Shown here: positions 1 to 64,000 of the stretch, in pieces
Layout: each line of letters begins with the position of its first letter
Position numbering within the stretch: the stretch's first letter is position 1
Source: Bryobacterales bacterium
GTDB taxonomy: Bacteria > Acidobacteriota > Terriglobia > Bryobacterales > UBA6623
Direction of reading: 5' to 3'
Assembly (NCBI GenBank): GCA_965207255.1
Contig: OZ242276.1
Location: 2,081,916 to 2,145,915, forward strand
Length of the DNA: 64,000 nucleotides
Translations under genes and position numbers: made by a program
Notes under the pieces: generated by a model
What the model saw: the letters and a program-made list of their open reading frames with translations, nothing else
Database searches by the model: none
Told to the model about the DNA's origin: nothing

Positions 1-2
1 AT

Positions 3-908
3 ATGCGGGCTTACGGCGGCGACGTGAAAATCGTGATCCACTCGTCGTCGGACGTTCGGACCGAAGAGATCCGCGCAGCCTATCTGCTGCACCTACTGGA
101 CAGGCTTTCCATCCGGTACGCGGAAGTCGTCGCCAAGAAAGAGGCGCTCTCACGCATGGCACTGTACGCACCAGCTCTGGACGATGCCTACAAGTCCAAC
201 TTCCAGTTGCTGCTGACCAAGTCGCTAGCCCACGCTGTCCAGACCCGCATGCGCTATGAACCGGAACAGAAAAAGCTCGAGCGCATCATGGACCACACGC
301 GCAATGGCTTCATCCTCGCACCGTACTTCTACGAAAAACTGGCGGAGTACGAGAAGCAGCCCCAACCGTTTCGCCGTTACTACGAAACCCTGATCGACGA
401 CATCAGGGTCCGGCAGGAGGCCGAGCGCATCCAACAGGTGAAGTTCGCCGAACGCCCCACGCGCAAGGCACCCGCACCACGACGAGTGGCCCAGCCCAAG
501 GTCTCCGAGGAGGACAAACTGCTCTCGCAAGCTGAGGGCCTGCTACAGCTCAACGAACTAGGGCAAGCGCGCAAGCTCTACGAGCAGGTATTGCAGGGCA
601 ACGGCAAGGGTCGGGGCCAGGCCAGCTACGGTCTCGGGCGCATTGCTTTGGACGAAGCAGACCCGGATCTAGCCCTAGAGCACTTCGCCATCGCGGCAGA
701 AAGTGACAGCGACACCCGCATTCGCGCCATGGCGCACATCTACATGGGCCGGATCCAAGACATCCTGGGAAATCGCGACCTCGCCGTAGGCCACTACCAG
801 AGCGCCTTGGATTCAGGGGACACCTCGCCCATCATCCAGCAGTTCGGCGAGCAAGGCCTGGCAGAACCGTTCACGGGCATGGATGAAGAAGATGGAGAGG
901 AACCGTAG
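3..908 (+). CDS. TPR-like repeat protein, 5'-truncated by the window edge
   Basis: The ORF runs off the window start. The C-terminal third (LGQARKLYEQVL...ASYGLGRIALDEADPDLALEHFAIAAE...AHIYMGRIQDILGNRDLAVGHYQSAL) reads as TPR-type helical repeats followed by an acidic tail. The N-terminal part was not recognised. Confidence 0.5.
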   Translation: MRAYGGDVKIVIHSSSDVRTEEIRAAYLLHLLDRLSIRYAEVVAKKEALSRMALYAPALDDAYKSNFQLLLTKSLAHAVQTRMRYEPEQKKLERIMDHTRNGFILAPYFYEKLAEYEKQPQPFRRYYETLIDDIRVRQEAERIQQVKFAERPTRKAPAPRRVAQPKVSEEDKLLSQAEGLLQLNELGQARKLYEQVLQGNGKGRGQASYGLGRIALDEADPDLALEHFAIAAESDSDTRIRAMAHIYMGRIQDILGNRDLAVGHYQSALDSGDTSPIIQQFGEQGLAEPFTGMDEEDGEEP

Positions 909-1065
909 TGTTCAGTCGCATCGTCATAAAGCCCCCACTAGCACCTCTGCTAGCGCTCCAGAAACCTGAGGCTTTGGTATAGTACGCTACAACAATATAT
1001 TCGATTTGCGAGGCTCGCGGGACTTCTTGGGTTCTAGCGCTTCGCCTTCAAAGGGATGCAAGGGA

Positions 1066-1344
1066 ATGTCACAGAAGAAGATCACGGTTACTTACAGGGA
1101 CCGTCCCCGTGAAGCCGTTAAGGTGCAAATCAACGAATCAACAGAAAGATGGACTGAGATTAGCCTGGAAGACGGTTCGTCGTTGCGCCTGAAGGCTGTC
1201 ATCACAAATGTGGCCCGATTGGTGGACGAGTTCGACGCTGACGGTTCCCCTGTCTATGTGGTCCGGTCAAGCAACATCTTGACAGTGGATGCGGCAGACC
1301 ATCTCCGCAAGGATTCCCTCACCCCATCCGATCAGGTGCAATGA
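1066..1344 (+). CDS. small hypothetical protein (92 aa)
   Basis: An internal ATG at 1066 is preceded by AAGGGA. It is followed 9 nt later by the next gene. No family was recognised. The region is lower in GC than the flanks. Confidence 0.4.
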   Translation: MSQKKITVTYRDRPREAVKVQINESTERWTEISLEDGSSLRLKAVITNVARLVDEFDADGSPVYVVRSSNILTVDAADHLRKDSLTPSDQVQ

Positions 1345-1353
1345 GGTGCAGCC

Positions 1354-1968
1354 ATGTCAGAGGCGCTAGCTACTACTAACTCCATCTCGGACAGTTCCGA
1401 ATTCTGCGTGGCTCAATCCGCGTATCAGGATCTCCTTAGCGGGGGGTATCAGGAAGGACTCGATCTTGGCCGCGCCGCCGAAATAGGCCTAGGGGTGGTG
1501 TTCAGCTCGGAACCGCATCGTGCCGACTCGGTCGAAATATATTCGGGCCCACTGGCAAACCGCCTCCGTCAAGTCGCCGTCGTATCGGAACCGCAAGACC
1601 TTTGGATTGATTGCCCAAGGGGGGCAGTCGATCACGTCAAGCCCCACTCGTTGATTTCCGGGCCCCAAGAAGATTGGATGGAATTCCGGCGCCTCGTGGG
1701 CCAATGGAAGACTGAACGAGGCGTGTTGTCGTCGATTACGCAGAGCGCCCTGTGCCCGGCATACCAGAGCATCATCGGAATGGGACGGCGGGCTGTGCCG
1801 TTGATTCTCCGGCAGTTGAAGTCCGAAAGAAACGATCCAGACCAGTGGTTTTGGGCGTTGCAAGTGATCACCGGAGACCAGCCCGTAAAGGACGAGGATC
1901 GAGGAAACTACGTGAAGATGGCGCAGGCATGGTTGGACTGGGGTATAAGCGAGGACAATGATTGGTAG
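1354..1968 (+). CDS. conserved hypothetical protein (204 aa)
   Basis: The ATG at 1354 lies directly after the upstream stop. The C-terminal segment (PAYQSIIGMGRRAVPLILRQLKSERNDPDQWFWALQVITGDQP...AQAWLDWG) resembles a widespread uncharacterised small-protein family. Its stop overlaps the next start. Confidence 0.5.
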   Translation: MSEALATTNSISDSSEFCVAQSAYQDLLSGGYQEGLDLGRAAEIGLGVVFSSEPHRADSVEIYSGPLANRLRQVAVVSEPQDLWIDCPRGAVDHVKPHSLISGPQEDWMEFRRLVGQWKTERGVLSSITQSALCPAYQSIIGMGRRAVPLILRQLKSERNDPDQWFWALQVITGDQPVKDEDRGNYVKMAQAWLDWGISEDNDW

Positions 1969-2406
1969 CTGGACTCTAGAAGCTCTACCCGGCTTGAATT
2001 CCGATAACGCTACGGTCACGAGCCCATCCACAAACCTGTACAACTGCATCGCTTGGGCGGTAGGAGTGGCGGATCGCAACTGGTGGCCGGACCCGGGGGC
2101 ATTGGCTATTGGCCCCGCGGTGTAGTTCGTTCTGAGACCAAGGCGGCCTTTATAAGCGCTCTTGGCACGTTGGGGTTCTCCCCTTGCGCCAACGGAGATT
2201 CTGAGCCCGGGACGGAGAAAGTTGCCCTTTTCGGGATGGGACCCCGTGGACGTGAAGTACCAACGCACGCCGCACGGCAGCTGGAGTCTGGTGAGTGGAC
2301 TAGCAAGCTCGGCGCACTCGAAGACATCACGCACTCCAGTGTGGAGGACGTCGCTTGCCCGGCGTACGGTCGCGTCATCTGCTACCTTTCCCGTCCTCGC
2401 AACTAA
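1958..2406 (+). pseudogene. conserved hypothetical gene interrupted by a frameshift in a C3G5 run
   Basis: The frame starting at ATG 1958 reads MIGSWTLEALPGLNSDNATVTSPSTNLYNCIAWAVGVADRNWWPDPG and stops at 2125. The listed ORF 2053-2406 continues the same protein as GIGYWPRGVVRSETKAAFISALGTLGFSPC...HAARQLESGEWTSKLGALEDITH... in the adjacent frame. The frames switch at CCCGGGGG (2092-2099). Confidence 0.55.
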
Positions 2407-2622
2407 GCGCGAAGTTAGGCAGAGCTTGGCTCAGGCTGGGCGGGGACCGTTTGTTCTTGCAATTGCGTCGATCATAGCGAGCCCTCGCGGAAGCAACGTT
2501 TCTTGGGATGGAGTACGGTCCCGTTGGGTCGGTCTTCTCTATGACTTGACAACTCGCTTGCCGTCATCGCCGAAGAAGGCCCTTTGCTACGATGAGAATT
2601 AGCAGCCTTTTCCTGTTGAAGC

Positions 2623-3213
2623 ATGCCGGAACAAGAGGGAATCGAGATCGGAACTGACGCCACGCCCAGCGAGGCCGAGCTTCAGGCGGAACCGCCGGAG
2701 AGCATGAATGGGGATGCCCCCTCCCCTTCGGAGGAAGGTGAGTCCGAGGCCGACGCCGACCAGTTGCGAAAAGAGCTGGAAGCGGCGCGTCAAGAACGCG
2801 ACGAGATGCTGGCCAAGCTCCAGCGTTCGCAGGCGGAATTCGAGAATATCCGCAAGCGCCTGCAGAAGGAGAAGGATGGCGTGGTGCGCTACGCCGCCTC
2901 CGACACGATCCAGTCGCTGCTGCCGATCATCGATGATTTCGAACGCGCCATCAACGCCGAAGGCGTCCCGCCGGAGATCAAGAAGGGCTTGGAGTTGATT
3001 CACCGCCGCATTTTCGAGGTCTTCTCCCGAGCCGGCCTCGTGGAAGTGGACCAGCACGAGAGCTTTGACCCGAACCTGCACTTCGCCGTCGACCGAGCAC
3101 CGGCCACCGAAGAGCAGTCCGACCAGCAGATTCTCGAGGTCTACCAGAAGGGCTACCGCTTCAAGGATCGCCTCATGCGGGCCTCAATGGTCAAGGTCGC
3201 TGTCAAGGAATAG
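2623..3213 (+). CDS. grpE: nucleotide exchange factor GrpE
   Basis: It has an acidic N-terminus, then AEFENIRKRLQKEKDGVVRYAASDTIQSLLPIIDDFERAI and a C-terminal beta domain (ILEVYQKGYRFKDRLMRASMVKV). It lies directly upstream of dnaJ. Confidence 0.95.
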   Translation: MPEQEGIEIGTDATPSEAELQAEPPESMNGDAPSPSEEGESEADADQLRKELEAARQERDEMLAKLQRSQAEFENIRKRLQKEKDGVVRYAASDTIQSLLPIIDDFERAINAEGVPPEIKKGLELIHRRIFEVFSRAGLVEVDQHESFDPNLHFAVDRAPATEEQSDQQILEVYQKGYRFKDRLMRASMVKVAVKE

Positions 3214-3243
3214 GACCCGAACGTTCCGGGGCCGGGGACCGGC

Positions 3244-4350
3244 ATGGTGCAAAAACGCGACTACTACGAGGTGCTCGGGGTTCCCCGAGGGGCGGACGAG
3301 GCCCAGTGCAAGCGCGCCTACCGCAAACTCGCCATGAAGCACCACCCGGACCGTAATCCGGGCTCCAGCGAGGCCGAGGAAAAATTCAAGGAGGCTTCCG
3401 AAGCCTACAGCGTCCTCAGTGACCCGGAAAAGCGCCAAGTGTACGACCAGTACGGCCACGAGGGCCTCGCAGGCGGCGGCATGGGTGGCTTCAATGCCAG
3501 CGACTTTCCCGACATCTTCGGCGACATCCTCGGCGATTTTTTCGGCACCAGCTCCCAGCGGGGCCGCTCGCGCGCCAAGAGCGGCGACGATCTGCTGTAC
3601 GAGCTGGAGATTGATTTCGAGGATGCCGCGTTCGGCTGCTCCAAGGAAATCCAGATTCCTCGCAACGAAACGTGCGAGCGCTGTGACGGCTCCGGTGCCG
3701 AGCCCGGAACCCGTCCACTGCAGTGCAATCGCTGCAACGGTCGCGGGCAGGTGCACACCCAACAGGGCTTCTTCATGATGAGTCGTACCTGCTCGTCCTG
3801 CCGCGGAACGGGCCAGGTCATCCAGCAGCCCTGCTCCACTTGCAGAGGCCGCGGCGTGCAGCGCGTCCAGCGCAAGCGCAAGGTCGACATCCCCGCCGGG
3901 GTCGACGACGGCATGAGGCTGCGCCTGTCGGGCGAAGGCGGCGTCGGCAGCCAGGGCGGCCCGCGTGGCGACCTTTACGTTCTGATCCAAGTGCGCGAGC
4001 ACGAGATTTTCAAGCGAGAAGATGCTGATATTCACTGCAACGTCAGCATCAACGTCGCCCAAGCCGCCCTGGGCGCCAAGATTTCGATACCGACGCTTGA
4101 GGGCGAAGAGATCCACACCGTCAAGCCGGGCACCCAATCGGGTGCGAGGCTGATGTTGCGGGGCAAGGGCATCCAGCGCGTGCGCAGCGGCCGGCGCGGA
4201 GACCTCTACGCACATGTGCACGTCCAGATTCCGAAAAAGCTCAGCGGCACGCAGCGAGAGCTGTTCGAGCAGCTCGGAGCCGCACTGGTTGCCGGCCAGG
4301 ACGCAGACGAAGAGAGTTTCTTCGACAAGCTGCGCGATGGCTTCCGCTGA
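3244..4350 (+). CDS. dnaJ: molecular chaperone DnaJ
   Basis: It has a J domain (DYYEVLGV...HHPDRN), a G/F-rich linker, and four CxxCxGxG zinc-finger repeats ([32 protein letters not shown]). Confidence 0.97.
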
Positions 4351-4401
4351 GGGCTTGCGCTGAGGTACCCAGAGTCGCTCGCGATGGGCTAAGATCAACC
4401 C

Positions 4402-6609
4402 GTGTCCGTCCGGGCCGTCGTCGCTAGCCTTGCGCTGTCGCTCTTGGGCGGGTCTCTTGCGGCCCCCGCGCAGGATCAGAACGCGCGCCTAGTCGACCAG
4501 ATCACGCAGCTCGTCTCCTCCCAGCGCGGAATCAGGATCTACGACTGGGTCAATTTCGCGATCAAAGACGGCCACGTCACCCTGACAGGCGCGGTCACAA
4601 ACCGAACGCTCAAGCGTGGGATCGCACGGTCGATACTTGCGCTTGAAGCGGTCGATTCGGTAGCGAACGAGCTGGAGCTGCTGTCATCGTCGGGCGACGA
4701 CATCGGAATCCGGATCAATGCGTACTGGCGCATCTACGGGCATCCCGAAATCCGGCGGTATGCATCCCAGCAGTCGGAGTTCAGGCAGCGCCTCCGACGC
4801 TCGCCCACTGACATCCAACGGGTGTTGCTCGAACCGATCCACATCCTAGTCGAAGACCGTCACTTGACGCTTGAGGGCGAATTGGAGCAACAGCGCGAAA
4901 AGTGGGTGGTGGAAGAGCAGGCCTACGCCGTCCTGGGCGTCAGCTCGGTGACCAACAATATCGTCGTTACAGGTACCGACACTGAGGAACTAGAACCTAT
5001 CGACTTCGAGAAGGACCCCTGGTGGAGAGACTCCGGCTCCGTCGCGGAGTCGGTTGTGCGGGTCGAGAACCCGGCTGGCGCGATTCGCGTGAGGGTAGTC
5101 AATACCGAGCGCGTGCGCCTGCGCAGAACCAGCCGCTCGCGGCCGATCCGAGCAGGAGACACGACGACGACGCGACTGGCACGCAAGACGAGGATCAGCG
5201 CCAGTCCAGCTGACGGTGCGCAGATCGATTTGGAGATCGACCTGCCCTATGGACACCGCTTGGAGGTCGAGACCGTGGACGGCCCGATCTCGGTCACTGG
5301 GCTGATCCGACAGGCGGACCTCAAGACCAGCTTCGGACGGGTCGAGCTGGCCGTCCCGTGGAAGGCAGTTAGGTTTGCCGCGGCCCTGAGCCGCAAACCC
5401 GCCCATGTTGGCATCCCACCGCACCTGCGCGCCTCGTTGAGCTCACCCGAGGAGCCTGTTGTGGAATCCGCTTGGCACGTTGATGACCTCCGCGACCAGC
5501 GCCAGAGTCTGTATGGAAAGATCCGTTTGGAAGGGGTGCGGCCGGACGCGCTCGTCCTGCGGGAATCCGCCATCCCAGAGGACTCTCCGATCAGGATGCA
5601 TTGGCAAGCCACCCAGACGCTCAGCACGATGTTGAAGCGACCATTTCGCATGCGCATGACCCGCCGCGATGGCGGCCAGCAGCCGACTGACGAGATGCCG
5701 TCCGAAGAGCAAGATCAGACAGTTCGATTCAATTCCGATGTCCGCTTGGTCCAGCTGTCGGCCTCCGTGGTGGACGCAGAGGGCAGGCCCGTTCCAGGTT
5801 TGGCGCGGGAGAGCTTCGAAGTGCTCGAGGACGGAGTGGCACAGGAAATCGGGATCGTGCAGGACAACGAAGCGGAGTTCAATCTGATCCTGTTGTTGGA
5901 CTGCAGCACCAGCACCCTCGTGGACCGCACGGCAGTGCTGGAAGCTGCAAGGCAATTTGTAATGGCCGCGCGGCCAACCGACCAAGTCGGGATTTACGTA
6001 CTCTCGGATGCCTACCTGCAGGTGGTCAGCCCGCTCACGGAAGATCGAGAGGCGCTATTGCGCACGATTGAACAGATCCCGAGGCTGTCAGGCGGTACGC
6101 CGCTCTACGACGCGATCACCCTCGCGTATGCCCAAGAGCTGGCGCGACGGCGGTGGGAACGGAATGCCTTGGTTGTCATCAGCGATGGCATGGACAATGA
6201 CCTGCTGACTAGAAGGGGGCGTTCGGTCCCGTCCGCTGTCGCGTTCGAGGATCTGTTGCGGGCAGCGTCCGAGATCAACAGCGCAATCTATCCGATCTTC
6301 CTCGAACCTGACGAGCCGGGGGTGAGGGTCGAGCGCAGTTGGCGCGAACGGCAGCGTCAGTCGACCGACAAGGCTCGCGACCGGATGCAGCAGTTGGCTG
6401 ACCGAACGGGGGGACGGCTCTTCCGAGCAAGCTCTATTGGCGACCTTGACGCGGTATACGAGCAAGTTGCCGAGGAGTTGCGCAGCATTTACACGCTGGG
6501 CTACTACCCATCCAATCAAGAGTTCGACGGAGAATGGCGGCGGATCCGGGTCAATCTCAAGGGTCACAATGCCAGAGTCCGCACGCGGCCGGGATACTAC
6601 GGCTGGTGA
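4402..6609 (+). CDS. secreted BON-domain + VWFA-domain protein (acidobacterial VWFA-related type)
   Basis: It has a GTG start, a signal peptide and N-terminal BON-like repeats (IKDGHVTLTGAV...). The C-terminal VWA region (LLLDCSTS...VVISDGMDN) ends in the ...YTLGYYPSN...WRRIRVNLKG..ARVRTRPGYYG tail typical of TIGR03436-like proteins. Confidence 0.8.
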   Translation: MSVRAVVASLALSLLGGSLAAPAQDQNARLVDQITQLVSSQRGIRIYDWVNFAIKDGHVTLTGAVTNRTLKRGIARSILALEAVDSVANELELLSSSGDDIGIRINAYWRIYGHPEIRRYASQQSEFRQRLRRSPTDIQRVLLEPIHILVEDRHLTLEGELEQQREKWVVEEQAYAVLGVSSVTNNIVVTGTDTEELEPIDFEKDPWWRDSGSVAESVVRVENPAGAIRVRVVNTERVRLRRTSRSRPIRAGDTTTTRLARKTRISASPADGAQIDLEIDLPYGHRLEVETVDGPISVTGLIRQADLKTSFGRVELAVPWKAVRFAAALSRKPAHVGIPPHLRASLSSPEEPVVESAWHVDDLRDQRQSLYGKIRLEGVRPDALVLRESAIPEDSPIRMHWQATQTLSTMLKRPFRMRMTRRDGGQQPTDEMPSEEQDQTVRFNSDVRLVQLSASVVDAEGRPVPGLARESFEVLEDGVAQEIGIVQDNEAEFNLILLLDCSTSTLVDRTAVLEAARQFVMAARPTDQVGIYVLSDAYLQVVSPLTEDREALLRTIEQIPRLSGGTPLYDAITLAYAQELARRRWERNALVVISDGMDNDLLTRRGRSVPSAVAFEDLLRAASEINSAIYPIFLEPDEPGVRVERSWRERQRQSTDKARDRMQQLADRTGGRLFRASSIGDLDAVYEQVAEELRSIYTLGYYPSNQEFDGEWRRIRVNLKGHNARVRTRPGYYGW

Positions 6610-6789
6610 GCGAACACTAAGAGGCCGTGAATTCGGCGTCGAAGACCGCTTGCAGACCCCCCCTCCCCTGAGATGTTGCCGGTACGCGTTAATGCTGCTA
6701 GCCGAACTCGAAACTTACGCCCTATTCGTAGAAGGGCCGCATTGATCACTTTCTCGTTGTGACACCCTGACCGCCCGAGGGATATTGTT

Positions 6790-8574
6790 TTATTCACTCT
6801 TGCTGCTGTCAGGAATGCTCTGTCGAGCGAGATTCTCTGTGCGCAGAGGGTCTCCAGTCTGACGCATGAGGTCGATCAGACCAGCCGTAAATCCCGCGAT
6901 CTCGCCCGGTGACCCCTCCCTTACAACTTTCCGCAGTGCCTTCCCAACAATTCTGTCGTCATCCCTGCGGTCTGCCACATAGCGTAGAGCGCGCCCTAAG
7001 TCAAGACCGTCCAACGTGCCTGACCTGTGTGGTTCGATTGAAGTACTCTCTTTGCGAGTTGGTGGAGTTCCGTCCTCTGCTTTGAGACTTCCGCGAGATA
7101 CCTGAAGGTCTCCGTGGGCTTCTAGTAGCTCTCGCCCTCGGGGTGAGGTTCCGGAGGGCTCTGCAATACTCTCTGAAGCAGTCTCAAGTTCCCTGCGGCG
7201 CTTGATCAGCAAGGTCTGGCCAATCGCCAGCTTGAGCCATTGCCAGTTGAACTGCTTCAACGGAGATTGAATCGGTTCACTCATGGCCTCGGCACGCCCC
7301 AATCCACGAACATACAATCCGCCGTCCTCCAAGATCGCAAGCGAGTCCGCCCGAGTCCTCGGCGGTGACCAATGCAACAGATCCGGATAGTCATGGCTCG
7401 GAGGCTGCCCGCCTGAGGCAATTTCCGATAGGCGAGCCGCTTCGGCGCGAAAGAGTTGGGCATCCAAGACGTCAATCGGGGGCTCGGATTCGGCAGTTAT
7501 CCCAAGAATTGCACCCGCCATCGTCGCTATCGAGTCGGTGTCAGTACCAATAGCGTTCGCCGCGACCTGCAATGACTCTTTGGGCCGCGGTTCGCACCAA
7601 GTCAAGGCGGTGGCGGCCACCGCTGTGAGTATTCCGCTACCTCGCCGAGCCGGATCTTGAAGCCCAAGACGCTCCACGATTGCGCCGTATCGCTCAGCCC
7701 CTGAACCATCGGTCGGAATCTCTCGAGCGCAGTCGATTGCATCCCGCGCATCGGCAACCGCTTGGGACCATCCCGCGTTGAATGATCCCGACTCCCGCTC
7801 AAATACACCAAGCCAGTACGTTCCGACCTCCCGGTCAGATTTAATAATCTTCGGAAGGCTTGCAGCAATTTCAACGCATTGCGAGAGGTCGGCTGGGGAA
7901 GGGCTGCGGCCGGAATTCAAGGTCCAAGCTAGCGCCAAGGAGTGGAGGACCGAACCCATGAGCCCAGTCGGGTGCGAGTGGGTGCAAACGGTATTTCGGA
8001 TTACATCGAGTAGGAAACTATCGGCATCGCCTGGAGAAGCCGCTGCCCAGATGTGCGGCTGCACGCGCATAGCCGCACCATTCCCTCCCGAATTGGCCCA
8101 TCCCTTGAACGTATTGGCAAACCACGAAACGTTGGGCTTGGCCAAGTGCTCTGCTGCGGTACTTGTCGCACGGCCTCCTCCAAGCCCGTAACTAAGCCAA
8201 ACCGGGAGTTCAACCTTAGCGAAGACCTCCACGTCGAAGCCATCGGGCCCTATCGCCCGCCCAGTCGCGAGGCGCAATTGCGAATCGTCCGAATAGCAAC
8301 CTCTGGGCAGGGTAGCCGTGACGCCCGTGCGCCCACCGATCCGCCGGCCCCATTCAATGGGCGTGCGAAGCGGTTCGCCGGAAGTTCGCCGCGCAAGGCC
8401 ACGGGCATCGGTCAGTTCGCTGATCCATCCGAGTGCATCGCCGTACGCTGCCCAAAGCCCCGACCGCTCCACCTTGATTCGATGGTCGCCAACCTCTGAC
8501 GCCTTCGTAGCAACATTCAACGGTCCGGCACAGCCAGTCGGGGCGTTATTGGAGAATAAGCCACGGCTCGTCAT
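6790..8574 (-). CDS. ADP-ribosylglycohydrolase (DraG/ARH family) with a C-terminal extension of about 200 aa
   Basis: ARH signatures are present: YGDALGWISE, CYSDDSQLRLA, GGNGAAMRVQPH, GTDTDSIATMAGAILG. The start was chosen at ATG 8574 because it forms an ATGA overlap with the stop (8571) of the upstream gene. The ORF-track extension to 8691 would overlap that gene. Confidence 0.85.
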   Translation of the reverse strand: MTSRGLFSNNAPTGCAGPLNVATKASEVGDHRIKVERSGLWAAYGDALGWISELTDARGLARRTSGEPLRTPIEWGRRIGGRTGVTATLPRGCYSDDSQLRLATGRAIGPDGFDVEVFAKVELPVWLSYGLGGGRATSTAAEHLAKPNVSWFANTFKGWANSGGNGAAMRVQPHIWAAASPGDADSFLLDVIRNTVCTHSHPTGLMGSVLHSLALAWTLNSGRSPSPADLSQCVEIAASLPKIIKSDREVGTYWLGVFERESGSFNAGWSQAVADARDAIDCAREIPTDGSGAERYGAIVERLGLQDPARRGSGILTAVAATALTWCEPRPKESLQVAANAIGTDTDSIATMAGAILGITAESEPPIDVLDAQLFRAEAARLSEIASGGQPPSHDYPDLLHWSPPRTRADSLAILEDGGLYVRGLGRAEAMSEPIQSPLKQFNWQWLKLAIGQTLLIKRRRELETASESIAEPSGTSPRGRELLEAHGDLQVSRGSLKAEDGTPPTRKESTSIEPHRSGTLDGLDLGRALRYVADRRDDDRIVGKALRKVVREGSPGEIAGFTAGLIDLMRQTGDPLRTENLARQSIPDSSKSE

Positions 8575-9260
8575 TGGAACACCTCCGGGGCATAGCTCAC
8601 CCCGACATCCAACTGAAGACCGGCGAGAGATCCTCGAATTTGGTCCACGGCATCCTCGCTCTGGACGTAAATTCGCTGGAGATGCTTGCACGACAACTCG
8701 CCCGGGTATAGAACCTCGGCCTGCCTATCCGTGGGCCATCCCAGCTGTTTATCGGATCGGCTGTGGGCTTGCCCGTAGCGACCAACCACGCTGTCCGCGA
8801 ACATGCGTTGGAAGCCGGCCAGGCCCTCGAATCGAAGGCAGGAGGGATAAATGTTATTTGTGGTCGTGAAGACCACTCCTGGATGAGCCAGAATCCGAGG
8901 TAAGAATGACAGAACAACCCATGGGTTCTTGTCAGCTGCATGCCATTTCCTCGAGCTATCGAACATCCAGTCGTTTATGCGTTCTATCGAGAGACTAACA
9001 TAGTCCAACCATTGTTGATCCTTCCGGAAGTCAGTGTTGGGTCTGTATACATGTTCCAGATAGCTGTCATGCGGCAGTCGGCTTCGACTCTTCAGGGCAC
9101 CAGAGGCCAGCACACCCACACAACCACTGAACGTGGTGAAGTGAACTACGCTAGTTATCCCGACTCGCTTCGCAGCCGCTAGGACCTCTGGGCATCTCGG
9201 CAGGGAGGCGATCTCGTGAGGTGCTCGAGGAATCGCCTGATGCAATGATTCCGCGGACAT
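8571..9260 (-). CDS. DarT-like (DUF4433-like) ADP-ribosyltransferase candidate
   Basis: The order of motifs resembles DarT: VVHFTTFSG (H-x-T), LDYVSLS, VVFTTTNN, TDRQAEVLYPGEL..IYV (catalytic-Glu strand). It sits between the helicase and ARH genes with a 4-nt gap and a 4-nt overlap. The assignment is by eye only. Confidence 0.5.
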   Translation of the reverse strand: MSAESLHQAIPRAPHEIASLPRCPEVLAAAKRVGITSVVHFTTFSGCVGVLASGALKSRSRLPHDSYLEHVYRPNTDFRKDQQWLDYVSLSIERINDWMFDSSRKWHAADKNPWVVLSFLPRILAHPGVVFTTTNNIYPSCLRFEGLAGFQRMFADSVVGRYGQAHSRSDKQLGWPTDRQAEVLYPGELSCKHLQRIYVQSEDAVDQIRGSLAGLQLDVGVSYAPEVFQ

Positions 9261-9264
9261 GAAA

Positions 9265-10665
9265 CTAAACCTCCACCAATGTATAGGTGTCCGGGTCTAG
9301 CAGGTCGATCACCGTCGACTGCTCTCCGGGCTTGTAGCCAACCGAGACGGTCTTGCGGGCCCGTCCAACAGCCATCGCAACGAGTCGACGCAAGGATTGA
9401 AGAGTACCATCGCCATCCTCTCCGCCGTGTGGAGTGACCTCTTGATTGATCCCGGGCAAGAGCACATGGTCGAATTCAAGGCCCTTTGCAGAATGGATGG
9501 TGGACAGCGCCACGAGTTCGGGACCGCTTGGCCATTCACGCTGTCGAGTCAGTTCGCAAAACGGAATATCCCTTTGGTTGAGGGCCTGACGGGCAAATGA
9601 GAACCAGCCACCGCCGAGAGGGTGCAGGATCGCGACGGTCTCGCCAGCGTTCAGATTGGGTTGAACCCGTCGCAACATCTGGTCTAACTGCGCGCCATAG
9701 CGACCCGCCACTACCTCAGGGGTTTGCCCCTCCTCCTGACACGCGTTCTCATCGGGCGCTACACCGTCCTCCTCTTGAGGCAGCCCGGCAAGCAGGGACC
9801 GGGCAAACCGGGCGATCTCCTTCGTATTGCGATGGTTACGTGAGAGCGTGAAGACCATTTCTGGCCTCAACTCAATGCCGAGTTCTCTCCATTGGAACCC
9901 CTGCGGATAGATTCTCTGTGCGGCATCAATAATGAATGTAGTTACGTGATCTTGTTCTAGGTGTGAAAGTACGGCACGGAGCTGATTCGCAGAAAGGTCC
10001 TGCGTCTCGTCCACAACTACAACGTCGTATCGTTGACTCTTTGCGTGGGCGACTTCAACGGCAATATCGTTCCAATCAACTTGTCCATCGGCTCGTTTTC
10101 GTTTCTTGTACGGTTCGATCACTTGGGTGAGCAGCCTTGTCCTAGTCTGCTTGTTGACGGCAGGTGCCCTGCCCCGTCCGGTGCGTAACGCGTCGATGTA
10201 CAGTTCCCGAGCATCGGCCGGGAAACGCCCTAAAACGTATTCAATCTCGTCGATGAAGTAATTCATATCCTTCGCACGCACACCGACCTGCCCCAACAGC
10301 TCAGTAAGGATCTCATTTCGATCATTGATGAGATCTCTGCTGCCTAGAAGTGACAAGGCCCATTGAGCGAAGGTCTCTACTGTCAAGTCGAGTCCTGAAT
10401 TGGAACCGACCTGTTCCTGCGCAAGCTGCTTGACATATCCCCGCAATGTCCGATTGAACGTTAGCACTAGAACCTTGACGGGCTGGTCGGAACGTAGGCG
10501 TTGCCTCCGGCTCAGGCGCGAAGCACAGAGTTGGCGAAGCCGTAACAGGGCTGCAGTGGTCTTGCCGCTGCCAGCGGCCCCTCGAATGAGACGGAATCCC
10601 AGCCCTGCATCCGTCAAGATCGGAAGTTGTTCGGGGGTAGGCTTGACTTGCTGTAGGACGCGCAC
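9265..10665 (-). CDS. compact UvrD/Rep-like superfamily-1 helicase (466 aa)
   Basis: It has a GTG start. SF1 motifs are present: GAAGSGKTT (Walker A), VLVLTFNRTL, VVVDETQDL (motif II), FIIDAAQRIY, SRNHRNTKEI, STIHSAKGLEFDHVLL, VAMAVGRARKTVSV. No extra nuclease domain is evident. Confidence 0.85.
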   Translation of the reverse strand: MRVLQQVKPTPEQLPILTDAGLGFRLIRGAAGSGKTTAALLRLRQLCASRLSRRQRLRSDQPVKVLVLTFNRTLRGYVKQLAQEQVGSNSGLDLTVETFAQWALSLLGSRDLINDRNEILTELLGQVGVRAKDMNYFIDEIEYVLGRFPADARELYIDALRTGRGRAPAVNKQTRTRLLTQVIEPYKKRKRADGQVDWNDIAVEVAHAKSQRYDVVVVDETQDLSANQLRAVLSHLEQDHVTTFIIDAAQRIYPQGFQWRELGIELRPEMVFTLSRNHRNTKEIARFARSLLAGLPQEEDGVAPDENACQEEGQTPEVVAGRYGAQLDQMLRRVQPNLNAGETVAILHPLGGGWFSFARQALNQRDIPFCELTRQREWPSGPELVALSTIHSAKGLEFDHVLLPGINQEVTPHGGEDGDGTLQSLRRLVAMAVGRARKTVSVGYKPGEQSTVIDLLDPDTYTLVEV

Positions 10666-11435
10666 CTAACTCTTCAGCCCGATTGGGGCACTAGCCGTCG
10701 CTTGCTGGACGCTACTGCTGGCGCACCCTGTGGCAGCACACGATGCTGCTCAACTACAAAGCACCGCTAATCAAGTCAGATCAACTGACTCTACCGTTGC
10801 TGCTGGGGTGCAAACACTATAGCACCGGATTGTTCGAGAGGCGGAATTGCGGCCTCGGCTGCGCCGTAAGGCGCGAATGTCTCGCGGCACCGCGCCCTAG
10901 GCCCGGCGGCGCTGGGCGCGGACGAAGCCTTCGACACGGCCGTGTCTCGGGGCAATTCGGAACCGACGAACAATATGCCTAAGCGATGATTCAGGAGCGG
11001 TGGCTAGCTTACAGTGACCCGTCTACGGCCATTAGAAACACCGCACCTCACCACCAAGAGGGGCTTCCTGTGAATCCGCTCCAAGCACCGGCTTTCGGTG
11101 ACCGCCGACTCCGAGATTGCGACCGACTTTGGCATACCCGCCCGTTGCGTCGTCGAGAGTGATGAGTGGACGAACCGTTCGGTGTGATTGAGGCCGCCCA
11201 CGACGCTCGTGGACGGCACTGGACAATTCACGTGCTGGACGATGGCTTGGCGGTGCGCCTAGCCGGAACGGTCGGCACAGGTGGGGCGGCCGTTGTGCGG
11301 ACCGGCGTTCCTGAACGAAACGCCTGCACAGAACGCCTCGGCCCGAATCGCGACATCCTCAATACCAGATTTAATGTATACTGATGTGTATAGATTAGCT
11401 GCCACTGTCGAGTGGTGCTAGTCGTCGAGCGATCC

Positions 11436-12884
<1,449 letters not shown>

Positions 12885-12915
12885 GCCGCCGACGCAGGGG
12901 AGAGCAAGCAAGCCA

Positions 12916-13683
12916 ATGCTGCGAATACAGAACCTGCACGTCAGCATAGACGGGCAGAAAATCCTGCGCGGGATCGACCTCGAAGTCCAGCCCGGCACGG
13001 TACACGCCGTGATGGGGCCCAACGGATCGGGCAAGAGCACGCTGGCGGCCGTGCTGGCCGGGCGCGACGGCTACGAGATCGAACAGGGCTCGGTCACGTT
13101 CAACGGCCAAGACCTATTGGAGATGGATCCGGAGATCCGCGCGCGCGAAGGCGTGTTTCTAGCCTTTCAGTACCCGGTGGAAGTGCCGGGCGTGACCACC
13201 ATGTACTTCATGCGCGAGGCAGTCAACGCGGTACGCAAGCATCGCGGGCAGGAAGAACTCTCCGCCGGGGAGTTCCTCAAGCTGGCCCGCGCGAAGATCA
13301 AGCCGCTGGGCATGGAAGCAGACATGCTCAAGCGCGCCATCAACGAGGGCTTTTCGGGTGGCGAAAAGAAGCGCAGCGAGATCTTTCAGATGGCAATGCT
13401 GGACCCCAAGCTGGGAGTCCTCGACGAGACCGATTCGGGCTTGGATATCGACGCTCTCAAGATCGTCGCCGATGGCGTGAATTCCCTGCGCAGCCCCGAT
13501 CGGTCGTTCGTGGTGATCACCCACTACCAGCGCTTGCTCGACTACATCGTCCCGGACTACGTCCACGTGCTGGCCGACGGCAGGATCGAGCTATCGGGCG
13601 ACAAGCACCTAGCGCTGGAACTTGAATCGCGCGGTTACGGCTGGATCAACGACGAAGTCGCGCCGCAGGCCGCAGGAGTCTGA
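12916..13683 (+). CDS. sufC: Fe-S cluster assembly ATPase SufC
   Basis: It has Walker A GPNGSGKST, an ABC signature FSGGEKKR and Walker B LGVLDETDSGLD. It lies between sufB and sufD. Confidence 0.97.
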   Translation: MLRIQNLHVSIDGQKILRGIDLEVQPGTVHAVMGPNGSGKSTLAAVLAGRDGYEIEQGSVTFNGQDLLEMDPEIRAREGVFLAFQYPVEVPGVTTMYFMREAVNAVRKHRGQEELSAGEFLKLARAKIKPLGMEADMLKRAINEGFSGGEKKRSEIFQMAMLDPKLGVLDETDSGLDIDALKIVADGVNSLRSPDRSFVVITHYQRLLDYIVPDYVHVLADGRIELSGDKHLALELESRGYGWINDEVAPQAAGV

Positions 13684-13684
13684 A

Positions 13685-14965
13685 GTGCCCGCTGTTTCCA
13701 ACAGGGCGGACCTGTACTTGGAGCGCTTCAGCGATGTGCTCGCCCTCTCGGCGGACGAGCCGACCTGGCTGCTGGAGCGGCGCAAGCGCGCCATGGAGCG
13801 CTTCTTGCAACTCGGCGTCCCCACGCTAAGGCACGAGGAGTACAAGTACACCGATCTATCGCCACTCGCCGACGGCCAGCTGCTGTTGGCGGCGCAGCCC
13901 GGCTGCTCCGAGACCGCCCTGCCCGCCTATGCGGCCGCCGGTAGCGCCGGCCTAGAGGCCGGTGACGGCCCGCAGGTGTTCGGCAGCCTCCCGCAGGGTG
14001 CCCGCGTGCTGACGCTGGCCGAGGCGCTGCGCTCCGAGCCCGAGCTCCTGCAACGGCACCTTGCCGCAATCGCCGATTGCGAGGATCACGCCATCTGCGC
14101 TGTCAACACGGCATTTTTCAGCAACGCCGTAGTCATCAAGGCCGAACGCGGCGCCGTGTTCGACGGGCCGCTTCACCTCGTGTTCGGAGACCCGGCCCGG
14201 GCCAGGCTGCCAAGGGTGCTGATCGTGGCCGAGCGCAATGCCTCGGTCCAAGTGGTAGAGACCTATGCCGGTTCCGGCGCCTATTGGCGCAACGCGGTGA
14301 CAGAGATCTATGCCGAGGAGAACGCCCGCGTCGACCACTACCGCGCTCAGGTGGAATCGCCGGACGCCTTCCACACAGGCCGGCTGCAGGCGTCCCAACA
14401 GCGTGACAGCTACGTCAGCTCGTTCTCCATCAGCTTCGGGGCGGCCGTAGCGAGGAACGACATCGGCACGCGGCTCAACGGTACTGGGTGTGAGTGCTCG
14501 CTGGACGGGCTATACGCCGTGCGCGGCGAACAATTGGTTGACCACCACACCAGCATCGACCATGCCATGCCGCACTGCAACTCGCACCAGCTCTACAAGG
14601 GCGTGCTCGACGACCGCGCTAGGGGCGTATTCAACGGCAAGATCTTCGTCCGTCCTGACGCGCAGAAGACCGATGCGGTGCAGAGCAACAAGAACCTGCT
14701 GCTCTCGGACCAGTCCGAGGTCAACACCAAGCCGCAGCTTGAGATCGACGCCAACGACGTGCGCTGCACGCACGGAGCAACCATCGGGCAGCTAGATTCG
14801 CTAGCGGCCTTCTACCTGCAGTCGCGGGGCATCGGAGCGGCCCGGGCGCGCAACCTGCTGACCTACGCCTTCGCGGCCGACGCCTTGGAACGCATCAAGG
14901 TCACTCCGCTCAAGGAGCACTTCGAGTCCTCGCTGCTGGACCGCTTTGCGTCGCAGGAGCCCTGA
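13685..14965 (+). CDS. sufD: Fe-S cluster assembly protein SufD
   Basis: The GTG at 13685 lies one base after the sufC stop. The C-terminal SufB/D beta-helix region is present (HQLYKGVLDDRARGVFNGKIFVRPDAQKTDA.QSNKNLLLS...PQLEI.ANDVRCTHGATIGQLD). Confidence 0.9.
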   Translation: MPAVSNRADLYLERFSDVLALSADEPTWLLERRKRAMERFLQLGVPTLRHEEYKYTDLSPLADGQLLLAAQPGCSETALPAYAAAGSAGLEAGDGPQVFGSLPQGARVLTLAEALRSEPELLQRHLAAIADCEDHAICAVNTAFFSNAVVIKAERGAVFDGPLHLVFGDPARARLPRVLIVAERNASVQVVETYAGSGAYWRNAVTEIYAEENARVDHYRAQVESPDAFHTGRLQASQQRDSYVSSFSISFGAAVARNDIGTRLNGTGCECSLDGLYAVRGEQLVDHHTSIDHAMPHCNSHQLYKGVLDDRARGVFNGKIFVRPDAQKTDAVQSNKNLLLSDQSEVNTKPQLEIDANDVRCTHGATIGQLDSLAAFYLQSRGIGAARARNLLTYAFAADALERIKVTPLKEHFESSLLDRFASQEP

Positions 14966-14990
14966 TGCGAGAACCGGAAGGAGCGCGAAC

Positions 14991-16235
14991 GTGACGACCG
15001 CGACGGCAGCGCCGGTCCGCCTCGACAGCGAGGCGTTGCGGGCAGACTTCCCCGCCCTGCACCAATCGGTGCATGGCCGTCCGCTGGTTTACCTCGACAA
15101 CGCTGCCTCGTCGCAAACGCCGCGCCCCGTCATTGACGCGCTGGTGGAGTACTACGAAAGGGACCGGTCCAACGTACATCGAGGGGTGCACGAGCTCAGC
15201 CAGCGGGCCACGGACAAGTACGAGTCCGCCCGCCTGCGCGTGCAGCGGTTCCTCAACGCGTCAGAGCAGGAGGAGATCGTCTGGACGCGAGGCGCCACCG
15301 AGAGCATCAACCTTGTCGCCTCGAGCTGGGGAAGGATCCACGTTGGCCGCGGCGATGACGTGATGATCTCGGCCATGGAGCATCACTCCAACATCGTGCC
15401 GTGGCAGATCCTGTGCCAAGAGCAGGGTGCCAACCTGCGCGTCATTCCGATGAACCAGGCTGGCGAGTTGGTCATGTCCGAGTTCGACAAGCTGCTCTCG
15501 CCGCGCACCAAGATCGTGGCGGTGACGCAAGTGTCGAACGCGCTGGGAACGGTCAACCCGGTGCGGGAAATCGCGGCCAAGGCGCACTCCGCCGGGGCCG
15601 TGTGCCTCGTCGACGGCGCCCAGGCGGCACCCCACATGCCCGTGGATGTCCAAGCGCTGGACTGTGACTTCTTTGCACTGTCGGGGCACAAGATGTGCGG
15701 CCCTACCGGCATCGGCGCACTCTACGCCCGGCGCGCTTTGCTGGAGGAGATGCCGCCCTACCAGAGCGGCGGAGACATGATCTCGTCGGTGAGCTTCGAA
15801 AAAACCGTGTACAACGATTTGCCGTACCGCTTCGAAGCGGGCACGCCCATGATCGCGGGGGCGATCGGTATGGGCGCCGCAGTGGACTACCTGAGCATGA
15901 TTGGCATGGACCAGATCGCCGCGTACGAATCCGATTTGCTGGCCTACGGTGCCGAGAAGCTCGATGCGATCCAAGGCCTGCGCCCGATCGGAACGGCAAG
16001 AGACAAAGCCGGCGTGCTTTCCTTCGAGGTCGAGGGCATCCATCCCGCCGACCTGGGCACCATCCTCGACCGCCAGGGAATCGCGCTTCGCGTAGGGCAC
16101 CACTGCGCCGAACCGGTCATGCAGTTCTATGGCGTGGCCGCGACCACGCGGGCCTCGATCGCCTTCTACAACACCCGCGCGGATTTTGACGCGCTGGCGG
16201 ATGCGATCGAGACCGCCAAGGAGATCTTCGCCTGA
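14991..16235 (+). CDS. sufS: cysteine desulfurase SufS (class V aminotransferase)
   Basis: The GTG at 14991 follows GGAAGGAG. It has PLP-lysine context ALSGHKMCGPTGIG and a catalytic Cys loop RVGHHCAEP. Confidence 0.95.
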   Translation: MTTATAAPVRLDSEALRADFPALHQSVHGRPLVYLDNAASSQTPRPVIDALVEYYERDRSNVHRGVHELSQRATDKYESARLRVQRFLNASEQEEIVWTRGATESINLVASSWGRIHVGRGDDVMISAMEHHSNIVPWQILCQEQGANLRVIPMNQAGELVMSEFDKLLSPRTKIVAVTQVSNALGTVNPVREIAAKAHSAGAVCLVDGAQAAPHMPVDVQALDCDFFALSGHKMCGPTGIGALYARRALLEEMPPYQSGGDMISSVSFEKTVYNDLPYRFEAGTPMIAGAIGMGAAVDYLSMIGMDQIAAYESDLLAYGAEKLDAIQGLRPIGTARDKAGVLSFEVEGIHPADLGTILDRQGIALRVGHHCAEPVMQFYGVAATTRASIAFYNTRADFDALADAIETAKEIFA

Positions 16236-16753
16236 TGTCCATGCTGAACCTAGGCCTGAACCAGCCGCAGCCCGAAACCGAGGAGAAGCGGGAGGGGGGC
16301 GAGCAGCCCGCAAGCGGCGGTCTCAACACGGGGGCGCTGTCAGCCGCTCCGAAATACGGCGAGTTCGTCCCGAGCATGCACTCGAACATGACGATGACGT
16401 CGCCCCTTCCGCCGAAGGAGCCGGAGTACGCCCCGGACGCTTCGCTGGAGGAAAAGGTCGTGGCTGTGCTCAAGACATGCTACGACCCGGAGATCCCAAT
16501 CGATATTTACCAACTCGGGCTGATCTACAAGGTCTTCGCACCGCGGGCGGAGGACGAGCCGGACAAGGTAAAGGTCCTGATGACCCTTACTGCGCCCAAC
16601 TGTCCGGCCGCCCAGACGCTCCCCGCGGAGGCCAAGTACAAGATCGAGCGCCTGTCCGAGGTCGCCGACGCGGAGATCGAGATCACGTTTGATCCGCCGT
16701 GGACGCCCGAAAAGATGAGCGAGGAGGCGAAGCTCGTCCTGAACCTTGTCTGA
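16235..16753 (+). CDS. sufT: DUF59/MIP18-family Fe-S assembly protein (SufT-like)
   Basis: It has a TGATG overlap with sufS and a DUF59 core VLKTCYDPEIPIDIYQLGLIY...MTLTAPNCPAA. The low-complexity N-terminal extension is unusual. Confidence 0.8.
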   Translation: MSMLNLGLNQPQPETEEKREGGEQPASGGLNTGALSAAPKYGEFVPSMHSNMTMTSPLPPKEPEYAPDASLEEKVVAVLKTCYDPEIPIDIYQLGLIYKVFAPRAEDEPDKVKVLMTLTAPNCPAAQTLPAEAKYKIERLSEVADAEIEITFDPPWTPEKMSEEAKLVLNLV

Positions 16754-16762
16754 GGTCTGAAC

Positions 16763-17260
16763 ATGCAACTGAACGCCCAAGAAGAATACGGCCTGCGCTG
16801 CCTGTTGCGACTGGCCCAAGCCGGGCCGGACGCGATGATGAACATCCAAGAGATCTCGCGCGCAGAAGGGATCTCGATGCCGCATGCGGCCAAGCTGATG
16901 CGCGTCCTGCGCGAAGGCGGCTTGGTAGCGAGCGAGCGCGGCCAAGCCGGCGGCTACCAACTGGCGCGGCCGCCGGAAGACATCACCGCAAAGCAGGCCA
17001 TCCACGTGCTGGGCGGGGCACTGTACGGAGGAGATTTCTGCGGGCGGTTCTCGGGGCACGAGGACCACTGCACGAATTCGATCGACTGCTCGATCCGGTC
17101 GCTGTGGCGGGCGGTCCAGTCGGTGGTCGACCAACTCCTCAGCCGCACGAGCATTCGCGACCTGATGTGCGCAGAGCAGGAAATGGACCGATTTGTGGGA
17201 GACCTAGTCGTGCTGACCGGCGGCACTGCCCCGACAGCCGCAAGAGCGAACCATGGCTGA
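16763..17260 (+). CDS. Rrf2-family transcriptional regulator, probably Fe-S binding
   Basis: It has an N-terminal wHTH (EEYGLRCLLRLA...) and a Cys triad in FCGRFSGHEDHCTNSIDCS. It is embedded inside the suf operon. Confidence 0.85.
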   Translation: MQLNAQEEYGLRCLLRLAQAGPDAMMNIQEISRAEGISMPHAAKLMRVLREGGLVASERGQAGGYQLARPPEDITAKQAIHVLGGALYGGDFCGRFSGHEDHCTNSIDCSIRSLWRAVQSVVDQLLSRTSIRDLMCAEQEMDRFVGDLVVLTGGTAPTAARANHG

Positions 17261-18332
17261 CCAAAAGCAATTCGAGGACGCATTGAGCCGCGTCGTACAC
17301 CCGGACTATGGCAAGAACATCGTCGAGCTGGGACTGATCACGGACCTCGCAGTAGCGAACGGGTCAGTGGCATTCCAGCTGCAAAACACGGTGGCGAACA
17401 CCGAGCGGGCAAACTCGCTCCTAGAGGAGGCCATCGCCGCCGTGCAGGTGGTAGACCCGCAAGTCCAGGTAGATGCGTCGATCACCAATCGAGCTAGGGC
17501 GAATCCCGCGGGCAGCAGCGGAAAGGGATCCATTGCGGGCGTGCGAAACGTCATCCCCGTGGCTTCGGGCAAGGGAGGCGTTGGGAAGTCGACGGTGTCA
17601 GCCAATATTGCGCTGGCATTAGCGGCAACCGGGGCAAAGGTCGGCCTGATGGACGCAGACGTCTATGGTCCGAGCATCCCGCACATCATGGGTGCCACGA
17701 GCGGGCCGCAGCAGGGCGGCCGGGGCATCATCCCGGTGCAAGCGCAAGGCATCCCAATCATCTCCACCGGCTTCTTCATCCGCAAGGATCAGGCGGTTGT
17801 GTGGCGCGGCCCAATGCTGGCCAAGATGGTCGAGCAACTCTCGAACCAAGTGGAATGGGGCGAGTTGGACTACTTGATCATTGACCTTCCGCCGGGCACG
17901 GGCGACGTGCAACTGAGCCTGTGCCAGCGCTTGGCGCTTACCGGCGCGCTGGTCGTCACGACACCACAGCCGATGGCGGTCAACGTTGCGGAGAAGGCGA
18001 TCATCATGTTCCAGCAGCTGAAGACTCCGCTGCTGGGCGTCGTAGAGAACATGAGCTACTACGAGTCGCGCTCGACGGGCGAGCGCGAGTACATCTTCGG
18101 TTCGGGCGGTGCCGAGAAAATCGCCGAACGCTGGAGTATCCCCGTGCTAGGCAAGGTGCCGCTCGCGACGACCGTGCGCGAGACCTCCGATCACGGCATC
18201 CCGATCGTGCTGGCCGATCCAGGCGCGCCGGCGGCGCAAGCCTTCGTGAGCGTGGCGGAGCAACTCGCGGCCCAAGTGGCGATGCACAACTTGAAGGCCG
18301 CAAACGAGGAGATGGTGCAGATCAACTTCTGA
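17253..18332 (+). CDS. Mrp/NBP35/ApbC-family P-loop ATPase lacking the CxxC motif
   Basis: It has an N-terminal DUF59-like segment, a deviant Walker A VASGKGGVGKST and DLPPGTGD. Where ApbC/Mrp normally has ..C..C.. the sequence reads ENMSYYESRSTGEREYIFG. The whole protein has a single Cys. Confidence 0.9.
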   Translation: MADQKQFEDALSRVVHPDYGKNIVELGLITDLAVANGSVAFQLQNTVANTERANSLLEEAIAAVQVVDPQVQVDASITNRARANPAGSSGKGSIAGVRNVIPVASGKGGVGKSTVSANIALALAATGAKVGLMDADVYGPSIPHIMGATSGPQQGGRGIIPVQAQGIPIISTGFFIRKDQAVVWRGPMLAKMVEQLSNQVEWGELDYLIIDLPPGTGDVQLSLCQRLALTGALVVTTPQPMAVNVAEKAIIMFQQLKTPLLGVVENMSYYESRSTGEREYIFGSGGAEKIAERWSIPVLGKVPLATTVRETSDHGIPIVLADPGAPAAQAFVSVAEQLAAQVAMHNLKAANEEMVQINF

Positions 18333-18353
18333 TCTGATGCAGCGAGGAACGCC

Positions 18354-19130
18354 TTACAGGTTGTTGGCACCCGTTTCGGCAACGAGCTGCGAAGCGCGCA
18401 GCAGCCCGTTCACGGTGCCGGCATCGGTCCACCAGCCAGACAGTTCGTCCCATTGCAGCGAGCCATCGGCGATGTAGCTGTTGTTGACATCGGTAATCTC
18501 AAGCTCGCCGCGCGCTGATCGCTCGAGTTTTGAGATCCGATCGAACACTGTCCCGTCAAACATATAGATCCCAGTCACGGCAAAGCTGGACGGTGGGTGC
18601 GCGGGCTTCTCCTCGATAGCAACGATGCGTTCGCCGTCAAAGCGTGGCACTCCGTAGCGCCCGGGATCGGGAACCTGCTTGAGCAGAATCCTGGCGCCTT
18701 GCTCCTGTGCGCGGAATGCGTTGACGGCGGCGACCACACTGCGTTCGATGATGTTGTCGCCGAGCATCACGCAGAGCTTCTCACCTTCGGAGAAGTGACG
18801 GGCCAGATCCAGTGCCTCGGCAATCCCACCCTCGCCTTCCTGATAGGTGTAGTCGAGGTGCTTGAGCCCGAATTCGCGCCCGTTCCCAAGCAGGCGCAAG
18901 AAGTCTCCGGCGTTGCGTCCGCCAGTGACGATCATGATGTCCTCGATGCCGGCGTTGACAAGCGTCCGGATCGGGTAGTAGATCATCGGCTTGTCATAGA
19001 CCGGCAGCAGGTGCTTGTTGATGATCCGGGTGATTGGATCGAGGCGGCTTCCCAAGCCCCCAGCCAAGACTACGCCCCGCACAAGCTCTTGATTGTAATG
19101 GACATCCGTACCAGCGAATTGTGGCCCCAC
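18354..19130 (-). CDS. sugar-phosphate nucleotidyltransferase (short RmlA-like glucose-1-phosphate thymidylyltransferase family)
   Basis: The N-terminal signature is GVVLAGGLGSRLDPITRIINKHLLPVYDKPMIYYPI. The family-typical length is about 250 aa. Confidence 0.85.
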   Translation of the reverse strand: MGPQFAGTDVHYNQELVRGVVLAGGLGSRLDPITRIINKHLLPVYDKPMIYYPIRTLVNAGIEDIMIVTGGRNAGDFLRLLGNGREFGLKHLDYTYQEGEGGIAEALDLARHFSEGEKLCVMLGDNIIERSVVAAVNAFRAQEQGARILLKQVPDPGRYGVPRFDGERIVAIEEKPAHPPSSFAVTGIYMFDGTVFDRISKLERSARGELEITDVNNSYIADGSLQWDELSGWWTDAGTVNGLLRASQLVAETGANNL

Positions 19131-19501
19131 TCCGCGGCGCGCAATCTGGCAGAGTTCCGGTAGCGCTCCAATCGCTAATTCGACGTAGCTGTACTGCCAC
19201 GGAGACTATAGCGCGCGGCGGCGCTGCTGCTGCGCCCGATCCTCATAACGAGCGTCGTCTAGCCTTCGCTGTCCTCGGCAGCCGGGCGTCGCAGATGCAC
19301 AGCGAAAAGGTCCCTAACGACCCCACCTCATCGGCCGCGGCTGCGTCCGATGCCATTGACGTTCAACGCATTTCGCGGCTAACGTCTCTCCCCCTGCCTG
19401 ACAGTCTCAAGCCCGCCGCCGAAGGCAGACGATCCCACCCCCCAACTTGCCGATGAACCTGATGCCCCATACTGTGAAATCTGGGCTGGCGGAAGAAATT
19501 C

Positions 19502-20584
19502 ATGAATCCCGAAGGCGATGAACTCGAAATCCAGAGGGGAGAGGTTGCCAAGCTTGTTACTGCGGCGACACAGATGGCCGGTCAAGTCAGGCAGATCAAG
19601 ATCTTGGTACTGATCTACGTTATTGCAAGCCTGATCAGTATCGGATGGAGCGTGTATTATGCCTCGGCTGTTTCGCTGCCGGACGAATATGCCCATGAAT
19701 CCGCGTTGCCGGAGTTGGGCGCAGCAGATGACGAGCCGGAATCTGCCGGACCCTCAGAAAATGACCCTCTCCCGCCGATCAACCTTCCCGATGCGGACGG
19801 CAGGCTCTGGAGTAACCGCGACTTGGACGGCAAGGCCGTGTTACTCAATTTCTGGGCCACTTGGTGCGCCCCGTGCCGGCGTGAAATGCCAATCTTCGAC
19901 GAGATGCAAGAGAAGTATGCGTCCAGAGGATTCACGGTCTTGGCGGTGTCGTTGGATCGAGAGGGTTGGGACGTGGTGCGGCCCTACATCGCAGAACGAG
20001 AGTGGTCGTATCCAATATTCGTGGCAGACGAGAGTGTCGAGCGCGAATTTGGGAAGATCACCTCGCTTCCAACCACTTACTTTGTGCGTCGCGACGGCAC
20101 AATTGACACACAGCACGTGGGTGGGCTCTCCGAGTCCCACATTGTGAGGCACATCGAATCCCTGCTGGACGGCGAGCCTGGAAGAGGAGCGAATGCTGCG
20201 GACAGTAGCGCATCCGTGAAGGGCGGCAAGTCGGGTCAAGACGCGGGATTGCCAGAACCAGCAGACGAGATCGGAACGCGGGACATTGATGAATTCTCCC
20301 GTCCGAAGATGTTGGACATTCATCGATTCACGAGAGAGTTGCGGGATATCGGCATCAACGGATCTGTGGAGGTGGAATTCTGGGTCGAGGCAGACGGTTC
20401 AGCCCGTGACATCAGGGTCGTCCGCGAGTTGGGCGATGGACTCGACGAGCGTGTAGTCGAGGCCCTCAAGGAGTCGATTTTCGAGCCCGCCAAGAAGGCC
20501 GGAGAACCCATCGGAACGCGAATGAGAATGAAGTTTGACTTCGATGTAACTCGCGTCACCAGACCGTACGATCCGGGAGAGTAG
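19502..20584 (+). CDS. membrane-anchored TlpA-like thiol:disulfide oxidoreductase fused to a TonB C-terminal-like domain
   Basis: It has one TM helix (ILVLIYVIASLISIGW) and a thioredoxin fold with LNFWATWCAPCRREMP. A linker follows, then a C-terminal region GSVEVEFWVEADGSARDIRVVRELGDGLDERVVEALKESIFEPAKKAGEPI that resembles TonB_C. Confidence 0.7.
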   Translation: MNPEGDELEIQRGEVAKLVTAATQMAGQVRQIKILVLIYVIASLISIGWSVYYASAVSLPDEYAHESALPELGAADDEPESAGPSENDPLPPINLPDADGRLWSNRDLDGKAVLLNFWATWCAPCRREMPIFDEMQEKYASRGFTVLAVSLDREGWDVVRPYIAEREWSYPIFVADESVEREFGKITSLPTTYFVRRDGTIDTQHVGGLSESHIVRHIESLLDGEPGRGANAADSSASVKGGKSGQDAGLPEPADEIGTRDIDEFSRPKMLDIHRFTRELRDIGINGSVEVEFWVEADGSARDIRVVRELGDGLDERVVEALKESIFEPAKKAGEPIGTRMRMKFDFDVTRVTRPYDPGE

Positions 20585-20649
20585 TGCAGGCTGCAACCCC
20601 ATTGTTCAAGATGATCTCCGATCAAGATGGGCCGTAATGAGTCGTCAGA

Positions 20650-21143
20650 GAAAGTCTCCACTTATTGCGTGGTTGCGGACGCGTACCCTCCTACTCAACG
20701 CTCGCTGGCCCAAGCGCGCCCCATGCGCTTCTCCCTGCTGCGCCCGGCGATCCCCGCTCGCGCCTCTGGAACGAGTTTGTCGGGCGCTACCACTACCTCG
20801 GCTTCAAGCCCCTGCCCGGGGCCCAACTGCGCTACTTCTGGCCCTGCTTGGCTTCGGCGCCGCCGCTTGGAAAACCGCCCTGCGGGACCGTTTCGTGGGC
20901 TGGGATGCGGCCACCCGCCAGCGCAACCTGCCCATGGTCGTCAACCACGCGCTCTTCTGATCCCGCCTTGGATCCGTCTGCGCTCGCTGGCCTCGCACCT
21001 GCTATCGCGCCGCCAACTGGATCCATCTCGGCCAGTCCCAATGCCGCGGCAAGCTCAATTCGCGTCACGAGTACAACCAGCCCGTCAGGCACGTCTTCGT
21101 CAAACCCCGCTGCCCGGACTGGCAAGCAATCCTGAATCGCTAG
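20650..21143 (+). pseudogene. decayed DUF4338-family gene (frameshifts, in-frame stop, internal deletion)
   Basis: Family-typical segments are scattered over three frames: LWNEFVGRYHYLGFKPLPGAQLRYFW (frame of 20665); LLGFGAAAWKTALRDRFVGWDAATRQRNLPMVVNHALF* (frame of 20637); LIPPWIRLRSLASHLL (frame of 20627); and TCYRAANWIHLGQSQCRGKLNSRHEYNQPVRHVFVKP...* ending at 21143. Confidence 0.6.
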
Positions 21144-21385
21144 CTCCATAGCCGCCTCTCACGGCCCGCTCCGGCGCTTACGGTTGTTGTAGCTAGTTAC
21201 GGATTGGGGCTTGGACGCTCGCCAAGCTCCTGGGGAACAGCTCGGCAATCTCATGCCTCGGAGCCAGCGCCCATTGGAGCGGCGAGCTTGGTCGCCGCCT
21301 CAGGTCCGTATGCCCGCATGCCGGGCCAATGGGAACAGTTCCTCTTCGGGTCCTGCTTGGGACCGAGTATCGTAGAAGCTGAGCC

Positions 21386-22930
21386 ATGGCCAAGCGCAGC
21401 CTACCCACCGGCATCCAAAGCTTCCGCAAGCTGCGCGATCGCGACTGCTACTACGTGGACAAGACCGGCTACGCCTTGCGATTGTTTCAGGAAGGCACAT
21501 GTTACTTCCTGTCGCGCCCGCGCCGCTTCGGCAAGAGCCTGTTCGTGGATACGCTAAGACATCTCTTCGAGGGGCATCAGGCCTTGTTTGAAGGGCTCGC
21601 AGCCTACGATCAGTGGGACTGGTCGGTGCGATATCCGGTGGTCCGGCTCGATTTTGCCGGCCTCGTGGCCACAATGCACGGCGACCTAGACGAACACGTA
21701 CAAGACCAGTTGGCCGACTTGGAGGCCGACGCCAATGTGGAGCCCCACCGTGGATCGACGCCGCTGCGATTCCGCAGCCTTGTCCGCAGCCTCCACCGGC
21801 AGAGCGGCCGGCAAGTTTGCGTGCTGGTGGACGAGTATGACAAACCCATACTCGACTGCTTGGAAGATCCCGAGCAAGCCCGGGCCAACCGCGACTACCT
21901 CCGCGGGCTCTACGGGATGATCAAGTCGTGCGACGAAGACATTCGCTTCGTCTTCCTCACCGGCGTCAGCAAGTTCTCTAAGGTCAACCTGTTCTCCGGC
22001 CTCAACAACCTCATCGACATCACATTGGAGCCGGCCTACTCCGCTATCTGCGGCTACACCGAGGACGACCTTGACGACGTGTTCGCCCCGGAATTGCCCG
22101 GCTTGGACCGCAAGCAAATCCGCGACTGGTACAACGGCTACAGTTGGGGTGCGGAGAAAGTCTACAACCCGTATGACCTATTGCTGCTGTTCCGCAAGCG
22201 CACCTTCAATGCTTGGTGGTTTGAGACCGGCACGCCAACGTTTCTATTACAGCTGCTAGCTGAGAGCGGGGTCTCCAGTGCGGATTTGGATGGCATGCTG
22301 GCCAGCGAGCCACTGCTGAGTACCTTCGACGTGGGCCGCATCGCACCGGAGGCGCTGCTGTTCCAGACCGGCTACCTCACGCTTGGGGGCAAAGAGTGGC
22401 GCGACAACCTGCCGCACTATCGCTTGGTCTATCCCAACTTGGAAGTGCGCCAAAGCCTGAACTTGAGCCTGCGAGACTTCCTGACCGGCTACGACCGACA
22501 GCGCGAAGCGCACAGTCGCGCCCTGAGCCAACTGCTGCAGACAGGCGACTTGGAGGGGTTGGAGGGGCGGCTGCGAGCCTTGTTTGCCAGCATCCCAGGA
22601 GATTGGCACCGGCGCAATCGGATTGCGGAGTACGAAGGCTACTACGCGAGCGTACTGCATGCCTATTTTGCAGGCCTGGGTCTCGACGTATCGGTCGAGG
22701 ACAGTTCCAGCGGCGGCCGTCTGGACATGGCGGTTCGTGCGGGGGGCCGGGTCTACCTGTTCGAATTCAAGCTGGCGGACCGGTCCGAGCGCGGGGCCGC
22801 GCTGGCCCAGTTGAAGGCGCGCGGCTACGCAGACAAGTACCGTTACTTGGGCGAGCCCATCCACCAGATCGGGTTGCAATTCAGTGCCAAGACGCGCACG
22901 GTGTCTGACTTTGAGACCGAACTCGCCTGA
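21386..22930 (+). CDS. AAA-ATPase-like / PD-(D/E)XK nuclease family 9 protein
   Basis: The N-terminus (LPTGIQSFRKLRDRDCYYVDKTGY...YFLSRPRRFGKSLFVDTL) is characteristic of the predicted AAA-ATPase (PF09820-type) family. The C-terminal RLDMAV....VYLFEFKL looks like the PDDEXK_9 nuclease core. Confidence 0.8.
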   Translation: MAKRSLPTGIQSFRKLRDRDCYYVDKTGYALRLFQEGTCYFLSRPRRFGKSLFVDTLRHLFEGHQALFEGLAAYDQWDWSVRYPVVRLDFAGLVATMHGDLDEHVQDQLADLEADANVEPHRGSTPLRFRSLVRSLHRQSGRQVCVLVDEYDKPILDCLEDPEQARANRDYLRGLYGMIKSCDEDIRFVFLTGVSKFSKVNLFSGLNNLIDITLEPAYSAICGYTEDDLDDVFAPELPGLDRKQIRDWYNGYSWGAEKVYNPYDLLLLFRKRTFNAWWFETGTPTFLLQLLAESGVSSADLDGMLASEPLLSTFDVGRIAPEALLFQTGYLTLGGKEWRDNLPHYRLVYPNLEVRQSLNLSLRDFLTGYDRQREAHSRALSQLLQTGDLEGLEGRLRALFASIPGDWHRRNRIAEYEGYYASVLHAYFAGLGLDVSVEDSSSGGRLDMAVRAGGRVYLFEFKLADRSERGAALAQLKARGYADKYRYLGEPIHQIGLQFSAKTRTVSDFETELA

Positions 22931-22966
22931 GGGAATGCGCAGGCATCAGGGGGCGATCTAGCCCCC

Positions 22967-22982
22967 AAATACGAAAATCTAG
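22967..22982. repeat. AT-rich 16-mer AAATACGAAAATCTAG, copy 1
   Basis: It is an exact 16-nt match to 32072-32087. It lies in an intergenic region immediately after a GGGGGC-N6-GCCCCC hairpin (22949-22966). Confidence 0.5.
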
Positions 22983-23250
22983 CTCGCCGAACTATCGGGC
23001 TAAACGCCGAGATTGCTTTCGATCATGTGCAACGAGGCCGCCACGGGGCGACCATGGCATTGACAGCGTGCAGCGGGTCTGTCGTTTGTCGTCGAGCCAG
23101 TACCAGTCAAACCTCGGCCTTGCTGACCGAGTACCGGTAGCGCGGCACGGATCAAGACTCTTATGACATTCGCTACTGTTCTAAACCACCCAATAGAATC
23201 TAGCGCCGGCGATGCAAGGGACCGGGCTCCGCACTCCAGAGCCGGCAGCC

Positions 23251-24591
23251 CTAGCCGTGCTCAGCGAAAAACTCGCGCATTCTCTGCTGCAGGAATCCTA
23301 CCGACCCCAGCACCGCAATCAGGTTGGGGATTGCCATCAGGGCGTTCAGTGTGTCGGAGATCTGCCAGATGACTTGAAGTCCGCCGGTCGCCCCGACGTA
23401 AACCGCTACGATCCATGCGATGCGGTACGGCAGGTTCGTGCGAACACCGAACAGGTAAGTGAATCCCGTCTCGCCGTAGTAGGACCAGCCGATGATCGTC
23501 GAGAAAGCAAAAGGTGCGAGCGCCAGCGTAATCAGCTGGCCGCCCCACTCACCGGGCAGGCCAACGTTGAATGCCTGGCCTGTCAGCTCGGCGCCGGTCA
23601 ACCCCGAAGACCACACGCCGGTGGATAAGACTGTCCCGGCCGTTAGCGTGCAGACCAGCAGCGTGTCTACAAACGTTCCGAAGATTCCGTAGGTCGCCTG
23701 CCGGACGGGATGGTCCGTGACGGCGGTTGCGTGCACCATTGGCGCGCTCCCCAGGCCGGCTTCGTTGGAAAACAGTCCCCTTGCGATCCCCGACTGCATG
23801 GCACTGCGCACCGTTGCCCCCGCGAACCCTCCTACGGCGGCCTGTCCGGTGAAGGCGGAACTGATCACGAGTTTGAAGACTCCCGGCAGGGCGCTCCAGT
23901 TCGATACCAGAACAAACAAGGCAGCGGCCACATAGAGTCCGCACATCACCGGCACAAGCACCGAGGCAACTTCTGCGATGCGCCGGATTCCGCCCAAGAC
24001 CACCAATCCGGTAAGTGCCGCCAGCACCAATCCAGACATCCAGTCCGGCACGCCATAGGTCGCTCGCATGGCTGTGGCAACCGTGTTGGCTTGGGTCATA
24101 TTGCCGATACCAAACGAAGCCAAGGCACAAAAGCCCGCGAAGATCGCCCCCAGCCAGGCCATGTTGAAGCGCTTTGCCAGCACGTACATCGCGCCACCGC
24201 GCATGATCCCCGCATCGTCCTTCTGCCGATACTCGAGCGCAACGGCGATTTCGGCGAACTTGGTCGCCATGCCAACCAATCCGGTGAAGAACATCCACAA
24301 AACGGCGCCCGGGCCTCCGCTGGCCAAGGCGATCGATACGCCCGCGATGTTGCCGACCCCAACAGTAGCCGACAGTGATGTCGCCAGCGCTTGAAACGGC
24401 TTGACAGTGCCCTCGCCCGCGGCCCGCCCATGGCGCCCGAGCACTTGCTTGGCAGCGAATCCGAACCGGCGAAACTGGACCCCCTTCGTGGCGATGGTGA
24501 GGATGATGCCCGTACCGATCAGGACGATCATCATGGGCGGCCCCCAGACGATGGAATTCACGCTACTATTGAGATCTAGAAGCCAGTTCAT
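23251..24591 (-). CDS. alanine/glycine:cation symporter (AGCS family)
   Basis: It is multi-TM with the AGCS signature region ...SGGPGAVLWMFFTGLVGMATKFAE.... The ATG at 24591 (MNWLLDLNSSVN...) was preferred over the upstream start. Confidence 0.9.
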   Translation of the reverse strand: MNWLLDLNSSVNSIVWGPPMMIVLIGTGIILTIATKGVQFRRFGFAAKQVLGRHGRAAGEGTVKPFQALATSLSATVGVGNIAGVSIALASGGPGAVLWMFFTGLVGMATKFAEIAVALEYRQKDDAGIMRGGAMYVLAKRFNMAWLGAIFAGFCALASFGIGNMTQANTVATAMRATYGVPDWMSGLVLAALTGLVVLGGIRRIAEVASVLVPVMCGLYVAAALFVLVSNWSALPGVFKLVISSAFTGQAAVGGFAGATVRSAMQSGIARGLFSNEAGLGSAPMVHATAVTDHPVRQATYGIFGTFVDTLLVCTLTAGTVLSTGVWSSGLTGAELTGQAFNVGLPGEWGGQLITLALAPFAFSTIIGWSYYGETGFTYLFGVRTNLPYRIAWIVAVYVGATGGLQVIWQISDTLNALMAIPNLIAVLGSVGFLQQRMREFFAEHG

Positions 24592-24668
24592 GAGATGGTG
24601 ACTCAGACAATTATAGGAGCATGCCGGCATGCTCAGACTTTGCTCGCGACGGCACTGGAGCGCACTCG

Positions 24669-25958
24669 ATGAAAGTACAACTGGCGTTCGACCGCGAAGG
24701 CACCACGGTCAATATCCCCGACGAGCTGGACGCGCAAGTCTTGCGGCCGCGGTTTGCAAGCGGCTTGGCAGACGAGGATGGGGCATTGGCTGCGGCCATC
24801 GCGAGCCCGATCGGCGGCCCGGGCCTTAGGGAGCTCGCTCGCGGCAAACGGAGTGCGGCGATCTCCGTTTGCGACATCACTCGGCCAGCGCCCAACAAGA
24901 CCGTGCTGCCGCACGTGATCCGCGCTCTGCAAGCAGGCGGTATCTCGACCAGCGAGATTACGATCCTGATCGCAACCGGGCTCCATCGCGAGGCGACCGC
25001 TGAGGAACTGGAAGAGATCGTCGGGGCGGACATCCTCAAGCAGCATCCCGTGCATTCGCACCGCGCGAAAGAAATCGACGAGCAGGTGTTCATAGGAGAG
25101 ACTTCCACCGGAACACAAGCATTTGTTGACGCTCGTTTCGTCGAGGCGGACTTGCGTATCACGCTAGGCTTCATCGAGCCCCATTTGATGGCCGGGTTTT
25201 CGGGCGGACGCAAGCTGATCTCGATCGGACTGGCCGGCGAGCGAACCATCAAGCGCCTGCACAGCCCGCTCTACATGCGCGATCCGAAGGCGACGGAGGG
25301 ATCGTTCCCCGACAACCCCCTTCACCGCGAACTCCTCGAGATCGCGGCCATGGCGGGCCACCACTTCATGGTTGATGTCGCGTTGACGGATACGCGGGCG
25401 ATTGCGGCCGTGTTCGCGGGCGAACCGGTTTCCGCTCACGCACAGGGGGTGGAGTTCGTCCGGCAGTCCACGCTGGCCAGCATCGATCAACCGGCCGATG
25501 CCGTGATCACGACATCGGGCGGCTATCCACTGGACCTGACCTTTTACCAAGCCGTCAAGGGCCTGACCGCAGCAGCGCACATCGTGCGAGACGGTGGCGA
25601 GATCCTCCTCGCCGCTGCTTGCAACGAGGGCTTGGGTGGGCCTGAGTTCAGCCAGCTGGTGCGCGAGTCCGATGACTCGTCGGCGCTGCTGGACGCACTC
25701 TCCCGGCGGTCCGTGCGCGTGGACCAGTGGCAAGCCGAAAAACTCGCGATGGTCGCGCAGCGGGCCAAGCTCTCATTCTGCGTGCCGGGGCTCTCGGCCT
25801 CCGACCGGTCCAACTTGTGGGGTCCCAGCCACACGGATGCGCAGGCAGCAGTGGACGGCATGATGGGAAGACTGCAGGAAGGGGCCCGGGTCGTTGTGAT
25901 CCCCGAAGGCCCGTACGTCTTTTCGCAGTTGGGCGATCACCAAGCACCGCTGGCATAG
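24669..25958 (+). CDS. LarA-like (lactate racemase / DUF2088) domain protein
   Basis: Motifs are present: CDITRPAPNK, IATGLHR, GFIEPHLMAGFSGGRK. It starts at ATG 24669 (MKVQLAFD...). Confidence 0.85.
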   Translation: MKVQLAFDREGTTVNIPDELDAQVLRPRFASGLADEDGALAAAIASPIGGPGLRELARGKRSAAISVCDITRPAPNKTVLPHVIRALQAGGISTSEITILIATGLHREATAEELEEIVGADILKQHPVHSHRAKEIDEQVFIGETSTGTQAFVDARFVEADLRITLGFIEPHLMAGFSGGRKLISIGLAGERTIKRLHSPLYMRDPKATEGSFPDNPLHRELLEIAAMAGHHFMVDVALTDTRAIAAVFAGEPVSAHAQGVEFVRQSTLASIDQPADAVITTSGGYPLDLTFYQAVKGLTAAAHIVRDGGEILLAAACNEGLGGPEFSQLVRESDDSSALLDALSRRSVRVDQWQAEKLAMVAQRAKLSFCVPGLSASDRSNLWGPSHTDAQAAVDGMMGRLQEGARVVVIPEGPYVFSQLGDHQAPLA

Positions 25959-26384
25959 CCGCGATTGCCTCGCGAACAAGCCCGGAACCGCGGCGCGGGC
26001 TCGCATATGTGCGAGGAATACGCCACTACAAGCTAGGAGCGGGCCTGCGCCCGCTCTGCGTCAGCCGCACCAAGCCTCGCAGGCGAACGCTGGGATAGAC
26101 ACGAATGTCCGCTCCGCGATTGACACCAGCAGAATTGGTCCGTAACCTGTGATCCCGGAGGGGCGAGGGCGACCAATGCAGGGATGCGCCGCCCGAGCGG
26201 CCTCCGCTGCGGATACTATGCAAGCTAGGAAAACTTGGGCAAACGAGGCGGGTCCATGGCATGCCCTCCTGCCAAGCGTGCGGTTTCCGCCGCTACTTGA
26301 TCACGGATCCCGCGTGTCGACGTGGACGCCGAAGCGGTCGCTCAGGGCTCGATCCACCCGCCAATGATTGGAAGGAACCGCGGC

Positions 26385-27680
26385 ATGAGACAACGTGCAC
26401 AAACCGGCGACACAGCTTCGAGGCCGATGAGCCGACGCGATCTCTTCGGCTTCGCCGCGATTCTCGCAGGCTCCGGGAAAGCGGCTTCGGGACAGCAGCC
26501 ATGGCCGCTAGAATCCGGCCTTGAGATCACGGATGTACGCGTCGTGAGAACCCGCGCGAAGAACCCGCTGCCGTCCTACGAGCCGACCCCGGGCTCGTAC
26601 TGGAGCACCCGCGAGGCGGCCCGGCCGATCGAGATCCACCCCGAGTACACCGGCAAGCGGGGCCCGGGGTCCAAGTGGATGCCTGACCGGTCCCTCGGCG
26701 GCGTCACCATCGAGGTCAGCACGAACAAGGGACTGAAAGGCTACGGCCGAGCCGGCTCGGCGGCGGGTCCCTTCGTCGATCCTGCCCTGAAAAAGCTACT
26801 GGTCGGCAAGAACCCGCTGGATGTGGAGCGCCTCTGGGACGTGATGTGGCGAGCGACGCTGTACTACGGCCGCGCCGGGGCGGTAGTGCATGCGATCAGT
26901 GGTGCGGACCTTGCTCTCTGGGATCTCGTCGGCAAGGCATTCGTCGTCCCGGTATACAAGCTTGCTGGGGGCAGGACCTGGGAGCGCATTCCTTGCTACG
27001 CCACCGGAAACGACGTCGAGCAAAGCTTGGAATTCGGCTATACGAAAGTTAAGCTGGCTCTCCAGCACGGCCCTCCGGACGGTCGCGAGGGCCTGAGAAA
27101 GAACGTCGAGCACGTCAAGCGGACACGCGAGCTGGTGGGCCCAGACGGAGAAATCATGATCGATTGCTGGATGGCTCTCTCGGAGGCGTACACAATCCAG
27201 TTGGCGCAGGAGCTGGAACCGTACCGGGTTTACTGGCTGGAAGAGGTGTTGATGCCGGACGAGTACGAAGGGTTCGGACGGCTCAACTCCCAGATCACCT
27301 CCACATTCCTAGCGACGGGCGAACACGAGTACACACGCTACGGATTCGGTCGGCTGGCCCACTACGGGGCGGTCGACATCTGGCAGCCGGACATCAGCTG
27401 GTGCGGCGGGATGAGCGAGATTAAGAAGATCGGCGCAATGGCTCTGGAGCAAGGGATCCAGATGATTCCGCACGCCGGCGGCGCTACCGAGTGCATTCAC
27501 TACCTCGCCACCCTGCCCCAGATGACGTGGGCCGAGACCACGATTCCCGCTCCGGGCGGCCCGCAAGAGGTCTACGAGATGTTCGCCGAACAGCGACTCA
27601 TGAGCCGCGGGCCGGAGGGCGTGTACATCCAGCCGTCCGAGGAGCCCGGATTCGGCTGGAACTTCGAGGTAGCAGACTGA
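26385..27680 (+). CDS. enolase-superfamily dehydratase (L-rhamnonate dehydratase-like) with a Tat-type signal
   Basis: The ATG follows GGAAGGA and the N-terminus is ...MSRRDLFGFAAILAGSG. The core is KVKLALQHGP.DGREGLRKNVE...MIDCWMAL...YWLEE...ATGEHEYTRYGF...DIWQPDISWCGGMSE. Confidence 0.85.
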   Translation: MRQRAQTGDTASRPMSRRDLFGFAAILAGSGKAASGQQPWPLESGLEITDVRVVRTRAKNPLPSYEPTPGSYWSTREAARPIEIHPEYTGKRGPGSKWMPDRSLGGVTIEVSTNKGLKGYGRAGSAAGPFVDPALKKLLVGKNPLDVERLWDVMWRATLYYGRAGAVVHAISGADLALWDLVGKAFVVPVYKLAGGRTWERIPCYATGNDVEQSLEFGYTKVKLALQHGPPDGREGLRKNVEHVKRTRELVGPDGEIMIDCWMALSEAYTIQLAQELEPYRVYWLEEVLMPDEYEGFGRLNSQITSTFLATGEHEYTRYGFGRLAHYGAVDIWQPDISWCGGMSEIKKIGAMALEQGIQMIPHAGGATECIHYLATLPQMTWAETTIPAPGGPQEVYEMFAEQRLMSRGPEGVYIQPSEEPGFGWNFEVAD

Positions 27681-27725
27681 AACGGGACGGGCACGGCCCT
27701 GGGCCGTTCCAAGGAGGAATTCGCA

Positions 27726-28970
27726 ATGCACCGACGTAGCTTTCTCAAGCTCGCACCGCTGGCGGCGGCAGCGCCGCATGCGCTCAGCGCGGCACCGGTG
27801 GTCGAGGACGACCTGAGGATCACCGGAGTTCGCCTAGTGACCATGCGGCCTAGACGCCCCGTGCCCACGTACGAGCCAACCCCAGGATCGTGGTCGACCG
27901 GCGGCGTGGAAGTCGCAAACCCGGTCTCGATCTACCCGAAGTACAAGCCGATGCGCAGCCTGTTCGGCGCTGACGGGCCGAGAGCTCGCAGCTTCGGGGT
28001 GGAGATCGATACCAACAAGGGCATCAAGGGCTACGGTCTGGGCGGACCAGGCGGCGGTGTGATCGTCGAAGACCACTTGACCAAGCTCTTGGTGGGTGAG
28101 AATCCTCTCGACATCCAGCGGCTGTGGGACATCATGTGGCGTTCGACGATGTCGTACGGACGCAAGGGCGTCACGGTCAACGCGATCTCCGGCGTCGATA
28201 TCGCTCTGTGGGATATCGCCGGCAAGGTATTGAACGCGCCGGTTTGGCGACTGCTGGGGGGTCGGATCCACGAACGGATCCCCTGCTATTGCACGGGCAA
28301 CGACATCGAGCAGCACGTGGAATTCGGCTACAAGCGTCTGAAGCTGGCACTTCCGTACGGGCCTGCCGATGGCAGGGAGGGAATCCGCAAGAACGTCGAA
28401 CTGGTCAAGCGCGCCCGCGAGGCAGTGGGCCGGGACGGCGACGTGATGATGGACTGCTGGATGGCGCTTACGGAGCGGTACACCCTACAACTGGCCGAGG
28501 CTTTCGAACCGTACAACGTCTACTGGATCGAAGAGGCGCTGCCGCCGGACGACTTCGAGGGCTTCGGCCGGCTGCGCGAGCAAATCACCTCGACCCGGAT
28601 CGTCACCGGCGAGCATGTCTATACGCGCTACGGATTCCGTCAGTTGCTGCGTGTCAACGGGGCGGAGATTTGGCAGCCGGACATCCACTGGTGCGGCGGC
28701 ATGAGCGAGCTGATCAAGATCGCGCATATGGCGGCCGCACATGACATTCCTGTGATTCCGCACGGCGGGGGCTCGCGCGACTCGGTCCACTTCATCTACG
28801 CCACGCCGAACTCGCCCTGGGCCGAGATGTTCATGCCGGCGCCGGGCGGACCCGATGTGGTGTACGAGCGCTACGAAGAGGACAACAACCTGACACGCGG
28901 GCCCGAGGGGATCTATACGCGTCCCTCCGACGGTCCGGGCTTCGGCTGGGATCGCGAGCCAGCGGATTGA
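27726..28970 (+). CDS. enolase-superfamily dehydratase paralog with a Tat-type signal
   Basis: It begins MHRRSFLKLAPLAAAAPHALSA. It is a close paralog of the preceding gene (same KLKLALPYGPADGREG...MMDCWMAL...YWIEE...TGEHVYTRYGF...WQPDIHWCGGMSE blocks). Confidence 0.85.
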   Translation: MHRRSFLKLAPLAAAAPHALSAAPVVEDDLRITGVRLVTMRPRRPVPTYEPTPGSWSTGGVEVANPVSIYPKYKPMRSLFGADGPRARSFGVEIDTNKGIKGYGLGGPGGGVIVEDHLTKLLVGENPLDIQRLWDIMWRSTMSYGRKGVTVNAISGVDIALWDIAGKVLNAPVWRLLGGRIHERIPCYCTGNDIEQHVEFGYKRLKLALPYGPADGREGIRKNVELVKRAREAVGRDGDVMMDCWMALTERYTLQLAEAFEPYNVYWIEEALPPDDFEGFGRLREQITSTRIVTGEHVYTRYGFRQLLRVNGAEIWQPDIHWCGGMSELIKIAHMAAAHDIPVIPHGGGSRDSVHFIYATPNSPWAEMFMPAPGGPDVVYERYEEDNNLTRGPEGIYTRPSDGPGFGWDREPAD

Positions 28971-28975
28971 TTGCC

Positions 28976-30208
28976 ATGACGGAGTTCACTCGTCGGCACC
29001 TCCTCGGCCGAACGTCGGCCGTAGCGCTCGGATCCTGCCTGCCAGCATTCCTGGCGGCGCAACGGCGGAATCAGCAGTCCCGCGTCCGGATCACCAAGAT
29101 CGAGACCTTCCGGATCCGCATTCCACCGGAGGACGGCCAGCCGCCCGACCCGTTCCGCATTTACGCGTACCAAGTCAACCGGGTCCACACCGATTCCGGG
29201 ATCGTCGGCACCTCATTCGTTCGGGGCGACACCGAGCTCATCGAGCGCTGGGCAAAGCCCATGCTCGAGGGCGAGGATCTCTTCGCCGTCGACCGCCACC
29301 TGCAGCGGCTCCAGAGGCAGCGCGGCGAATCTGGAGCGCAGGGCTGGTCGGGCGTCGAGCATGCCATGTGGGACGCCATTGGGCGGGCGGCTGGACTGCC
29401 CGTGGCGCGACTGCTGGGTGGATCCCGCGACCGACTGAAGGTCTACCGGACGTGCGTGTTCCCGGGCAAGCCGGACCAGTCCGACGTAGCGTACGAAACC
29501 CAGGCCGAATATGCCGTCCGGCTCAAGGAAGCCGGCTACGGAGCCATGAAGGTGCGCGCCTGGCGGCCCCGTCCGATGGACGACGTAGAAATGCTGGCTG
29601 TTGCGCGCCAAGCTGTCGGCGAGGACTTCGAGATCATGTTCGACCGGACGGCGGTGCGCCCGGGATGGGTCTGGGACTACGACACAGCCCTGCAGGTGGC
29701 CCGCGGCATGGAGCGCTACAACGCCCGCTGGCTGGAAGAGCCGTTCGACGGCGACGACCTTGAGGGGCCCGCGCGCCTGGCCGCCGAGGTCGACATCCCG
29801 ATTACTGGCGGAGAACTCGGCAGGAGCATTCACCAGTTCCTAGCATTCTTGACCCATAAGACGTACGACGTGCTGCAGCCGGACACGCGCATCTGTGGCG
29901 GCATCCTGAACGCCCGGAAGATCAGTATCCTGGCCGAGGCATTCCATGTCCCTTGCATCCAGCACGGCACGAACGGCCTCGCACTGGCTGGCTACATCCA
30001 AGCTGGATGCGCAATGCCGAACTGCGACTACCAAGAGATGATCGGCCAGCCGAACTTGCCAGAAGAGCAGTGGTCGCCGGCGCTGCGGATCCTGCGCACG
30101 TCACATGTCTTCGAGATCGAGGACGGCTCCGTGATACTCCCGGATCTGCCCGGACTGGGCCTTGACATCGACGAGGAGGCGATCGAGGAGTACCGGGTCC
30201 GAGCCTGA
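28976..30208 (+). CDS. mandelate racemase / muconate lactonizing enzyme family protein with a Tat-type signal
   Basis: It begins MTEFTRRHLLGRTSAVALGSCLPAFLAA (alternative TTG at 28967). The enolase-superfamily barrel blocks are more divergent (MKVRAW...FDRTAV...WLEEPF...ITGGE...LQPD). Confidence 0.8.
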   Translation: MTEFTRRHLLGRTSAVALGSCLPAFLAAQRRNQQSRVRITKIETFRIRIPPEDGQPPDPFRIYAYQVNRVHTDSGIVGTSFVRGDTELIERWAKPMLEGEDLFAVDRHLQRLQRQRGESGAQGWSGVEHAMWDAIGRAAGLPVARLLGGSRDRLKVYRTCVFPGKPDQSDVAYETQAEYAVRLKEAGYGAMKVRAWRPRPMDDVEMLAVARQAVGEDFEIMFDRTAVRPGWVWDYDTALQVARGMERYNARWLEEPFDGDDLEGPARLAAEVDIPITGGELGRSIHQFLAFLTHKTYDVLQPDTRICGGILNARKISILAEAFHVPCIQHGTNGLALAGYIQAGCAMPNCDYQEMIGQPNLPEEQWSPALRILRTSHVFEIEDGSVILPDLPGLGLDIDEEAIEEYRVRA

Positions 30209-30512
30209 CCGGGCGGCCAAGACGGCAGAGGGAATCCGCCCTCGGATTCGTCCGTTCTACCGACGGAGCGCGGACGTGATAATGCCGTTCTTAGACACGA
30301 TGGCAAGGCATTGCCGGCCCTGACAGGCGTATTCCTTCGGTGACGCGCGAACGGCGCCTCCGGTGTTGGCGTGGTTAGTCGCCTGCGCCTAGTCACCGAG
30401 AAGCGCGATCTTCCAGTGCGGAAACGCAATCACGCGGTAGCCACCAGTACCATGTATCATATAAAGTTTCGTGTTTAGTGGTAAGGTGATGTGAACCTAG
30501 GGAGGGGTTTCC

Positions 30513-31060
30513 ATGGCACCAAGATACCGGGTCACGCTGGAGGCCGCCGAGCGGGAGGAACTGCTGGCACTGACGCGCAACGGCAAGACGTCGAGCAAAG
30601 TGTTTGTCAGCGCTCGGGCCCTGCTGTTGTGCGATCAAGGGCCGCACGGGCCGGCGTGGACGGTCGCCACGACGGCGGAGGCGTTGGGGGTGACGGCGCG
30701 CACGATCGAGCACATCAAGCGGCGCCTCGTCGAAGGGGGTCTGGAGGCAGCGCTGCGGCGCGAGCCGCGGCAGCGCAAGCCGCGGGCCGTGACGTTCGAC
30801 GGCGCGTTCGAGGCCCGCCTGATCGCGCTGGCTTGCTCGGAGGCACCCTCCGGGCGGCGCCGCTGGACGGTCCGCCTGTTGGCGGAAAAGGCCGTGGAAC
30901 TGGGCCTGGCACCTAGCGTTTCGCCGATGACCGTCCAGCGGATCTTGAGAAAATCGAACTCAGGCCTGACTTGAAGAAGTACTGGCGGATCCCGCCGCGC
31001 AGCAGCGCGGCATTCGTGGCCTGCATGGAGGACGTGCCGTCCATCTACGCCCGACCGTAG
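30513..31060 (+). mobile_element. IS630-family transposase remnant (N-terminal HTH part only, frameshifted and truncated)
   Basis: The 153-aa ORF has the IS630 OrfA-like HTH region (RYRVTLEAAEREELLALTRNGKTSSKV...RRRWTVRLLAEKAVELG...SPMTVQRILRK). In the -1 frame it continues IELRPDLKKYWRIPPRSSAAFVACMEDVPSIYARP and then hits a stop. No DDE catalytic domain follows. Confidence 0.7.
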
Positions 31061-31167
31061 AGCGTCGGGCAGATGTCCTTGCGATCACACAGGCGCTGAG
31101 CGGTCCTGAGCCAGACAACAGAGTGGCAAGTCTCGCAATCGCCAGGGCGTGCCAGACCCGATCCGGA

Positions 31168-31986
31168 CTACTTGCGACGTCGCTCCTGATCAAGCATCCA
31201 AGCGATGACTTCGGGGTCTTCGTACACACGTCTGGCGATGGCGTGTCCTACGCCCGCGTATTCCGTATAGCGCGGATTGCCAGCGCTGCCTTGGATCGCG
31301 GCGACCATTCGTTTGGCAAGAGGCGCCGTGCTGATGTGGTCCGTTTCGCCCTGAAACAGCCATACACCCATCTTGGCCAGCACAGGGGCGTCTCCGGGCA
31401 CGACCGTGGCAGAGCCGGACACCGACGCGACGGCGGCAATCCGCTCAGGATGGAGCGCGGCATATCGGATAGACCCCTCTCCACCCATCGAAGAGCCCGT
31501 GATCACCACTCTGTCCTGGTCGACCGCAAGTTCCGCGATGAGGGCATCAATCAACGAGCTAATGTGATCCTCTGCATCGGGGACCGGATCGCGCCCGTGA
31601 CGCTCAAGACGCCAGCTGGACTGCACGGGGTTCGCTGGCATGGGAGACCAGATCTTGCCCTGCGGGCACCGGGGAAAGGCTACGAGTGCCGGAAACCGCT
31701 CAGGGTGCTTGCGGACGTGCTGCACTAGGGGCTGCCTGTTGAAGCGCTCGGTGAGAGCATTCCCCTTGTTGTCGCCGTTCCCTCCTCCGCCATGAAGGAA
31801 GACGATCAGCGGCCATCTCTTCGAGTCGTCGTAGTCCGGCGGCACATATAACGCTGCCGTACGCTCCTCGGCCTCCACCGTGAATGCGAAGTTCACGAAA
31901 CCCGTGTTGGCGGATTCGTTATCAGCAGCGTGAGCGCTGGCGCCCATCAACGCCAACAACAATGGAACTGTGCATTTGCTTCTCAT
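31168..31986 (-). CDS. secreted alpha/beta hydrolase (esterase / peptidase S9-like)
   Basis: It has a signal peptide, LIVFLHGGGG, a nucleophile elbow GSSMGG and a C-terminal GVGH. Confidence 0.75.
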   Translation of the reverse strand: MRSKCTVPLLLALMGASAHAADNESANTGFVNFAFTVEAEERTAALYVPPDYDDSKRWPLIVFLHGGGGNGDNKGNALTERFNRQPLVQHVRKHPERFPALVAFPRCPQGKIWSPMPANPVQSSWRLERHGRDPVPDAEDHISSLIDALIAELAVDQDRVVITGSSMGGEGSIRYAALHPERIAAVASVSGSATVVPGDAPVLAKMGVWLFQGETDHISTAPLAKRMVAAIQGSAGNPRYTEYAGVGHAIARRVYEDPEVIAWMLDQERRRK

Positions 31987-32071
31987 GGTTGCCTCTTCAA
32001 TCGGCCTGCCAGCGTGACCCGACGCCTCAAGGCCATGTGTCCCCTCATTAAGTTCCCATCATTCTACCGCT

Positions 32072-32087
32072 AAATACGAAAATCTAG
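32072..32087. repeat. AT-rich 16-mer AAATACGAAAATCTAG, copy 2
   Basis: It is an exact match to 22967-22982. It lies in the divergent intergenic region between the esterase gene and the UxuA-like gene. Confidence 0.5.
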
Positions 32088-32173
32088 TTGATACAATTTT
32101 CTAGATGATCGCAGCGATATCGGTCAAATAATCGACCGCAGCGACGATAGGATCGATGCGAGAGGAGAGTGCC

Positions 32174-33337
32174 ATGAAGGTGACAAGGAGAGGTCTGGGG
32201 AATGCGGCGCTAGGTGGAGCCGCCATTCGACTGGCGCCCGCCGCAGCACAGCAGCTGTCCCGCTGGGATCCCTTGGTTCCAGGCACAGAAGCGCCGGAGC
32301 CAAAGGAGTGGATGGACCGACCCGATACGAAGCCCTTGCAGTTGGCACCGGCAGACCCTTTTGCGCCGGACGCCGGGATCGGAATCGGTCATCGCTTCCC
32401 CCCGCAGCCTGAGCGGGAGGTTTTCGATTTCTATCGCGCGGCGGGCATCGAGTACGGCAGTGTGCTGGCGCGCTTGGGAGAAGTCAACTACGACTGGATG
32501 GCTCGCATGAAGGAGCGGATGGAGGAACGCGGCGTCCGTTTGCTGAACGTCAACGTCGTCGGACTGCATTGCGACCCGGTCATCGTCCTAGGGCTCGGCG
32601 GAGTCGAGGAGAAGCTGGAATTGTACCGGCAGTTCCTGCGCGACGCAGGTAAAGCGGGGATACCGTACACCACTTACGGGCACATGGCAAATCTGCGGCT
32701 GCGCTACGGGGTGACGGCGCGTGTTCCGACCCGCGGGCAACGAGCGCGCCAGTTTGATGCGAATGTGGCGACAAGTTTTCCGCTCTCGCACGACCGCAGA
32801 TATTCCGAGGACGAGATCTGGAATTCATTCACGCGGTTTGCGAACGCCGTCGTTCCGGTCGCTGAAGACGCCGGAGTGCGCATCGGTCTGCACCCTGATG
32901 ATCCGCCCTTGCCCTCGCTTGGCGGCGTGGCGCGAGTGTTTCGCAACTGCGAGGGCTACAGGCGCGCGCTCGAGATCACCGACAGCCCAAATTTCGGGTA
33001 CTGCTTCTGCATAGGCACGTGGGCGGAAGGAGGCGAGAGAACGGGCAAGTCGGTGATCGAGATGATCCGCGAGTTCGCACCCCAAGGAAAGATCTTCAAG
33101 GTGCACTTCCGCAACGTGGAACAGCCGATGCCGCGGTTCACCGAGACCTTCGTCGACGACGGCTACATCGACATGATCCAAGCGCTGAGGGAGCTGAGAA
33201 AAGCAAACTTCAACGGCGTGATCGTTCCCGACCATGTTCCCGGGATGAACCCGATGGGCGACAGCAACACAGCCTACACGGTGGGCTACATGCGAGCGTT
33301 GAGGGATGTCGTCAACCGGGAGTTTGCAGAGGGATGA
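32174..33337 (+). CDS. mannonate dehydratase (UxuA)-like protein with a Tat-type signal
   Basis: It begins MKVTRRGLGNAALGGAAIRLAPAAA. UxuA-like blocks are present: VVPVAEDAGVRIGLHPDDPPLPSLGG, FKVHFRNV, IVPDHVPG. Confidence 0.75.
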   Translation: MKVTRRGLGNAALGGAAIRLAPAAAQQLSRWDPLVPGTEAPEPKEWMDRPDTKPLQLAPADPFAPDAGIGIGHRFPPQPEREVFDFYRAAGIEYGSVLARLGEVNYDWMARMKERMEERGVRLLNVNVVGLHCDPVIVLGLGGVEEKLELYRQFLRDAGKAGIPYTTYGHMANLRLRYGVTARVPTRGQRARQFDANVATSFPLSHDRRYSEDEIWNSFTRFANAVVPVAEDAGVRIGLHPDDPPLPSLGGVARVFRNCEGYRRALEITDSPNFGYCFCIGTWAEGGERTGKSVIEMIREFAPQGKIFKVHFRNVEQPMPRFTETFVDDGYIDMIQALRELRKANFNGVIVPDHVPGMNPMGDSNTAYTVGYMRALRDVVNREFAEG

Positions 33338-33611
33338 CCAAACGCTGCAGGCTGCGTCGGATCCGAGCCTGACGGCACCGCGACACTGTATCGACGTTAA
33401 GTCGCTACATGCGGGTAACTTACGGGACTCGCTGGCAAGGCCCGGAAGATATTTGTGAAGCGGCAGCGTCCCGCGATCTGCAAGATGACGGCTGGGCTGT
33501 CCATCTTCAAGTCCTCCCATAACTTGCTGGCTTTCACACTCGCTACCCTCCCCCGTCAATCGGCCGCTCCCAACTCTACGGCGCTATACTCCTGCCGTGA
33601 TCCACTCTCCA

Positions 33612-34571
33612 ATGCGACTGTTGATCGTCGGTCTCATGTCCCTAGCATGCGCCTCCGGCGCCGACTCGGATGTTGGGAGCGAACTCCAGAGGATGCTCGT
33701 CAGTCATCCGGACGCCGATGCCAACGCGGACGGCGCTCTCACCGAGGAAGAAGCCGCCAACTACATCTTCAACACGAGACAGCGCGGCCGAATGAATCGC
33801 GGGCCAGGCATTCGAAACCGCACTTTGATCGATGCTTACGAAGCGCGTTCGCATGAGTCGATGCCATACCGCCTCATGAAGCCGATTCGCATCGAACCGC
33901 GGGAACGCTACCCGTTGATAGTCAGTCTTCACGGTTCCGGCGGCGTCGGCGACGACAACTTGAGCAATCTCCGGTTCTGGAATGGCGTCATGGCGCAGCA
34001 GGAGTGGCGGCAGAAGTACCCCTGCTTCGTGTTAGTCCCGCAACGAAGGCCAGGAGGAATCTGGGGGCCGAAGCCCGATGTGCCCGGAACTCAGGATCTA
34101 TTTGTCCGCGACGACTTGACCCAAGCCTTCGAGATTATCGAGTTGCTGCGCGAGGAGTTTCCGATTGACACGGATCGCATCTACGCGCTGGGCTCGTCGG
34201 GGGGCGGCGCGGGCACGTGGAACATCGTTTTCGCTCGACCAGACATGTTTGCGGCGGCGATTCCCGTTTGCGGACGATTCAATCCCGCCTACGCGTCCAG
34301 ATTGGCCCATCTACCCATCTGGGTGTTTCATGGCGATGCCGACCCGCTCGTCTCGGTCGAGTATTCGCGCAGCGCGTTTGCCGCCCTGAGTGAGGCGGGG
34401 GGCAATATCAAATACACAGAGTTGCGGGGAATCAAGCATCCGTCATGGGTCCAAGCCTTCACCTATGTCGGCGACGACGAGTCGAAGGGATACCTGACAC
34501 GGCTTGGAAACCAGAAATCCGATCCCACCGGCGATGTCTGGGAGTGGCTCTTTGCGCGCCGGAAGCACTAG
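33612..34571 (+). CDS. secreted alpha/beta hydrolase (esterase), paralogous to 31168-31986
   Basis: It has signal peptide MRLLIVGLMSLACASG, LIVSLHGSGG, an elbow LGSSGGG and VFHGDADP. Confidence 0.75.
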   Translation: MRLLIVGLMSLACASGADSDVGSELQRMLVSHPDADANADGALTEEEAANYIFNTRQRGRMNRGPGIRNRTLIDAYEARSHESMPYRLMKPIRIEPRERYPLIVSLHGSGGVGDDNLSNLRFWNGVMAQQEWRQKYPCFVLVPQRRPGGIWGPKPDVPGTQDLFVRDDLTQAFEIIELLREEFPIDTDRIYALGSSGGGAGTWNIVFARPDMFAAAIPVCGRFNPAYASRLAHLPIWVFHGDADPLVSVEYSRSAFAALSEAGGNIKYTELRGIKHPSWVQAFTYVGDDESKGYLTRLGNQKSDPTGDVWEWLFARRKH

Positions 34572-34742
34572 CTGACGGCAAACAAGGCTACTCCTCCCAC
34601 CGGTGTCGAAGTGTGGGTCGTCGGAGTCGTCGGAGCCAAAGAATCCAGGGATACTTCCTGTTCTGCCTCATCGAATGGCTGGAATCGTTGTCGAGCGTCA
34701 ATTCGTGGAAGGGGACCCTGCTCGGCCCCCCGCTGTGGCGCT

Positions 34743-35966
34743 CTACCGAACCTCGTGATAGTCGGAACTAGCGGTCAGACCGCCACTGCGGACGTTCACG
34801 AACCACGCGGTCGCGATATCAGGCAAGTCGGCGGTCACTAGCCAGATTTCGCCGTCGCGGGAAAGCTGCGCGGCCGATTCGTTCCACTCTCGGGAGCCCG
34901 TGAAGCCCGCGTCGCTTGTCCAGACGAACGAGGCGCCATCGAGCGGCTTGGCGGCTGTGAACCGGACGCGCACGGTGCCGTCGGTGAGGTCGGACTCCGT
35001 CTTGGCGAGCCAAGGCTCGCCCGAGCTGACGACGCTGTCAGCGAAAGCGTAACTGTCAGGCGGATTCCAGCCAGCTCTGTGGCTGTGTCGCATGTTCGGA
35101 ATCAGAGAAACCATGCGCGGGCCCGGAGCGGAGCGATAGCAAGCGGCTTGGCAATCGAGGGGGAAGGCCGCGTCGCCGGGCCATGAGAGCCACAACACGG
35201 GAGTTCGCACGCGATCCATGCGCACCATGGGATCCCAGACCTCGCGATAGAGTCGATTGCTGCCGAGAGCCTCGCCCCAATGGTTGGCAGAGTCGAACAA
35301 GTGCCCGCATCCATAGGTGGCGATCGCAAACGCGAAACGCGAGTCGATGCCGATGACGGTGCTGGTGATGACACCGCCCCAGGAGATTCCCATCAAACCT
35401 ACGTTCTCGACATCGACTTGCGGCAAAGACCGCAGCAGCGAATTCGCAAGCACCGTGTCCGCCACGGCGTGGTACATCCACTGGTCGCGCAAGGGTTCGG
35501 AGGAGTCAGCGTAGATCCCGTCACGCTTTGGACCGGGCCAGGCATGTCGTTTCCATGACCGCCTGGCACTGTCCGGGACCTGCTCGGCCTCATCGGTCTG
35601 GCCCTCGACCGCAATCGAGATTGCGGCGTAGCCGCGTTCGGTCCATTTCTCGACCCATTCCCGAAAGGCCGTGCCGCCCCCTCCATGCACGAGCAAGATG
35701 GCGGGAACCTTGCCGCTGCGATTCTGCGGCAGGCCGAGCCAGGCAAAGACCCGGGTGGGTCTGTCCTTCCAGGGCAGTCCCTCGAAGTAGATCGCCTCTA
35801 CACCGCCGTCGTTGGCGAAGCCTTCCGCAGGGAACCGGGCAGGTGCTTCCGTAAGGTTGCCGAGCCCGAGCACCAGTCGCTGCTCTTCGGCGAAATCCCC
35901 CGCAGCAGCGAGCAGGGCCGCCGGGATCAGCAATGCAACCAAGAACTGGAAGGAATCGACTCTCAT
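34743..35966 (-). CDS. secreted alpha/beta hydrolase (acetyl-xylan-esterase / dienelactone-hydrolase-like)
   Basis: It starts at ATG 35966 (MRVDSFQFLVALLIPAALLAAAG; alternative 35990). It has ILLVHGGGGTAF and an elbow GISWGG. The upstream part of the 514-aa ORF is non-coding read-through. Confidence 0.7.
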   Translation of the reverse strand: MRVDSFQFLVALLIPAALLAAAGDFAEEQRLVLGLGNLTEAPARFPAEGFANDGGVEAIYFEGLPWKDRPTRVFAWLGLPQNRSGKVPAILLVHGGGGTAFREWVEKWTERGYAAISIAVEGQTDEAEQVPDSARRSWKRHAWPGPKRDGIYADSSEPLRDQWMYHAVADTVLANSLLRSLPQVDVENVGLMGISWGGVITSTVIGIDSRFAFAIATYGCGHLFDSANHWGEALGSNRLYREVWDPMVRMDRVRTPVLWLSWPGDAAFPLDCQAACYRSAPGPRMVSLIPNMRHSHRAGWNPPDSYAFADSVVSSGEPWLAKTESDLTDGTVRVRFTAAKPLDGASFVWTSDAGFTGSREWNESAAQLSRDGEIWLVTADLPDIATAWFVNVRSGGLTASSDYHEVR

Positions 35967-36024
35967 TGACCTATGCCTCGCAAGAGCCATCTCACGGCGC
36001 CCTGTTGTAGCCGATCGGTCCCGA

Positions 36025-36897
36025 TCAGTCAACTCGATGCTGCAGGCACTGATGGAATTCCTCCATTGCGAGGACGGCATCCGCGGCAAGTGTTGTTGGA
36101 TCGATCTCTGGATGCTCGATCCGCATCTGCTCGGCATAAGCCCGAGGGCCTTGCGCACTGATGACCGCGAAGTTCGCCCAGAGATCATCGAACGCAGTCT
36201 TGATCGCATCAATCTCGTCACCAAAGCGATCCAGCACAAGAGTGGCTGCGACTGAAGCGCCGCCTGCGTCGTTGTGCAGGAGAACAAATGCGATGTCGTA
36301 CCAGTCCTTTGGCTTGCGTCGCGAGAACGCTGCTGCTGCCTTGGCTAGGAGGAATCCTGCGACACCCGCGATGTTCACTTCGACCCGGTGGGTAACTCCC
36401 CCGATTCGAGCACTTAGCTGACGGGCTTCGGCGTCGCGAGACGCGAATCTTGTGCCTCGTAGGTTAAGGGCCCCAAGATTGTCGCACTCGTCAAACGCGA
36501 TCGTCACCCCTGAGCGGGTGCTGCTTAGATCGGCAAGCAGCTCGAATTTCACTACAGTCGGAACAATTGGCCCTTCGGCTCGCCAAGACCAGATCTGCCC
36601 TTTCCCCGGGACGAACTCAGCGTTACGAAGCGCTCGTTCAAGTCGGGCTGTGTTCACGGTGCCGCATGCGATCTCAAGATCAACTTGGACGTCAACGTCG
36701 GTCGTGCCTGCATGCTTGAACTCACTTTCTGCGCATAGCAGCTCAGGAACCAACCCTCCAAGGACTACGAACTCCGGCCGCTCGCCATAGTGATGGACGA
36801 TGCGGACGAGCGCCGCTTCCGCCGCGTCGCGAGCAACCCGCGACCGAAGAGGGTCGCTTCCCGGTCTCGAATCACCGCGGTCAGAATGGAATATCAT
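36025..36897 (-). CDS. nucleotidyltransferase-fold protein, AbiEii/DUF1814-like (candidate)
   Basis: The ATG at 36897 overlaps the HerA 3' end by 17 nt. It has the minimal NTase pattern FVVLGGLVPELL...HAGTTDVDVQVDLE and a later KPKDWYDIAFVL segment like AbiEii-family toxins. Confidence 0.45.
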   Translation of the reverse strand: MIFHSDRGDSRPGSDPLRSRVARDAAEAALVRIVHHYGERPEFVVLGGLVPELLCAESEFKHAGTTDVDVQVDLEIACGTVNTARLERALRNAEFVPGKGQIWSWRAEGPIVPTVVKFELLADLSSTRSGVTIAFDECDNLGALNLRGTRFASRDAEARQLSARIGGVTHRVEVNIAGVAGFLLAKAAAAFSRRKPKDWYDIAFVLLHNDAGGASVAATLVLDRFGDEIDAIKTAFDDLWANFAVISAQGPRAYAEQMRIEHPEIDPTTLAADAVLAMEEFHQCLQHRVD

Positions 36898-38716
36898 CGT
36901 CGTTGTCGAGCAGCGCGGGTCTGGCAGCATTCGGAACTGTTGCAGGCTGTGTCGGGACTGCACCCCCTGTGTTGGTCGGGGCGGGGCTGGCCCATACCGA
37001 GAAATCGGGATCGGTCGATTCCGGCACCGGTTCCGCAACTGGCGCAACTACTCGGACCGGCATCGCAACGCTGCTGCCAAAAATAACCGCCTGCTGCCTT
37101 GGAAGACCGGCAATTCGGTCAAGTTCCTGTCGATCAACCCACTCCCCAGCCGCGCTCACTACTCGGAGATCTTGTTCGGACGTCAATCGGAATACGGCCC
37201 AAGTCCCACATTGTGCAAGCACAGTGGGGGATATCTCGGCGGGACGCTGAGTGCTAACCCACATGGAGATACCGAACTTGCGACCCTCCTTAGCCAGTCT
37301 CTCGTAGGCCAACATTGACTGGGGAGCATCATCCCCCGAAACGATTTGTCTCAGATAGTGATGAGCCTCCTCCAATACCAATAAGGTCGGGTGCGTTGCT
37401 CCTTGGCCCTGTCGAAATCGCTCGAACGCAAGCAGCTCCAGTAGGGCGCCAAGGATTACTGGAAGAAGATCATGGGCGACGTTGCGGAGATTCACTATAT
37501 GGAGTTTCCACTGATCCTGAGCCCCGCCGAAGATCTGTGTGACCAGATCCGAGGACTCAGTCTGCCAATCCAGTGAGCCGCGACTAACTGGCGGACCACC
37601 ATTGACATCGACTACCGCCGTGAACAACGGGTCCTCCGAATGACGGTGAATGCGCGTTATTAGGGGAGCGACGTTTCCGTATTGAAAAGCGCTTCTCTCG
37701 GGGCCATTCCTCCCTGGCTGTAGACAGTGGCTGTCTGCAGCTAGACACGCCAAGGCTCGCATGTGGGGCCGTACTTGGGCTTGATTGGCTGGATTGGTCC
37801 TGAGATTATCAATCGCCTGCTGAGCCTCAACGCTAGCCCCGGGTCGGCAATCGTCGAATAGCACGGCCGCGTTAGCACCAGCAAGCCCGACTCCCTTGGT
37901 GTCCGGGAACCACTTCACATAGCGCAGGCTCTGTAATGCAAAATTAAGTGCCGGTCGCTGGGTTCTCTCGCTCGGAAGCAATAGTCGTCCCAGGCCATGC
38001 CTCCCGAGAGCCACATACGGAATCCGGAGGTTCGCGTTTCGACCGCCAAGGACTGAGATCTTGGTCTCACCGGGGCCACTAGCATGGGGCGAGAACGCTT
38101 GCTGGTACTCGCCATTGATGTCAAACACCACCACTCGCGCACGCTGCCGGCTGAGCATCTGCTGCACGGCCGCCGCAGTAAAGCAACTCTTCCCTTGGCC
38201 AGTCCCACCGAGAACTGCCACATGTCGGCTCAGTAGCCCCGCGAGTGAAACTTCTAACGCGCCGCCACCTCGAACATCCTCTCCTAACCGAATTGTGTCC
38301 CTTCCTTCTGAGGCTTGCTTGAGAATTGCGCCCAGCTCGTCGAGCGACAACGGAAGGGCTTCGGCTCCAAGGGCAGGTGCCAGAAGTGAGTCCGCCAAGA
38401 ACTGTGGCCCCTTAGCGTTTCGCGTGAGCGATCCCACCACCACGGCTTCGATGTGCCGCAACGGCTCTCCACTTGCCGATGTCGAGCCGACCCCGGCTCG
38501 ATGTGCTTCACGCGGCTCAGCGAACGACAAGGAGCGAACCCTCATCACTAGGAGCCTGGTTCCACCATCCACCCCAAAGAGACCCCCAACGTCCGTTACT
38601 CCGGTCACGCCCTCTCGGTGCGAAGCAATGTGGCCTTTGTGAGTGTCTCGCAAATTGAGTGTGACCCTCGACCCGTCGATAGAGACGACATAGGCAAACG
38701 GCTCGCGCCCGTTCAC
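36881..38716 (-). CDS. HerA-like (DUF87) ATPase, partner of SIR2
   Basis: The GTG start forms a GTGA overlap with the SIR2 stop. It has Walker A VLGGTGQGKS and Walker B HPTLLVLEEAHHYL. Its 611-aa size is typical for HerA of SIR2-HerA systems. Confidence 0.85.
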   Translation of the reverse strand: MNGREPFAYVVSIDGSRVTLNLRDTHKGHIASHREGVTGVTDVGGLFGVDGGTRLLVMRVRSLSFAEPREAHRAGVGSTSASGEPLRHIEAVVVGSLTRNAKGPQFLADSLLAPALGAEALPLSLDELGAILKQASEGRDTIRLGEDVRGGGALEVSLAGLLSRHVAVLGGTGQGKSCFTAAAVQQMLSRQRARVVVFDINGEYQQAFSPHASGPGETKISVLGGRNANLRIPYVALGRHGLGRLLLPSERTQRPALNFALQSLRYVKWFPDTKGVGLAGANAAVLFDDCRPGASVEAQQAIDNLRTNPANQAQVRPHMRALACLAADSHCLQPGRNGPERSAFQYGNVAPLITRIHRHSEDPLFTAVVDVNGGPPVSRGSLDWQTESSDLVTQIFGGAQDQWKLHIVNLRNVAHDLLPVILGALLELLAFERFRQGQGATHPTLLVLEEAHHYLRQIVSGDDAPQSMLAYERLAKEGRKFGISMWVSTQRPAEISPTVLAQCGTWAVFRLTSEQDLRVVSAAGEWVDRQELDRIAGLPRQQAVIFGSSVAMPVRVVAPVAEPVPESTDPDFSVWASPAPTNTGGAVPTQPATVPNAARPALLDNDDDIPF

Positions 38717-39428
38717 GTAATACCTCCGGAACGGGGTGTTGACGAGTCGAATAGCTCCCGATTCTTCTTGAACATGTCATGGATCTGTGCGGTCTGCTCG
38801 TCGTAGATGACCGGGTCCGGCAAGTGATTCACAAACGCGCTAAAGTACGCATCCGTATGGCCTCCGACGATGGTTACCTGGGGGAGTTCGAGCCCGATTA
38901 AGCGTTGTGCCCAATGGTTGCAATCATCGAGAACAAGCGAATCTTCATCGCGGCGCGCCTCCGGAAGATAGAGCACAAGTTGCAAGGTCGGGTTCTGAAG
39001 TGCACTCGCAAGGATTCTGTTCAAATGCTCGTCCGCGAACGAGTAGCCATTTGTGATGAGGCAGCTTTGTGGTCGAGCCAGGAACTCGGTAAACCTACGA
39101 AAGAGTTCGCCGAATACGAACCCGACAGTCTGCATATACTTCGCAGCGCTGGGGTAGACGAGGTTTCCGGCCAAGTCTTCAACTCCCCCGGTGATGAAGC
39201 TGCGAATGTGAGGCCAGAGGTACGCGGTTGAGAATTCCTCGACCGTTGCGTCCTTAGCGATACGCCATGTGAGAGAGCCATGGAGCTTAGCCAGGTAGAC
39301 GTTATACGAGCCGAAGCGCGCCTCCCCACGCGCAAGCACGTTTCGATAGCCAAGGTCAAAATTGTGAGGCGAGAAAACTCGACGATGAAGTCCAGCGAAG
39401 CCGCTTGTGACCTTGAGGCCTATCGTTT
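38713..39428 (-). pseudogene. SIR2-family (SIR2_2) defence gene, C-terminal fragment, split by an IS
   Basis: After the TSD the frame continues ...TIGLKVTSGFAGLHRRVF...LAKLHGSLTW...TNGYSFADEHLNRIL. It joins seamlessly to the N-terminal fragment at 40839-41423 to give a protein of about 430 aa. Confidence 0.8.
39421..39428. repeat. 8-bp target-site duplication TATCGTTT (left)
   Basis: It is identical to 40839-40846 and immediately flanks the IS inverted repeat. Confidence 0.85.
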
Positions 39429-39552
39429 GGGGCTTATATACAATCCTAACCAAAGCCACCAATTTTGCTTGTAGGAAAAACCTGCGCAATCCATCTCTAA
39501 ATCATTGATTGCGCTTGACTTGTGAAGCTGTAGTGGTTACCATAGTAGTGTT

Positions 39553-40548
39553 ATGAGAACACGCCGGAAACACGACCATCCGGGCCCGGGCAAGGCCCGC
39601 CGCAAGGGCATTTCCATCGTGCAGCTGATCAGGCTTTTCCCAGACGACCAGCACGCCGAGGATTGGATTGCCGCGCTGCGCTGGCCAAACGGCCCGAGCT
39701 GCCCGCACTGCGGCTCCACGAACGTGCAGTCTGGCGCCAAGCATCCGAACATGAGCTATCGCTGCCGGAAGTGCCGCAAGTTCTTCTCGGTGCGGACCGG
39801 CACGGTCATGCAGAACTCGAACCTCGGTGCCCAGAAGTGGGTCATCGCGGCCTACATGCTGACAACCAATCTGAAGGGCGACTCCAGCATGAAGTTGCAC
39901 CGCGATCTGGACATCACGCAGAAATCGGCCTGGCACCTGGCACATCGCATCCGCGAGACCTGGGACCGCAGCGAGGGGCGCTTCGAGGGGCCTGTCGAGG
40001 TCGACGAGACCTATCTGGGCGGCAAGCGCAAGAACATGCCAAAGCATGTTCGCGAGCAGCTGACGGGGCGCGGCCCGGTCGGCAAGGCGGCGGTTGTGGG
40101 CGCTCGCGACCGCGCCACGAAGCGCGTCGTGGCCAAGGCCGTGGAGGGCACCGACAAGCACACCCTGCAAGGCTTCGTCAAGAACTCTGCGGAGCGCCAC
40201 GCGACGGTCTATAGCGACGAGGCCAGTGCCTACGAGACACTGCCATTCGCGCATGAGGCCGTCCAGCACTCGGTCAGCGAGTATGTGCGCGGGCAGGCCC
40301 ACACCAATGGCGTGGAGTCGTTCTGGAGCATGCTTAAGCGCGGCTATGTGGGGACCTACCACAAGATGTCGCCGAAGCACCTGCAGCGCTACGTGAACGA
40401 ATTCTCGGGACGCCACAATGAGCGCCCGGCGGACACCTTGGAGCAGATGGAAGGCACCATGCTGCGGATGATCGGCAAGCGCCTGCGGTACCAGGATCTG
40501 AAGCGCGCCAACGGGCGGGATTCCGGGGCGCGGGAAATGGCGCTATGA
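39553..40548 (+). CDS. IS1595-family transposase (zinc-ribbon + ISXO2-like DDE domain)
   Basis: It has an N-terminal zinc ribbon CPHCGSTNVQSG...YRCRKCRKFF and a DDE region VEVDETYLGG...VYSDEASAY...HTNGVESFWSMLKRGYVGTYHKMSPKHLQRYVNEFSGRHN. Confidence 0.92.
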   Translation: MRTRRKHDHPGPGKARRKGISIVQLIRLFPDDQHAEDWIAALRWPNGPSCPHCGSTNVQSGAKHPNMSYRCRKCRKFFSVRTGTVMQNSNLGAQKWVIAAYMLTTNLKGDSSMKLHRDLDITQKSAWHLAHRIRETWDRSEGRFEGPVEVDETYLGGKRKNMPKHVREQLTGRGPVGKAAVVGARDRATKRVVAKAVEGTDKHTLQGFVKNSAERHATVYSDEASAYETLPFAHEAVQHSVSEYVRGQAHTNGVESFWSMLKRGYVGTYHKMSPKHLQRYVNEFSGRHNERPADTLEQMEGTMLRMIGKRLRYQDLKRANGRDSGAREMAL

Positions 40549-40594
40549 GTGCCCCGCGCCACACGCCAGCAGCAACGCTAGGGCGTGTTCTAGG

Positions 40595-40783
40595 ATGGAC
40601 ACGATGAGCAAGCCAACGGAGCAGCCCAAGCGACCGCGCGGGCGTCCGGTCAAATACCCTCTGCCCGAGCCAATTGCCGACACTCCCGAGAACATCATGC
40701 GTGCGTTGCTGGCAGCACCGCCCAAAGGCGAGAATAACTGGGACTACATCCAGCGCACAGGACGGAAATCCAAGCGCCGGTAG
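40595..40783 (+). CDS. small IS-internal ORF with an AT-hook-like motif (62 aa)
   Basis: It lies between the transposase stop and the right IR and contains PKRPRGRPVKYP. Coding status is uncertain. Confidence 0.3.
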   Translation: MDTMSKPTEQPKRPRGRPVKYPLPEPIADTPENIMRALLAAPPKGENNWDYIQRTGRKSKRR

Positions 40784-40838
40784 CCGCTTGCAATGAAATG
40801 AAAATTGGTTGCTTTGGTTAGGATTGTATATAAGCCCC

Positions 40839-40846
40839 TATCGTTT
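40839..40846. repeat. 8-bp target-site duplication TATCGTTT (right)
   Basis: It is identical to 39421-39428 and immediately flanks the right IR. Confidence 0.85.
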
Positions 40847-41423
40847 CCGCTGCCCATTCAACCGCGACATCGTAGTTCGTCGTGAATACCCACGGACCCG
40901 GTTGACCCGGTTGCCGCGCAGCCGTGAGCTTACGCAAGAGCTGGCGGTGGCTCGTCAACTGCTCACAACTCATGTCGACCATCGAGGGTAGCTCCCACCA
41001 TGACCGTTGGAGAAGGGAAGCGAGGATGACCGATCGCAGCACGTCAGCTCGCGTTCGAGTCAGTTGCTGGAGCTTCCGGGGTCGCTCTACTCGCTCCCAC
41101 TCAAGCCTCGTGATCTCCAGATCATCAATGAGCTTTTCGACATCGCCATCCGCATTCCCAGCCGCAAAGCCCTCATTTCGAAGCCAGTCGGCGCTCGATC
41201 CGAATTCTGACTGGAAATGACTCCAGACCTCGGCCATAGTCCGGCCCCCTAGTGGCCCTATTGACGCCCCAGCACCGAGAAGAACTCCCACGTTCTCGAG
41301 ACGGAGCACCGCTGCCAAGTGCGCCGCGAGTCCCTCTGGCGTGAGCCACTGACTTCCCCGCCGCGCACAAATCGACTCGTCGTTTGAGGAGGTCGGCTTG
41401 GATGGAGGGATCAACGGTGTCAT
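40839..41423 (-). pseudogene. SIR2-family (SIR2_2) defence gene, N-terminal fragment
   Basis: It reads MTPLIPP...VGVLLGAGASIGPLGG (Rossmann GAGxS) ...VFTTNYDVAVEWAAETI, then runs 7 codons into the IS and stops at 40818. Confidence 0.8.
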
Positions 41424-41584
41424 AAGATCGCAGTCGTTGGTAACGGATCTCTGCTATTTGCGAAGGCCCTCGTCAAATCGCACATGTCGGAGCGGATTCT
41501 CTGGGCAGGAGTGTCATAGCTTTGGGGGGCACCTACTTTCAACCCTGCCACGAACGCCGATACATGGACACGGTCTCGTCGATA

Positions 41585-42583
41585 TCAGATCAATTCCCGC
41601 AGATGCTCGGCGGCCTCCTCGCCTCGCACACCGACTACGCGCAAATCGGAATAAACTCGCGGCCAAGGTGCAACTCGTAGGTCATCTCTCACAAGAGCCA
41701 GCGACTTCGACGTGACGGTGGGAAACGGACGCAAAGTCAGCCGCCCGCCCTCAATTGGCCGCAAGTCGGCAATCGAAGCCACCCATTCAAGCCCAGCAAT
41801 CGTCATCCTATCGACGTAAACCTCGCCCGTTGCGACGCTCGTCAGATAAGGCGCCATCACTGACGCAGCTACTGCTCCGGTAGCAGCCCAAGGAATTCTC
41901 TCGATATCCCAGTGCCGACCGATCTCTCGCATCCCGACCACGAAGTCACGCCAAGTTACGCCGACGGTTAAAGCGATAGACGACCTCATCGCTGCCGCTG
42001 CGGTTGCGTAATTGTCCAAGAGCTGGTCCAGATCGGCGATGCGGCGAGCAGAGTTGCGCCCACGACGCGCAGTTGCACTCAACAGACGGAGATCGGTTAG
42101 AGTGCGCAGTGCATTCGTACAAGCTCCGGCGGAAAGCCCGGACATGTCCTGCATGGCACTGACCGTTGCCCCGCCACCGCAGAGCAAAGCTTCGGCGACG
42201 GCAAGGACTGCTGGTGTCCAATGGGGCGGTTTCTGTGTGGCTGGCGAGGGACGTCCACTCCTCGAGACAATCAGAGTGCCCAACACGATCTCCGCAGCAC
42301 CGGTTTCGTCAACCCAGCCCAGACCAGCGGACGAAAGGGCTTCCCGCGCACCTGGGGAAATTCGACGGGCCGCCACAACATCCGGTCGGGTCTTCTGGCT
42401 CGCGATCAGCTCCCGAGTCTGTCTCAGCCCTCCCTCTCCAAGCCATCTGACTTGGAGAGTCTGTCCGTTGAGTTCGAAATCCACCGTATGCTCTTCTGCT
42501 CGTCCGCGCAAGATTCGGACAGAACGCGGGAGCACCGCCGTAACTGCGGCCTCGGCTCGATGAGCAATACGCTTCACAGTCAC
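41585..42583 (-). CDS. AbiEi-like antitoxin / transcriptional regulator (candidate)
   Basis: This is a 332-aa protein. The middle reads like a wHTH (ATVSAMQDMSGLSAGACTNALRTLTDLRLLS). The C-terminal ...VYVDRMT...APWPRVYSDLRVVGVRGEEAAEHLRELI resembles the AbiEi C-terminal domain. It lies 160 bp upstream of the SIR2 start on the same strand. Confidence 0.4.
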   Translation of the reverse strand: MTVKRIAHRAEAAVTAVLPRSVRILRGRAEEHTVDFELNGQTLQVRWLGEGGLRQTRELIASQKTRPDVVAARRISPGAREALSSAGLGWVDETGAAEIVLGTLIVSRSGRPSPATQKPPHWTPAVLAVAEALLCGGGATVSAMQDMSGLSAGACTNALRTLTDLRLLSATARRGRNSARRIADLDQLLDNYATAAAAMRSSIALTVGVTWRDFVVGMREIGRHWDIERIPWAATGAVAASVMAPYLTSVATGEVYVDRMTIAGLEWVASIADLRPIEGGRLTLRPFPTVTSKSLALVRDDLRVAPWPRVYSDLRVVGVRGEEAAEHLRELI

Positions 42584-43027
42584 TCTTCCTTCGAGAGCTT
42601 ATTAACTCAGAGATTCATTATACCTCATGTTCTTTGTGTTATATATCTTGATGCGAGTGTTTTGCACCACCCAAGTTCAATAGGCGGATTCAACTCACGG
42701 TGACAGGGCCAACATTTCGAGCGCGCTCAGGGGCGATCAGTTTCTGAGACTCAGAACTACGGAGAAAGACGGCTACGGCGGCCCCTGAGGCCTATACTTC
42801 AAGGCAGAGTCGATTCTTCAAAGCCTACACTTCTCCTTGATGTTTTTCTCGACATCTCTATTAGAAATGGCACTTCCCACTGTTACGGAGATTCTCAACT
42901 GGTCCAATTCTACGTCAGAGGGGCATTCGTCAATTGGGCCCAATGGCTACGTCGCGAACAAGAGCCCGCGTCCCGACTCGCGTTCTGAGCTGTCAAGCGT
43001 CTAGACTGTCAGCTTAAACAGTGGACC

Positions 43028-44584
43028 ATGAACACATTCTGGAATTCTGGCGACCGCGAAAAGATAGGAGGTCTCGACATCCTCGGCTTAAGACAGCTCG
43101 ATCAAGGGCTCGAAAGTCAATGGGTATCCGGAATAACGACAATCTCGTTTCGCGCGCGGTACTTGACACTCTTGCCCTGGGCCCTGGTGGAATTCTTCGA
43201 GCATGAGCTCAGGCAAGGAGACGGAACGGGCGTCTTTGACGATAGCCGGCTAAGTGAAGTTCTTGCACGTCTCAAGTTCGTTATTCTGGCCGCAACTGCA
43301 ACGGGTAGAGAGCGGGGCGAGTCCGGCGACACCTTCGGCGTCTTGGGCTCTCAACTCTGGTCCGAGCAATTGGACGAGTTTACGAGGAGTGGAAAACTCC
43401 AATTGCCATCCAGTCGTGGCAATGACGTTTACGGCACCTACGTGATGCCATGCAGAGGATTCGGCCTGCTGGCTGGCTCGCAGCGCAGTAGCGATGGAGT
43501 GCCCGTGGTCATTACTCCAAGGGGACGAGATCTACACAAGACTCGGACACCGTTAGAGGGGTGTGAGACGATCCGGTCTCTGGTGCACAACGGAGGGACG
43601 CTATCAGTTGACCACTTGAGAGACGCCGGACGCCACTTCTCCGTGAATGGCCTCCGAGACGGGAACAAGGAACGAGAGCGGCTCATTCAATGGATGTTTG
43701 AGCCCTACGAACGCCGTACGGATGTAACCAGGGTGTACAGTCAGTTCCATGACACAACTAGGTGGGCTGCGGGATTCGTAAGAGACAACGAAATGTCTCC
43801 AGAAGATCTGATTGCGGCGAACTTTCACCGTGTAGCCGGATCTGATCCTGAATCGGTACTGCCTGTCGAGCTGGCGTGGATGGAATACGACCTCCGCAGA
43901 AGGGTCCACTTCGCCTGTGAGCTGCTGCTCGCCGATGTGGCTGGGACCCTCGAGGACCTCGCGTCGGGAACGGTTGATGATGTCGTAAACCGCTGGACGT
44001 CTGTTGAGGGAATCTCACCCGCCGTTCGTAGAGCACTAGGCGTCGAACACCCAATGATGGCCAATACTCTGGCCGACTTGGTGGGCCGGATGCCCGAATC
44101 AGCATTCGGTGCTGGAAGCCTCAACATACGGGAGGGCCGAAATCAAGAGGTGGGAGGCAACCGTGCCCTGTACGGCCTTGGGCTGCTAATCGCCTGCTGG
44201 CGTTGTTCAGCACAGCTTCGCGACGCTGGACTACTGAAGAATCGTAAACATTACATGGAGAAGGCCTTTGATCTGATCGGCAGGAATCGCTCAAGACCCC
44301 TTTCTCACGCAATGCGCGAACTTGCCCTTTACTTGGCCGTCGAACCTCACCTCGTAGCGACGCTAAGGAAGATGGGCCAAGGGCAGAAGTGCTCATTGCG
44401 GTTCTTTCCCGAAGGTTCTGTCCTTCAACCAACTGGAACTGGCGTGACTCCTGGCTTCAGTGGCAGCCGGCTAGGCAACGTGCTCGGCGTGCTGGCAGAC
44501 GTAGGCTTGTTTGAACGATTACCCGGGAGGCGATTCAAATTGACCGAGGCTGGCCACGACAAGTTGTTGAGGAATCTCGCCTAA
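43028..44584 (+). CDS. hypothetical protein (518 aa), no family recognised, possible C-terminal wHTH
   Basis: It is a long ORF in a lower-GC region with no P-loop and no nuclease motif seen. The N-terminus is GGLDILGLRQLDQGLESQWVSGITTISFRARYLTLLPW and the C-terminus is GNVLGVLADVGLFERLPGRRFKLTEAGHDKLL. Its stop overlaps the start of the next gene (TAATG). Confidence 0.6.
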   Translation: MNTFWNSGDREKIGGLDILGLRQLDQGLESQWVSGITTISFRARYLTLLPWALVEFFEHELRQGDGTGVFDDSRLSEVLARLKFVILAATATGRERGESGDTFGVLGSQLWSEQLDEFTRSGKLQLPSSRGNDVYGTYVMPCRGFGLLAGSQRSSDGVPVVITPRGRDLHKTRTPLEGCETIRSLVHNGGTLSVDHLRDAGRHFSVNGLRDGNKERERLIQWMFEPYERRTDVTRVYSQFHDTTRWAAGFVRDNEMSPEDLIAANFHRVAGSDPESVLPVELAWMEYDLRRRVHFACELLLADVAGTLEDLASGTVDDVVNRWTSVEGISPAVRRALGVEHPMMANTLADLVGRMPESAFGAGSLNIREGRNQEVGGNRALYGLGLLIACWRCSAQLRDAGLLKNRKHYMEKAFDLIGRNRSRPLSHAMRELALYLAVEPHLVATLRKMGQGQKCSLRFFPEGSVLQPTGTGVTPGFSGSRLGNVLGVLADVGLFERLPGRRFKLTEAGHDKLLRNLA

Positions 44585-47310
44585 TGCGCCATGACATTCT
44601 GAAGACGGTTAAGGATGCTCGCGACGTTACCAACGCTGTCATCCTCACGCACAACATAGATTTCGTCTTTGTCCAGTCTATCGTCGTCCCCGCCCTCGCG
44701 AAGTGCGGTTCGCCGAAGCTCACCATCTTTGCCGATGCGGAATGCGCAGCTCAAACCTACCAGTATCAGTCTCAGGTGCTGAGTAGCCTTGGCAAGCGTT
44801 ACCGCGTCGTGCCAGTCCAGATGCAAACGGGGTTCAGGTTCCATCCCAAGGCCCTAATGCTCTCCGGCCCAAACGCCGCCACGCTCCTTGTAGGAAGTGG
44901 CAACCTCACGTTCGGCGGATGGCGAGAAAACGGAGAAGTGTGGTGCAAGTTTGGTTCACAGGCGGAGGACATCGACATCTTCGGGGACTTCTACTCGTAT
45001 CTGCACCAAATACTTGACCTCTGCGCAAAACCACGTGACGCCATCGTCGCTGAAGTAGAGGAAGCATTCGATTCCAATACGAGGTCCTGGGCGACGAACC
45101 TACCTAGCACCGGGCGGCTACTTGGGCGCGCCGGCCAGGGTCCGTCATTGCTCCGGCAAATGAAGGCATCCATTGGCACGGATGAGGTCGAGCACCTCTA
45201 CATCTGTGCGCCGTACTTTGATGAAGATGCAGAGGCTGTGCATACGATCTCAGAAGAATTGAACGCGGATTCTACGACACTGCTACTTCAAAGCAAGTAC
45301 ACGAACCTCCCTTCCGAGGCCGCAGCGGGTCTTGGACCACGGTTCAGGATCAGGGCGGCTACCTACAAGTACAAGCAATCTACTGACTCTGACGATCAGC
45401 CCCGGCCCCGCAATGCACCCCTGCATGCCAAGTTCTACGGGATTCAACATAGCGGGCGCGTGACGGTTTTTCTCGGCAGCGCGAACTGCTCCCGATCTGC
45501 TCTAACGATCCCCGGTCGCTTCGGTAATTCCGAGTTGATGGCTCGTATCACCATGACAGCTGACGAGTTCCAAAGCGAGCTCTTGGACGAAATCGCGATC
45601 CAAGACGAAGGGCCGGAACTTCCAAGCGAGGTTCCTAATCTACCTTCCGCCAACGATGAGACCGCGTTCATCCGGATCCTTGCTGCTCGGATGGAGCTAG
45701 GCAACATACGCGTTACGTTTCAGGCCAGCACGGGAACGGCAATACTTCGCGCCCTTCTCGACGGGGTAGCCATCGATCCGGTTGAAGTCGGCCAGAGTTG
45801 GGCCCAGTTCAAGACCAACCAACATCCGAGCATCTTGATGCTGGTTGGAAGGCACGACGACACTGAGGTGCGTTCCCTACCACACTGGATCGATGACGAA
45901 CCTGCCTTGCGAGATTCGGCCCGAGCCCGATCGCTCGTAGGCTCAATTCAAGATAAGGTGCGTCCAAGCGTTTGGGGGGTTGGCGCTTGGACGGACGTAT
46001 TGTCAGAACTCTATAGGCACCTGCAGTACATACCCTCCGTAACCACTAGTCGTAGCCCTCACATCCCAGAAGGACGCGAAGCTCAAGCGGGACCGGTGGA
46101 GTTCGAGTGGAGCGACGTATTTTCTGATGGTTACGGCCTACCAACAAGATCTAGAGCGGCCACGAGACTATGGGAGCACATAGAGGACCGGGTTGACAGC
46201 CTTCGGGCGATGCTGCTCCGTTACTTTGGATTCAAGCAGACAGAGCCTAGGGAGGACACTGAAAGAGGATCTGATGACATAGATCTACCAGACATAGTTC
46301 CGCCTGACGATGATGACGGCAGCCCTGTTGACACGGTCAAGCCCTTGCCCAAGGTCTTTCCTCGATCTGATCCGTCGACTGTGACCGAGAGGGAACGCAG
46401 GAGAGCTAGAAGTGTAGTGACTCAAGTGGTATCCAAACTTGCCGAGCCCGATTTCTTGAGCAAGCGTCCACTCGATGCTCTTACCGGGGATTTGAAAGTC
46501 CTTGCGATAATGCTTCGAGCCGGTCTTGCGGAGAAATGGTTTACAGATCAGGAGTATTTCAAGTCGGTATCGGGCGTATGGCTAGCATTATTCTTCAACG
46601 ATGCCGGTAGTCAAGACGCAGGGTGGCTGGAATGCCGATTTCGGACCGCACCCGACCAGAGAGCATTCGTTGACACAATTCGCTCGGCGGAACTCGCCGC
46701 GGCCCTCGGTTGCTTGGCTCTATCGACTCCGGAAAAGGCCACCGCTCTGGAGCACGTAAGGTTTGAACTAGCGTCCGCTCTCGGCGTCGCCCGGTTTCCG
46801 TGGCTTTGGCAGGACGGTGGCAACGAGCAGATCTCCCATGAGATCAGTGAACTCTTGAGGCACACCGTGCGAGGCAGTTGTCCCGACTGGACAAATGTCG
46901 AGCGGAGGTGGTTGACGCTTGTTCGAAGAGGCCGTGCCCTCCACCGTTTGGAGTCCGCGATCGCAAGGATCGGCATCGCCAAACTTCGAAGTCGTATCGG
47001 GCAGACGAATGTCGCGGCCGGCGAACTCCTGTGGCAGAATCCATATGGCTTCTGTGTCGCCAAAGAGGATCGCGACCGGGCCAGTATGCAGAGCGGCCCG
47101 GTACTTAAGCTCCAGCACGGTGACGAGGAGCAACGGTTTAAGGGGCGGTATTTGACACCGGTCTCGGGATTATTGGAGGAGGGTTTGCTAAGCGATGACG
47201 TGATGTCGGCAAGGGAGCGGTGGGAGCTGCTGCTGATGGTGGAGAAGCTGAAGATCAAGCCGAACTCAGATTGCGCGACCGCAAGATTAGGTGAGGCACC
47301 AGCACCATGA
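44584..47310 (+). CDS. PLD-superfamily (double HKD) nuclease/phosphodiesterase-like protein with a large uncharacterised C-terminal region (908 aa)
   Basis: Two HKD motifs are present: FHPKALMLSGPNAATLLVGSGNLT (His codon 44842) and LHAKFYGIQHSGRVTVFLGSANCS (His codon 45424). The remaining 570 aa or so have no recognisable motif. Confidence 0.8.
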   Translation: MRHDILKTVKDARDVTNAVILTHNIDFVFVQSIVVPALAKCGSPKLTIFADAECAAQTYQYQSQVLSSLGKRYRVVPVQMQTGFRFHPKALMLSGPNAATLLVGSGNLTFGGWRENGEVWCKFGSQAEDIDIFGDFYSYLHQILDLCAKPRDAIVAEVEEAFDSNTRSWATNLPSTGRLLGRAGQGPSLLRQMKASIGTDEVEHLYICAPYFDEDAEAVHTISEELNADSTTLLLQSKYTNLPSEAAAGLGPRFRIRAATYKYKQSTDSDDQPRPRNAPLHAKFYGIQHSGRVTVFLGSANCSRSALTIPGRFGNSELMARITMTADEFQSELLDEIAIQDEGPELPSEVPNLPSANDETAFIRILAARMELGNIRVTFQASTGTAILRALLDGVAIDPVEVGQSWAQFKTNQHPSILMLVGRHDDTEVRSLPHWIDDEPALRDSARARSLVGSIQDKVRPSVWGVGAWTDVLSELYRHLQYIPSVTTSRSPHIPEGREAQAGPVEFEWSDVFSDGYGLPTRSRAATRLWEHIEDRVDSLRAMLLRYFGFKQTEPREDTERGSDDIDLPDIVPPDDDDGSPVDTVKPLPKVFPRSDPSTVTERERRRARSVVTQVVSKLAEPDFLSKRPLDALTGDLKVLAIMLRAGLAEKWFTDQEYFKSVSGVWLALFFNDAGSQDAGWLECRFRTAPDQRAFVDTIRSAELAAALGCLALSTPEKATALEHVRFELASALGVARFPWLWQDGGNEQISHEISELLRHTVRGSCPDWTNVERRWLTLVRRGRALHRLESAIARIGIAKLRSRIGQTNVAAGELLWQNPYGFCVAKEDRDRASMQSGPVLKLQHGDEEQRFKGRYLTPVSGLLEEGLLSDDVMSARERWELLLMVEKLKIKPNSDCATARLGEAPAP

Positions 47311-47507
47311 ACATTCTTGGACGAAGATTGATGGTAACCCCCGATCTGGTTCTCCTTCGAGCGGTGCTTCCTTCAACAGGTGTGGAATTCTTCAGAGGTC
47401 TGCTCACATTGGCATACCTGCTATTGACCGGCTTGGTTTGCCTACCACTGTTGGCATGGTGGCCTTCTATTCCTATCGAAGTCTATCCTTGCCGGACCCG
47501 AGGAGAA

Positions 47508-47583
<76 letters not shown>

Positions 47584-47659
47584 AAGCCTAGATTCATCAT
47601 ACCAGCCCGCCTTGGCCGTGCGCTTCCAGATGGTGTGATACCTTTACGTTGGGCAGCGA

Positions 47660-48994
47660 ATGACCGTCCCGAAGAACGAAAAACGGCCCTCCCGCTTGGC
47701 AGATGCTGCAGCGAATCCATTGAGTCGGCGATCCTTCATTGGAGCGGGCGCAACATCGGCCCTAGCCGTGAGTTCGTCAGGCTCGGCCGCGCCCAGCGAC
47801 AAGGTGAGGCTCGGCGTGATCGGAGTCGGCGGGCGCGGTCGGGGCCTGCTGCGCGACTTCAGCCGCCTTCCCGACGTGGATGTCGCCTACATCTGCGATG
47901 CCGACCAAGCATCTCTTGAGCGCGCTCGCCAAGTCCTGGCAGGCGAGGGCAAGCCGATGCCGAAAGCCACCTACGACATGCGTCATCTTTTCGATGACCG
48001 GCAGGTCGACGCCGTGGTTGTGGCTACCCCGGACCATTGGCATGCGCCGGCCACGATTCTTGCATGCGATGCCGGCAAGGATGTCTATGTCGAAAAGCCC
48101 GCCTCGCACAACATCCGCGAAGGCCGGCTCATGCTCGACGCGGCCCGCCGCAACGCGCGCATCGTGCAAGTCGGCACGCAGGCGCGCAGCCGACCCTCCA
48201 CTCGCAAGGGAATCGAAATCGCGCAATCGGGAACGCTGGGCGAAGTCCTGATGGCGAAGGCTTGGAATGTCCAACTGCGCAATAACATCGGCCACAAGCC
48301 GAATTCTCCCGTGCCCGAGGGCGTCGATTACGACACTTGGCTAGGCCCCGCTCCCTGGATTCCCTTCAATGAGAACCGCTTCCATTACAACTGGCACTGG
48401 CACTGGCACTTCGGTACCGGCGATGCGGGCAACGACGGAGCCCACCAAATCGATATCGCTCGCTGGGCGCTGGGCGTGGACTTCCCCGAGAGCGCCAGCG
48501 GTATGGGCGCGAAGATCTTCTTCGACGACGACCAGCAAACCCCCGACACGATGAACGTGACTTTCCAGTACGGCGGCAAGGCACTGATCTGGGAAATGCG
48601 CATCTGGAACCCCTACGGCCTGGAGGGCCAAGACAACGGCGTCGCGGTCTACGGAACGGATGCGTCGATCCAGATTGGCAGGTGGAATCGACGCTGGGGC
48701 TACAAGCTGTACGACAATAAGGGCGAGTTGGTCGAGCACAACGATGCAGATGACGAGTCGGACGATCACATGCGCAACTTCATCCAGTGCGTGCGCACTC
48801 GCGAGTTGCCCGCGGCCGACATTGCGACAGGTCACCTTTCCGCGATCCACTGCCACCTAGCGAATATCGTGTCCCGCACAGGCCGCACTCTTGCGTTCGA
48901 CCAAGAGACCGAGACCATCGTGGGCGACGCCCACGCAAACCTGTACGTGAGACGTGCGTACCGCACGCATTGGAGCACTCCCAAGGGCGCCTAG
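47660..48994 (+). CDS. Gfo/Idh/MocA-family oxidoreductase with a Tat signal
   Basis: It has the Tat motif LSRRSFIGAGATSALA, a Rossmann VRLGVIGVGGRG and a typical EKP motif (VYVEKPAS). Confidence 0.9.
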   Translation: MTVPKNEKRPSRLADAAANPLSRRSFIGAGATSALAVSSSGSAAPSDKVRLGVIGVGGRGRGLLRDFSRLPDVDVAYICDADQASLERARQVLAGEGKPMPKATYDMRHLFDDRQVDAVVVATPDHWHAPATILACDAGKDVYVEKPASHNIREGRLMLDAARRNARIVQVGTQARSRPSTRKGIEIAQSGTLGEVLMAKAWNVQLRNNIGHKPNSPVPEGVDYDTWLGPAPWIPFNENRFHYNWHWHWHFGTGDAGNDGAHQIDIARWALGVDFPESASGMGAKIFFDDDQQTPDTMNVTFQYGGKALIWEMRIWNPYGLEGQDNGVAVYGTDASIQIGRWNRRWGYKLYDNKGELVEHNDADDESDDHMRNFIQCVRTRELPAADIATGHLSAIHCHLANIVSRTGRTLAFDQETETIVGDAHANLYVRRAYRTHWSTPKGA

Positions 48995-49185
48995 CGGAAA
49001 CCTTCGAACGAGACATGCAGCCCGAATCGGACCCCGATCATCAACCTCCACGAAGCAAGCCCATTGGTCCTGTGTTCCGCCGGCGCCCGGGCCAGCCTCC
49101 GAACTCCTGGCCCCATCCTAGCCCGATAGCAAGTGTCCGCAAGCGGCGGTACGGCTCGGTCGAGAGCGATGCGAGCTAGACCGCG

Positions 49186-50436
49186 ATGACATACCTACTC
49201 ATCTGCGGCGGCTTGACAGTCTTGATCTCGGCGATCTGCTCGCTGCTCGAAGCCACCCTTTACTCCACCCGCATGGGGGCCCTGGAAGCGGAGAAGTCCG
49301 ATGGCGAGCGAGCCGCCCTGGCCGAGCGCCTCCTCGCGATGAAGGCTGACATCGCGAGGCCGACATCCGCCATCTTAGTGTTGAACACGATCGCCAACAC
49401 CGCCGGCGCCGCAATTTGCGGCATGCTGGCCGCGAACCTTCTGGGAGCGGGTTGGGTTCCGGCGTTCTCGGCCGGGCTGGTATTGGCGATCCTGTTCATC
49501 GGAGAGATCCTGCCAAAGACCTATGGCGCAACGCACTGGCACTCGATCTGGCACCTGATCGTCTGGCCGCTGACCGTGCTGCAAAAGGCCCTCGCGCCTG
49601 TCATCAAAATCACGCAGGGATTCGCCAGCCTCTTTTCCGGCGCTCGCGGCTCTCCAGCGATCACCGAAGACGAGATCCAGGCAAGCATCGAGCTGGGCGG
49701 GCAGTCCGGAGAGCTGACACCTTCCGAATTCCAGCTCCTTAGCGCCGTGTTTCGCTTCGACGACATGCTCACGCGGCAAGTCATGGTGCCGCGCCGCGAC
49801 GTGGTGTTCTTGGACATTCACAAGACCGCTTCCGAGTGTTTCGAGCTTGCTCGCGAATCGCGCCACACTCGCTTTCCGCTCTGCGAGGGATCTTTGGACG
49901 AAGTCGTCGGACTCGTCCACATCAAGGACCTGCTGGGCTTGGCCGCCGACGGGGACCTCGACCTGAGAGCGGTCGCTCGGGAACTGTGCCATGTACCCGA
50001 GACCATGCCCATTAGCCGGCTGATGCGCGAGATGCAGACCACACACCAGCACATGGCGCTCGTCGATGACGAGTACGGGTCGATAGTCGGCATCATCACA
50101 ATGGAAAACGTGGTCGAGCAGATTGTCGGGGCTGTACAGGACGAGTTCGATTCGGAAGCTCCGGAAGTGGAACAAGAGAGTCCGGGGGTGTACCTAGTCA
50201 ACGGCCTCGTGCCCTTGCAGCACCTCAACCGCGAGGTCAACCTCAATCTCGAGTCGACAGACGTCGACACGCTCTCGGGGCTCTTGGTCAGCCGCATCAG
50301 CCGGCTGTTGCAGGCCGGCGATACCGTGCCGCTAGAGGGCGCCACTGCCGAAGTCATCGAAGAACAGGGCGGGCGTGCTGTGCGGGTCAAGCTAACAGTC
50401 CACCCCAGCGACGAGTCCGGCCAAGACAGGCCCTAG
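49186..50436 (+). CDS. CNNM/DUF21-CBS-CorC_HlyC family protein (hemolysin-family / Mg-Co efflux-like)
   Basis: It has an N-terminal 4-TM DUF21, a CBS pair (VMVPRRDVVFLD...VVGLVHIKDLL...GIITMENVVEQIVG) and a C-terminal CorC_HlyC-like domain. Confidence 0.88.
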   Translation: MTYLLICGGLTVLISAICSLLEATLYSTRMGALEAEKSDGERAALAERLLAMKADIARPTSAILVLNTIANTAGAAICGMLAANLLGAGWVPAFSAGLVLAILFIGEILPKTYGATHWHSIWHLIVWPLTVLQKALAPVIKITQGFASLFSGARGSPAITEDEIQASIELGGQSGELTPSEFQLLSAVFRFDDMLTRQVMVPRRDVVFLDIHKTASECFELARESRHTRFPLCEGSLDEVVGLVHIKDLLGLAADGDLDLRAVARELCHVPETMPISRLMREMQTTHQHMALVDDEYGSIVGIITMENVVEQIVGAVQDEFDSEAPEVEQESPGVYLVNGLVPLQHLNREVNLNLESTDVDTLSGLLVSRISRLLQAGDTVPLEGATAEVIEEQGGRAVRVKLTVHPSDESGQDRP

Positions 50437-50441
50437 ACAGG

Positions 50442-51464
50442 CTAGAATACGACCCCGAGACCAGTCACGACGCCATAGTCGTTGCGTGCGACCATGGCGG
50501 CCGGCCGCGTGTCGTAACGGTCGAACAGGCGCAGCGAGTAGGTAAAGCGGCCCGCAATCGGCACGCGAAATGTCCCGTCGTATTCGACGCGCACGCGCGA
50601 GGTGTCGAGCAGGTTGGGATGGATCGTCAGCTGCGTGTTGAGGCGGACGACACGAAACAGTGAGGTGGACCACTCCATCCCGCCGAACGACTCCACCGTC
50701 GATCGGTTCGGTTGCTCGCGAAGCCGCTCGTGGACGTAGGCCATGCCGCCGAGCAGCGACAGGTTAGTGTTGCCCGAAGTCCGCAGCCGCCAGCCCATTC
50801 CGCCGCCGAGCCTGCTGCGCAGGTTCAGCAACCGGCGCTCGTTGCGTTCGAGGCCCGTCAGCGCATAGGCGAAGCTCCGATCGTTAACGAAGCGGTCAAG
50901 GCGAGCGTTGAGCGCGTGGCGACTCTGCGAGCGCGCAGCATCCTGCCTCGCGAAAAGCGAACTGAGCCGACCAGAGAACTTGTACTGCGCGGAGGTGTAG
51001 CCCGCGGCCGCACCGACTGAGGACCGCATCTGGTTTTGGTTGCCCCTGGCAACGCTGTACCCGATGTCCCCAGAGCCCTCTAGCGCGGAAAGCACCTTGC
51101 GCGCCCCGCGCTGCCTCTCCCCGCGCACAACCCGGGCGATTTCACCCGACGGGACAGTTAGCGGATCTCGGCCCTGGCCTGTGATCACAATGCGGGCATC
51201 TTCCAGGGTTAGTTGCCCGTCGAGACGGTGCCCGCTATCAGTCAAGACCGAAAAGTTCCCGTCCGTCTGCATCGACCGGATATTGCGCCACGGAATCTGC
51301 ACCGTGCCGGCGAGCTTCGACTGCAACGTCAGCGCGCCATCCGCAACTCGGCGGACCACCCCGGTCAAACGATCGCCGTTGACCAGTGTCACGATGTCGG
51401 CGGGCAAGACGGCTTGGCCCGCAAGCATTAGGAAAAGGCCGAGTACGGTGCGAGGGAAACACAT
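50442..51464 (-). CDS. DUF481-like outer-membrane beta-barrel protein
   Basis: It has a signal peptide and an N-terminal soluble repeat region. Alternating-pattern beta strands with GN..N motifs follow, and the protein ends in a terminal Phe. Confidence 0.45.
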   Translation of the reverse strand: MCFPRTVLGLFLMLAGQAVLPADIVTLVNGDRLTGVVRRVADGALTLQSKLAGTVQIPWRNIRSMQTDGNFSVLTDSGHRLDGQLTLEDARIVITGQGRDPLTVPSGEIARVVRGERQRGARKVLSALEGSGDIGYSVARGNQNQMRSSVGAAAGYTSAQYKFSGRLSSLFARQDAARSQSRHALNARLDRFVNDRSFAYALTGLERNERRLLNLRSRLGGGMGWRLRTSGNTNLSLLGGMAYVHERLREQPNRSTVESFGGMEWSTSLFRVVRLNTQLTIHPNLLDTSRVRVEYDGTFRVPIAGRFTYSLRLFDRYDTRPAAMVARNDYGVVTGLGVVF

Positions 51465-51639
51465 TGGGAGAGAGCCGAGAGGTTCGGCGGTCGCTGGAAC
51501 GGGCGGCGGGTCCGCCCTCTCTCACTCTAAGACAGACGCCCGGTCGCTATGTGCCCGGTCGCTCACCTCGAGCCGGTAGCACCGCGCGGTTCAGCCAGCG
51601 GCATTGCGATCCTATAGTCGCGTCCGCTCCGGTCGGCGG

Positions 51640-52518
51640 CTAAGGTTTAGGACGTGCCGCCGAGACGGTAGGATCGCCCGGCTGGGGCAGGCGCGGCGGA
51701 GGCGGGACGAGCCCGTTCGGATCGAACAGCCTGCCAGGCAGGAAGTCAGAGACACGCGGGCCCTGCAGGGCACGTACCTTGATGTTGCGGTACCACACCG
51801 GATGGTTGTGGTGCGTCAACGCGATGTGCCCCGGACCCTTGAACCCGAATCCTGGCACGCGTTTGAACTTGGTCTGTTCGACGCGTGTGAACATGTCCGG
51901 GGAGTTGAATTCGTATTCGAGGATCTTCTTGCCATTGAGCCAGTGCTCGCCGTGCGTGCCGCGAACAACGATACGCGAGGTGTTCCATTCCCCAGCCGGC
52001 CGGACAGGCTTGTCAGCAACGGGCTTGTAGAGCAAATATAGCGAGCCACAGCTGGAGTATTCCCACCCGGGCTTGCGCCGGTTCAAATTGGCATCGTCCA
52101 ACAATTGGTACTCCGGGCCGGTCGCCCTCAGCATCGAGCGCCGCTTGGCGTCGGGACTCAGGTGAGGCCGGTAGCCGGGCCCGGCCCAGGCCTTCTGCAC
52201 GAGGTACTTGACTCCGCTATTGCCACCCTTGACGAGCTTCCAATCGAAGGTCACCTCGAAGTTTTCGAATTGACTTACGGTGACGAGGTCGCCGCCGCTG
52301 TTGTCGGCCAAGGTCCGGATCGTGCCGTCTTCGATGGCCCAGGAGCTGGTCGGGAACGGGGTGTCTTGGAATCCCTCCCATCCCGTGGCGGTCGAGCCGT
52401 CAAAGAGCAATTGCCAGCCTTCCAGCTTTTCCGCATCGGTCAAGCGGTTGTGCGCTGGTTCTGCAAGCCCGAGGCTGGCAGCGAGTGTGGCGAGAAGGAT
52501 GGTGCGCAGCATGGTCAA
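51640..52518 (-). CDS. DUF1080 (3-keto-disaccharide hydrolase-like) secreted protein
   Basis: It has a signal peptide and the blocks GWQLLFDGSTATGWEGF, WAIEDGTI, GNSGVKY, EYQLLD and the HNHPVWYRNIKV ending typical of DUF1080. Confidence 0.85.
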   Translation of the reverse strand: MTMLRTILLATLAASLGLAEPAHNRLTDAEKLEGWQLLFDGSTATGWEGFQDTPFPTSSWAIEDGTIRTLADNSGGDLVTVSQFENFEVTFDWKLVKGGNSGVKYLVQKAWAGPGYRPHLSPDAKRRSMLRATGPEYQLLDDANLNRRKPGWEYSSCGSLYLLYKPVADKPVRPAGEWNTSRIVVRGTHGEHWLNGKKILEYEFNSPDMFTRVEQTKFKRVPGFGFKGPGHIALTHHNHPVWYRNIKVRALQGPRVSDFLPGRLFDPNGLVPPPPRLPQPGDPTVSAARPKP

Positions 52519-52557
52519 TCCCGAGGTTCAAGCATACCCGATCAAGGACGCGCGGGC

Positions 52558-55500
52558 CTAGCGCACGAACAGAAACTCCGCGGTGTTCAGGACGGCATGA
52601 GCGAGATCGGCCCAGATGGCCGGATCGTCGTGCCCCGAAGCTTCCCGCAAGCGCGCCTGAGAGGCCAAGAAGCCCTCGATTTCGGAAATCTCTGACTCTA
52701 CCGGCGGTCTGCCGTACGCCCGCAGGTACATTTCCTCGATGCGCTCTTGCGTGCCTTGGTGCGCCTGCAATGTGCGCTCGGCCCATAGCTCGGCCTGCTC
52801 GTTGACGAATTCGTTGTTGAGCATCAGCAGCGCCTGGGAAGCCACGGCCGAGATGCCCCTGCGGCCCTCGGTCGAGATTGGCAGAGGATAGTCGAAGGCC
52901 AGGAAGAGCGGTGGCAGGAAGTTGCGCCGCACCTGCAAGTAGACGCTGCGGCGGCCAAGGCCGTCGAGCGGCCCCGACGCAGGCTTGCCCCGGCCATCCT
53001 GATACTTGCTGATGTGCGGCGGCACTCCGGGCCCGCCGACGGATAGGTCCAATGCTCCGGAGACCGCCAGCAGCGAATCGCGGATGGCCTCGGCCTCCAA
53101 GCGACGCACCGGGAAGTGTGACAGCAAGCGGTTCGACGGGTCTGCGAGCCTCGCTTTCTCGGACGGAACGCTGGAGGCCCGGTACGTGCTGGAGAGGACG
53201 ATCTCGCGATGCAGATCCTTGACCGACCAGCCAGATTCCATGAACGTTCTGGCTAGGAAATCCAGCAGGGCGGGATGTGTGGGCTCTTCGCCCATGCGCC
53301 CGAAATTGTCCGGGCTCGCGACGATGCCGCGCCCGAAGTGATGGTGCCAAACACGATTTGCCATCACCCGGGCGGTGAGCGGGTTCCTCTCGCTGGCCAC
53401 CCATTGCGCCAGTTCCAAGCGGCCCGAGCCGTTGCGGAACGGAGCTTGCTCGCTGCCCGCGATGGCCTGCAGGAACTGGCGCGGGGCGATCTCGCCAAGG
53501 TTCTTGTGGTTGCCGCGGATGTGGATCGGCGAATCGGAGGGTTGCCAGTCTTGGCTCGACATCGCAAATGTCGAAGACGGCAAAGCTTGGTCGAGCCGGT
53601 CACGGCGAGAAGCGAGTTCGGAATAGCGCCGATGATCCGCCTCGTCGAGGAAGTCTGCCGCTTGCTCGCGTTTGGTGTGGCCCAGGAGTCCCGCCAACAG
53701 CGCGTCGTCCGCCGTGCTGCGCGACCCCGCGGACAACTCCCGCGCCAATGCCTCGTAGGCCAGCGCCAGATCGGACAAGGAACGAATCGTCTCGTCGGCG
53801 AGCAGCTCCAGGACTCGCGCATTGACTGGCCCCGCGATCGGCGGCGGCTTGGGCGCGGACGAGAACACGACTTGGTCCACCGCAATCGAGCCCGTGCGAT
53901 CTCGGTCCACGATCTCAATCGAGCAAATGCGCCCGCGCTCCTTGGTCATCGCGATGGTGTGCCAGCTCAGGCGGCCGCTGCCATCGGGCATGGCATGTCC
54001 GGACTTGTGCTCGTCCGCGATCACAGTGAAACGGACCGGGGCGTCCTCCTTGAGCCGACGTTCGTATTCCGGGCCCGCCAGCCGCACGTGGACGTATTTG
54101 GCCGGCATCCGGAATTTCTCAGTGGTGAGCGTGCCCACCAGAGCATCGGCACCGCTGCCCGATGATGCCGCCAGCGCCTGGCCCCAATGACCGCCCAATC
54201 GCTGCGCGGGTGGGACCGCCCGGACCGGGCCGTTGCCGAAACCGGCACCGTTCACGGTCCACTTGCCGAAACCGTTCTCGAAGTCTTCAAAGACCTCGTC
54301 TTCGCGCTCGCTCCATAGCGGGTGGTTGCGATCCGCCTTAGACGCCCACTCGGCCATCTCCCGGCGCATGCCGGCCATGAGTTCCGCAAACCCCGGAGCG
54401 CTCCCGGCGGCCAAAGACTGCGCCAGCTTGGCGAATGGATACAGCGGATGCGCTGGCTCGCCGACCGCGTAAGCCAATTCGGACGCCAGACCGTCCCGAT
54501 CCTCTGAGCCCTCGTCCTTTGAAGCAGCAACGAGCCGCTCCGCCAACCCCTCCGAGGCACGGGCGGGGGCGTCGACCAGCAGGGCTACAATCTGGTCGTT
54601 GACCTCGCCGATCTCCCTGTCAGCCGCCCGAATCTCACTCGCCCTCGCCGGGGAGTCGATACATGTCTCGCTCATATGGGTCGAACTCAAGATTCCGAAC
54701 AGCGAGTAGTAGTCGGCCGTCGGGATTGGATCGAACTTATGGTCGTGGCAACGGGCACAGGCCACGGTCAATCCCTGGGCAGCCTTCGTCAAGACGTCGA
54801 TCTGGTTGTCGATCTGGTCAGCCCTCGCCTTGACCGAGTCGGTCGGGGAATTCAATACCTCCCACAGCCAGTACCCACCGGCAGCGATTGGGTTGACGTA
54901 ATGCGTGCCGTCTGCCGACAGCCGCGGCGGCATCAGGTCGCCCGCGATCTGCTCCTGCAGGAAGCGGTTGTAGGGCAGGTCGGTATTGAAAGATTCGATG
55001 ACGTAGTCACGAAACCTCCAAGCGTCGAGCTTGTTGTTGTCGAATTCATGACCGTTCGTTTCGGCCCAGCGCACCAAGTCGAGCCAGTGTCGTCCCCAGC
55101 GCTCCCCGTAGTGAGGCGAGCCGAGCAGCCGTTCGACGGCCCGCACGTAGGCTCCCTGGGCGGTATCGGACAGGAACGCGTCGATCTGGGCAGGTGTCGG
55201 CGGCAAGCCAGTCAAATCGAAGGTCACTCGTCGCAGCAGCGTCCGCCGATCCACGCCGGCCGGCGCTTGCAATCCCTCGGCTTCCAGCCGGGCGAGGACA
55301 AACCGATCAACATCGGTGCGTACCCAATCCGTGTTGCGAACCGTCGGCAGCGCTGGCTGCCCGACGGGCCGAAAGCTCCAGAACTGGCGACCTTCCGCAA
55401 GATCGATGCCGTCTTCCTCAACCTCCGAAGAAGTGGCGGAGCGCGGATCCGGCGCACCCATCTGAATCCAAGCCTCGAGGTGATCGACCTCGTCGTCTGA

Positions 55501-55806
55501 CAGCTTCCCAGTCGGCGGCATCTTCAAGTCGATCGAGGTGTACGAGACCGCCTTGACCAGCAGGCTGGAGGATGGGTCGCCGGGTGCGATCGCAGGTCCG
55601 CGGCTGCCGCCTTGCAGCAGCGCTTCCCTGGAGTCGAGCCTGAGTTCCCCCATGGCCATGGTGTCGCTGCTGTGGCAGGCGTAGCACTTCTCTGCAAGCA
55701 GCGGCCGGATGTAGCGCTCGAAGTGTTCGAGCTCAGCCGACCCTTGGGCGGACAGGACCGGGAGCAGTGTCAGCGTCCCCGCGCAAAAGAATAGCTGTCT
55801 CAACAT
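52558..55806 (-). CDS. PSCyt1 / DUF1549 (PSCyt2) / DUF1553 (PSD1) domain protein
   Basis: It has a signal peptide, a cytochrome-c-like CYACHS, a CARCHDHKFDPI block (DUF1549) and a long DUF1553-like C-terminus. The start is at ATG 55806 (alternative 55827). The ORF-track extension to 55977 is unsupported. Confidence 0.9.
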   Translation of the reverse strand: MLRQLFFCAGTLTLLPVLSAQGSAELEHFERYIRPLLAEKCYACHSSDTMAMGELRLDSREALLQGGSRGPAIAPGDPSSSLLVKAVSYTSIDLKMPPTGKLSDDEVDHLEAWIQMGAPDPRSATSSEVEEDGIDLAEGRQFWSFRPVGQPALPTVRNTDWVRTDVDRFVLARLEAEGLQAPAGVDRRTLLRRVTFDLTGLPPTPAQIDAFLSDTAQGAYVRAVERLLGSPHYGERWGRHWLDLVRWAETNGHEFDNNKLDAWRFRDYVIESFNTDLPYNRFLQEQIAGDLMPPRLSADGTHYVNPIAAGGYWLWEVLNSPTDSVKARADQIDNQIDVLTKAAQGLTVACARCHDHKFDPIPTADYYSLFGILSSTHMSETCIDSPARASEIRAADREIGEVNDQIVALLVDAPARASEGLAERLVAASKDEGSEDRDGLASELAYAVGEPAHPLYPFAKLAQSLAAGSAPGFAELMAGMRREMAEWASKADRNHPLWSEREDEVFEDFENGFGKWTVNGAGFGNGPVRAVPPAQRLGGHWGQALAASSGSGADALVGTLTTEKFRMPAKYVHVRLAGPEYERRLKEDAPVRFTVIADEHKSGHAMPDGSGRLSWHTIAMTKERGRICSIEIVDRDRTGSIAVDQVVFSSAPKPPPIAGPVNARVLELLADETIRSLSDLALAYEALARELSAGSRSTADDALLAGLLGHTKREQAADFLDEADHRRYSELASRRDRLDQALPSSTFAMSSQDWQPSDSPIHIRGNHKNLGEIAPRQFLQAIAGSEQAPFRNGSGRLELAQWVASERNPLTARVMANRVWHHHFGRGIVASPDNFGRMGEEPTHPALLDFLARTFMESGWSVKDLHREIVLSSTYRASSVPSEKARLADPSNRLLSHFPVRRLEAEAIRDSLLAVSGALDLSVGGPGVPPHISKYQDGRGKPASGPLDGLGRRSVYLQVRRNFLPPLFLAFDYPLPISTEGRRGISAVASQALLMLNNEFVNEQAELWAERTLQAHQGTQERIEEMYLRAYGRPPVESEISEIEGFLASQARLREASGHDDPAIWADLAHAVLNTAEFLFVR

Positions 55807-56002
55807 CTGGAACCCAACCTCAATCATAGTGGCTGGCCGGCCGCTCCGGCACGTAGGCAGCCGCTTTGGAGCGGCTCTTGGGCAAGCTTGGACCCGACCA
55901 TGCGGCCCACGCAAATCGGCAGGCGGGTCCGGAAGTCGCCCGAGGGCCGGACTCGACACCAACTCCTGCCAGCGCAAGGCAGCGAGGTTCTATAGTGGTT
56001 CA

Positions 56003-56545
56003 GTGCGGCTGTACCATGTCCCTACCCTTGCGTTCGCCCTGACTGCTTCCGCCGTCGCGCAGCAGGAGGGCATGATTCCGCGCTGGCAAGTCGAAGAACT
56101 CTCCCAGGGCGTCGTCCAGAACATGGAGACCGCCAGCAAGGTCATAGTGCAGCTACGGCCACAAGAATGGGTCCAAGACGGCGCACCGGAGGCCTACATC
56201 GAGCAGCACCAAGCCCTGCTGCGTGAAATGGAGCAAGTCAGGCTGGCGGCGCTGGCCTTGGGGCGCGATCCCGAGCGCCTCACCTACGCGGTCGACACGT
56301 TCCTGTGGCTGGATCGTGTCGACTCGCTCATGGGCTCGATGGCTGCCGGGGTGCGCCAATACTACAACAGTGCCGTCGCCGAGCTGCTGGACTCGGCGCG
56401 CAATCGCAATTCAGACGGCATCGCCGCTGTCAAGCAGTACATGCGCCAGTTGGCCGAGCACGTAGAGGGGGCGATGCAAGTCGCGCACCGCGAGGCCCAG
56501 CGCTGCCGGCAAGCCATCGTCTCGCAACCGCCCGCCCCGCAATAG
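56003..56545 (+). CDS. hypothetical secreted protein
   Basis: The GTG at 56003 gives signal-like VRLYHVPTLAFALTASAVAQQ. The remainder is helical with no family recognised. Confidence 0.4.
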   Translation: MRLYHVPTLAFALTASAVAQQEGMIPRWQVEELSQGVVQNMETASKVIVQLRPQEWVQDGAPEAYIEQHQALLREMEQVRLAALALGRDPERLTYAVDTFLWLDRVDSLMGSMAAGVRQYYNSAVAELLDSARNRNSDGIAAVKQYMRQLAEHVEGAMQVAHREAQRCRQAIVSQPPAPQ

Positions 56546-56632
56546 GCGCTCGCGCACAGCGCGGACCTGCGCTGACAAGTGCAGCCTCGCGAGGCTCGAC
56601 CCGATCCGTGGGAATCGCGGTTCGCAGAACGC

Positions 56633-57661
56633 TCAGAACGAGCCGCCGCGTTCTTCAAAGTGGGTCGGCTTGCCCAAGCCGGCGCCGCCTGCGAGCATCC
56701 ATCGCAGGACGCGATCCATCATCTCGTCCATGCCAGTCGGCGGCGGGCCGCACAGCGCAGCGCACCGACGAGCGTCACTGAGCAAGGCGGTGGGCTCCTC
56801 GGACCCGCGGAAGACCGGCGCCTCCCCCAAGGCACGGCCAAAGCGCTCGGCGATGCTGCGCACGCTCAGTGCCTCGGCACCTGTCACGTTTAGCGTTAGC
56901 GGCGGCACCGCGCAGTGCTCGAGCAGCCGCAGCGCGATCGAATTGGCGTCCCGCTGCCAGATGACGTTGACATAGCCCATCGCCAAGTCAATCGGGCTGC
57001 GGTTCCGTACCTTTTCGGCAATGTCCCTCAGCACGCCGTAGCGCGGCTCGACGGCGTAGTTCAGGCGCAGGATCGCGATGGGCGTGCGGTGCAGGTCGCT
57101 GAAATACTCGAACAGCCGCTCGCGCGCCAGCACCGACTGGGCATACTCTCCGACGGGTCCGGTCAGATCGCGCTCCGAGGGGCCCGTGCCAGGCGCAGGG
57201 CTGAGGGGGTATACGTTTCCGCTGGAGAAAACCACGATCCGCGCTTCGGGGAAACTCTCGGCCACCACAGTCGGCAGGTAGGCATTCGCGGCCCAAGTCC
57301 GGCTGGGGTTGCCACTGGTGCCGAACTTGTGGCCCGCCATGAAGATCACGTTCGGAGCGCGCGGCAGAGCTTCGACCTCCCGACGTGACAACAAGTCGGC
57401 CCGAATCGTCTCGACACCCCAGCTGTCGAGACGGCTGCGCACGTCGGGATCGCTGAAGCGGGCCACGCCGATGACGCGCCTCGGCCTTGCAGCCGTGTCA
57501 CACGCCCGGCGCGCCAGACGCGCCAGCGTCGGTCCCATCTTGCCGCCCACTCCCAGTACGAGAATGTCGCCATCGAGACGGCGCATCAGCGCGGCGTCTG
57601 CATCGCTCGGAAGCGACAGATCTCGTTCCAGCCTGTCGCAGTCGGCCCCGGAGACAGGCAC
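56633..57661 (-). CDS. NAD-dependent epimerase/dehydratase (extended SDR) family protein
   Basis: It has an N-terminal Rossmann ILVLGVGGKMGPTLARLA and a family-typical length. It is immediately preceded, with no gap, by the 265-aa hypothetical gene. Confidence 0.75.
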   Translation of the reverse strand: MPVSGADCDRLERDLSLPSDADAALMRRLDGDILVLGVGGKMGPTLARLARRACDTAARPRRVIGVARFSDPDVRSRLDSWGVETIRADLLSRREVEALPRAPNVIFMAGHKFGTSGNPSRTWAANAYLPTVVAESFPEARIVVFSSGNVYPLSPAPGTGPSERDLTGPVGEYAQSVLARERLFEYFSDLHRTPIAILRLNYAVEPRYGVLRDIAEKVRNRSPIDLAMGYVNVIWQRDANSIALRLLEHCAVPPLTLNVTGAEALSVRSIAERFGRALGEAPVFRGSEEPTALLSDARRCAALCGPPPTGMDEMMDRVLRWMLAGGAGLGKPTHFEERGGSF

Positions 57662-58459
57662 TTAGCCGGTGGTTCCCAGTTCGTCCGGGAACAGGGCCAC
57701 GCCGTCCGGCGGCGGCAGCAATTCCTTCAACAGCTGCAATCTGGTGCGAATGTGCTTGCTGGCGAGTTGCTTCGGGCCGCTGTCAAGGTCGATATCGCAG
57801 CACAGGCCGTGCAAGTACAGCGTCAAAGTGTCCGTCAATGCCGCATTGCGGTATTCGTCCAAGTACTTCTGCTTGTCTTCCGCGTCCGCCGCAAGGGAGA
57901 GCAGATCCTTCTTGCGCTGCCACGCAAATTCGTTGACCTCGCCGCGCGCGTTGGTCTTCAGCTCAATGTCAACCAACATATTGAACACGGCTTGAAGCTG
58001 CTCGTCAGAACACTCCATGATGCGCGCGGCAAGTGATTGATAGAACAGCACGTGGGCGTCGAAGTAATCGTCGCTGCGGATGGCCAAGAAGATGTAGTGC
58101 TCCGTTTCGGTCTTTTGATAGTCGGAATACCAGCGTCTGTCGGCAGGCGGTTGAGAAAAGCGAATCCGCACAACACCGTCATTGCCCTCGGCGCCCTCCG
58201 TGTCTTCCCCGCTGGCGAGGTATGGCACCAGCACCAAGCGCAAGTTGGGGACCAAGGTCAGGACCGCGGGCGGCAGTGCGCTGATCGGGTCGAAGACCAA
58301 GCGCTGGCGCTCTTTGTCGTCCAGCGGCTCTACAGAAAAGTACGAAACGTGCTCGTTTACGGGAATCAGCACCGTATGGCACGTGGCGACGAATTCCTTC
58401 GTGGGAATCCCTCGTGCGTCGTCAAGCTGAGCGGTGGATAGGGCCTGTACGTCCGACAC
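57662..58459 (-). CDS. hypothetical protein (265 aa)
   Basis: It is a clean ORF whose stop abuts the start of the SDR gene. No family was recognised. Confidence 0.5.
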   Translation of the reverse strand: MSDVQALSTAQLDDARGIPTKEFVATCHTVLIPVNEHVSYFSVEPLDDKERQRLVFDPISALPPAVLTLVPNLRLVLVPYLASGEDTEGAEGNDGVVRIRFSQPPADRRWYSDYQKTETEHYIFLAIRSDDYFDAHVLFYQSLAARIMECSDEQLQAVFNMLVDIELKTNARGEVNEFAWQRKKDLLSLAADAEDKQKYLDEYRNAALTDTLTLYLHGLCCDIDLDSGPKQLASKHIRTRLQLLKELLPPPDGVALFPDELGTTG

Positions 58460-58579
58460 CTTTCCTTGATCTTATCAGAGCAATTGGCCCTCTCGCGGGC
58501 CGTTCTGGCCCCGAATCACACGCAGGAGCGGGTCGCAGCACGGGAGCCAGAGCCCCCGCCGGCGCGGCAACCGAAAGCA

Positions 58580-60397
58580 ATGCCTGCAAGTCAGAAAGTA
58601 GTACCGTTGTTTAGCGAGATGACCGAGGGCAAACCTACCAAAGAAGCTCTGTCGACTTCGGCCGAGCAAATCTACACACCGCAGCCGGGAGAGCGGCAGA
58701 CGACCGCCCGGGCAGTCATCGCGGGCTGCCTGCTGGGCGGCTTCATCTCGTGCATGAACATCTACATGGGCTTGAAGATCGGCTGGTCATTCGGAGGGTC
58801 GCTGATCGCCGCGATTCTCGGGTTCGCGCTGTTCATGGCCATGGGGCGCTCCCTGTCGGTGCTGGAGTGCAATATCACGCAGACATCGGGTTCGGCCGCG
58901 GGCACGATGGCCTCGGCCGCCGGGCTGCTGGCGGCCATTCCCGCGATGGGCCTGCTGGGTTACGAGATCCCCATACCCGGACTGTTCTTGTGGGGTCTGT
59001 CGATCGCCTATCTGGGTGTCTTCTTCGCTGTTCCCCTGCGACGGCAGATGATCGACGTGGACAAGCTGCGCTTCCCCACCGGAACGGCAACAGCGGAAAC
59101 CATCCTGGCGATGTTTGCCAAAGCCGAGGAAGCGGTCGACAAGGCTAGAGCATTGCTCTGGACAGGCGCCGCGGCCGGTGCCTTCACGCTGGTAACCTAC
59201 TTCGTTCCGGCCCTTGAAATGCCACCCGCGGATCTGTTCGGGATCGGTGCGTTGGCGGTCGCAGCCACTTGGGGCTTCCGGCTCTACCTAGGACCGATGC
59301 TGTTCGGGGCGGGCATCCTGATCGGACCTCGGGTCGGTGCCAGCCTGGCTCTGGGAGCCGTTGTGGCCTGGGGCGTTCTGGGGCCTTGGGTGCAAGCCAA
59401 CGGCTGGGCGCCGGGCGACGTGATGAGCTACACAGATGGCCCACGTGGCTGGCTGCTGTGGCCCGGCGTCGCCATCATGGTCTCGGAAGCCCTGATGTCG
59501 CTGGCGCTGAGCTGGCGGACGTTCCTGCGCACGTTCCAGAGCGGACCCTTGATCGGGTCGAGCGAGGGCGGGGCGGACCGGATTCCGACCGCGTGGTGGC
59601 GTAACGGCCTAGCTGTCGCGGCGGTCGGCACGATCGTCGCGGCCTGGTACTTGTTCGAGATTCCGCCTCACCTCACCCTGATCGCGCTGATCCTGTCGTT
59701 CGCACTCGCAGCGGTGGCGGTTCGCTCCGCGGGCGAGACAGATATCAACCCGGTCGGTGGCATGGGCAAGGTCACCCAGCTGGTCTACGGCGGGATCGCA
59801 CCCGGCAGCACGTCTACGAACCTGATGGCGGCAGCCATCACGGGAGCGGGTGCGTCGCAAGCGGCGGACATGATGCAGGATCTCAAGACCGGCAAGCTGC
59901 TCGGCGCATCGCCCCGACGACAGTTCCTCGCACAATTGTGGGGCCTGGCTGCGGGCGTGCTGTTCTGCATCCCGGCCTACCTTCTGGTTACGAGCGCATA
60001 CCCCCTCGGCGGGGATCAGCTGCCAGCGCCGGCAGCCTTCGCTTGGAAAGCGATGGCCGAACTCCTGACCCAAGGCATTGAAGCGCTGCCGCCCAACGCG
60101 CTGCCAGCCGTGGCCGTCGGAGCGGTCTTCGGCGCACTGCTGGCCTGCCTGCGGACAGTGCCGATCTTGGCGCCGTACCTGCCCAGCGGCCTAGCGATCG
60201 GCATCGCCTTCATCGTGCAAGCATTCTTCTCGCTGGTGATCTTCTTCGGCTCGGTCGTGCTTGTGATCTGGCAGCAAGTCAGCCCGGGCCGCGCCAAGAG
60301 GCTCAGCTTCGCGGTTGCATCCGGCATGATTGCGGGCGAGGGGCTATTCGGTATCTTCAAGGCCGCGATGACCCTGCTGGACGTGCCAACGCTGTAG
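58580..60397 (+). CDS. OPT-family oligopeptide transporter
   Basis: It is a polytopic membrane protein with OPT-like blocks (RELT-like ERQTTARAVIAG..., FPTGTATAETI, GETDINPVGGMGKVTQL). The start is uncertain (58580 or 58619). Confidence 0.85.
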   Translation: MPASQKVVPLFSEMTEGKPTKEALSTSAEQIYTPQPGERQTTARAVIAGCLLGGFISCMNIYMGLKIGWSFGGSLIAAILGFALFMAMGRSLSVLECNITQTSGSAAGTMASAAGLLAAIPAMGLLGYEIPIPGLFLWGLSIAYLGVFFAVPLRRQMIDVDKLRFPTGTATAETILAMFAKAEEAVDKARALLWTGAAAGAFTLVTYFVPALEMPPADLFGIGALAVAATWGFRLYLGPMLFGAGILIGPRVGASLALGAVVAWGVLGPWVQANGWAPGDVMSYTDGPRGWLLWPGVAIMVSEALMSLALSWRTFLRTFQSGPLIGSSEGGADRIPTAWWRNGLAVAAVGTIVAAWYLFEIPPHLTLIALILSFALAAVAVRSAGETDINPVGGMGKVTQLVYGGIAPGSTSTNLMAAAITGAGASQAADMMQDLKTGKLLGASPRRQFLAQLWGLAAGVLFCIPAYLLVTSAYPLGGDQLPAPAAFAWKAMAELLTQGIEALPPNALPAVAVGAVFGALLACLRTVPILAPYLPSGLAIGIAFIVQAFFSLVIFFGSVVLVIWQQVSPGRAKRLSFAVASGMIAGEGLFGIFKAAMTLLDVPTL

Positions 60398-60570
60398 CGC
60401 CGCCGGGTGTCCGTCGGCGTGCGGATCGCGGGCGCGGCAGAACGGGGAGGCCGCCAGCTGATTCGCCCTCGGCGCTCCCAATCAGGGCACGGCTCGGCGC
60501 TGGCGACCGCCGGCTCGGGCAGACCTCCGCGCTACACTGCTGACGAGCAAATGAGATTGGAGGGCTCGCC

Positions 60571-61395
60571 GTGACGTACCGCCTATTCATCGCCGTGATC
60601 GCCTGTGCCGGACTGCAGGCGCAGTCGGGCTTGGAGATCGAAACCCCTGATCGCAAAGTAAGCCCATACGTCTTGGAACGGCTCGGGGAAGCTGACCGCA
60701 TCTTGTTCGACAAGCTGGCGCGGGCTCCGCTGGAGGCCGTCTGGTCCCAGTTGGAAAGCAGGGGCTACGCGCATTGCTTCATTAACGAGCTGGACGCCTT
60801 GCACCCGGACCGGCGGCTCGTGGGCCGGGCGCGCACGATGCGCTACCTGCCGACGCGGCCGGACCTGCGCGAGGAAATCTATGCCAAGCGCAAGCAGCTC
60901 AACTACGTGTCCGCCGAGGAAGCGCAGCCGGGGGACGTGCTGGTATTCGACGCCGGCGGCGACACTCGCTCCGCCGTGTCGGGCGAGATCACCACGGTAC
61001 GATTCCTGGCCCGCGGCGGGACAGGGCTGATCGTGGACGGGGCGCTGCGCGACGTGCCCGAGATCGCGGGCATGCCGCTGCAGGTGTACCAACGGCGCGG
61101 CCAAGCCTCCTCGGTGCGGCCCAATCTGATGAGCGTGGACTACCAAGTGCCCGTGCGCATCGGCAACGTCACCATCCGTCCGGGAGATCTCCTGCTTGGC
61201 GAGAGGCACGGGATCTTGGTGATCCCGGCGGCCCTGGCGGAGGAAGTCGTGGATGCGGCGCTCGCCAAACAAGACCTTGAGAGCTTCCAGCGCAAGCTGC
61301 TGCTGGAAGGGCGCTCGATCTACGGTGTCTACCCGCCAGACGACGACACCAAGCGCGAGTATGAGGAATCGCTGAAAGGCACACCAAGCCGGTAG
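60571..61395 (+). CDS. RraA-family protein (RraA / HMG-CHA aldolase fold) with an N-terminal signal-like segment
   Basis: It has a GTG start. The core is VLVFDAGGDTRSAVSGEITTVRFLARGGTGLIVDGALRDVPEI...IRPGDLLLGERHGILVIP. Confidence 0.8.
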   Translation: MTYRLFIAVIACAGLQAQSGLEIETPDRKVSPYVLERLGEADRILFDKLARAPLEAVWSQLESRGYAHCFINELDALHPDRRLVGRARTMRYLPTRPDLREEIYAKRKQLNYVSAEEAQPGDVLVFDAGGDTRSAVSGEITTVRFLARGGTGLIVDGALRDVPEIAGMPLQVYQRRGQASSVRPNLMSVDYQVPVRIGNVTIRPGDLLLGERHGILVIPAALAEEVVDAALAKQDLESFQRKLLLEGRSIYGVYPPDDDTKREYEESLKGTPSR

Positions 61396-61456
61396 GGGCA
61401 GACGCACGCGCTGCAGCGCGTCGATTCCGCCCGAGGGCAGGCAGCTTGGCAAGAGG

Positions 61457-61533
61457 TGGTACCGACGGATGGGTTCGAACCATCGACCTCCTGATCCACA
61501 ATCAGGCGCTCTAACCTGCTGAGCTACGTCGGC
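61457..61533 (-). tRNA. tRNA-His (anticodon GTG), CCA encoded, non-canonical -1/73 positions
   Basis: The reverse complement is GCCGACG-TA-GCTC-AGCAGGTTA-GAGC-G-CCTGA-TTGTGGA-TCAGG-AGGTC-GATGG-TTCGAAC-CCATC-CGTCGGT-A-CCA. The base preceding position 1 is T, the discriminator is A, and pair 1:72 is G:U. Confidence 0.88.
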
Positions 61534-62116
61534 ATCGCCGTGGTGCCGCAGTCATCGCTGCGCGGTCACGGGCGGCCCGTTCCCCTCAAGGTCCAGAATA
61601 CACCATCTGACCGCTTGGCTTGCCTCGCCGTGGGCATCGCCCAGCGATCCTGCAGACCCGAACACCTGACCAGATTCCTTCGTGGCGAGCAGCAACTGCA
61701 AGGGTCTCCACCGCTGCCGGCACGCTGCCGAAAGCAGCCACAGCTGGGGTCGAGTCGCCCAAGGGAGTCTCACTCTCGGGCGCTCTCACAACCGCTCGTG
61801 AAAGTCACCTCTCACAGGGCTCCTCTTAACCAGCCCGCCCATGCATCAAGTGCCAGTGCGCAAACAGGTCCGGCGCCAACTCGACAGGACCACCCGGTAG
61901 GAATCAACGCCTAGCTCGCCGTAGAGCGCGATCGAGTCGTGTTCCACAGGCAGGCTCACGAACTCTGTCGGCCGTTTACTGAATGGTCCAGCGCCCGCTC
62001 CATGTGCACCGCTGCTTCTGCGCTCGCGGCGCGGATGTGCGCGCCCCGTCCGCCGCCCCAATCGCGGGCAAGACCGAGATCCTGACGAAGTCGACTCCAC
62101 CACTATTGCCGCGCGT

Positions 62117-62650
62117 CTAATGCCTACTCGTGCGGCGATGGTCGTTGTCGAAGGCACGCGCAAAGGCTCGCAGGCGTTTGGTGACCTCCGCCTTGGGCAG
62201 CCTGCAACGCGGGTGATCACGGATGGTCACCAAGCCGTCGTGCAGCTGTCTTGGAGTCGCGGTGCGGTCCCGGAACATCCGCTCCAAGAGCCAGAGGAGT
62301 CCGTGGCAGGCGATGTTCTCGTCTCTGGCAAGCTGCCGGAGGCGGGCATCGCCGGTCAACAGCGTGCCACGGGTGGTATGTGCGAGGGCTAGGGCAAACG
62401 CGTCGGGCAGCGACAGCGCGGAGATAGCCTGGGTGTACCGGGCGGCCCGGGCAACCCCGGCGTCGTCGAGTTCGAGGACGCGGAGGCCCATGTGGAGGAG
62501 CCGGTCGCCGCCATAAGGTTCAAGTTCGCGCCGGTAGAGCAGGTCCGGCACGTAGAACTCCAGAGGCAAGGCGAAGGCGGCAGCGAAGAAGGCACCCCGC
62601 TCGAGATCGATGAGCACGGACGAGTCCGAAACGACCACGCGGCGGGCCAT
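62117..62650 (-). CDS. PIN-domain nuclease-like protein
   Basis: The N-terminal VVSDSSVLIDLERG (first acidic residue), later SLPDAFALALA and LLTGDARLRQLA fit a PIN fold. It lies 3 nt downstream of the XRE-ImmA gene. Confidence 0.65.
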   Translation of the reverse strand: MARRVVVSDSSVLIDLERGAFFAAAFALPLEFYVPDLLYRRELEPYGGDRLLHMGLRVLELDDAGVARAARYTQAISALSLPDAFALALAHTTRGTLLTGDARLRQLARDENIACHGLLWLLERMFRDRTATPRQLHDGLVTIRDHPRCRLPKAEVTKRLRAFARAFDNDHRRTSRH

Positions 62651-62653
62651 TCA

Positions 62654-63736
62654 TCAGTCCGCAACCGACGATGACGGCGGCCTCGTACCGCGCATGTAGT
62701 GGTCGACTTCGACGATGCCGATGTCTAAGAGTTCAGCCGCTTTGGAATCGCTGATGGCGCCTTCGGCGAGGGCGCGCAGACAGAGCCGGTTGAAGCGGTT
62801 CGGCCGCTCCCCGGCCATGGCACCGTACTCCTTGTAGGGGTGGGTGCGCCAGCCGAGTCGGTCGAACTCGCTGAACAGGGCGCGGTAGGTCGCCTGGTTG
62901 ATGATGTCGAGGTCACGGCAACGGTGGGTGAGGGCTTGGATGCTGACGCCGAAGACGTGCTTCAAGGCGAGCAGTTCGCCCAGCGGGATGGCGCTGCGGT
63001 GCTTGCCGACTTCTAGCCACAGCGCCTCGGCAGGCATGAGCAATGCGCCGGCAAAACGGTGGGCAACGCGTTCTGCATCGAGATGGGGGGGTACGCTGAG
63101 CACGATGTGACCGAGCTCGTGGGCGATCGTAAACCGCTGGCGCTCGCCCCAGTCTCCGGCGTTGACGACGATAAATGGGACCGACGGCAGGCCGGCCCGA
63201 CGTGCGCGCGCGGCTAAACCGCCGAGGCTGCCAAGCGGGAAGGCGAATATCTTGATGCCGCGTTCCTCAAGCAGCTCGACGAGGATGGGAATGGGCTCGT
63301 GGCCGAGGCCCCAGTGGCGGCGGAGTGCGTCAGCGGCGCGATCGGCCTCGATGGGATCGTGGAGGATGGGATAGGGCGCATCCCGCGGGGCGTCCCAGCG
63401 GGTGCTCGGCAGCCGTAGAATGTCCTCGATGGCCAGATACCGCTCGAGGTGGGCGAGCACGGTGGCCTCAGCCTGGGCTTCGGCGCGCTTGCTGGTGAAC
63501 GCGTTCTTCCTGAACTCAAGGCCGTCGAGGACGAGTTCGGGATCGCCAAGCAGGTATTCGACGGTGGTTTGCAGGCCGTCTGCAAGGGCCATGAGCACGC
63601 CGCTGCCGGGCATCGCCTCGTTGCGCTCGTACTTGCCAATGGCCTGAGCCGTGACGCGGTTATCTATCGCTGCGGCAAGGCCGCGTAGCGAAAGCCCAGC
63701 GGCCGTTCGCGCGAGCTTCAGTCGCGTACCGATCAT
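62654..63736 (-). CDS. XRE-family HTH fused to an ImmA/IrrE (COG2856, M78-like) metallopeptidase domain
   Basis: It has an N-terminal HTH (IGTRLKLARTAAGLSLRGLAAAI...QAIGKYERNE) and zinc motif FTIAHELGHIVL with downstream E...FAGALLMP. It starts at ATG 63736. Confidence 0.85.
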   Translation of the reverse strand: MIGTRLKLARTAAGLSLRGLAAAIDNRVTAQAIGKYERNEAMPGSGVLMALADGLQTTVEYLLGDPELVLDGLEFRKNAFTSKRAEAQAEATVLAHLERYLAIEDILRLPSTRWDAPRDAPYPILHDPIEADRAADALRRHWGLGHEPIPILVELLEERGIKIFAFPLGSLGGLAARARRAGLPSVPFIVVNAGDWGERQRFTIAHELGHIVLSVPPHLDAERVAHRFAGALLMPAEALWLEVGKHRSAIPLGELLALKHVFGVSIQALTHRCRDLDIINQATYRALFSEFDRLGWRTHPYKEYGAMAGERPNRFNRLCLRALAEGAISDSKAAELLDIGIVEVDHYMRGTRPPSSSVAD

Positions 63737-64000
63737 ATTGGTTCCTCCTCTTCGTGTTGACTGGTTTACATAATGACACATTTATATGGTTTTTGTAAAC
63801 TTCGAGCCTAGCGCCAGTGTGTGCCGGGCAGTGTCACGATTCGAGGCGGTGGCGGATGTCGCGGTTGAAGATCACGAGGGTTTCGGTCCAGAGCGATGAA
63901 TGTTAGGCAGTGGTGGCGGTCGACGACGAGGGGCGCGGGAGCACGCTGTACGCAGCTCTCCAATGGGGTATGCAGCAGGCAGGATTCGAAGGCTTCGCAG

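Follow-up and report, generated by a model that had tools for sequence, protein, structure and literature searches.

Two forms of the DarTG toxin-antitoxin system are well known: DarTG1 combines DarT1 with a NADAR antitoxin and is guanine-specific, and DarTG2 combines DarT2 with the macrodomain protein DarG and is thymidine-specific. A three-gene system, DarHTG (Liu-DS3), was described by Liu et al. in Nucleic Acids Research in April 2026 and comprises DarH, DarT and DarG3 (PMC13069673). DarH is a helicase without a 2B domain, and DarG3 is ARH-like, with a fold similar to that of archaeal and eukaryotic ARHs; in E. coli, where its frequency is given as '<0.5%', the system protects against four phages, its antidote is essential and its anti-phage activity depends on the active site of DarT and on the ATP site of the helicase (PMC13069673). 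Characterised ARH-fold enzymes have protein-linked, phosphate-linked or free ADP-ribose as substrates, not nucleobases, and removal of base-linked ADP-ribose from DNA is so far not known for any ARH-family enzyme (PMC12945103, Table 1).

Here we analysed a 64,000-nt stretch of a Bryobacterales (Acidobacteriota) genome, referred to below as the window, in which ORF calling placed three minus-strand ORFs at 6790-10665 (Table 1). A sequence-only reading had proposed that these ORFs encode a helicase-coupled DarT toxin and ARH antidote, and that the system was undescribed and uncharacterised. The functional proposal is borne out by the family assignments, by linkage of the three genes in 79 of 80 related loci and by the behaviour of the operon as mobile defence cargo; the claim of novelty falls, and we do not present a new system, DarHTG with this same architecture having been published and validated in 2026 (PMC13069673). 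The window operon is very probably an intact, horizontally acquired member of DarHTG, a three-gene toxin-antitoxin-type anti-phage system. What is new here is a DarHTG insertion whose ends can be placed almost to the base pair, at a Bryobacterales site that holds other defence systems in sibling genomes.

All three window proteins are 39-40% identical, over essentially their full length, to a helicase-DarT-ARH module of E. coli and Salmonella (helicase 40% over residues 1-466, E=2.5e-123; DarT 40%, E=2.6e-51; ARH 39%, E=1e-104); the module was reached through a tblastn match to a Salmonella plasmid. The module occurs in 21 of 5,426 complete E. coli genomes (0.39%), in agreement with the published frequency; it is the only helicase-DarT-ARH module found there, and was equated with the tested Liu-DS3 by architecture and frequency. 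DNA-level searches of the E. coli genomes with the window operon, and also with a Dickeya copy, gave no match. The E. coli module is located in an integrase- and IS-rich island beside toxin-antitoxin genes. Literature searches combining DUF4433 with ADP-ribosylglycohydrolase, or DarT with UvrD and ARH, returned no match and one on BC4486 returned reviews only, and the 'DarT3/DarG3' strings matched in a Vibrio preprint were rejected as superscript reference numbers.

The tight packing of the genes reported earlier is present in the sequence. Read directly, the helicase/DarT junction consists of a TAG stop, TTTC (a 4-nt gap) and the ATG at 9260, with GGAGG ~10 nt upstream of that ATG, and the DarT/ARH junction at 8574/8571 reads 'ccaATGAcg', an ATGA stop/start overlap. 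Translational coupling is evident from these signals, and a single transcript for all three proteins is predicted. Every peptide motif quoted earlier for the three genes was also found in the translations. The non-coding leader, put at 745 bp, is an intergenic stretch of 746 nt reaching to sufB (10666-11411). Within it no ORF exceeds 79 aa, Rfam gave no match and neither a promoter nor a terminator could be recognised convincingly. The placement between core genes likewise holds, DnaJ and BON-VWA lying on one side and SufBCDS and Mrp on the other; these immediate flanks are housekeeping genes and not a classical island, which counts against reading the operon as a defence module.

Table 1. Features of the operon and the inserted segment (window coordinates in nt; strand as reported).
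Feature	Position	Strand	Description
Inserted segment with operon	6613..11369	.	~4.76 kb, between BON-VWA gene and sufB
Insertion tail	6613-6789		177 nt
ARH ORF	6790-8691	-	594-aa product starts at internal ATG 8574
DarG3-type antidote	6790..8574	-	594 aa
C-terminal helical bundle	6820-6999	-	Antidote residues ~526-585, preceded by a disordered linker
Small beta-rich domain	7180-7353	-	Antidote residues ~408-465
ARH domain	7405-8487	-	Antidote residues ~30-390
DarT-like ORF; DarT-family ADP-ribosyltransferase (toxin)	8571..9260	-	229 aa, ATG 9260
Helicase ORF; DarH-type helicase	9265..10665	-	466 aa, GTG start; minimal SF1/UvrD-family ATPase
Non-coding stretch upstream of helicase, within insertion	10666-11369		704 nt

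The helicase carries Walker A GAAGSGKT (K35), motif II DETQ (D219/E220) and motif VI GRARK (R435), and its Pfam matches to UvrD-helicase (6e-11) and UvrD_C (1.2e-12) score far above chance. No nuclease domain was detected with Pfam, in keeping with the earlier call of a minimal SF1/UvrD helicase lacking one. The UvrD_C match spans only model positions 285-347 of 350, the last 63. In an alignment to PcrA, residues 23-291 correspond to 25-299 and residues 382-439 to 556-614, leaving ~90 residues where PcrA has ~255; some 155-165 residues are missing at the position of UvrD/PcrA domain 2B, and we infer a helicase that lacks this domain, as DarH does. Of 73 relatives, 71-73 retain the ATPase motifs, Walker A and B included. 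The best PADLOC matches are NERD+UvrD and GajB at ~1e-21 (GajB models 4e-21).

That the 229-aa protein is DarT-like was confirmed by a profile match to Pfam PF14487 at 2.4e-21 and 76.8 bits (cut-off 22.5), with a PADLOC DarT match at 1.1e-7; the NCBIfam toxin_DarT equivalog was not reached (19.1 bits vs a cut-off of 150), and an exact-sequence look-up found no record. Of solved structures, E. coli C7 DarT1 (8baq) is the only relative matched, at 3e-4 in a single-sequence search and 5.6e-7 in a profile search; Thermus DarT chains gave no match even at E<=10. The DarT1 residues R52/M71/N104/E152 (PMC11543638) align to window R79/M99/N135/E182, and the predicted catalytic set is H40, R79, Y87, M99, N135 and E182; among relatives H40, N135 and E182 are present in 79 of 79 and R79 in 78 of 79. 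An Asn stands at the position of DarT2 His119, the base-coordinating site, and the residues that serve DarT1 in base coordination and proton abstraction (N135, R79) are retained, a hint that the window DarT is closer to guanine-specific DarT1 than to thymidine-specific DarT2. Because structure modelling with 17 close homologues gave too low a confidence for use (pLDDT 39), the likeness to DarT1 is drawn purely from sequence and profile alignment. The protein also has an N-terminal extension of ~30 aa that is clade-specific and conserved.

The third protein can be assigned to the ARH family, as had been suggested, by Pfam ADP_ribosyl_GH at 6e-27 and by its predicted structure. An AlphaFold model (pLDDT 86.5, pTM 0.80) confidently supports an ARH3/DraG-like fold: the top Foldseek matches, at E 1e-8 to 1e-6, are ARH3, MJ1187, a Listeria ART-ARH immunity protein, DraG, ARH1 and Tri1, and human ARH3 and M. 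jannaschii MJ1187 head them, the kind of archaeal and eukaryotic fold described for DarG3. A fold search against viral proteins gave generic phage and giant-virus ARHs only. Of 80 relatives, 78-80 retain the metal- and ADP-ribose-site residues D46, S95-D96-D97 and D345-T346-D347. Since ADP_ribosyl_GH is the sole Pfam match, with no macrodomain or NADAR, an ARH occupies the place of either domain, and the proposal that the macrodomain antidote had been replaced stands. No Pfam family was found for the C-terminal 204 aa.

The neighbourhood survey suggested earlier gave a clear answer, in that helicase, DarT and ARH abut in this same order in all but one of the related loci, which span at least eight phyla. 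Across 73-80 relatives, hardly any variation occurs in the catalytic residues of the three enzymes. The possibility of a conserved fourth gene was dismissed, none being found across the related loci, and DarHTG can be viewed as a self-contained three-gene cassette. In several loci (L029, L080, L036, L003-L005 and L028) the helicase is truncated or fragmented while DarT and ARH are kept; the fragmented helicases may be long-read assembly errors. Members of the window clade, which are found in Acidobacteriota, Chloroflexota, Alpha- and Gammaproteobacteria, Binatia and Spirochaetia, share 56-70% identity, and the module moves between very distant phyla.

Comparison with six close Bryobacterales relatives (sufB 97% and dnaJ ~90% identical in amino acids to the window) defines the insertion precisely. 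In these genomes the VWA-sufB distance is 144-145 bp and helicase, DarT and ARH are absent; nucleotide homology stops at window 6609-6612 and restarts at 11370-11373. Neither direct nor inverted repeats flank the insertion and its target site is not duplicated, and neither the leader nor the tail of the insertion showed similarity to other module-bearing loci. The GC contrast described earlier is real but smaller than claimed, at 57.5% in the operon vs 62.8-63.9% in the flanks and not ~55% vs ~72%; it is displayed far better by GC3, which is 0.60 in the operon and 0.75-0.88 in the flanks. At the same chromosomal site sibling genomes carry SoFic, a Type IIG restriction-modification enzyme, PsyrT/ShosT-like and PDC-S11 genes, so the VWA-sufB site is a defence hotspot in these genomes. 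With its foreign composition and precisely bounded insertion, the operon behaves as mobile defence cargo. A SIR2-HerA system lies 26 kb from the operon, its SIR2 gene split by an IS element.

By analogy with DarG, the ARH-fold DarG3 would keep DarT harmless in uninfected cells by hydrolytic removal of the ADP-ribose attached by the toxin, and its extra C-terminal domains probably also bind DarT. On infection, ATP-dependent DarH would be needed for DarT to act, an ATP-site requirement shown in E. coli; the helicase might generate or expose a ssDNA substrate, or sense phage replication intermediates and so relieve inhibition. DarT would then transfer ADP-ribose from NAD+ to nucleic acid, with DNA bases the most likely target, and the modification would stop the phage from replicating, the cell undergoing growth arrest or abortive infection; judging from the residue alignment, the DarT active site is more like that of DarT1 than that of DarT2. 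We propose tentatively, with somewhat less than even confidence, that this DarT clade modifies a DNA base, that DarG3 is the first nucleobase-acting ARH and that the 2B-less helicase is an infection-gated ssDNA switch; the base may be guanine, because of the DarT1-like Asn135/Arg79/Glu182 set. If true, a third hydrolase superfamily would join nucleic-acid de-ADP-ribosylation, a consequence for the whole DarHTG family and not for the window locus particularly. The DarT1-like Asn and the fully conserved ARH metal site sharpen two questions for the family, namely which substrate or base is modified and whether an ARH reverses base-linked ADP-ribose.

Other explanations deserve consideration. The DarT-like enzyme may target protein or RNA in place of DNA, for example the helicase or another protein of phage or host, with the ARH reversing an Arg- or Ser-type linkage after the manner of DraT/DraG, Tre1/Tri1 or the Listeria ART-ARH pair. 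The substrates of characterised ARH-fold enzymes (PMC12945103), the nearest folds of the antidote and the distance of the window DarT from the NCBIfam equivalog would all fit this; we nevertheless consider it unlikely, as the transferase is clearly of the DarT family and has the DarT1 residues N135 and R79, its linkage to a DNA helicase is obligatory, and DNA is the substrate of both characterised DarT clades.

A different view of function is that in this host the operon does not defend against phages and is instead a selfish toxin-antitoxin addiction module, or one for growth control akin to the control of replication and growth proposed for M. tuberculosis DarTG. In M. tuberculosis, DarTG controls growth and transcription (PMC12170906), the housekeeping flanks are compatible with such a role, and retention of DarT and ARH beside a truncated or fragmented helicase would be expected if toxin and antidote alone were self-maintaining. 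Against this, the E. coli homologue protects against phages (PMC13069673), the insertion site is a hotspot for defence genes, and the helicase ATPase motifs are strongly conserved across phyla, the fragmented copies being perhaps assembly errors; we regard an addiction module as rather improbable. Lastly, the absence of a recognisable gene, RNA or promoter in the 704 nt upstream of the helicase, together with the broken SIR2 gene nearby, might suggest an old insertion in decay that has lost its function. With three ORFs of full length relative to their homologues, all catalytic residues intact and the coupling signals preserved, this is highly improbable, and an intact DarHTG member remains the preferred reading.

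Among known systems, canonical DarTG with two genes and a macrodomain or NADAR antitoxin was ruled out by the helicase, the ADP_ribosyl_GH-only antidote and the equivalog score, and PADLOC v2 had no model matching the third protein. The locus resembles DarTG1 in that DarT1 is the nearest solved relative of its toxin, the R/M/N/E residues aligning with the base-coordinating Asn included; it differs in the ARH fold of the antidote, in having the helicase as an obligatory third gene and in the distance of the toxin relationship (E ~1e-7 with a profile). With DarTG2 it shares a DarT-family toxin and, as predicted for the window copy, an enzymatic antidote that removes ADP-ribose and abortive-infection-type defence, but it has no macrodomain, bears Asn in place of DarT2 His119 and gives no Thermus DarT match. 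DraT/DraG, Tre1/Tri1 and the Listeria ART-ARH pair (8za7) likewise join an ADP-ribosyltransferase to an ARH-fold reversing or immunity enzyme, but these pairs act on proteins, whereas the window transferase is H-Y-E/DarT-type and not R-S-E, and a helicase is added; membership of DraT/DraG or Tre1/Tri1 was excluded by the DarT-family transferase and by the antidote's equivalog scores (DraG 15.9 bits vs a cut-off of 337, Tri1 13.7 vs 490). GajB is similarly an accessory SF1 ATPase inside a defence operon, although the window helicase is smaller and its partners are unrelated to Gabija; membership of Gabija was rejected, there being no GajA-type nuclease and neither neighbour being GajA-like. Relative to E. 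coli DarHTG, the window copy is only ~40% identical, which counts against the assignment, and it comes from another phylum, its DarT bears the extra N-terminal residues, its ARH protein is 33 aa longer and its genes are more tightly coupled through the ATGA overlap. It nonetheless has the same three proteins as DarHTG, in the same order, on one strand and with full-length homology.

The three minus-strand genes proposed by the sequence-only reading are present at its coordinates, with only TTTC separating the helicase TAG stop from the DarT ATG, which has GGAGG upstream, and with an ATGA overlap joining the DarT stop to the ARH start. At the sequence level the three genes are translationally coupled. 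All of the peptide motifs it quoted were found in the translations, and its functional reading of the operon was judged right and the finding real. The description of the system as undescribed did not survive, as the same architecture has already been published as DarHTG (PMC13069673).

Feature coordinates, domains of the ARH protein and contents of the equivalent site in Bryobacterales relatives
Feature	Position	Strand	Basis or remark
Helicase ORF, 466 aa	9265-10665	minus	ORF calling
DarT-like ORF, 229 aa	8571-9260	minus	ORF calling
ARH ORF	6790-8691	minus	ATG at 8574 gives 594-aa product
ARH domain	~residues 30-390		structure model
Small beta-rich domain, ARH protein	~residues 408-465		structure model
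C-terminal helical bundle, ARH protein	~residues 526-585		structure model
SoFic (~1e-111)	site equivalent to 6613-11369		L097
SoFic (~1e-111), Type IIG restriction-modification enzyme, fucosidase	site equivalent to 6613-11369		L108
PDC-S11, PsyrT/ShosT-like phosphoribosyltransferase with 184-aa partner, 876-aa unknown protein	equivalent site		L091
IS66 transposase	site equivalent to 6613-11369		L088
SIR2-HerA system	36881-41423	minus	PADLOC
HerA, full length	36881-38716	minus	PADLOC 2.6e-250
SIR2 C-terminal half	38713-39489	minus	model positions 180-404
Transposase between SIR2 halves	39553-40548	plus	DDE_Tnp_IS1595 and zinc-ribbon domains
SIR2 N-terminal half	40818-41423	minus	model positions 3-185
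PLD-like protein, 908 aa	44584-47310	plus	weak PADLOC ZacB match, 2.2e-15
tRNA-Ala gene	47508-47583		shortly after PLD-like protein/518-aa ORF pair

The helicase matches Pfam UvrD-helicase and UvrD_C and, as had been proposed, no nuclease domain was detected in it by Pfam. Of 73 relatives, 71-73 retain its Walker A (K35), motif II (D219/E220) and motif VI (R435). Residues 23-291 align to PcrA 25-299 and residues 382-439 to PcrA 556-614, so that about 90 residues occupy a stretch that in PcrA is about 255 long and includes domain 2B; UvrD_C coverage also points to a reduced 2B region. Among defence models in PADLOC, it scored best against NERD+UvrD and GajB (about 1e-21). The homologue in E. 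coli AR_0128 (L082 9001-10398) carries the RefSeq/PGAP name '3'-5' exonuclease', which looks like an annotation artefact; the 40%-identical window protein has no detectable nuclease domain.

Assignment of the second gene to the DarT family was upheld by Pfam PF14487 (2.4e-21; 76.8 bits against a cut-off of 22.5). Among solved structures only E. coli C7 DarT1 (8baq) is related to it, at E 3e-4 when the single sequence is searched and 5.6e-7 when a 17-homologue profile is used; even at E<=10 no further DarT chain came up. Four residues are defined for DarT1, R52, M71, N104 and E152, with N104 coordinating the base and H119 as its counterpart in DarT2 (Schuller et al. 2023, PMC11543638). In the window protein, HMMER alignments place these four at R79, M99, N135 and E182; all 79 of 79 relatives share H40, N135 and E182, and 78/79 share R79. 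At 19 bits the protein stays below the 150 needed for the NCBIfam DarT equivalog, and it therefore represents a distinct DarT clade, nearer DarT1 than DarT2. An N-terminal extension (residues 1-33 of the protein encoded at 8571-9260) is conserved in the window's clade with the consensus xPRxxEEIxxLPxCPEVLxAAERRG, in which R12 is invariant. The DarT structure model was too poor to use (pLDDT 39).

The third gene is an ARH, as claimed, both by Pfam (ADP_ribosyl_GH, 6e-27) and by structure. Its model, built on a 97-sequence alignment, is confident (pLDDT 86.5, pTM 0.80) and matches ARH3, MJ1187, the Listeria ART-ARH immunity protein, DraG, ARH1 and Tri1 in Foldseek. A disordered linker is modelled between the small beta-rich domain and the C-terminal helical bundle, and no Pfam family was matched by the last 204 aa. 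D46, S95-D96-D97 and D345-T346-D347 of the metal/ADP-ribose site are essentially invariant, and so the protein should be an active hydrolase.

Conserved three-gene linkage was confirmed by scanning the DarT alignment over one genome per species. This gave 80 loci, 79 of which carry a helicase homologue directly upstream and an ARH homologue directly downstream on the same strand; the single exception runs into a contig edge. The loci come from Acidobacteriota, Chloroflexota, Alpha-, Beta- and Gammaproteobacteria, Actinomycetota, Desulfobacterota, Planctomycetota, Spirochaetia and Binatia. Their neighbouring genes vary, with no conserved fourth gene among the surveyed modules. The window's own module clade (L001-L037), found in Acidobacteriota, Chloroflexota, Alpha- and Gammaproteobacteria, Binatia and Spirochaetia, shows 56-70% identity across these very distant phyla and comes mostly from MAGs with similar record styles, a pattern suggestive of recent exchange between bacteria sharing a habitat. 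One Spirochaetia MAG (OZ253572.1) holds two separate modules about 180 kb apart (L023 and L030). In several module loci (L029, L080, L036, L003-L005 and L028) a truncated or fragmented helicase stands beside apparently intact DarT and ARH genes; such modules could be decaying into two-gene toxin-antitoxin remnants, or the long-read MAG assemblies could contain errors.

The host is a Bryobacterales bacterium, and the operon lies between core genes as had been read: DnaJ and a BON-VWA protein flank one end, SufBCDS and Mrp the opposite end. In its six closest relatives (sufB 97%, dnaJ ~90% aa identity) the operon is absent and BON-VWA to sufB measures 144-145 bp, against 4,802 bp here. Nucleotide homology ends at 6609-6612 and restarts at 11370-11373, and the inserted segment is therefore ~6613-11369, without a target-site duplication. 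The lower GC claimed for the block is correct in direction but was overstated in size (57.5% versus 62.8-63.9% in the flanks; 0.60 versus 0.75-0.88 at third codon positions). The supposed 745-bp leader, a 746-nt intergenic stretch from the helicase to sufB, is indeed non-coding (no ORF >79 aa), with no Rfam match and no convincing promoter or terminator, but is itself inserted DNA; its 704 inserted nucleotides (10666-11369) match no gene, RNA family or promoter, and the leader shows no similarity to other module-bearing loci. A near-palindromic element, TTTAATGTATACTGATGTGTATAGATTAG (~11372-11400), just 5' of sufB, is kept in insertion-free relatives and is probably a native suf operator/promoter region.

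The same site varies in content among other Bryobacterales (L088, L090, L091, L097 and L108), so the operon occupies a variable defence/accessory hotspot, and this location lends independent support to a defence role. The cassette itself is mobile. A SIR2-HerA defence system lies 26 kb from the operon, its SIR2 split by an IS1595-family insertion, and the 518-aa ORF adjoining the PLD-like protein had no PADLOC or Pfam match.

In sequence, the catalytic sets of all three enzymes are intact. DarT would ADP-ribosylate DNA, perhaps on guanine, since its base-coordinating position holds a DarT1-like Asn; the DarG3-type ARH protein would reverse this adduct and may also sequester DarT via its extra domains, and the DarH-type helicase would supply or sense ssDNA. 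No ARH removing base-linked ADP-ribose is listed in a survey of nucleic-acid ADP-ribosylation from February 2026 (PMC12945103), which leaves two options: a new ARH activity in DarG3, or a DarT target other than a base.

DarHTG (Liu-DS3) was described by Liu et al. [quoted passage not shown] It protects E. coli against T4, T5, T7 and SSL_2009a with abortive-infection-like behaviour, requires DarT catalysis and helicase ATP binding, with the ARH protein essential, and is reported in <0.5% of E. coli genomes and in several phyla (PMC13069673). No second description of the architecture was found in the literature searched. Our comparison came via tblastn of plasmids, which found a Salmonella plasmid annotated helicase, DUF4433 and ADP-ribosylglycohydrolase; an identical block of 3.76 kb sits in the chromosome in 21 of 5,426 complete E. 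coli genomes (0.39%), in an integrase/IS-rich island adjoining large P-loop NTPase and CbtA/YeeU genes. The window proteins are 40%, 40% and 39% identical to this module over essentially full length (helicase 2.5e-123, DarT 2.6e-51, ARH 1e-104), a figure that refers to the E. coli-type module reached via the Salmonella plasmid, which is equated with Liu-DS3 on architecture and frequency. The window system belongs to the DarHTG kind already described, differing from the E. coli type in the N-terminal extension of its DarT clade, which the E. coli-type DarT lacks.

Follow-up and report, generated by a model that had tools for sequence, protein, structure and literature searches.

The described system closest to the gene pair analysed here is Azaca (ZacA-ZacB-ZacC), which is reportedly the work of Millman et al. 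2022. It combines ZacA, a protein with DUF6361, with the PLD protein ZacB and the SF2 helicase ZacC (bioRxiv 10.1101/2025.07.10.664194). Cleavage of T4 DNA by Azaca requires ZacA, ZacB and ZacC alike and depends on the Walker A motif of the ZacC helicase (bioRxiv 10.1101/2025.07.10.664194). PLD domains act as defence effectors in other systems as well, as in DrmC of DISARM and in Mokosh, and the pair would resemble these in that respect. DrmC is a protein of ~150-260 aa with a single motif that acts alongside DrmA/B/D/M, and in Mokosh the PLD domain is fused to or paired with an RNA helicase. BfiI, NgoAVII/NgoFVII, SauUSI and Nuc/NucT likewise have a single motif per chain and dimerise, and the PLD restriction enzymes combine the nuclease with B3-like DNA-binding domains or with a helicase plus an SRA-like domain. 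Tdp1, whose motifs are of the H-K-N type, is a eukaryotic housekeeping repair enzyme without a partner gene.

The pair lies in a 64,000-nucleotide stretch of Bryobacterales DNA, hereafter the window. Two plus-strand ORFs with ATG starts, P1 (43028..44584, 518 aa) and P2 (44584..47310, 908 aa), overlap by 1 nt in a TAATG (44582..44586), an arrangement that points to translational coupling. At the junction, CGCCTAATGCGCC, the TAA of P1 occupies 44582-44584 and the ATG of P2 44584-44586, just as the original prediction had it. Across homologues, M1, F4, W5, N6 and G8 of P1 are invariant, as is M1 of P2, with R2 and D4 nearly so; because the N-termini of both proteins are preserved in this way, the two starts are real and so is the overlap. 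Chance ORFs are excluded because hundreds of full-length homologues of each protein span phyla. For P1 we counted 590 homologues, and 749 clusters at 50% identity (E<=1e-3).

Linkage of the two genes in other genomes, which the original prediction had proposed as a check, was borne out. P2 lay immediately 3′ of P1 in 22/22 loci retrieved through P1. Retrieval through P2 gave 62 loci, 56 of them with sufficient upstream DNA; an adjacent P1 was present in 53 of the 56, and in the remaining three P2 was truncated or disrupted by an insertion, so that every intact P2 had P1 directly upstream. Spacing at the junction ranged from −11 to +14 nt across 16 other loci, and clustering of ORFs found no third conserved gene. 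Pairwise distances of P1 and P2 correlate strongly (r = 0.94; Mantel 0/5000), showing co-evolution of the two families. These data support an obligatorily linked, translationally coupled unit. Its distribution is patchy, its neighbourhoods vary and its composition is foreign; decayed copies occur, and an identical P1 is present in two unrelated contexts. No homologues of the pair were found in phage genomes, a result that is neutral for a role in defence.

The low GC content claimed for the pair held, at 0.563 for P1 and 0.565 for P2 against 0.616 for the entire window, with GC3 of 0.60-0.62 against 0.76-0.79 in housekeeping genes on the flanks and a lowest 60-nt stretch of 0.417 at position 45242. 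The pair is not uniquely low, however, since the block at 36.3-47.5 kb averages 0.576 and 7-11 kb is comparable. The AT-richer region noticed upstream is a divergent intergenic region of 444 bp (42584..43027, GC 0.493), presumed to hold the promoter of the pair, which separates P1 from a minus-strand 332-aa gene (41585-42583) of the SIR2-HerA operon and is 87% identical to its counterpart in the closest relative, L029. We found no sigma-70 consensus promoter on its plus strand, and an Rfam search of it gave no match. The tRNA-Ala(CGC) described as directly following the pair is present, on the minus strand (47508..47583) and 197 nt past the P2 stop; it lies outside the system and marks where the low-GC island stops on the right, with its 3′ end facing the island. 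A search for an att-like direct repeat found none. SIR2-HerA was correctly named as a neighbour in the island (HerA, E 2.6e-250), with its SIR2 gene interrupted by an IS1595 element, but no AbiE-like genes were found next to the pair, and the 332-aa gene had no match in Pfam or PADLOC.

At other loci the flanking genes include TA modules, Mrr, Type I and Type ISP restriction-modification (R-M) systems, SIR2, integrases and transposases, as well as a PLD-SNF2 helicase plus methyltransferase and BrxC/BrxL fragments. The pair is also carried on plasmids, and in one case it is part of a conjugative element. Its surroundings thus vary but are made up of defence and mobile-element genes, often with R-M genes alongside. 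Gauged qualitatively from these neighbours, its setting is a horizontally acquired defence island, both in the window, where the original prediction had noted a defence island, and in other genomes.

To place the two proteins we searched 37 members of the P1 family and 38 of the P2 family against 5027 PADLOC models. ZacB was the best model for the P2 family and matched 38/38 members (best 2.2e-20; 2.2e-15 for P2 of the window), and ZacA was the sole recurrent model for P1, matching 32/37 members (best 2.1e-5) and always in the same register, with P1 residues ~35-116 aligned to positions 50-114 of the 396 in the profile. The similarity to ZacA is weak, at 12-22 bits per member over only ~80 residues. 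P1 of the window itself had no ZacA match in PADLOC; Pfam DUF6361, which matches 4/37 members, reached E 0.044 with it, under the gathering score. As in Azaca, the first gene encodes a protein that is not catalytic and begins with a DUF6361/ZacA-type module, the second encodes a PLD nuclease with two motifs, and the pair occupies defence-island settings. Unlike Azaca, it lacks the ZacC SF2 helicase, which is absent from all ~80 loci, and has no NTPase motif of its own. The proteins differ too: P1 has 518 aa against ~390-396 positions in the ZacA model and matches it over those ~80 residues alone, and P2, with 908 aa, matches only positions 72-350 of the 586 in the ZacB model and carries a different extension of ~570 aa.

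Compared in this way, through profile models of ZacA and ZacB, the pair is a distant, undescribed and helicase-less relative of Azaca. PADLOC and DefenseFinder would not call it because its scores are far under the family thresholds, and neither the libraries nor the literature that we searched contained a description of it. The proposal of a novel system therefore stands in that no described system covers the pair, but it is a relative of three-gene Azaca rather than a system without relatives, because the N-terminus of P1 is ZacA-like and the PLD domain of P2 ZacB-like. That a relative could work without ATP does not follow trivially, because cleavage by Azaca requires the helicase Walker A motif. 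A further system with similarity to the pair is PDC-M27, an untested PADLOC candidate on which we found no publication; PDC-M27B matches the PLD domain in 38/38 P2 members (best 1.8e-14), but only in part (residues 85-230 in the window protein), and PDC-M27A matched no member of the P1 family. PADLOC DrmC models weakly match 22/38 P2 members and the NCBIfam DrmC model, whose cut-off is 133 bits, gives P2 a score of 13; unlike in DISARM and Mokosh, none of the DrmC or Mokosh partners is linked to the pair.

P2 (AF2 model, pLDDT 75.7) is the putative effector, a phosphodiesterase or nuclease of the PLD family that is extended far beyond its catalytic domain at the C-terminus. Residues 1-340 (44584..45603; PLDc_2, 3.6e-10) form a predicted single-chain, pseudo-dimeric catalytic domain. 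Motif 1 comprises F86 H87 P K89, G104 S G N107, N116 and E118 (44839..44937) and motif 2 H281 A K283, G298 S A N301, N315 and E317 (45424..45534). The H, K, N and E of both halves are invariant, even in plasmid and archaeal versions that are 20-28% identical. The claim of two complete HKD motifs was slightly overstated, because the canonical Asp is missing from both, with S94 and Q288 in its place; judged by these residues, the active site is intact and of the H-K-N type, as in Tdp1. In Foldseek searches the PLD domain matched Tdp1 best (E ~2e-8, target TM ~0.5, identity 10-13%), with further matches to PPK1, F13, SauUSI (1.2e-4), NgoAVII (2.2e-4), NucT (2.9e-4) and Zucchini, and Pfam RE_NgoFVII matched 5/38 family members. 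The models thus support a self-contained, double-motif PLD phosphodiesterase whose nearest folds are nucleic-acid enzymes, and PLD chemistry leads one to expect metal-independent DNA cleavage; whether the substrate is DNA, RNA or a lipid cannot be read from the fold by itself. P2 shares its catalytic fold with BfiI, NgoAVII/NgoFVII, SauUSI and Nuc/NucT, and differs from them in having both motifs in one chain, other C-terminal domains and an obligatory partner.

Beyond the catalytic domain, AF2 predicts with confidence an all-beta domain at residues 360-446 (45661..45921), which had no match in profile searches, and then an acidic linker (447-600, net −8; 45922..46383) modelled with low confidence as part helical, part disordered. 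A basic helical domain follows (601-805, net +6; 46384..46998) with conserved Trp at W652, W666, W740, W742 and W776. Residues 806-865 (46999..47178) are predicted to fold as a helix and a small beta-barrel of Sm/Hfq-like topology (strands at 815-853), with G813, L816, W817 and Q818 invariant and a profile match to the Hfq-like protein 3hfn (E 0.0037). As the original prediction had stated, neither protein holds a recognisable helicase or ATPase: Walker-A-like strings occur in 5/37 P1 and 6/38 P2 members, with the lysine not conserved.

P1 is mostly alpha-helical without a catalytic motif (AF2 pLDDT 87.7, pTM 0.87) and is highly conserved over its whole length. It had been called unrecognised, and its confidently predicted structure indeed matched nothing in the PDB (best E 0.39) or in BFVD (best E 0.18), with TM ~0.1, but profile matches make its conserved N-terminal module (residues 17-120; 43076..43387) remotely ZacA/DUF6361-like. 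Invariant residues of this module include D17, R22, D25, Q26, E29, W32, T37, T38, R42, R44, Y45 and W51. AF2 and the alignment delimit a basic (net +6) C-terminal domain of helices and a beta-hairpin (441-518; 44348..44581) in which the motif R447 K448 .. Q453. C455 S L R F459 is invariant. This domain may resemble a winged helix, as had been suggested, and may be a nucleic-acid binder; winged-helix profiles match the family weakly (HTH_45 in 2/37 members, E 0.009). P1 is a candidate ZacA-like adaptor or sensor.

The neighbourhoods also raise the idea that the pair supplies the restriction activity in an R-M-like system, cutting unmodified DNA while a separate methyltransferase protects the host, and standing in for the Mrr-helicase part that a Type ISP-like methyltransferase-specificity protein lacks. 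In loci L030-L032, the gene upstream of P1 stops 15 bp short of it and encodes a 1177-aa N6_Mtase + Type_ISP_C protein that has neither nuclease nor motor domains; a homologous 1123-aa protein lies ~265 bp upstream in L009, a distant version of the pair on a Myroides plasmid sits between hsdS and hsdR, and Type I, Type ISP, MmeI/Eco57I or DUF6094 methyltransferase systems occur in 14/62 loci at a distance of up to 8 kb. At most loci, among them the window and the relative closest to it, there is nevertheless no methyltransferase within 8-10 kb, and a methylation-sensitive nuclease that lacked a linked methyltransferase would be lethal; the Type ISP enzyme upstream in L008 is complete and self-sufficient, and clustering with R-M systems, the commonest defence genes, is expected anyway. 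We consider this reading unlikely. The position inside a type I R-M operon also recalls PrrC-type nucleases, which are back-up suicide nucleases, and P2 could instead be a promiscuous nuclease toxin that P1 restrains and that kills the cell once a phage sets it free or the mobile element is lost. Tight 1:1 coupling with co-evolution, frequent TA-rich neighbourhoods and carriage on plasmids and a conjugative element would suit such an abortive-infection or TA-like module. P1, however, is unlike a simple antitoxin, being a 518-aa protein conserved throughout with a domain resembling nucleic-acid-binding ones; size and gene order, with the putative inhibitor first, are atypical of TA modules, and ZacA is needed for Azaca cleavage rather than inhibitory (bioRxiv 10.1101/2025.07.10.664194). 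This reading, too, seems improbable to us.

The likeness to Tdp1, a single-chain pseudo-dimer with H-K-N motifs and without the Asp of HKD, raises the further thought that P2 serves DNA repair or mobile-element maintenance, removing protein-DNA adducts or processing transfer or replication intermediates. Tdp1 is the best structural match, Pfam Tyr-DNA_phospho weakly matches 2/38 P2 members, and in L030 the pair adjoins a relaxase and a coupling protein. Any single-chain, double-motif PLD aligns best to Tdp1, though, and here at low identity, whereas by sequence profile it is PLD proteins of defence systems, ZacB, PDC-M27B and DrmC, that match best. Unlike Tdp1, the pair is mobile and accessory; its spread is patchy, its neighbourhoods are varied and its composition is foreign, and there are decayed copies, as expected of dispensable accessory genes. 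We regard a repair role as very unlikely.

We favour, at a probability of roughly 0.6, the reading that the pair is a self-contained, mobile two-gene nuclease module of ZacA-ZacB stock without ZacC that most likely serves anti-phage or anti-plasmid defence; both this function and the sensor/adaptor role of P1 are what we infer from the comparisons above. P1 and P2 would assemble into a complex in which the ZacA-like N-terminal module of P1 docks on the PLD protein, as presumed for ZacA with ZacB. The basic C-terminal domain of P1 and the helical and Sm-like domains of P2 may bind nucleic acid, supplying the target recognition or licensing done by the helicase in Azaca. The PLD site of P2 would then cut invading DNA without metal or ATP, via a phospho-histidine intermediate. 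The pair might spare self DNA by recognising a foreign feature, for instance modified DNA, which is the proposal for Azaca and phage T4; where a nuclease-less Type ISP-like methyltransferase lies directly upstream, protective methylation might do so instead. If this defence reading is true, the pair would represent a kind of defence against phages or plasmids that is new.

The two genes lie on the plus strand exactly where they had been read from the sequence, P1 at 43028-44584 (518 aa) and P2 at 44584-47310 (908 aa), and the proposed stop/start overlap is a one-base overlap, CGCCTAATGCGCC. The N-termini of both proteins are kept in homologues from other phyla, and we therefore regard the starts, and hence the overlap, as genuine; on the contig of the closest relative (L029) the P1 start codon is GTG at the same position. 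The AT-richer intergenic region described upstream of P1 is indeed 444 bp long, with a GC content of 0.49. The pair itself is low in GC (0.563 for P1 and 0.565 for P2 against 0.616 for the whole window), and its GC3 is 0.60-0.62 compared with 0.76-0.79 in the housekeeping genes just downstream, but the low-GC block extends beyond the two genes, running from ~36.3 to 47.5 kb with a mean GC of 0.576. At the end of this block stands tRNA-Ala(CGC) (47508-47583), which was thought to follow the genes directly; it lies 197 nt past the P2 stop and on the minus strand, its 3′ end pointing toward the island. Neither an att-like repeat of the tRNA 3′ end nor an integrase was found in the window. A scan for consensus promoters and terminators gave nothing exceeding shuffled expectation, and Rfam returned no structured RNA above threshold in or around the pair. 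A Hammerhead_1 match inside the P2 coding sequence (45559-45601, plus strand; 22.5 bits against a gathering score of 34, E 0.058) is most likely a chance hit.

Judged by its residues, P2 carries an intact PLD active site. PLDc_2 (PF13091) was the only Pfam family to match it (40.2 bits against a cut-off of 27, in two stretches), and the protein has the two H-x-K...G-S-x-N motifs, forming one active site, that define the PLD superfamily. H87, K89, N107, H281 and K283 do not vary across the P2 family, N301 hardly varies, and the catalytic H, K and N together with a downstream N-x-E are kept in both halves even in plasmid and archaeal versions that are 20-28% identical. The original prediction had described two complete HKD motifs; both motifs are present, but each is missing the canonical Asp, with S94 and Q288 at its position. 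Five parts are resolved in the AlphaFold model of P2 (pLDDT 75.7): a confident PLD domain (residues 1-340), an all-beta domain (360-446), an acidic region of low confidence (447-600), a basic helical domain (601-805) and a small beta-barrel (806-865). Foldseek confirmed the PLD fold; its matches were confined to the PLD domain and were led by the single-chain double-motif enzymes Tdp1 (E ~2e-8, target TM ~0.5), PPK1 C-domains and vaccinia F13, followed by the PLD nucleases SauUSI, NgoAVII, NucT and Zucchini. When the P1 and P2 family profiles were searched against PDB sequences, neither Azaca nor any other relative was recovered, and the sole match was a weak one between the C-terminal barrel of P2 and the Hfq-like 3hfn (E 0.0037), with which the predicted helix-plus-bent-strands topology of the barrel is consistent.

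The absence of a P-loop from the pair was borne out, as no conserved Walker A motif was found in P1 or P2. A glycine-rich strand-loop-helix in the PLD domain (GRAGQGPS, P2 residues 181-188, window 45124-45147) takes the form of a Walker A string in 4 of 38 relatives (GRAGQGKS, AKAGKGKT), and Walker A strings occur in 5/37 P1 and 6/38 P2 relatives, in each case with the lysine not conserved. Seen in a few members without conservation, and located within a helix in the case of P1, these strings were rejected as NTPase sites.

P1 was modelled as a mostly helical protein (pLDDT 87.7, pTM 0.87) with a predicted basic helix/hairpin domain at its C-terminus. Foldseek found no relative in PDB or BFVD (best E 0.39 and 0.18, TM ~0.1), leaving P1 as a confidently predicted fold without a solved relative. 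The winged helix suggested for the end of the protein drew weak profile matches. P1 and P2 were unrelated to each other by comparison.

The linkage of the two genes, on which the proposal of a two-gene system depended, held in both directions. At E <= 1e-3 a 90%-clustered database contained 590 homologues of P1 and 499 of P2, most of them, among the matches listed, near full-length and 36-92% identical; an exhaustive profile search returned 749 clusters (50% identity) at E <= 1e-3 and 206 at E <= 1e-30 among 1.84 billion, and the 150 best-ranked of them were all close members of the family. P2 is directly downstream in all 12 genome loci found via P1, which come from Acidobacteriota, Gemmatimonadota, Eisenbacteria, Desulfobacterota, Latescibacterota and Myxococcota, and in 22 of 22 once metagenomic contigs are added. 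Conversely, we fetched 62 loci via P2, including the isolates Sorangium cellulosum So0157-2, Geomonas propionica Red259, Asticcacaulis sp. AC460 and Mesorhizobium loti CJ3sym. P1 ends within 60 nt of P2 in 51 of the 56 loci with enough upstream DNA (one of the six others, L041, is cut by an assembly gap). On inspection an adjacent P1 was also present in L077 and L094, L086 is pseudogenised with insertions, and L054 and L087 hold truncated P2 remnants. The exceptions being decayed or truncated copies, a P1 accompanies each P2 that is intact. The junction ranges from -11 to +14 nt throughout, and pairwise distances of the two proteins correlate at r = 0.94 (Mantel 0/5000). These data show that P1 is an obligatory co-evolving partner of P2.

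Clustering of all ORFs within ±10 kb at 13 loci revealed no third conserved gene, and in particular no helicase; other recurrent ORF clusters within the pair were opposite-strand shadow ORFs. No P2 homologue was found in phage genomes. The copies in L086, L094, L054 and L087 have frameshifts, insertions or a truncated P2 without P1, some of the frameshifts possibly being long-read assembly errors, and such decay is consistent with a dispensable accessory function.

Comparison with described systems pointed to Azaca, in which ZacA (DUF6361), ZacB (PLD) and ZacC (SF2 helicase) act against T-even phages. ZacB was the best PADLOC model for the window P2 (2.2e-15), and all 38 family members match it (best 2.2e-20), always by way of the PLD core, covering profile positions 72-350 of 586; the remainder of P2 is unrelated. 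The window P1 had no match to the PADLOC ZacA model and scored 13.2 bits against Pfam DUF6361 (PF19888; gathering score 25, E 0.044). ZacA was matched by 32 of 37 P1 family members (best 2.1e-5), with P1 ~35-116 aligned to profile positions 50-114 of 396 (~65-80 residues) in every case, which indicates remote homology of one module rather than family membership. That two neighbouring genes should each have a consecutive Azaca component as their best or sole recurrent match is unlikely to arise by chance, and we regard the pair as evolutionarily related to ZacA-ZacB.

Nevertheless, the pair is not an Azaca system. In Azaca, ZacA, ZacB, ZacC and the ZacC Walker A motif are all required for cleavage of T4 DNA, and mutations of conserved ZacA residues had no effect (bioRxiv 10.1101/2025.07.10.664194). 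The P1-P2 pair, in contrast, has neither a conserved third gene that could supply the ZacC SF2 helicase nor a conserved Walker A, nothing in the Zac models corresponds to ~80% of P1 and 60% of P2, and the scores fall well short of family level. We exclude it from Azaca because the helicase is absent at every locus, most of both proteins is unmatched and the scores are low. Ancestry and effector type are common to the two; the pair lacks the Azaca motor and has other accessory domains. P2 is likewise distinct from DISARM DrmC, scoring 13.2 bits with NCBIfam DISARM_DrmC_I against a cut-off of 133, and the pair has no conserved DrmA or DrmB neighbours. As for PADLOC PDC-M27, its B model alone matches, and P2 in part, while no P1 member matches the A model. 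Pfam, NCBIfam and PADLOC did not detect the pair as any system, and in the literature we found no mention of an Azaca-like two-gene form or of PDC-M27, and no description of the pair.

More distant versions occur on plasmids. A tblastn search of plasmids with the PLD domain returned 28 records at 21-33% identity, and all six that we inspected (from Sphingopyxis, Myroides, Prevotella, Streptomyces, Miltoncostaea and the archaeon Halobaculum) are built alike, with a PLD protein of 789-889 aa (B) whose gene is overlapped by one upstream encoding 495-602 aa (A). Profile-profile comparison confirmed the PLD domains of all six (98-99.5%), and the C-terminal regions of the B proteins have diverged beyond recognition. 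Compared in the same way with the P1 profile, the Prevotella A protein was confirmed near full-length (96%) and that of Myroides over its C-terminal ~320 residues (95%), its N-terminal module also being picked up by hmmsearch; the Sphingopyxis protein gave a weak but collinear match. The Streptomyces, Miltoncostaea and Halobaculum A proteins were not confirmed, and as their homology to P1 is not demonstrable we count these actinobacterial and archaeal proteins (L022-L024) as positional analogues only. This plasmid search, aimed also at true Azaca operons, yielded only more two-gene (A+B) modules. On the Myroides odoratimimus plasmid pFM-G13 (L020, 5385-9502) the distant pair (537 aa + 838 aa) sits inside a type I R-M operon, between hsdS and hsdR with gaps of 80 bp and 20 bp. 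This placement recalls PrrC-type back-up nucleases, which occupy a similar position.

In the window the pair has as neighbours a SIR2-HerA system (HerA 2.6e-250), an IS1595 element and a 332-aa gene; SIR2-HerA had been named beforehand, along with an AbiE-like gene that we did not find. No methyltransferase adjoins the pair in the window or in the closest relative, and no helicase adjoins it in the window. The island is collinear with the L029 contig at 88-90% nucleotide identity (P1 92% identical; integrase present there) over a 217-aa gene, HerA, SIR2, the 332-aa gene and the pair. The sole break is a 1.4-kb IS1595-family insertion (~39424-40843; 43-nt inverted repeats 39424-39466 and 40801-40843; transposase 39553-40548, plus strand) that splits the minus-strand SIR2 gene of the window into an N-terminal half (40818-41423) and a C-terminal half (38713-39489). 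The insertion is recent, as L029 does not have it, and the SIR2-HerA system of the window is probably inactive. The 332-aa gene (41585-42583, minus strand) lies upstream of SIR2-HerA in the same orientation; its product has no Pfam or PADLOC match, is 87% identical in L029 and is no conserved neighbour of the pair at other loci, and the gene may be an uncharacterised third member of this SIR2-HerA operon. At its left end the L029 island has a tyrosine integrase and a Transposase_mut IS (1949-2875), of which the corresponding part of the window (~36009-36276) has neither, and the island may here no longer be mobile.

A second low-GC block of the window (6790-10665, minus strand) holds three genes: DarT (8571-9260; PF14487, 2.4e-21), a 633-aa ADP-ribosylglycohydrolase (6790-8691) in the place expected for the DarG macrodomain, and a UvrD-like helicase (9265-10665). 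It may be an unusual DarTG-like defence locus.

Elsewhere the pair is accompanied by TA modules, HTH genes, GmrSD_C, MC2/CTD6 conflict domains, Mrr, GIY-YIG, NACHT-like proteins, SIR2, a group II intron, resolvase/Tn3, integrase, BrxC/BrxL fragments and AAA_15/21, and one copy lies in a conjugative element (TrwC, TrwB, VirB8/B11, ParB, ArdC). Two loci, L026 and L027, carry an identical 518-aa P1 (P0032) and its P2 in unrelated neighbourhoods, one of them a 50.9-kb contig flagged circular with Tn3, resolvase and IS1595 genes, and the identity of P1 across them points to recent horizontal transfer. The neighbourhood pattern is that of a mobile accessory or defence gene; the pair shows a mobile defence-island lifestyle and lacks an NTPase.

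Taken together, we propose that the pair is an ATP-independent PLD-nuclease defence module related to ZacA-ZacB, a reading to which we assign a probability of about 0.6. P1 and P2 would form a complex in which the ZacA-like module of P1 contacts the PLD protein, nucleic acid may be recognised or cleavage licensed by the basic C-terminal domain of P1 together with the helical and Sm-like domains of P2, and the PLD site would cleave foreign DNA without ATP or metal. Candidate bases for telling self from non-self are the sensing of something foreign, for instance modified DNA, or methylation where a methyltransferase adjoins.

That last arrangement bears on whether the pair is instead an R-M-type restriction module, which we consider unlikely. 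In L030 a 1177-aa N6_Mtase + Type_ISP_C protein (6453-9986) ends 15 bp before P1, and in L009 a 1123-aa homologue (6360-9731) is upstream of P1; of the parts of a Type ISP enzyme, both lack the Mrr nuclease, the helicase and the coupler, and a complete 1623-aa Type ISP enzyme takes the same position in L008 (4715-9586). In L030 and L009 the PLD pair may stand in for the missing nuclease-motor head, making up an R-M-like variant of three genes. In two distant genomes (L003 2756-7352 and L010 14304-19051) the pair adjoins a module of a DUF6094 methyltransferase, a ~229-aa gene and an SNF2-like helicase. A PLD-SNF2 helicase fusion (~1050-1080 aa) with a large Eco57I/MmeI-type methyltransferase also adjoins it recurrently (L025 381-6618; L034 1182-9677, with an additional SMC/AAA_15 ATPase; also L052, L059 and L066), in a module that looks DISARM-like. 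Yet R-M-type neighbours within 8 kb were found at 14 of the 62 loci and not in the window, a methyltransferase stands directly upstream in a minority of lineages only, and the cognate methyltransferase expected of an R-M system is missing from both the window and the closest relative. R-M neighbours are clearly frequent yet facultative, and helicases near the pair are sporadic, as parts of these neighbouring systems.

An abortive-infection or toxin-like module seems similarly improbable, given that proteins of 518 and 908 aa without any TA family match do not resemble a type II toxin-antitoxin. A Tdp1-like role in repair or element maintenance, raised by the presence of Tdp1 among the best structural matches of P2, we judge very improbable.

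Beyond the defence reading itself, we tentatively raise a broader possibility, that P1-P2 represents a new, widespread class of ATP-independent PLD-nuclease immunity, sister to Azaca, in which built-in sensors (P1 with its fold unseen in the PDB, and the helical/Sm-like extension of P2) replace the helicase motor, and which in some lineages is plugged either into a Type ISP-like methyltransferase-specificity protein devoid of a nuclease or into a type I R-M operon, as an unrecognised R-M architecture. Nuclease-less Type ISP methyltransferase-specificity proteins recur in fusion-like proximity to the pair, which suggests that systems swap restriction ‘heads’ as modules. There are many candidate defence systems; strict linkage, breadth, the unmatched P1 fold, the contrast with Azaca in lacking a helicase and the coupling to nuclease-less Type ISP proteins make this pair a good experimental target, and a nuclease predicted to need neither metal nor ATP, with a programmable partner, might interest enzymologists. 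We know of no role for ZacA in Azaca, and the pair is a natural experiment on that system, with the same A-B core presumably working without any NTPase, so that comparing the two should reveal the role of a ZacA-type protein and the contribution of the motor. If P1-P2 is a defence system, it would be a conserved two-gene addition to the immune repertoire of many bacterial phyla, with more divergent forms on plasmids and possibly in archaea.
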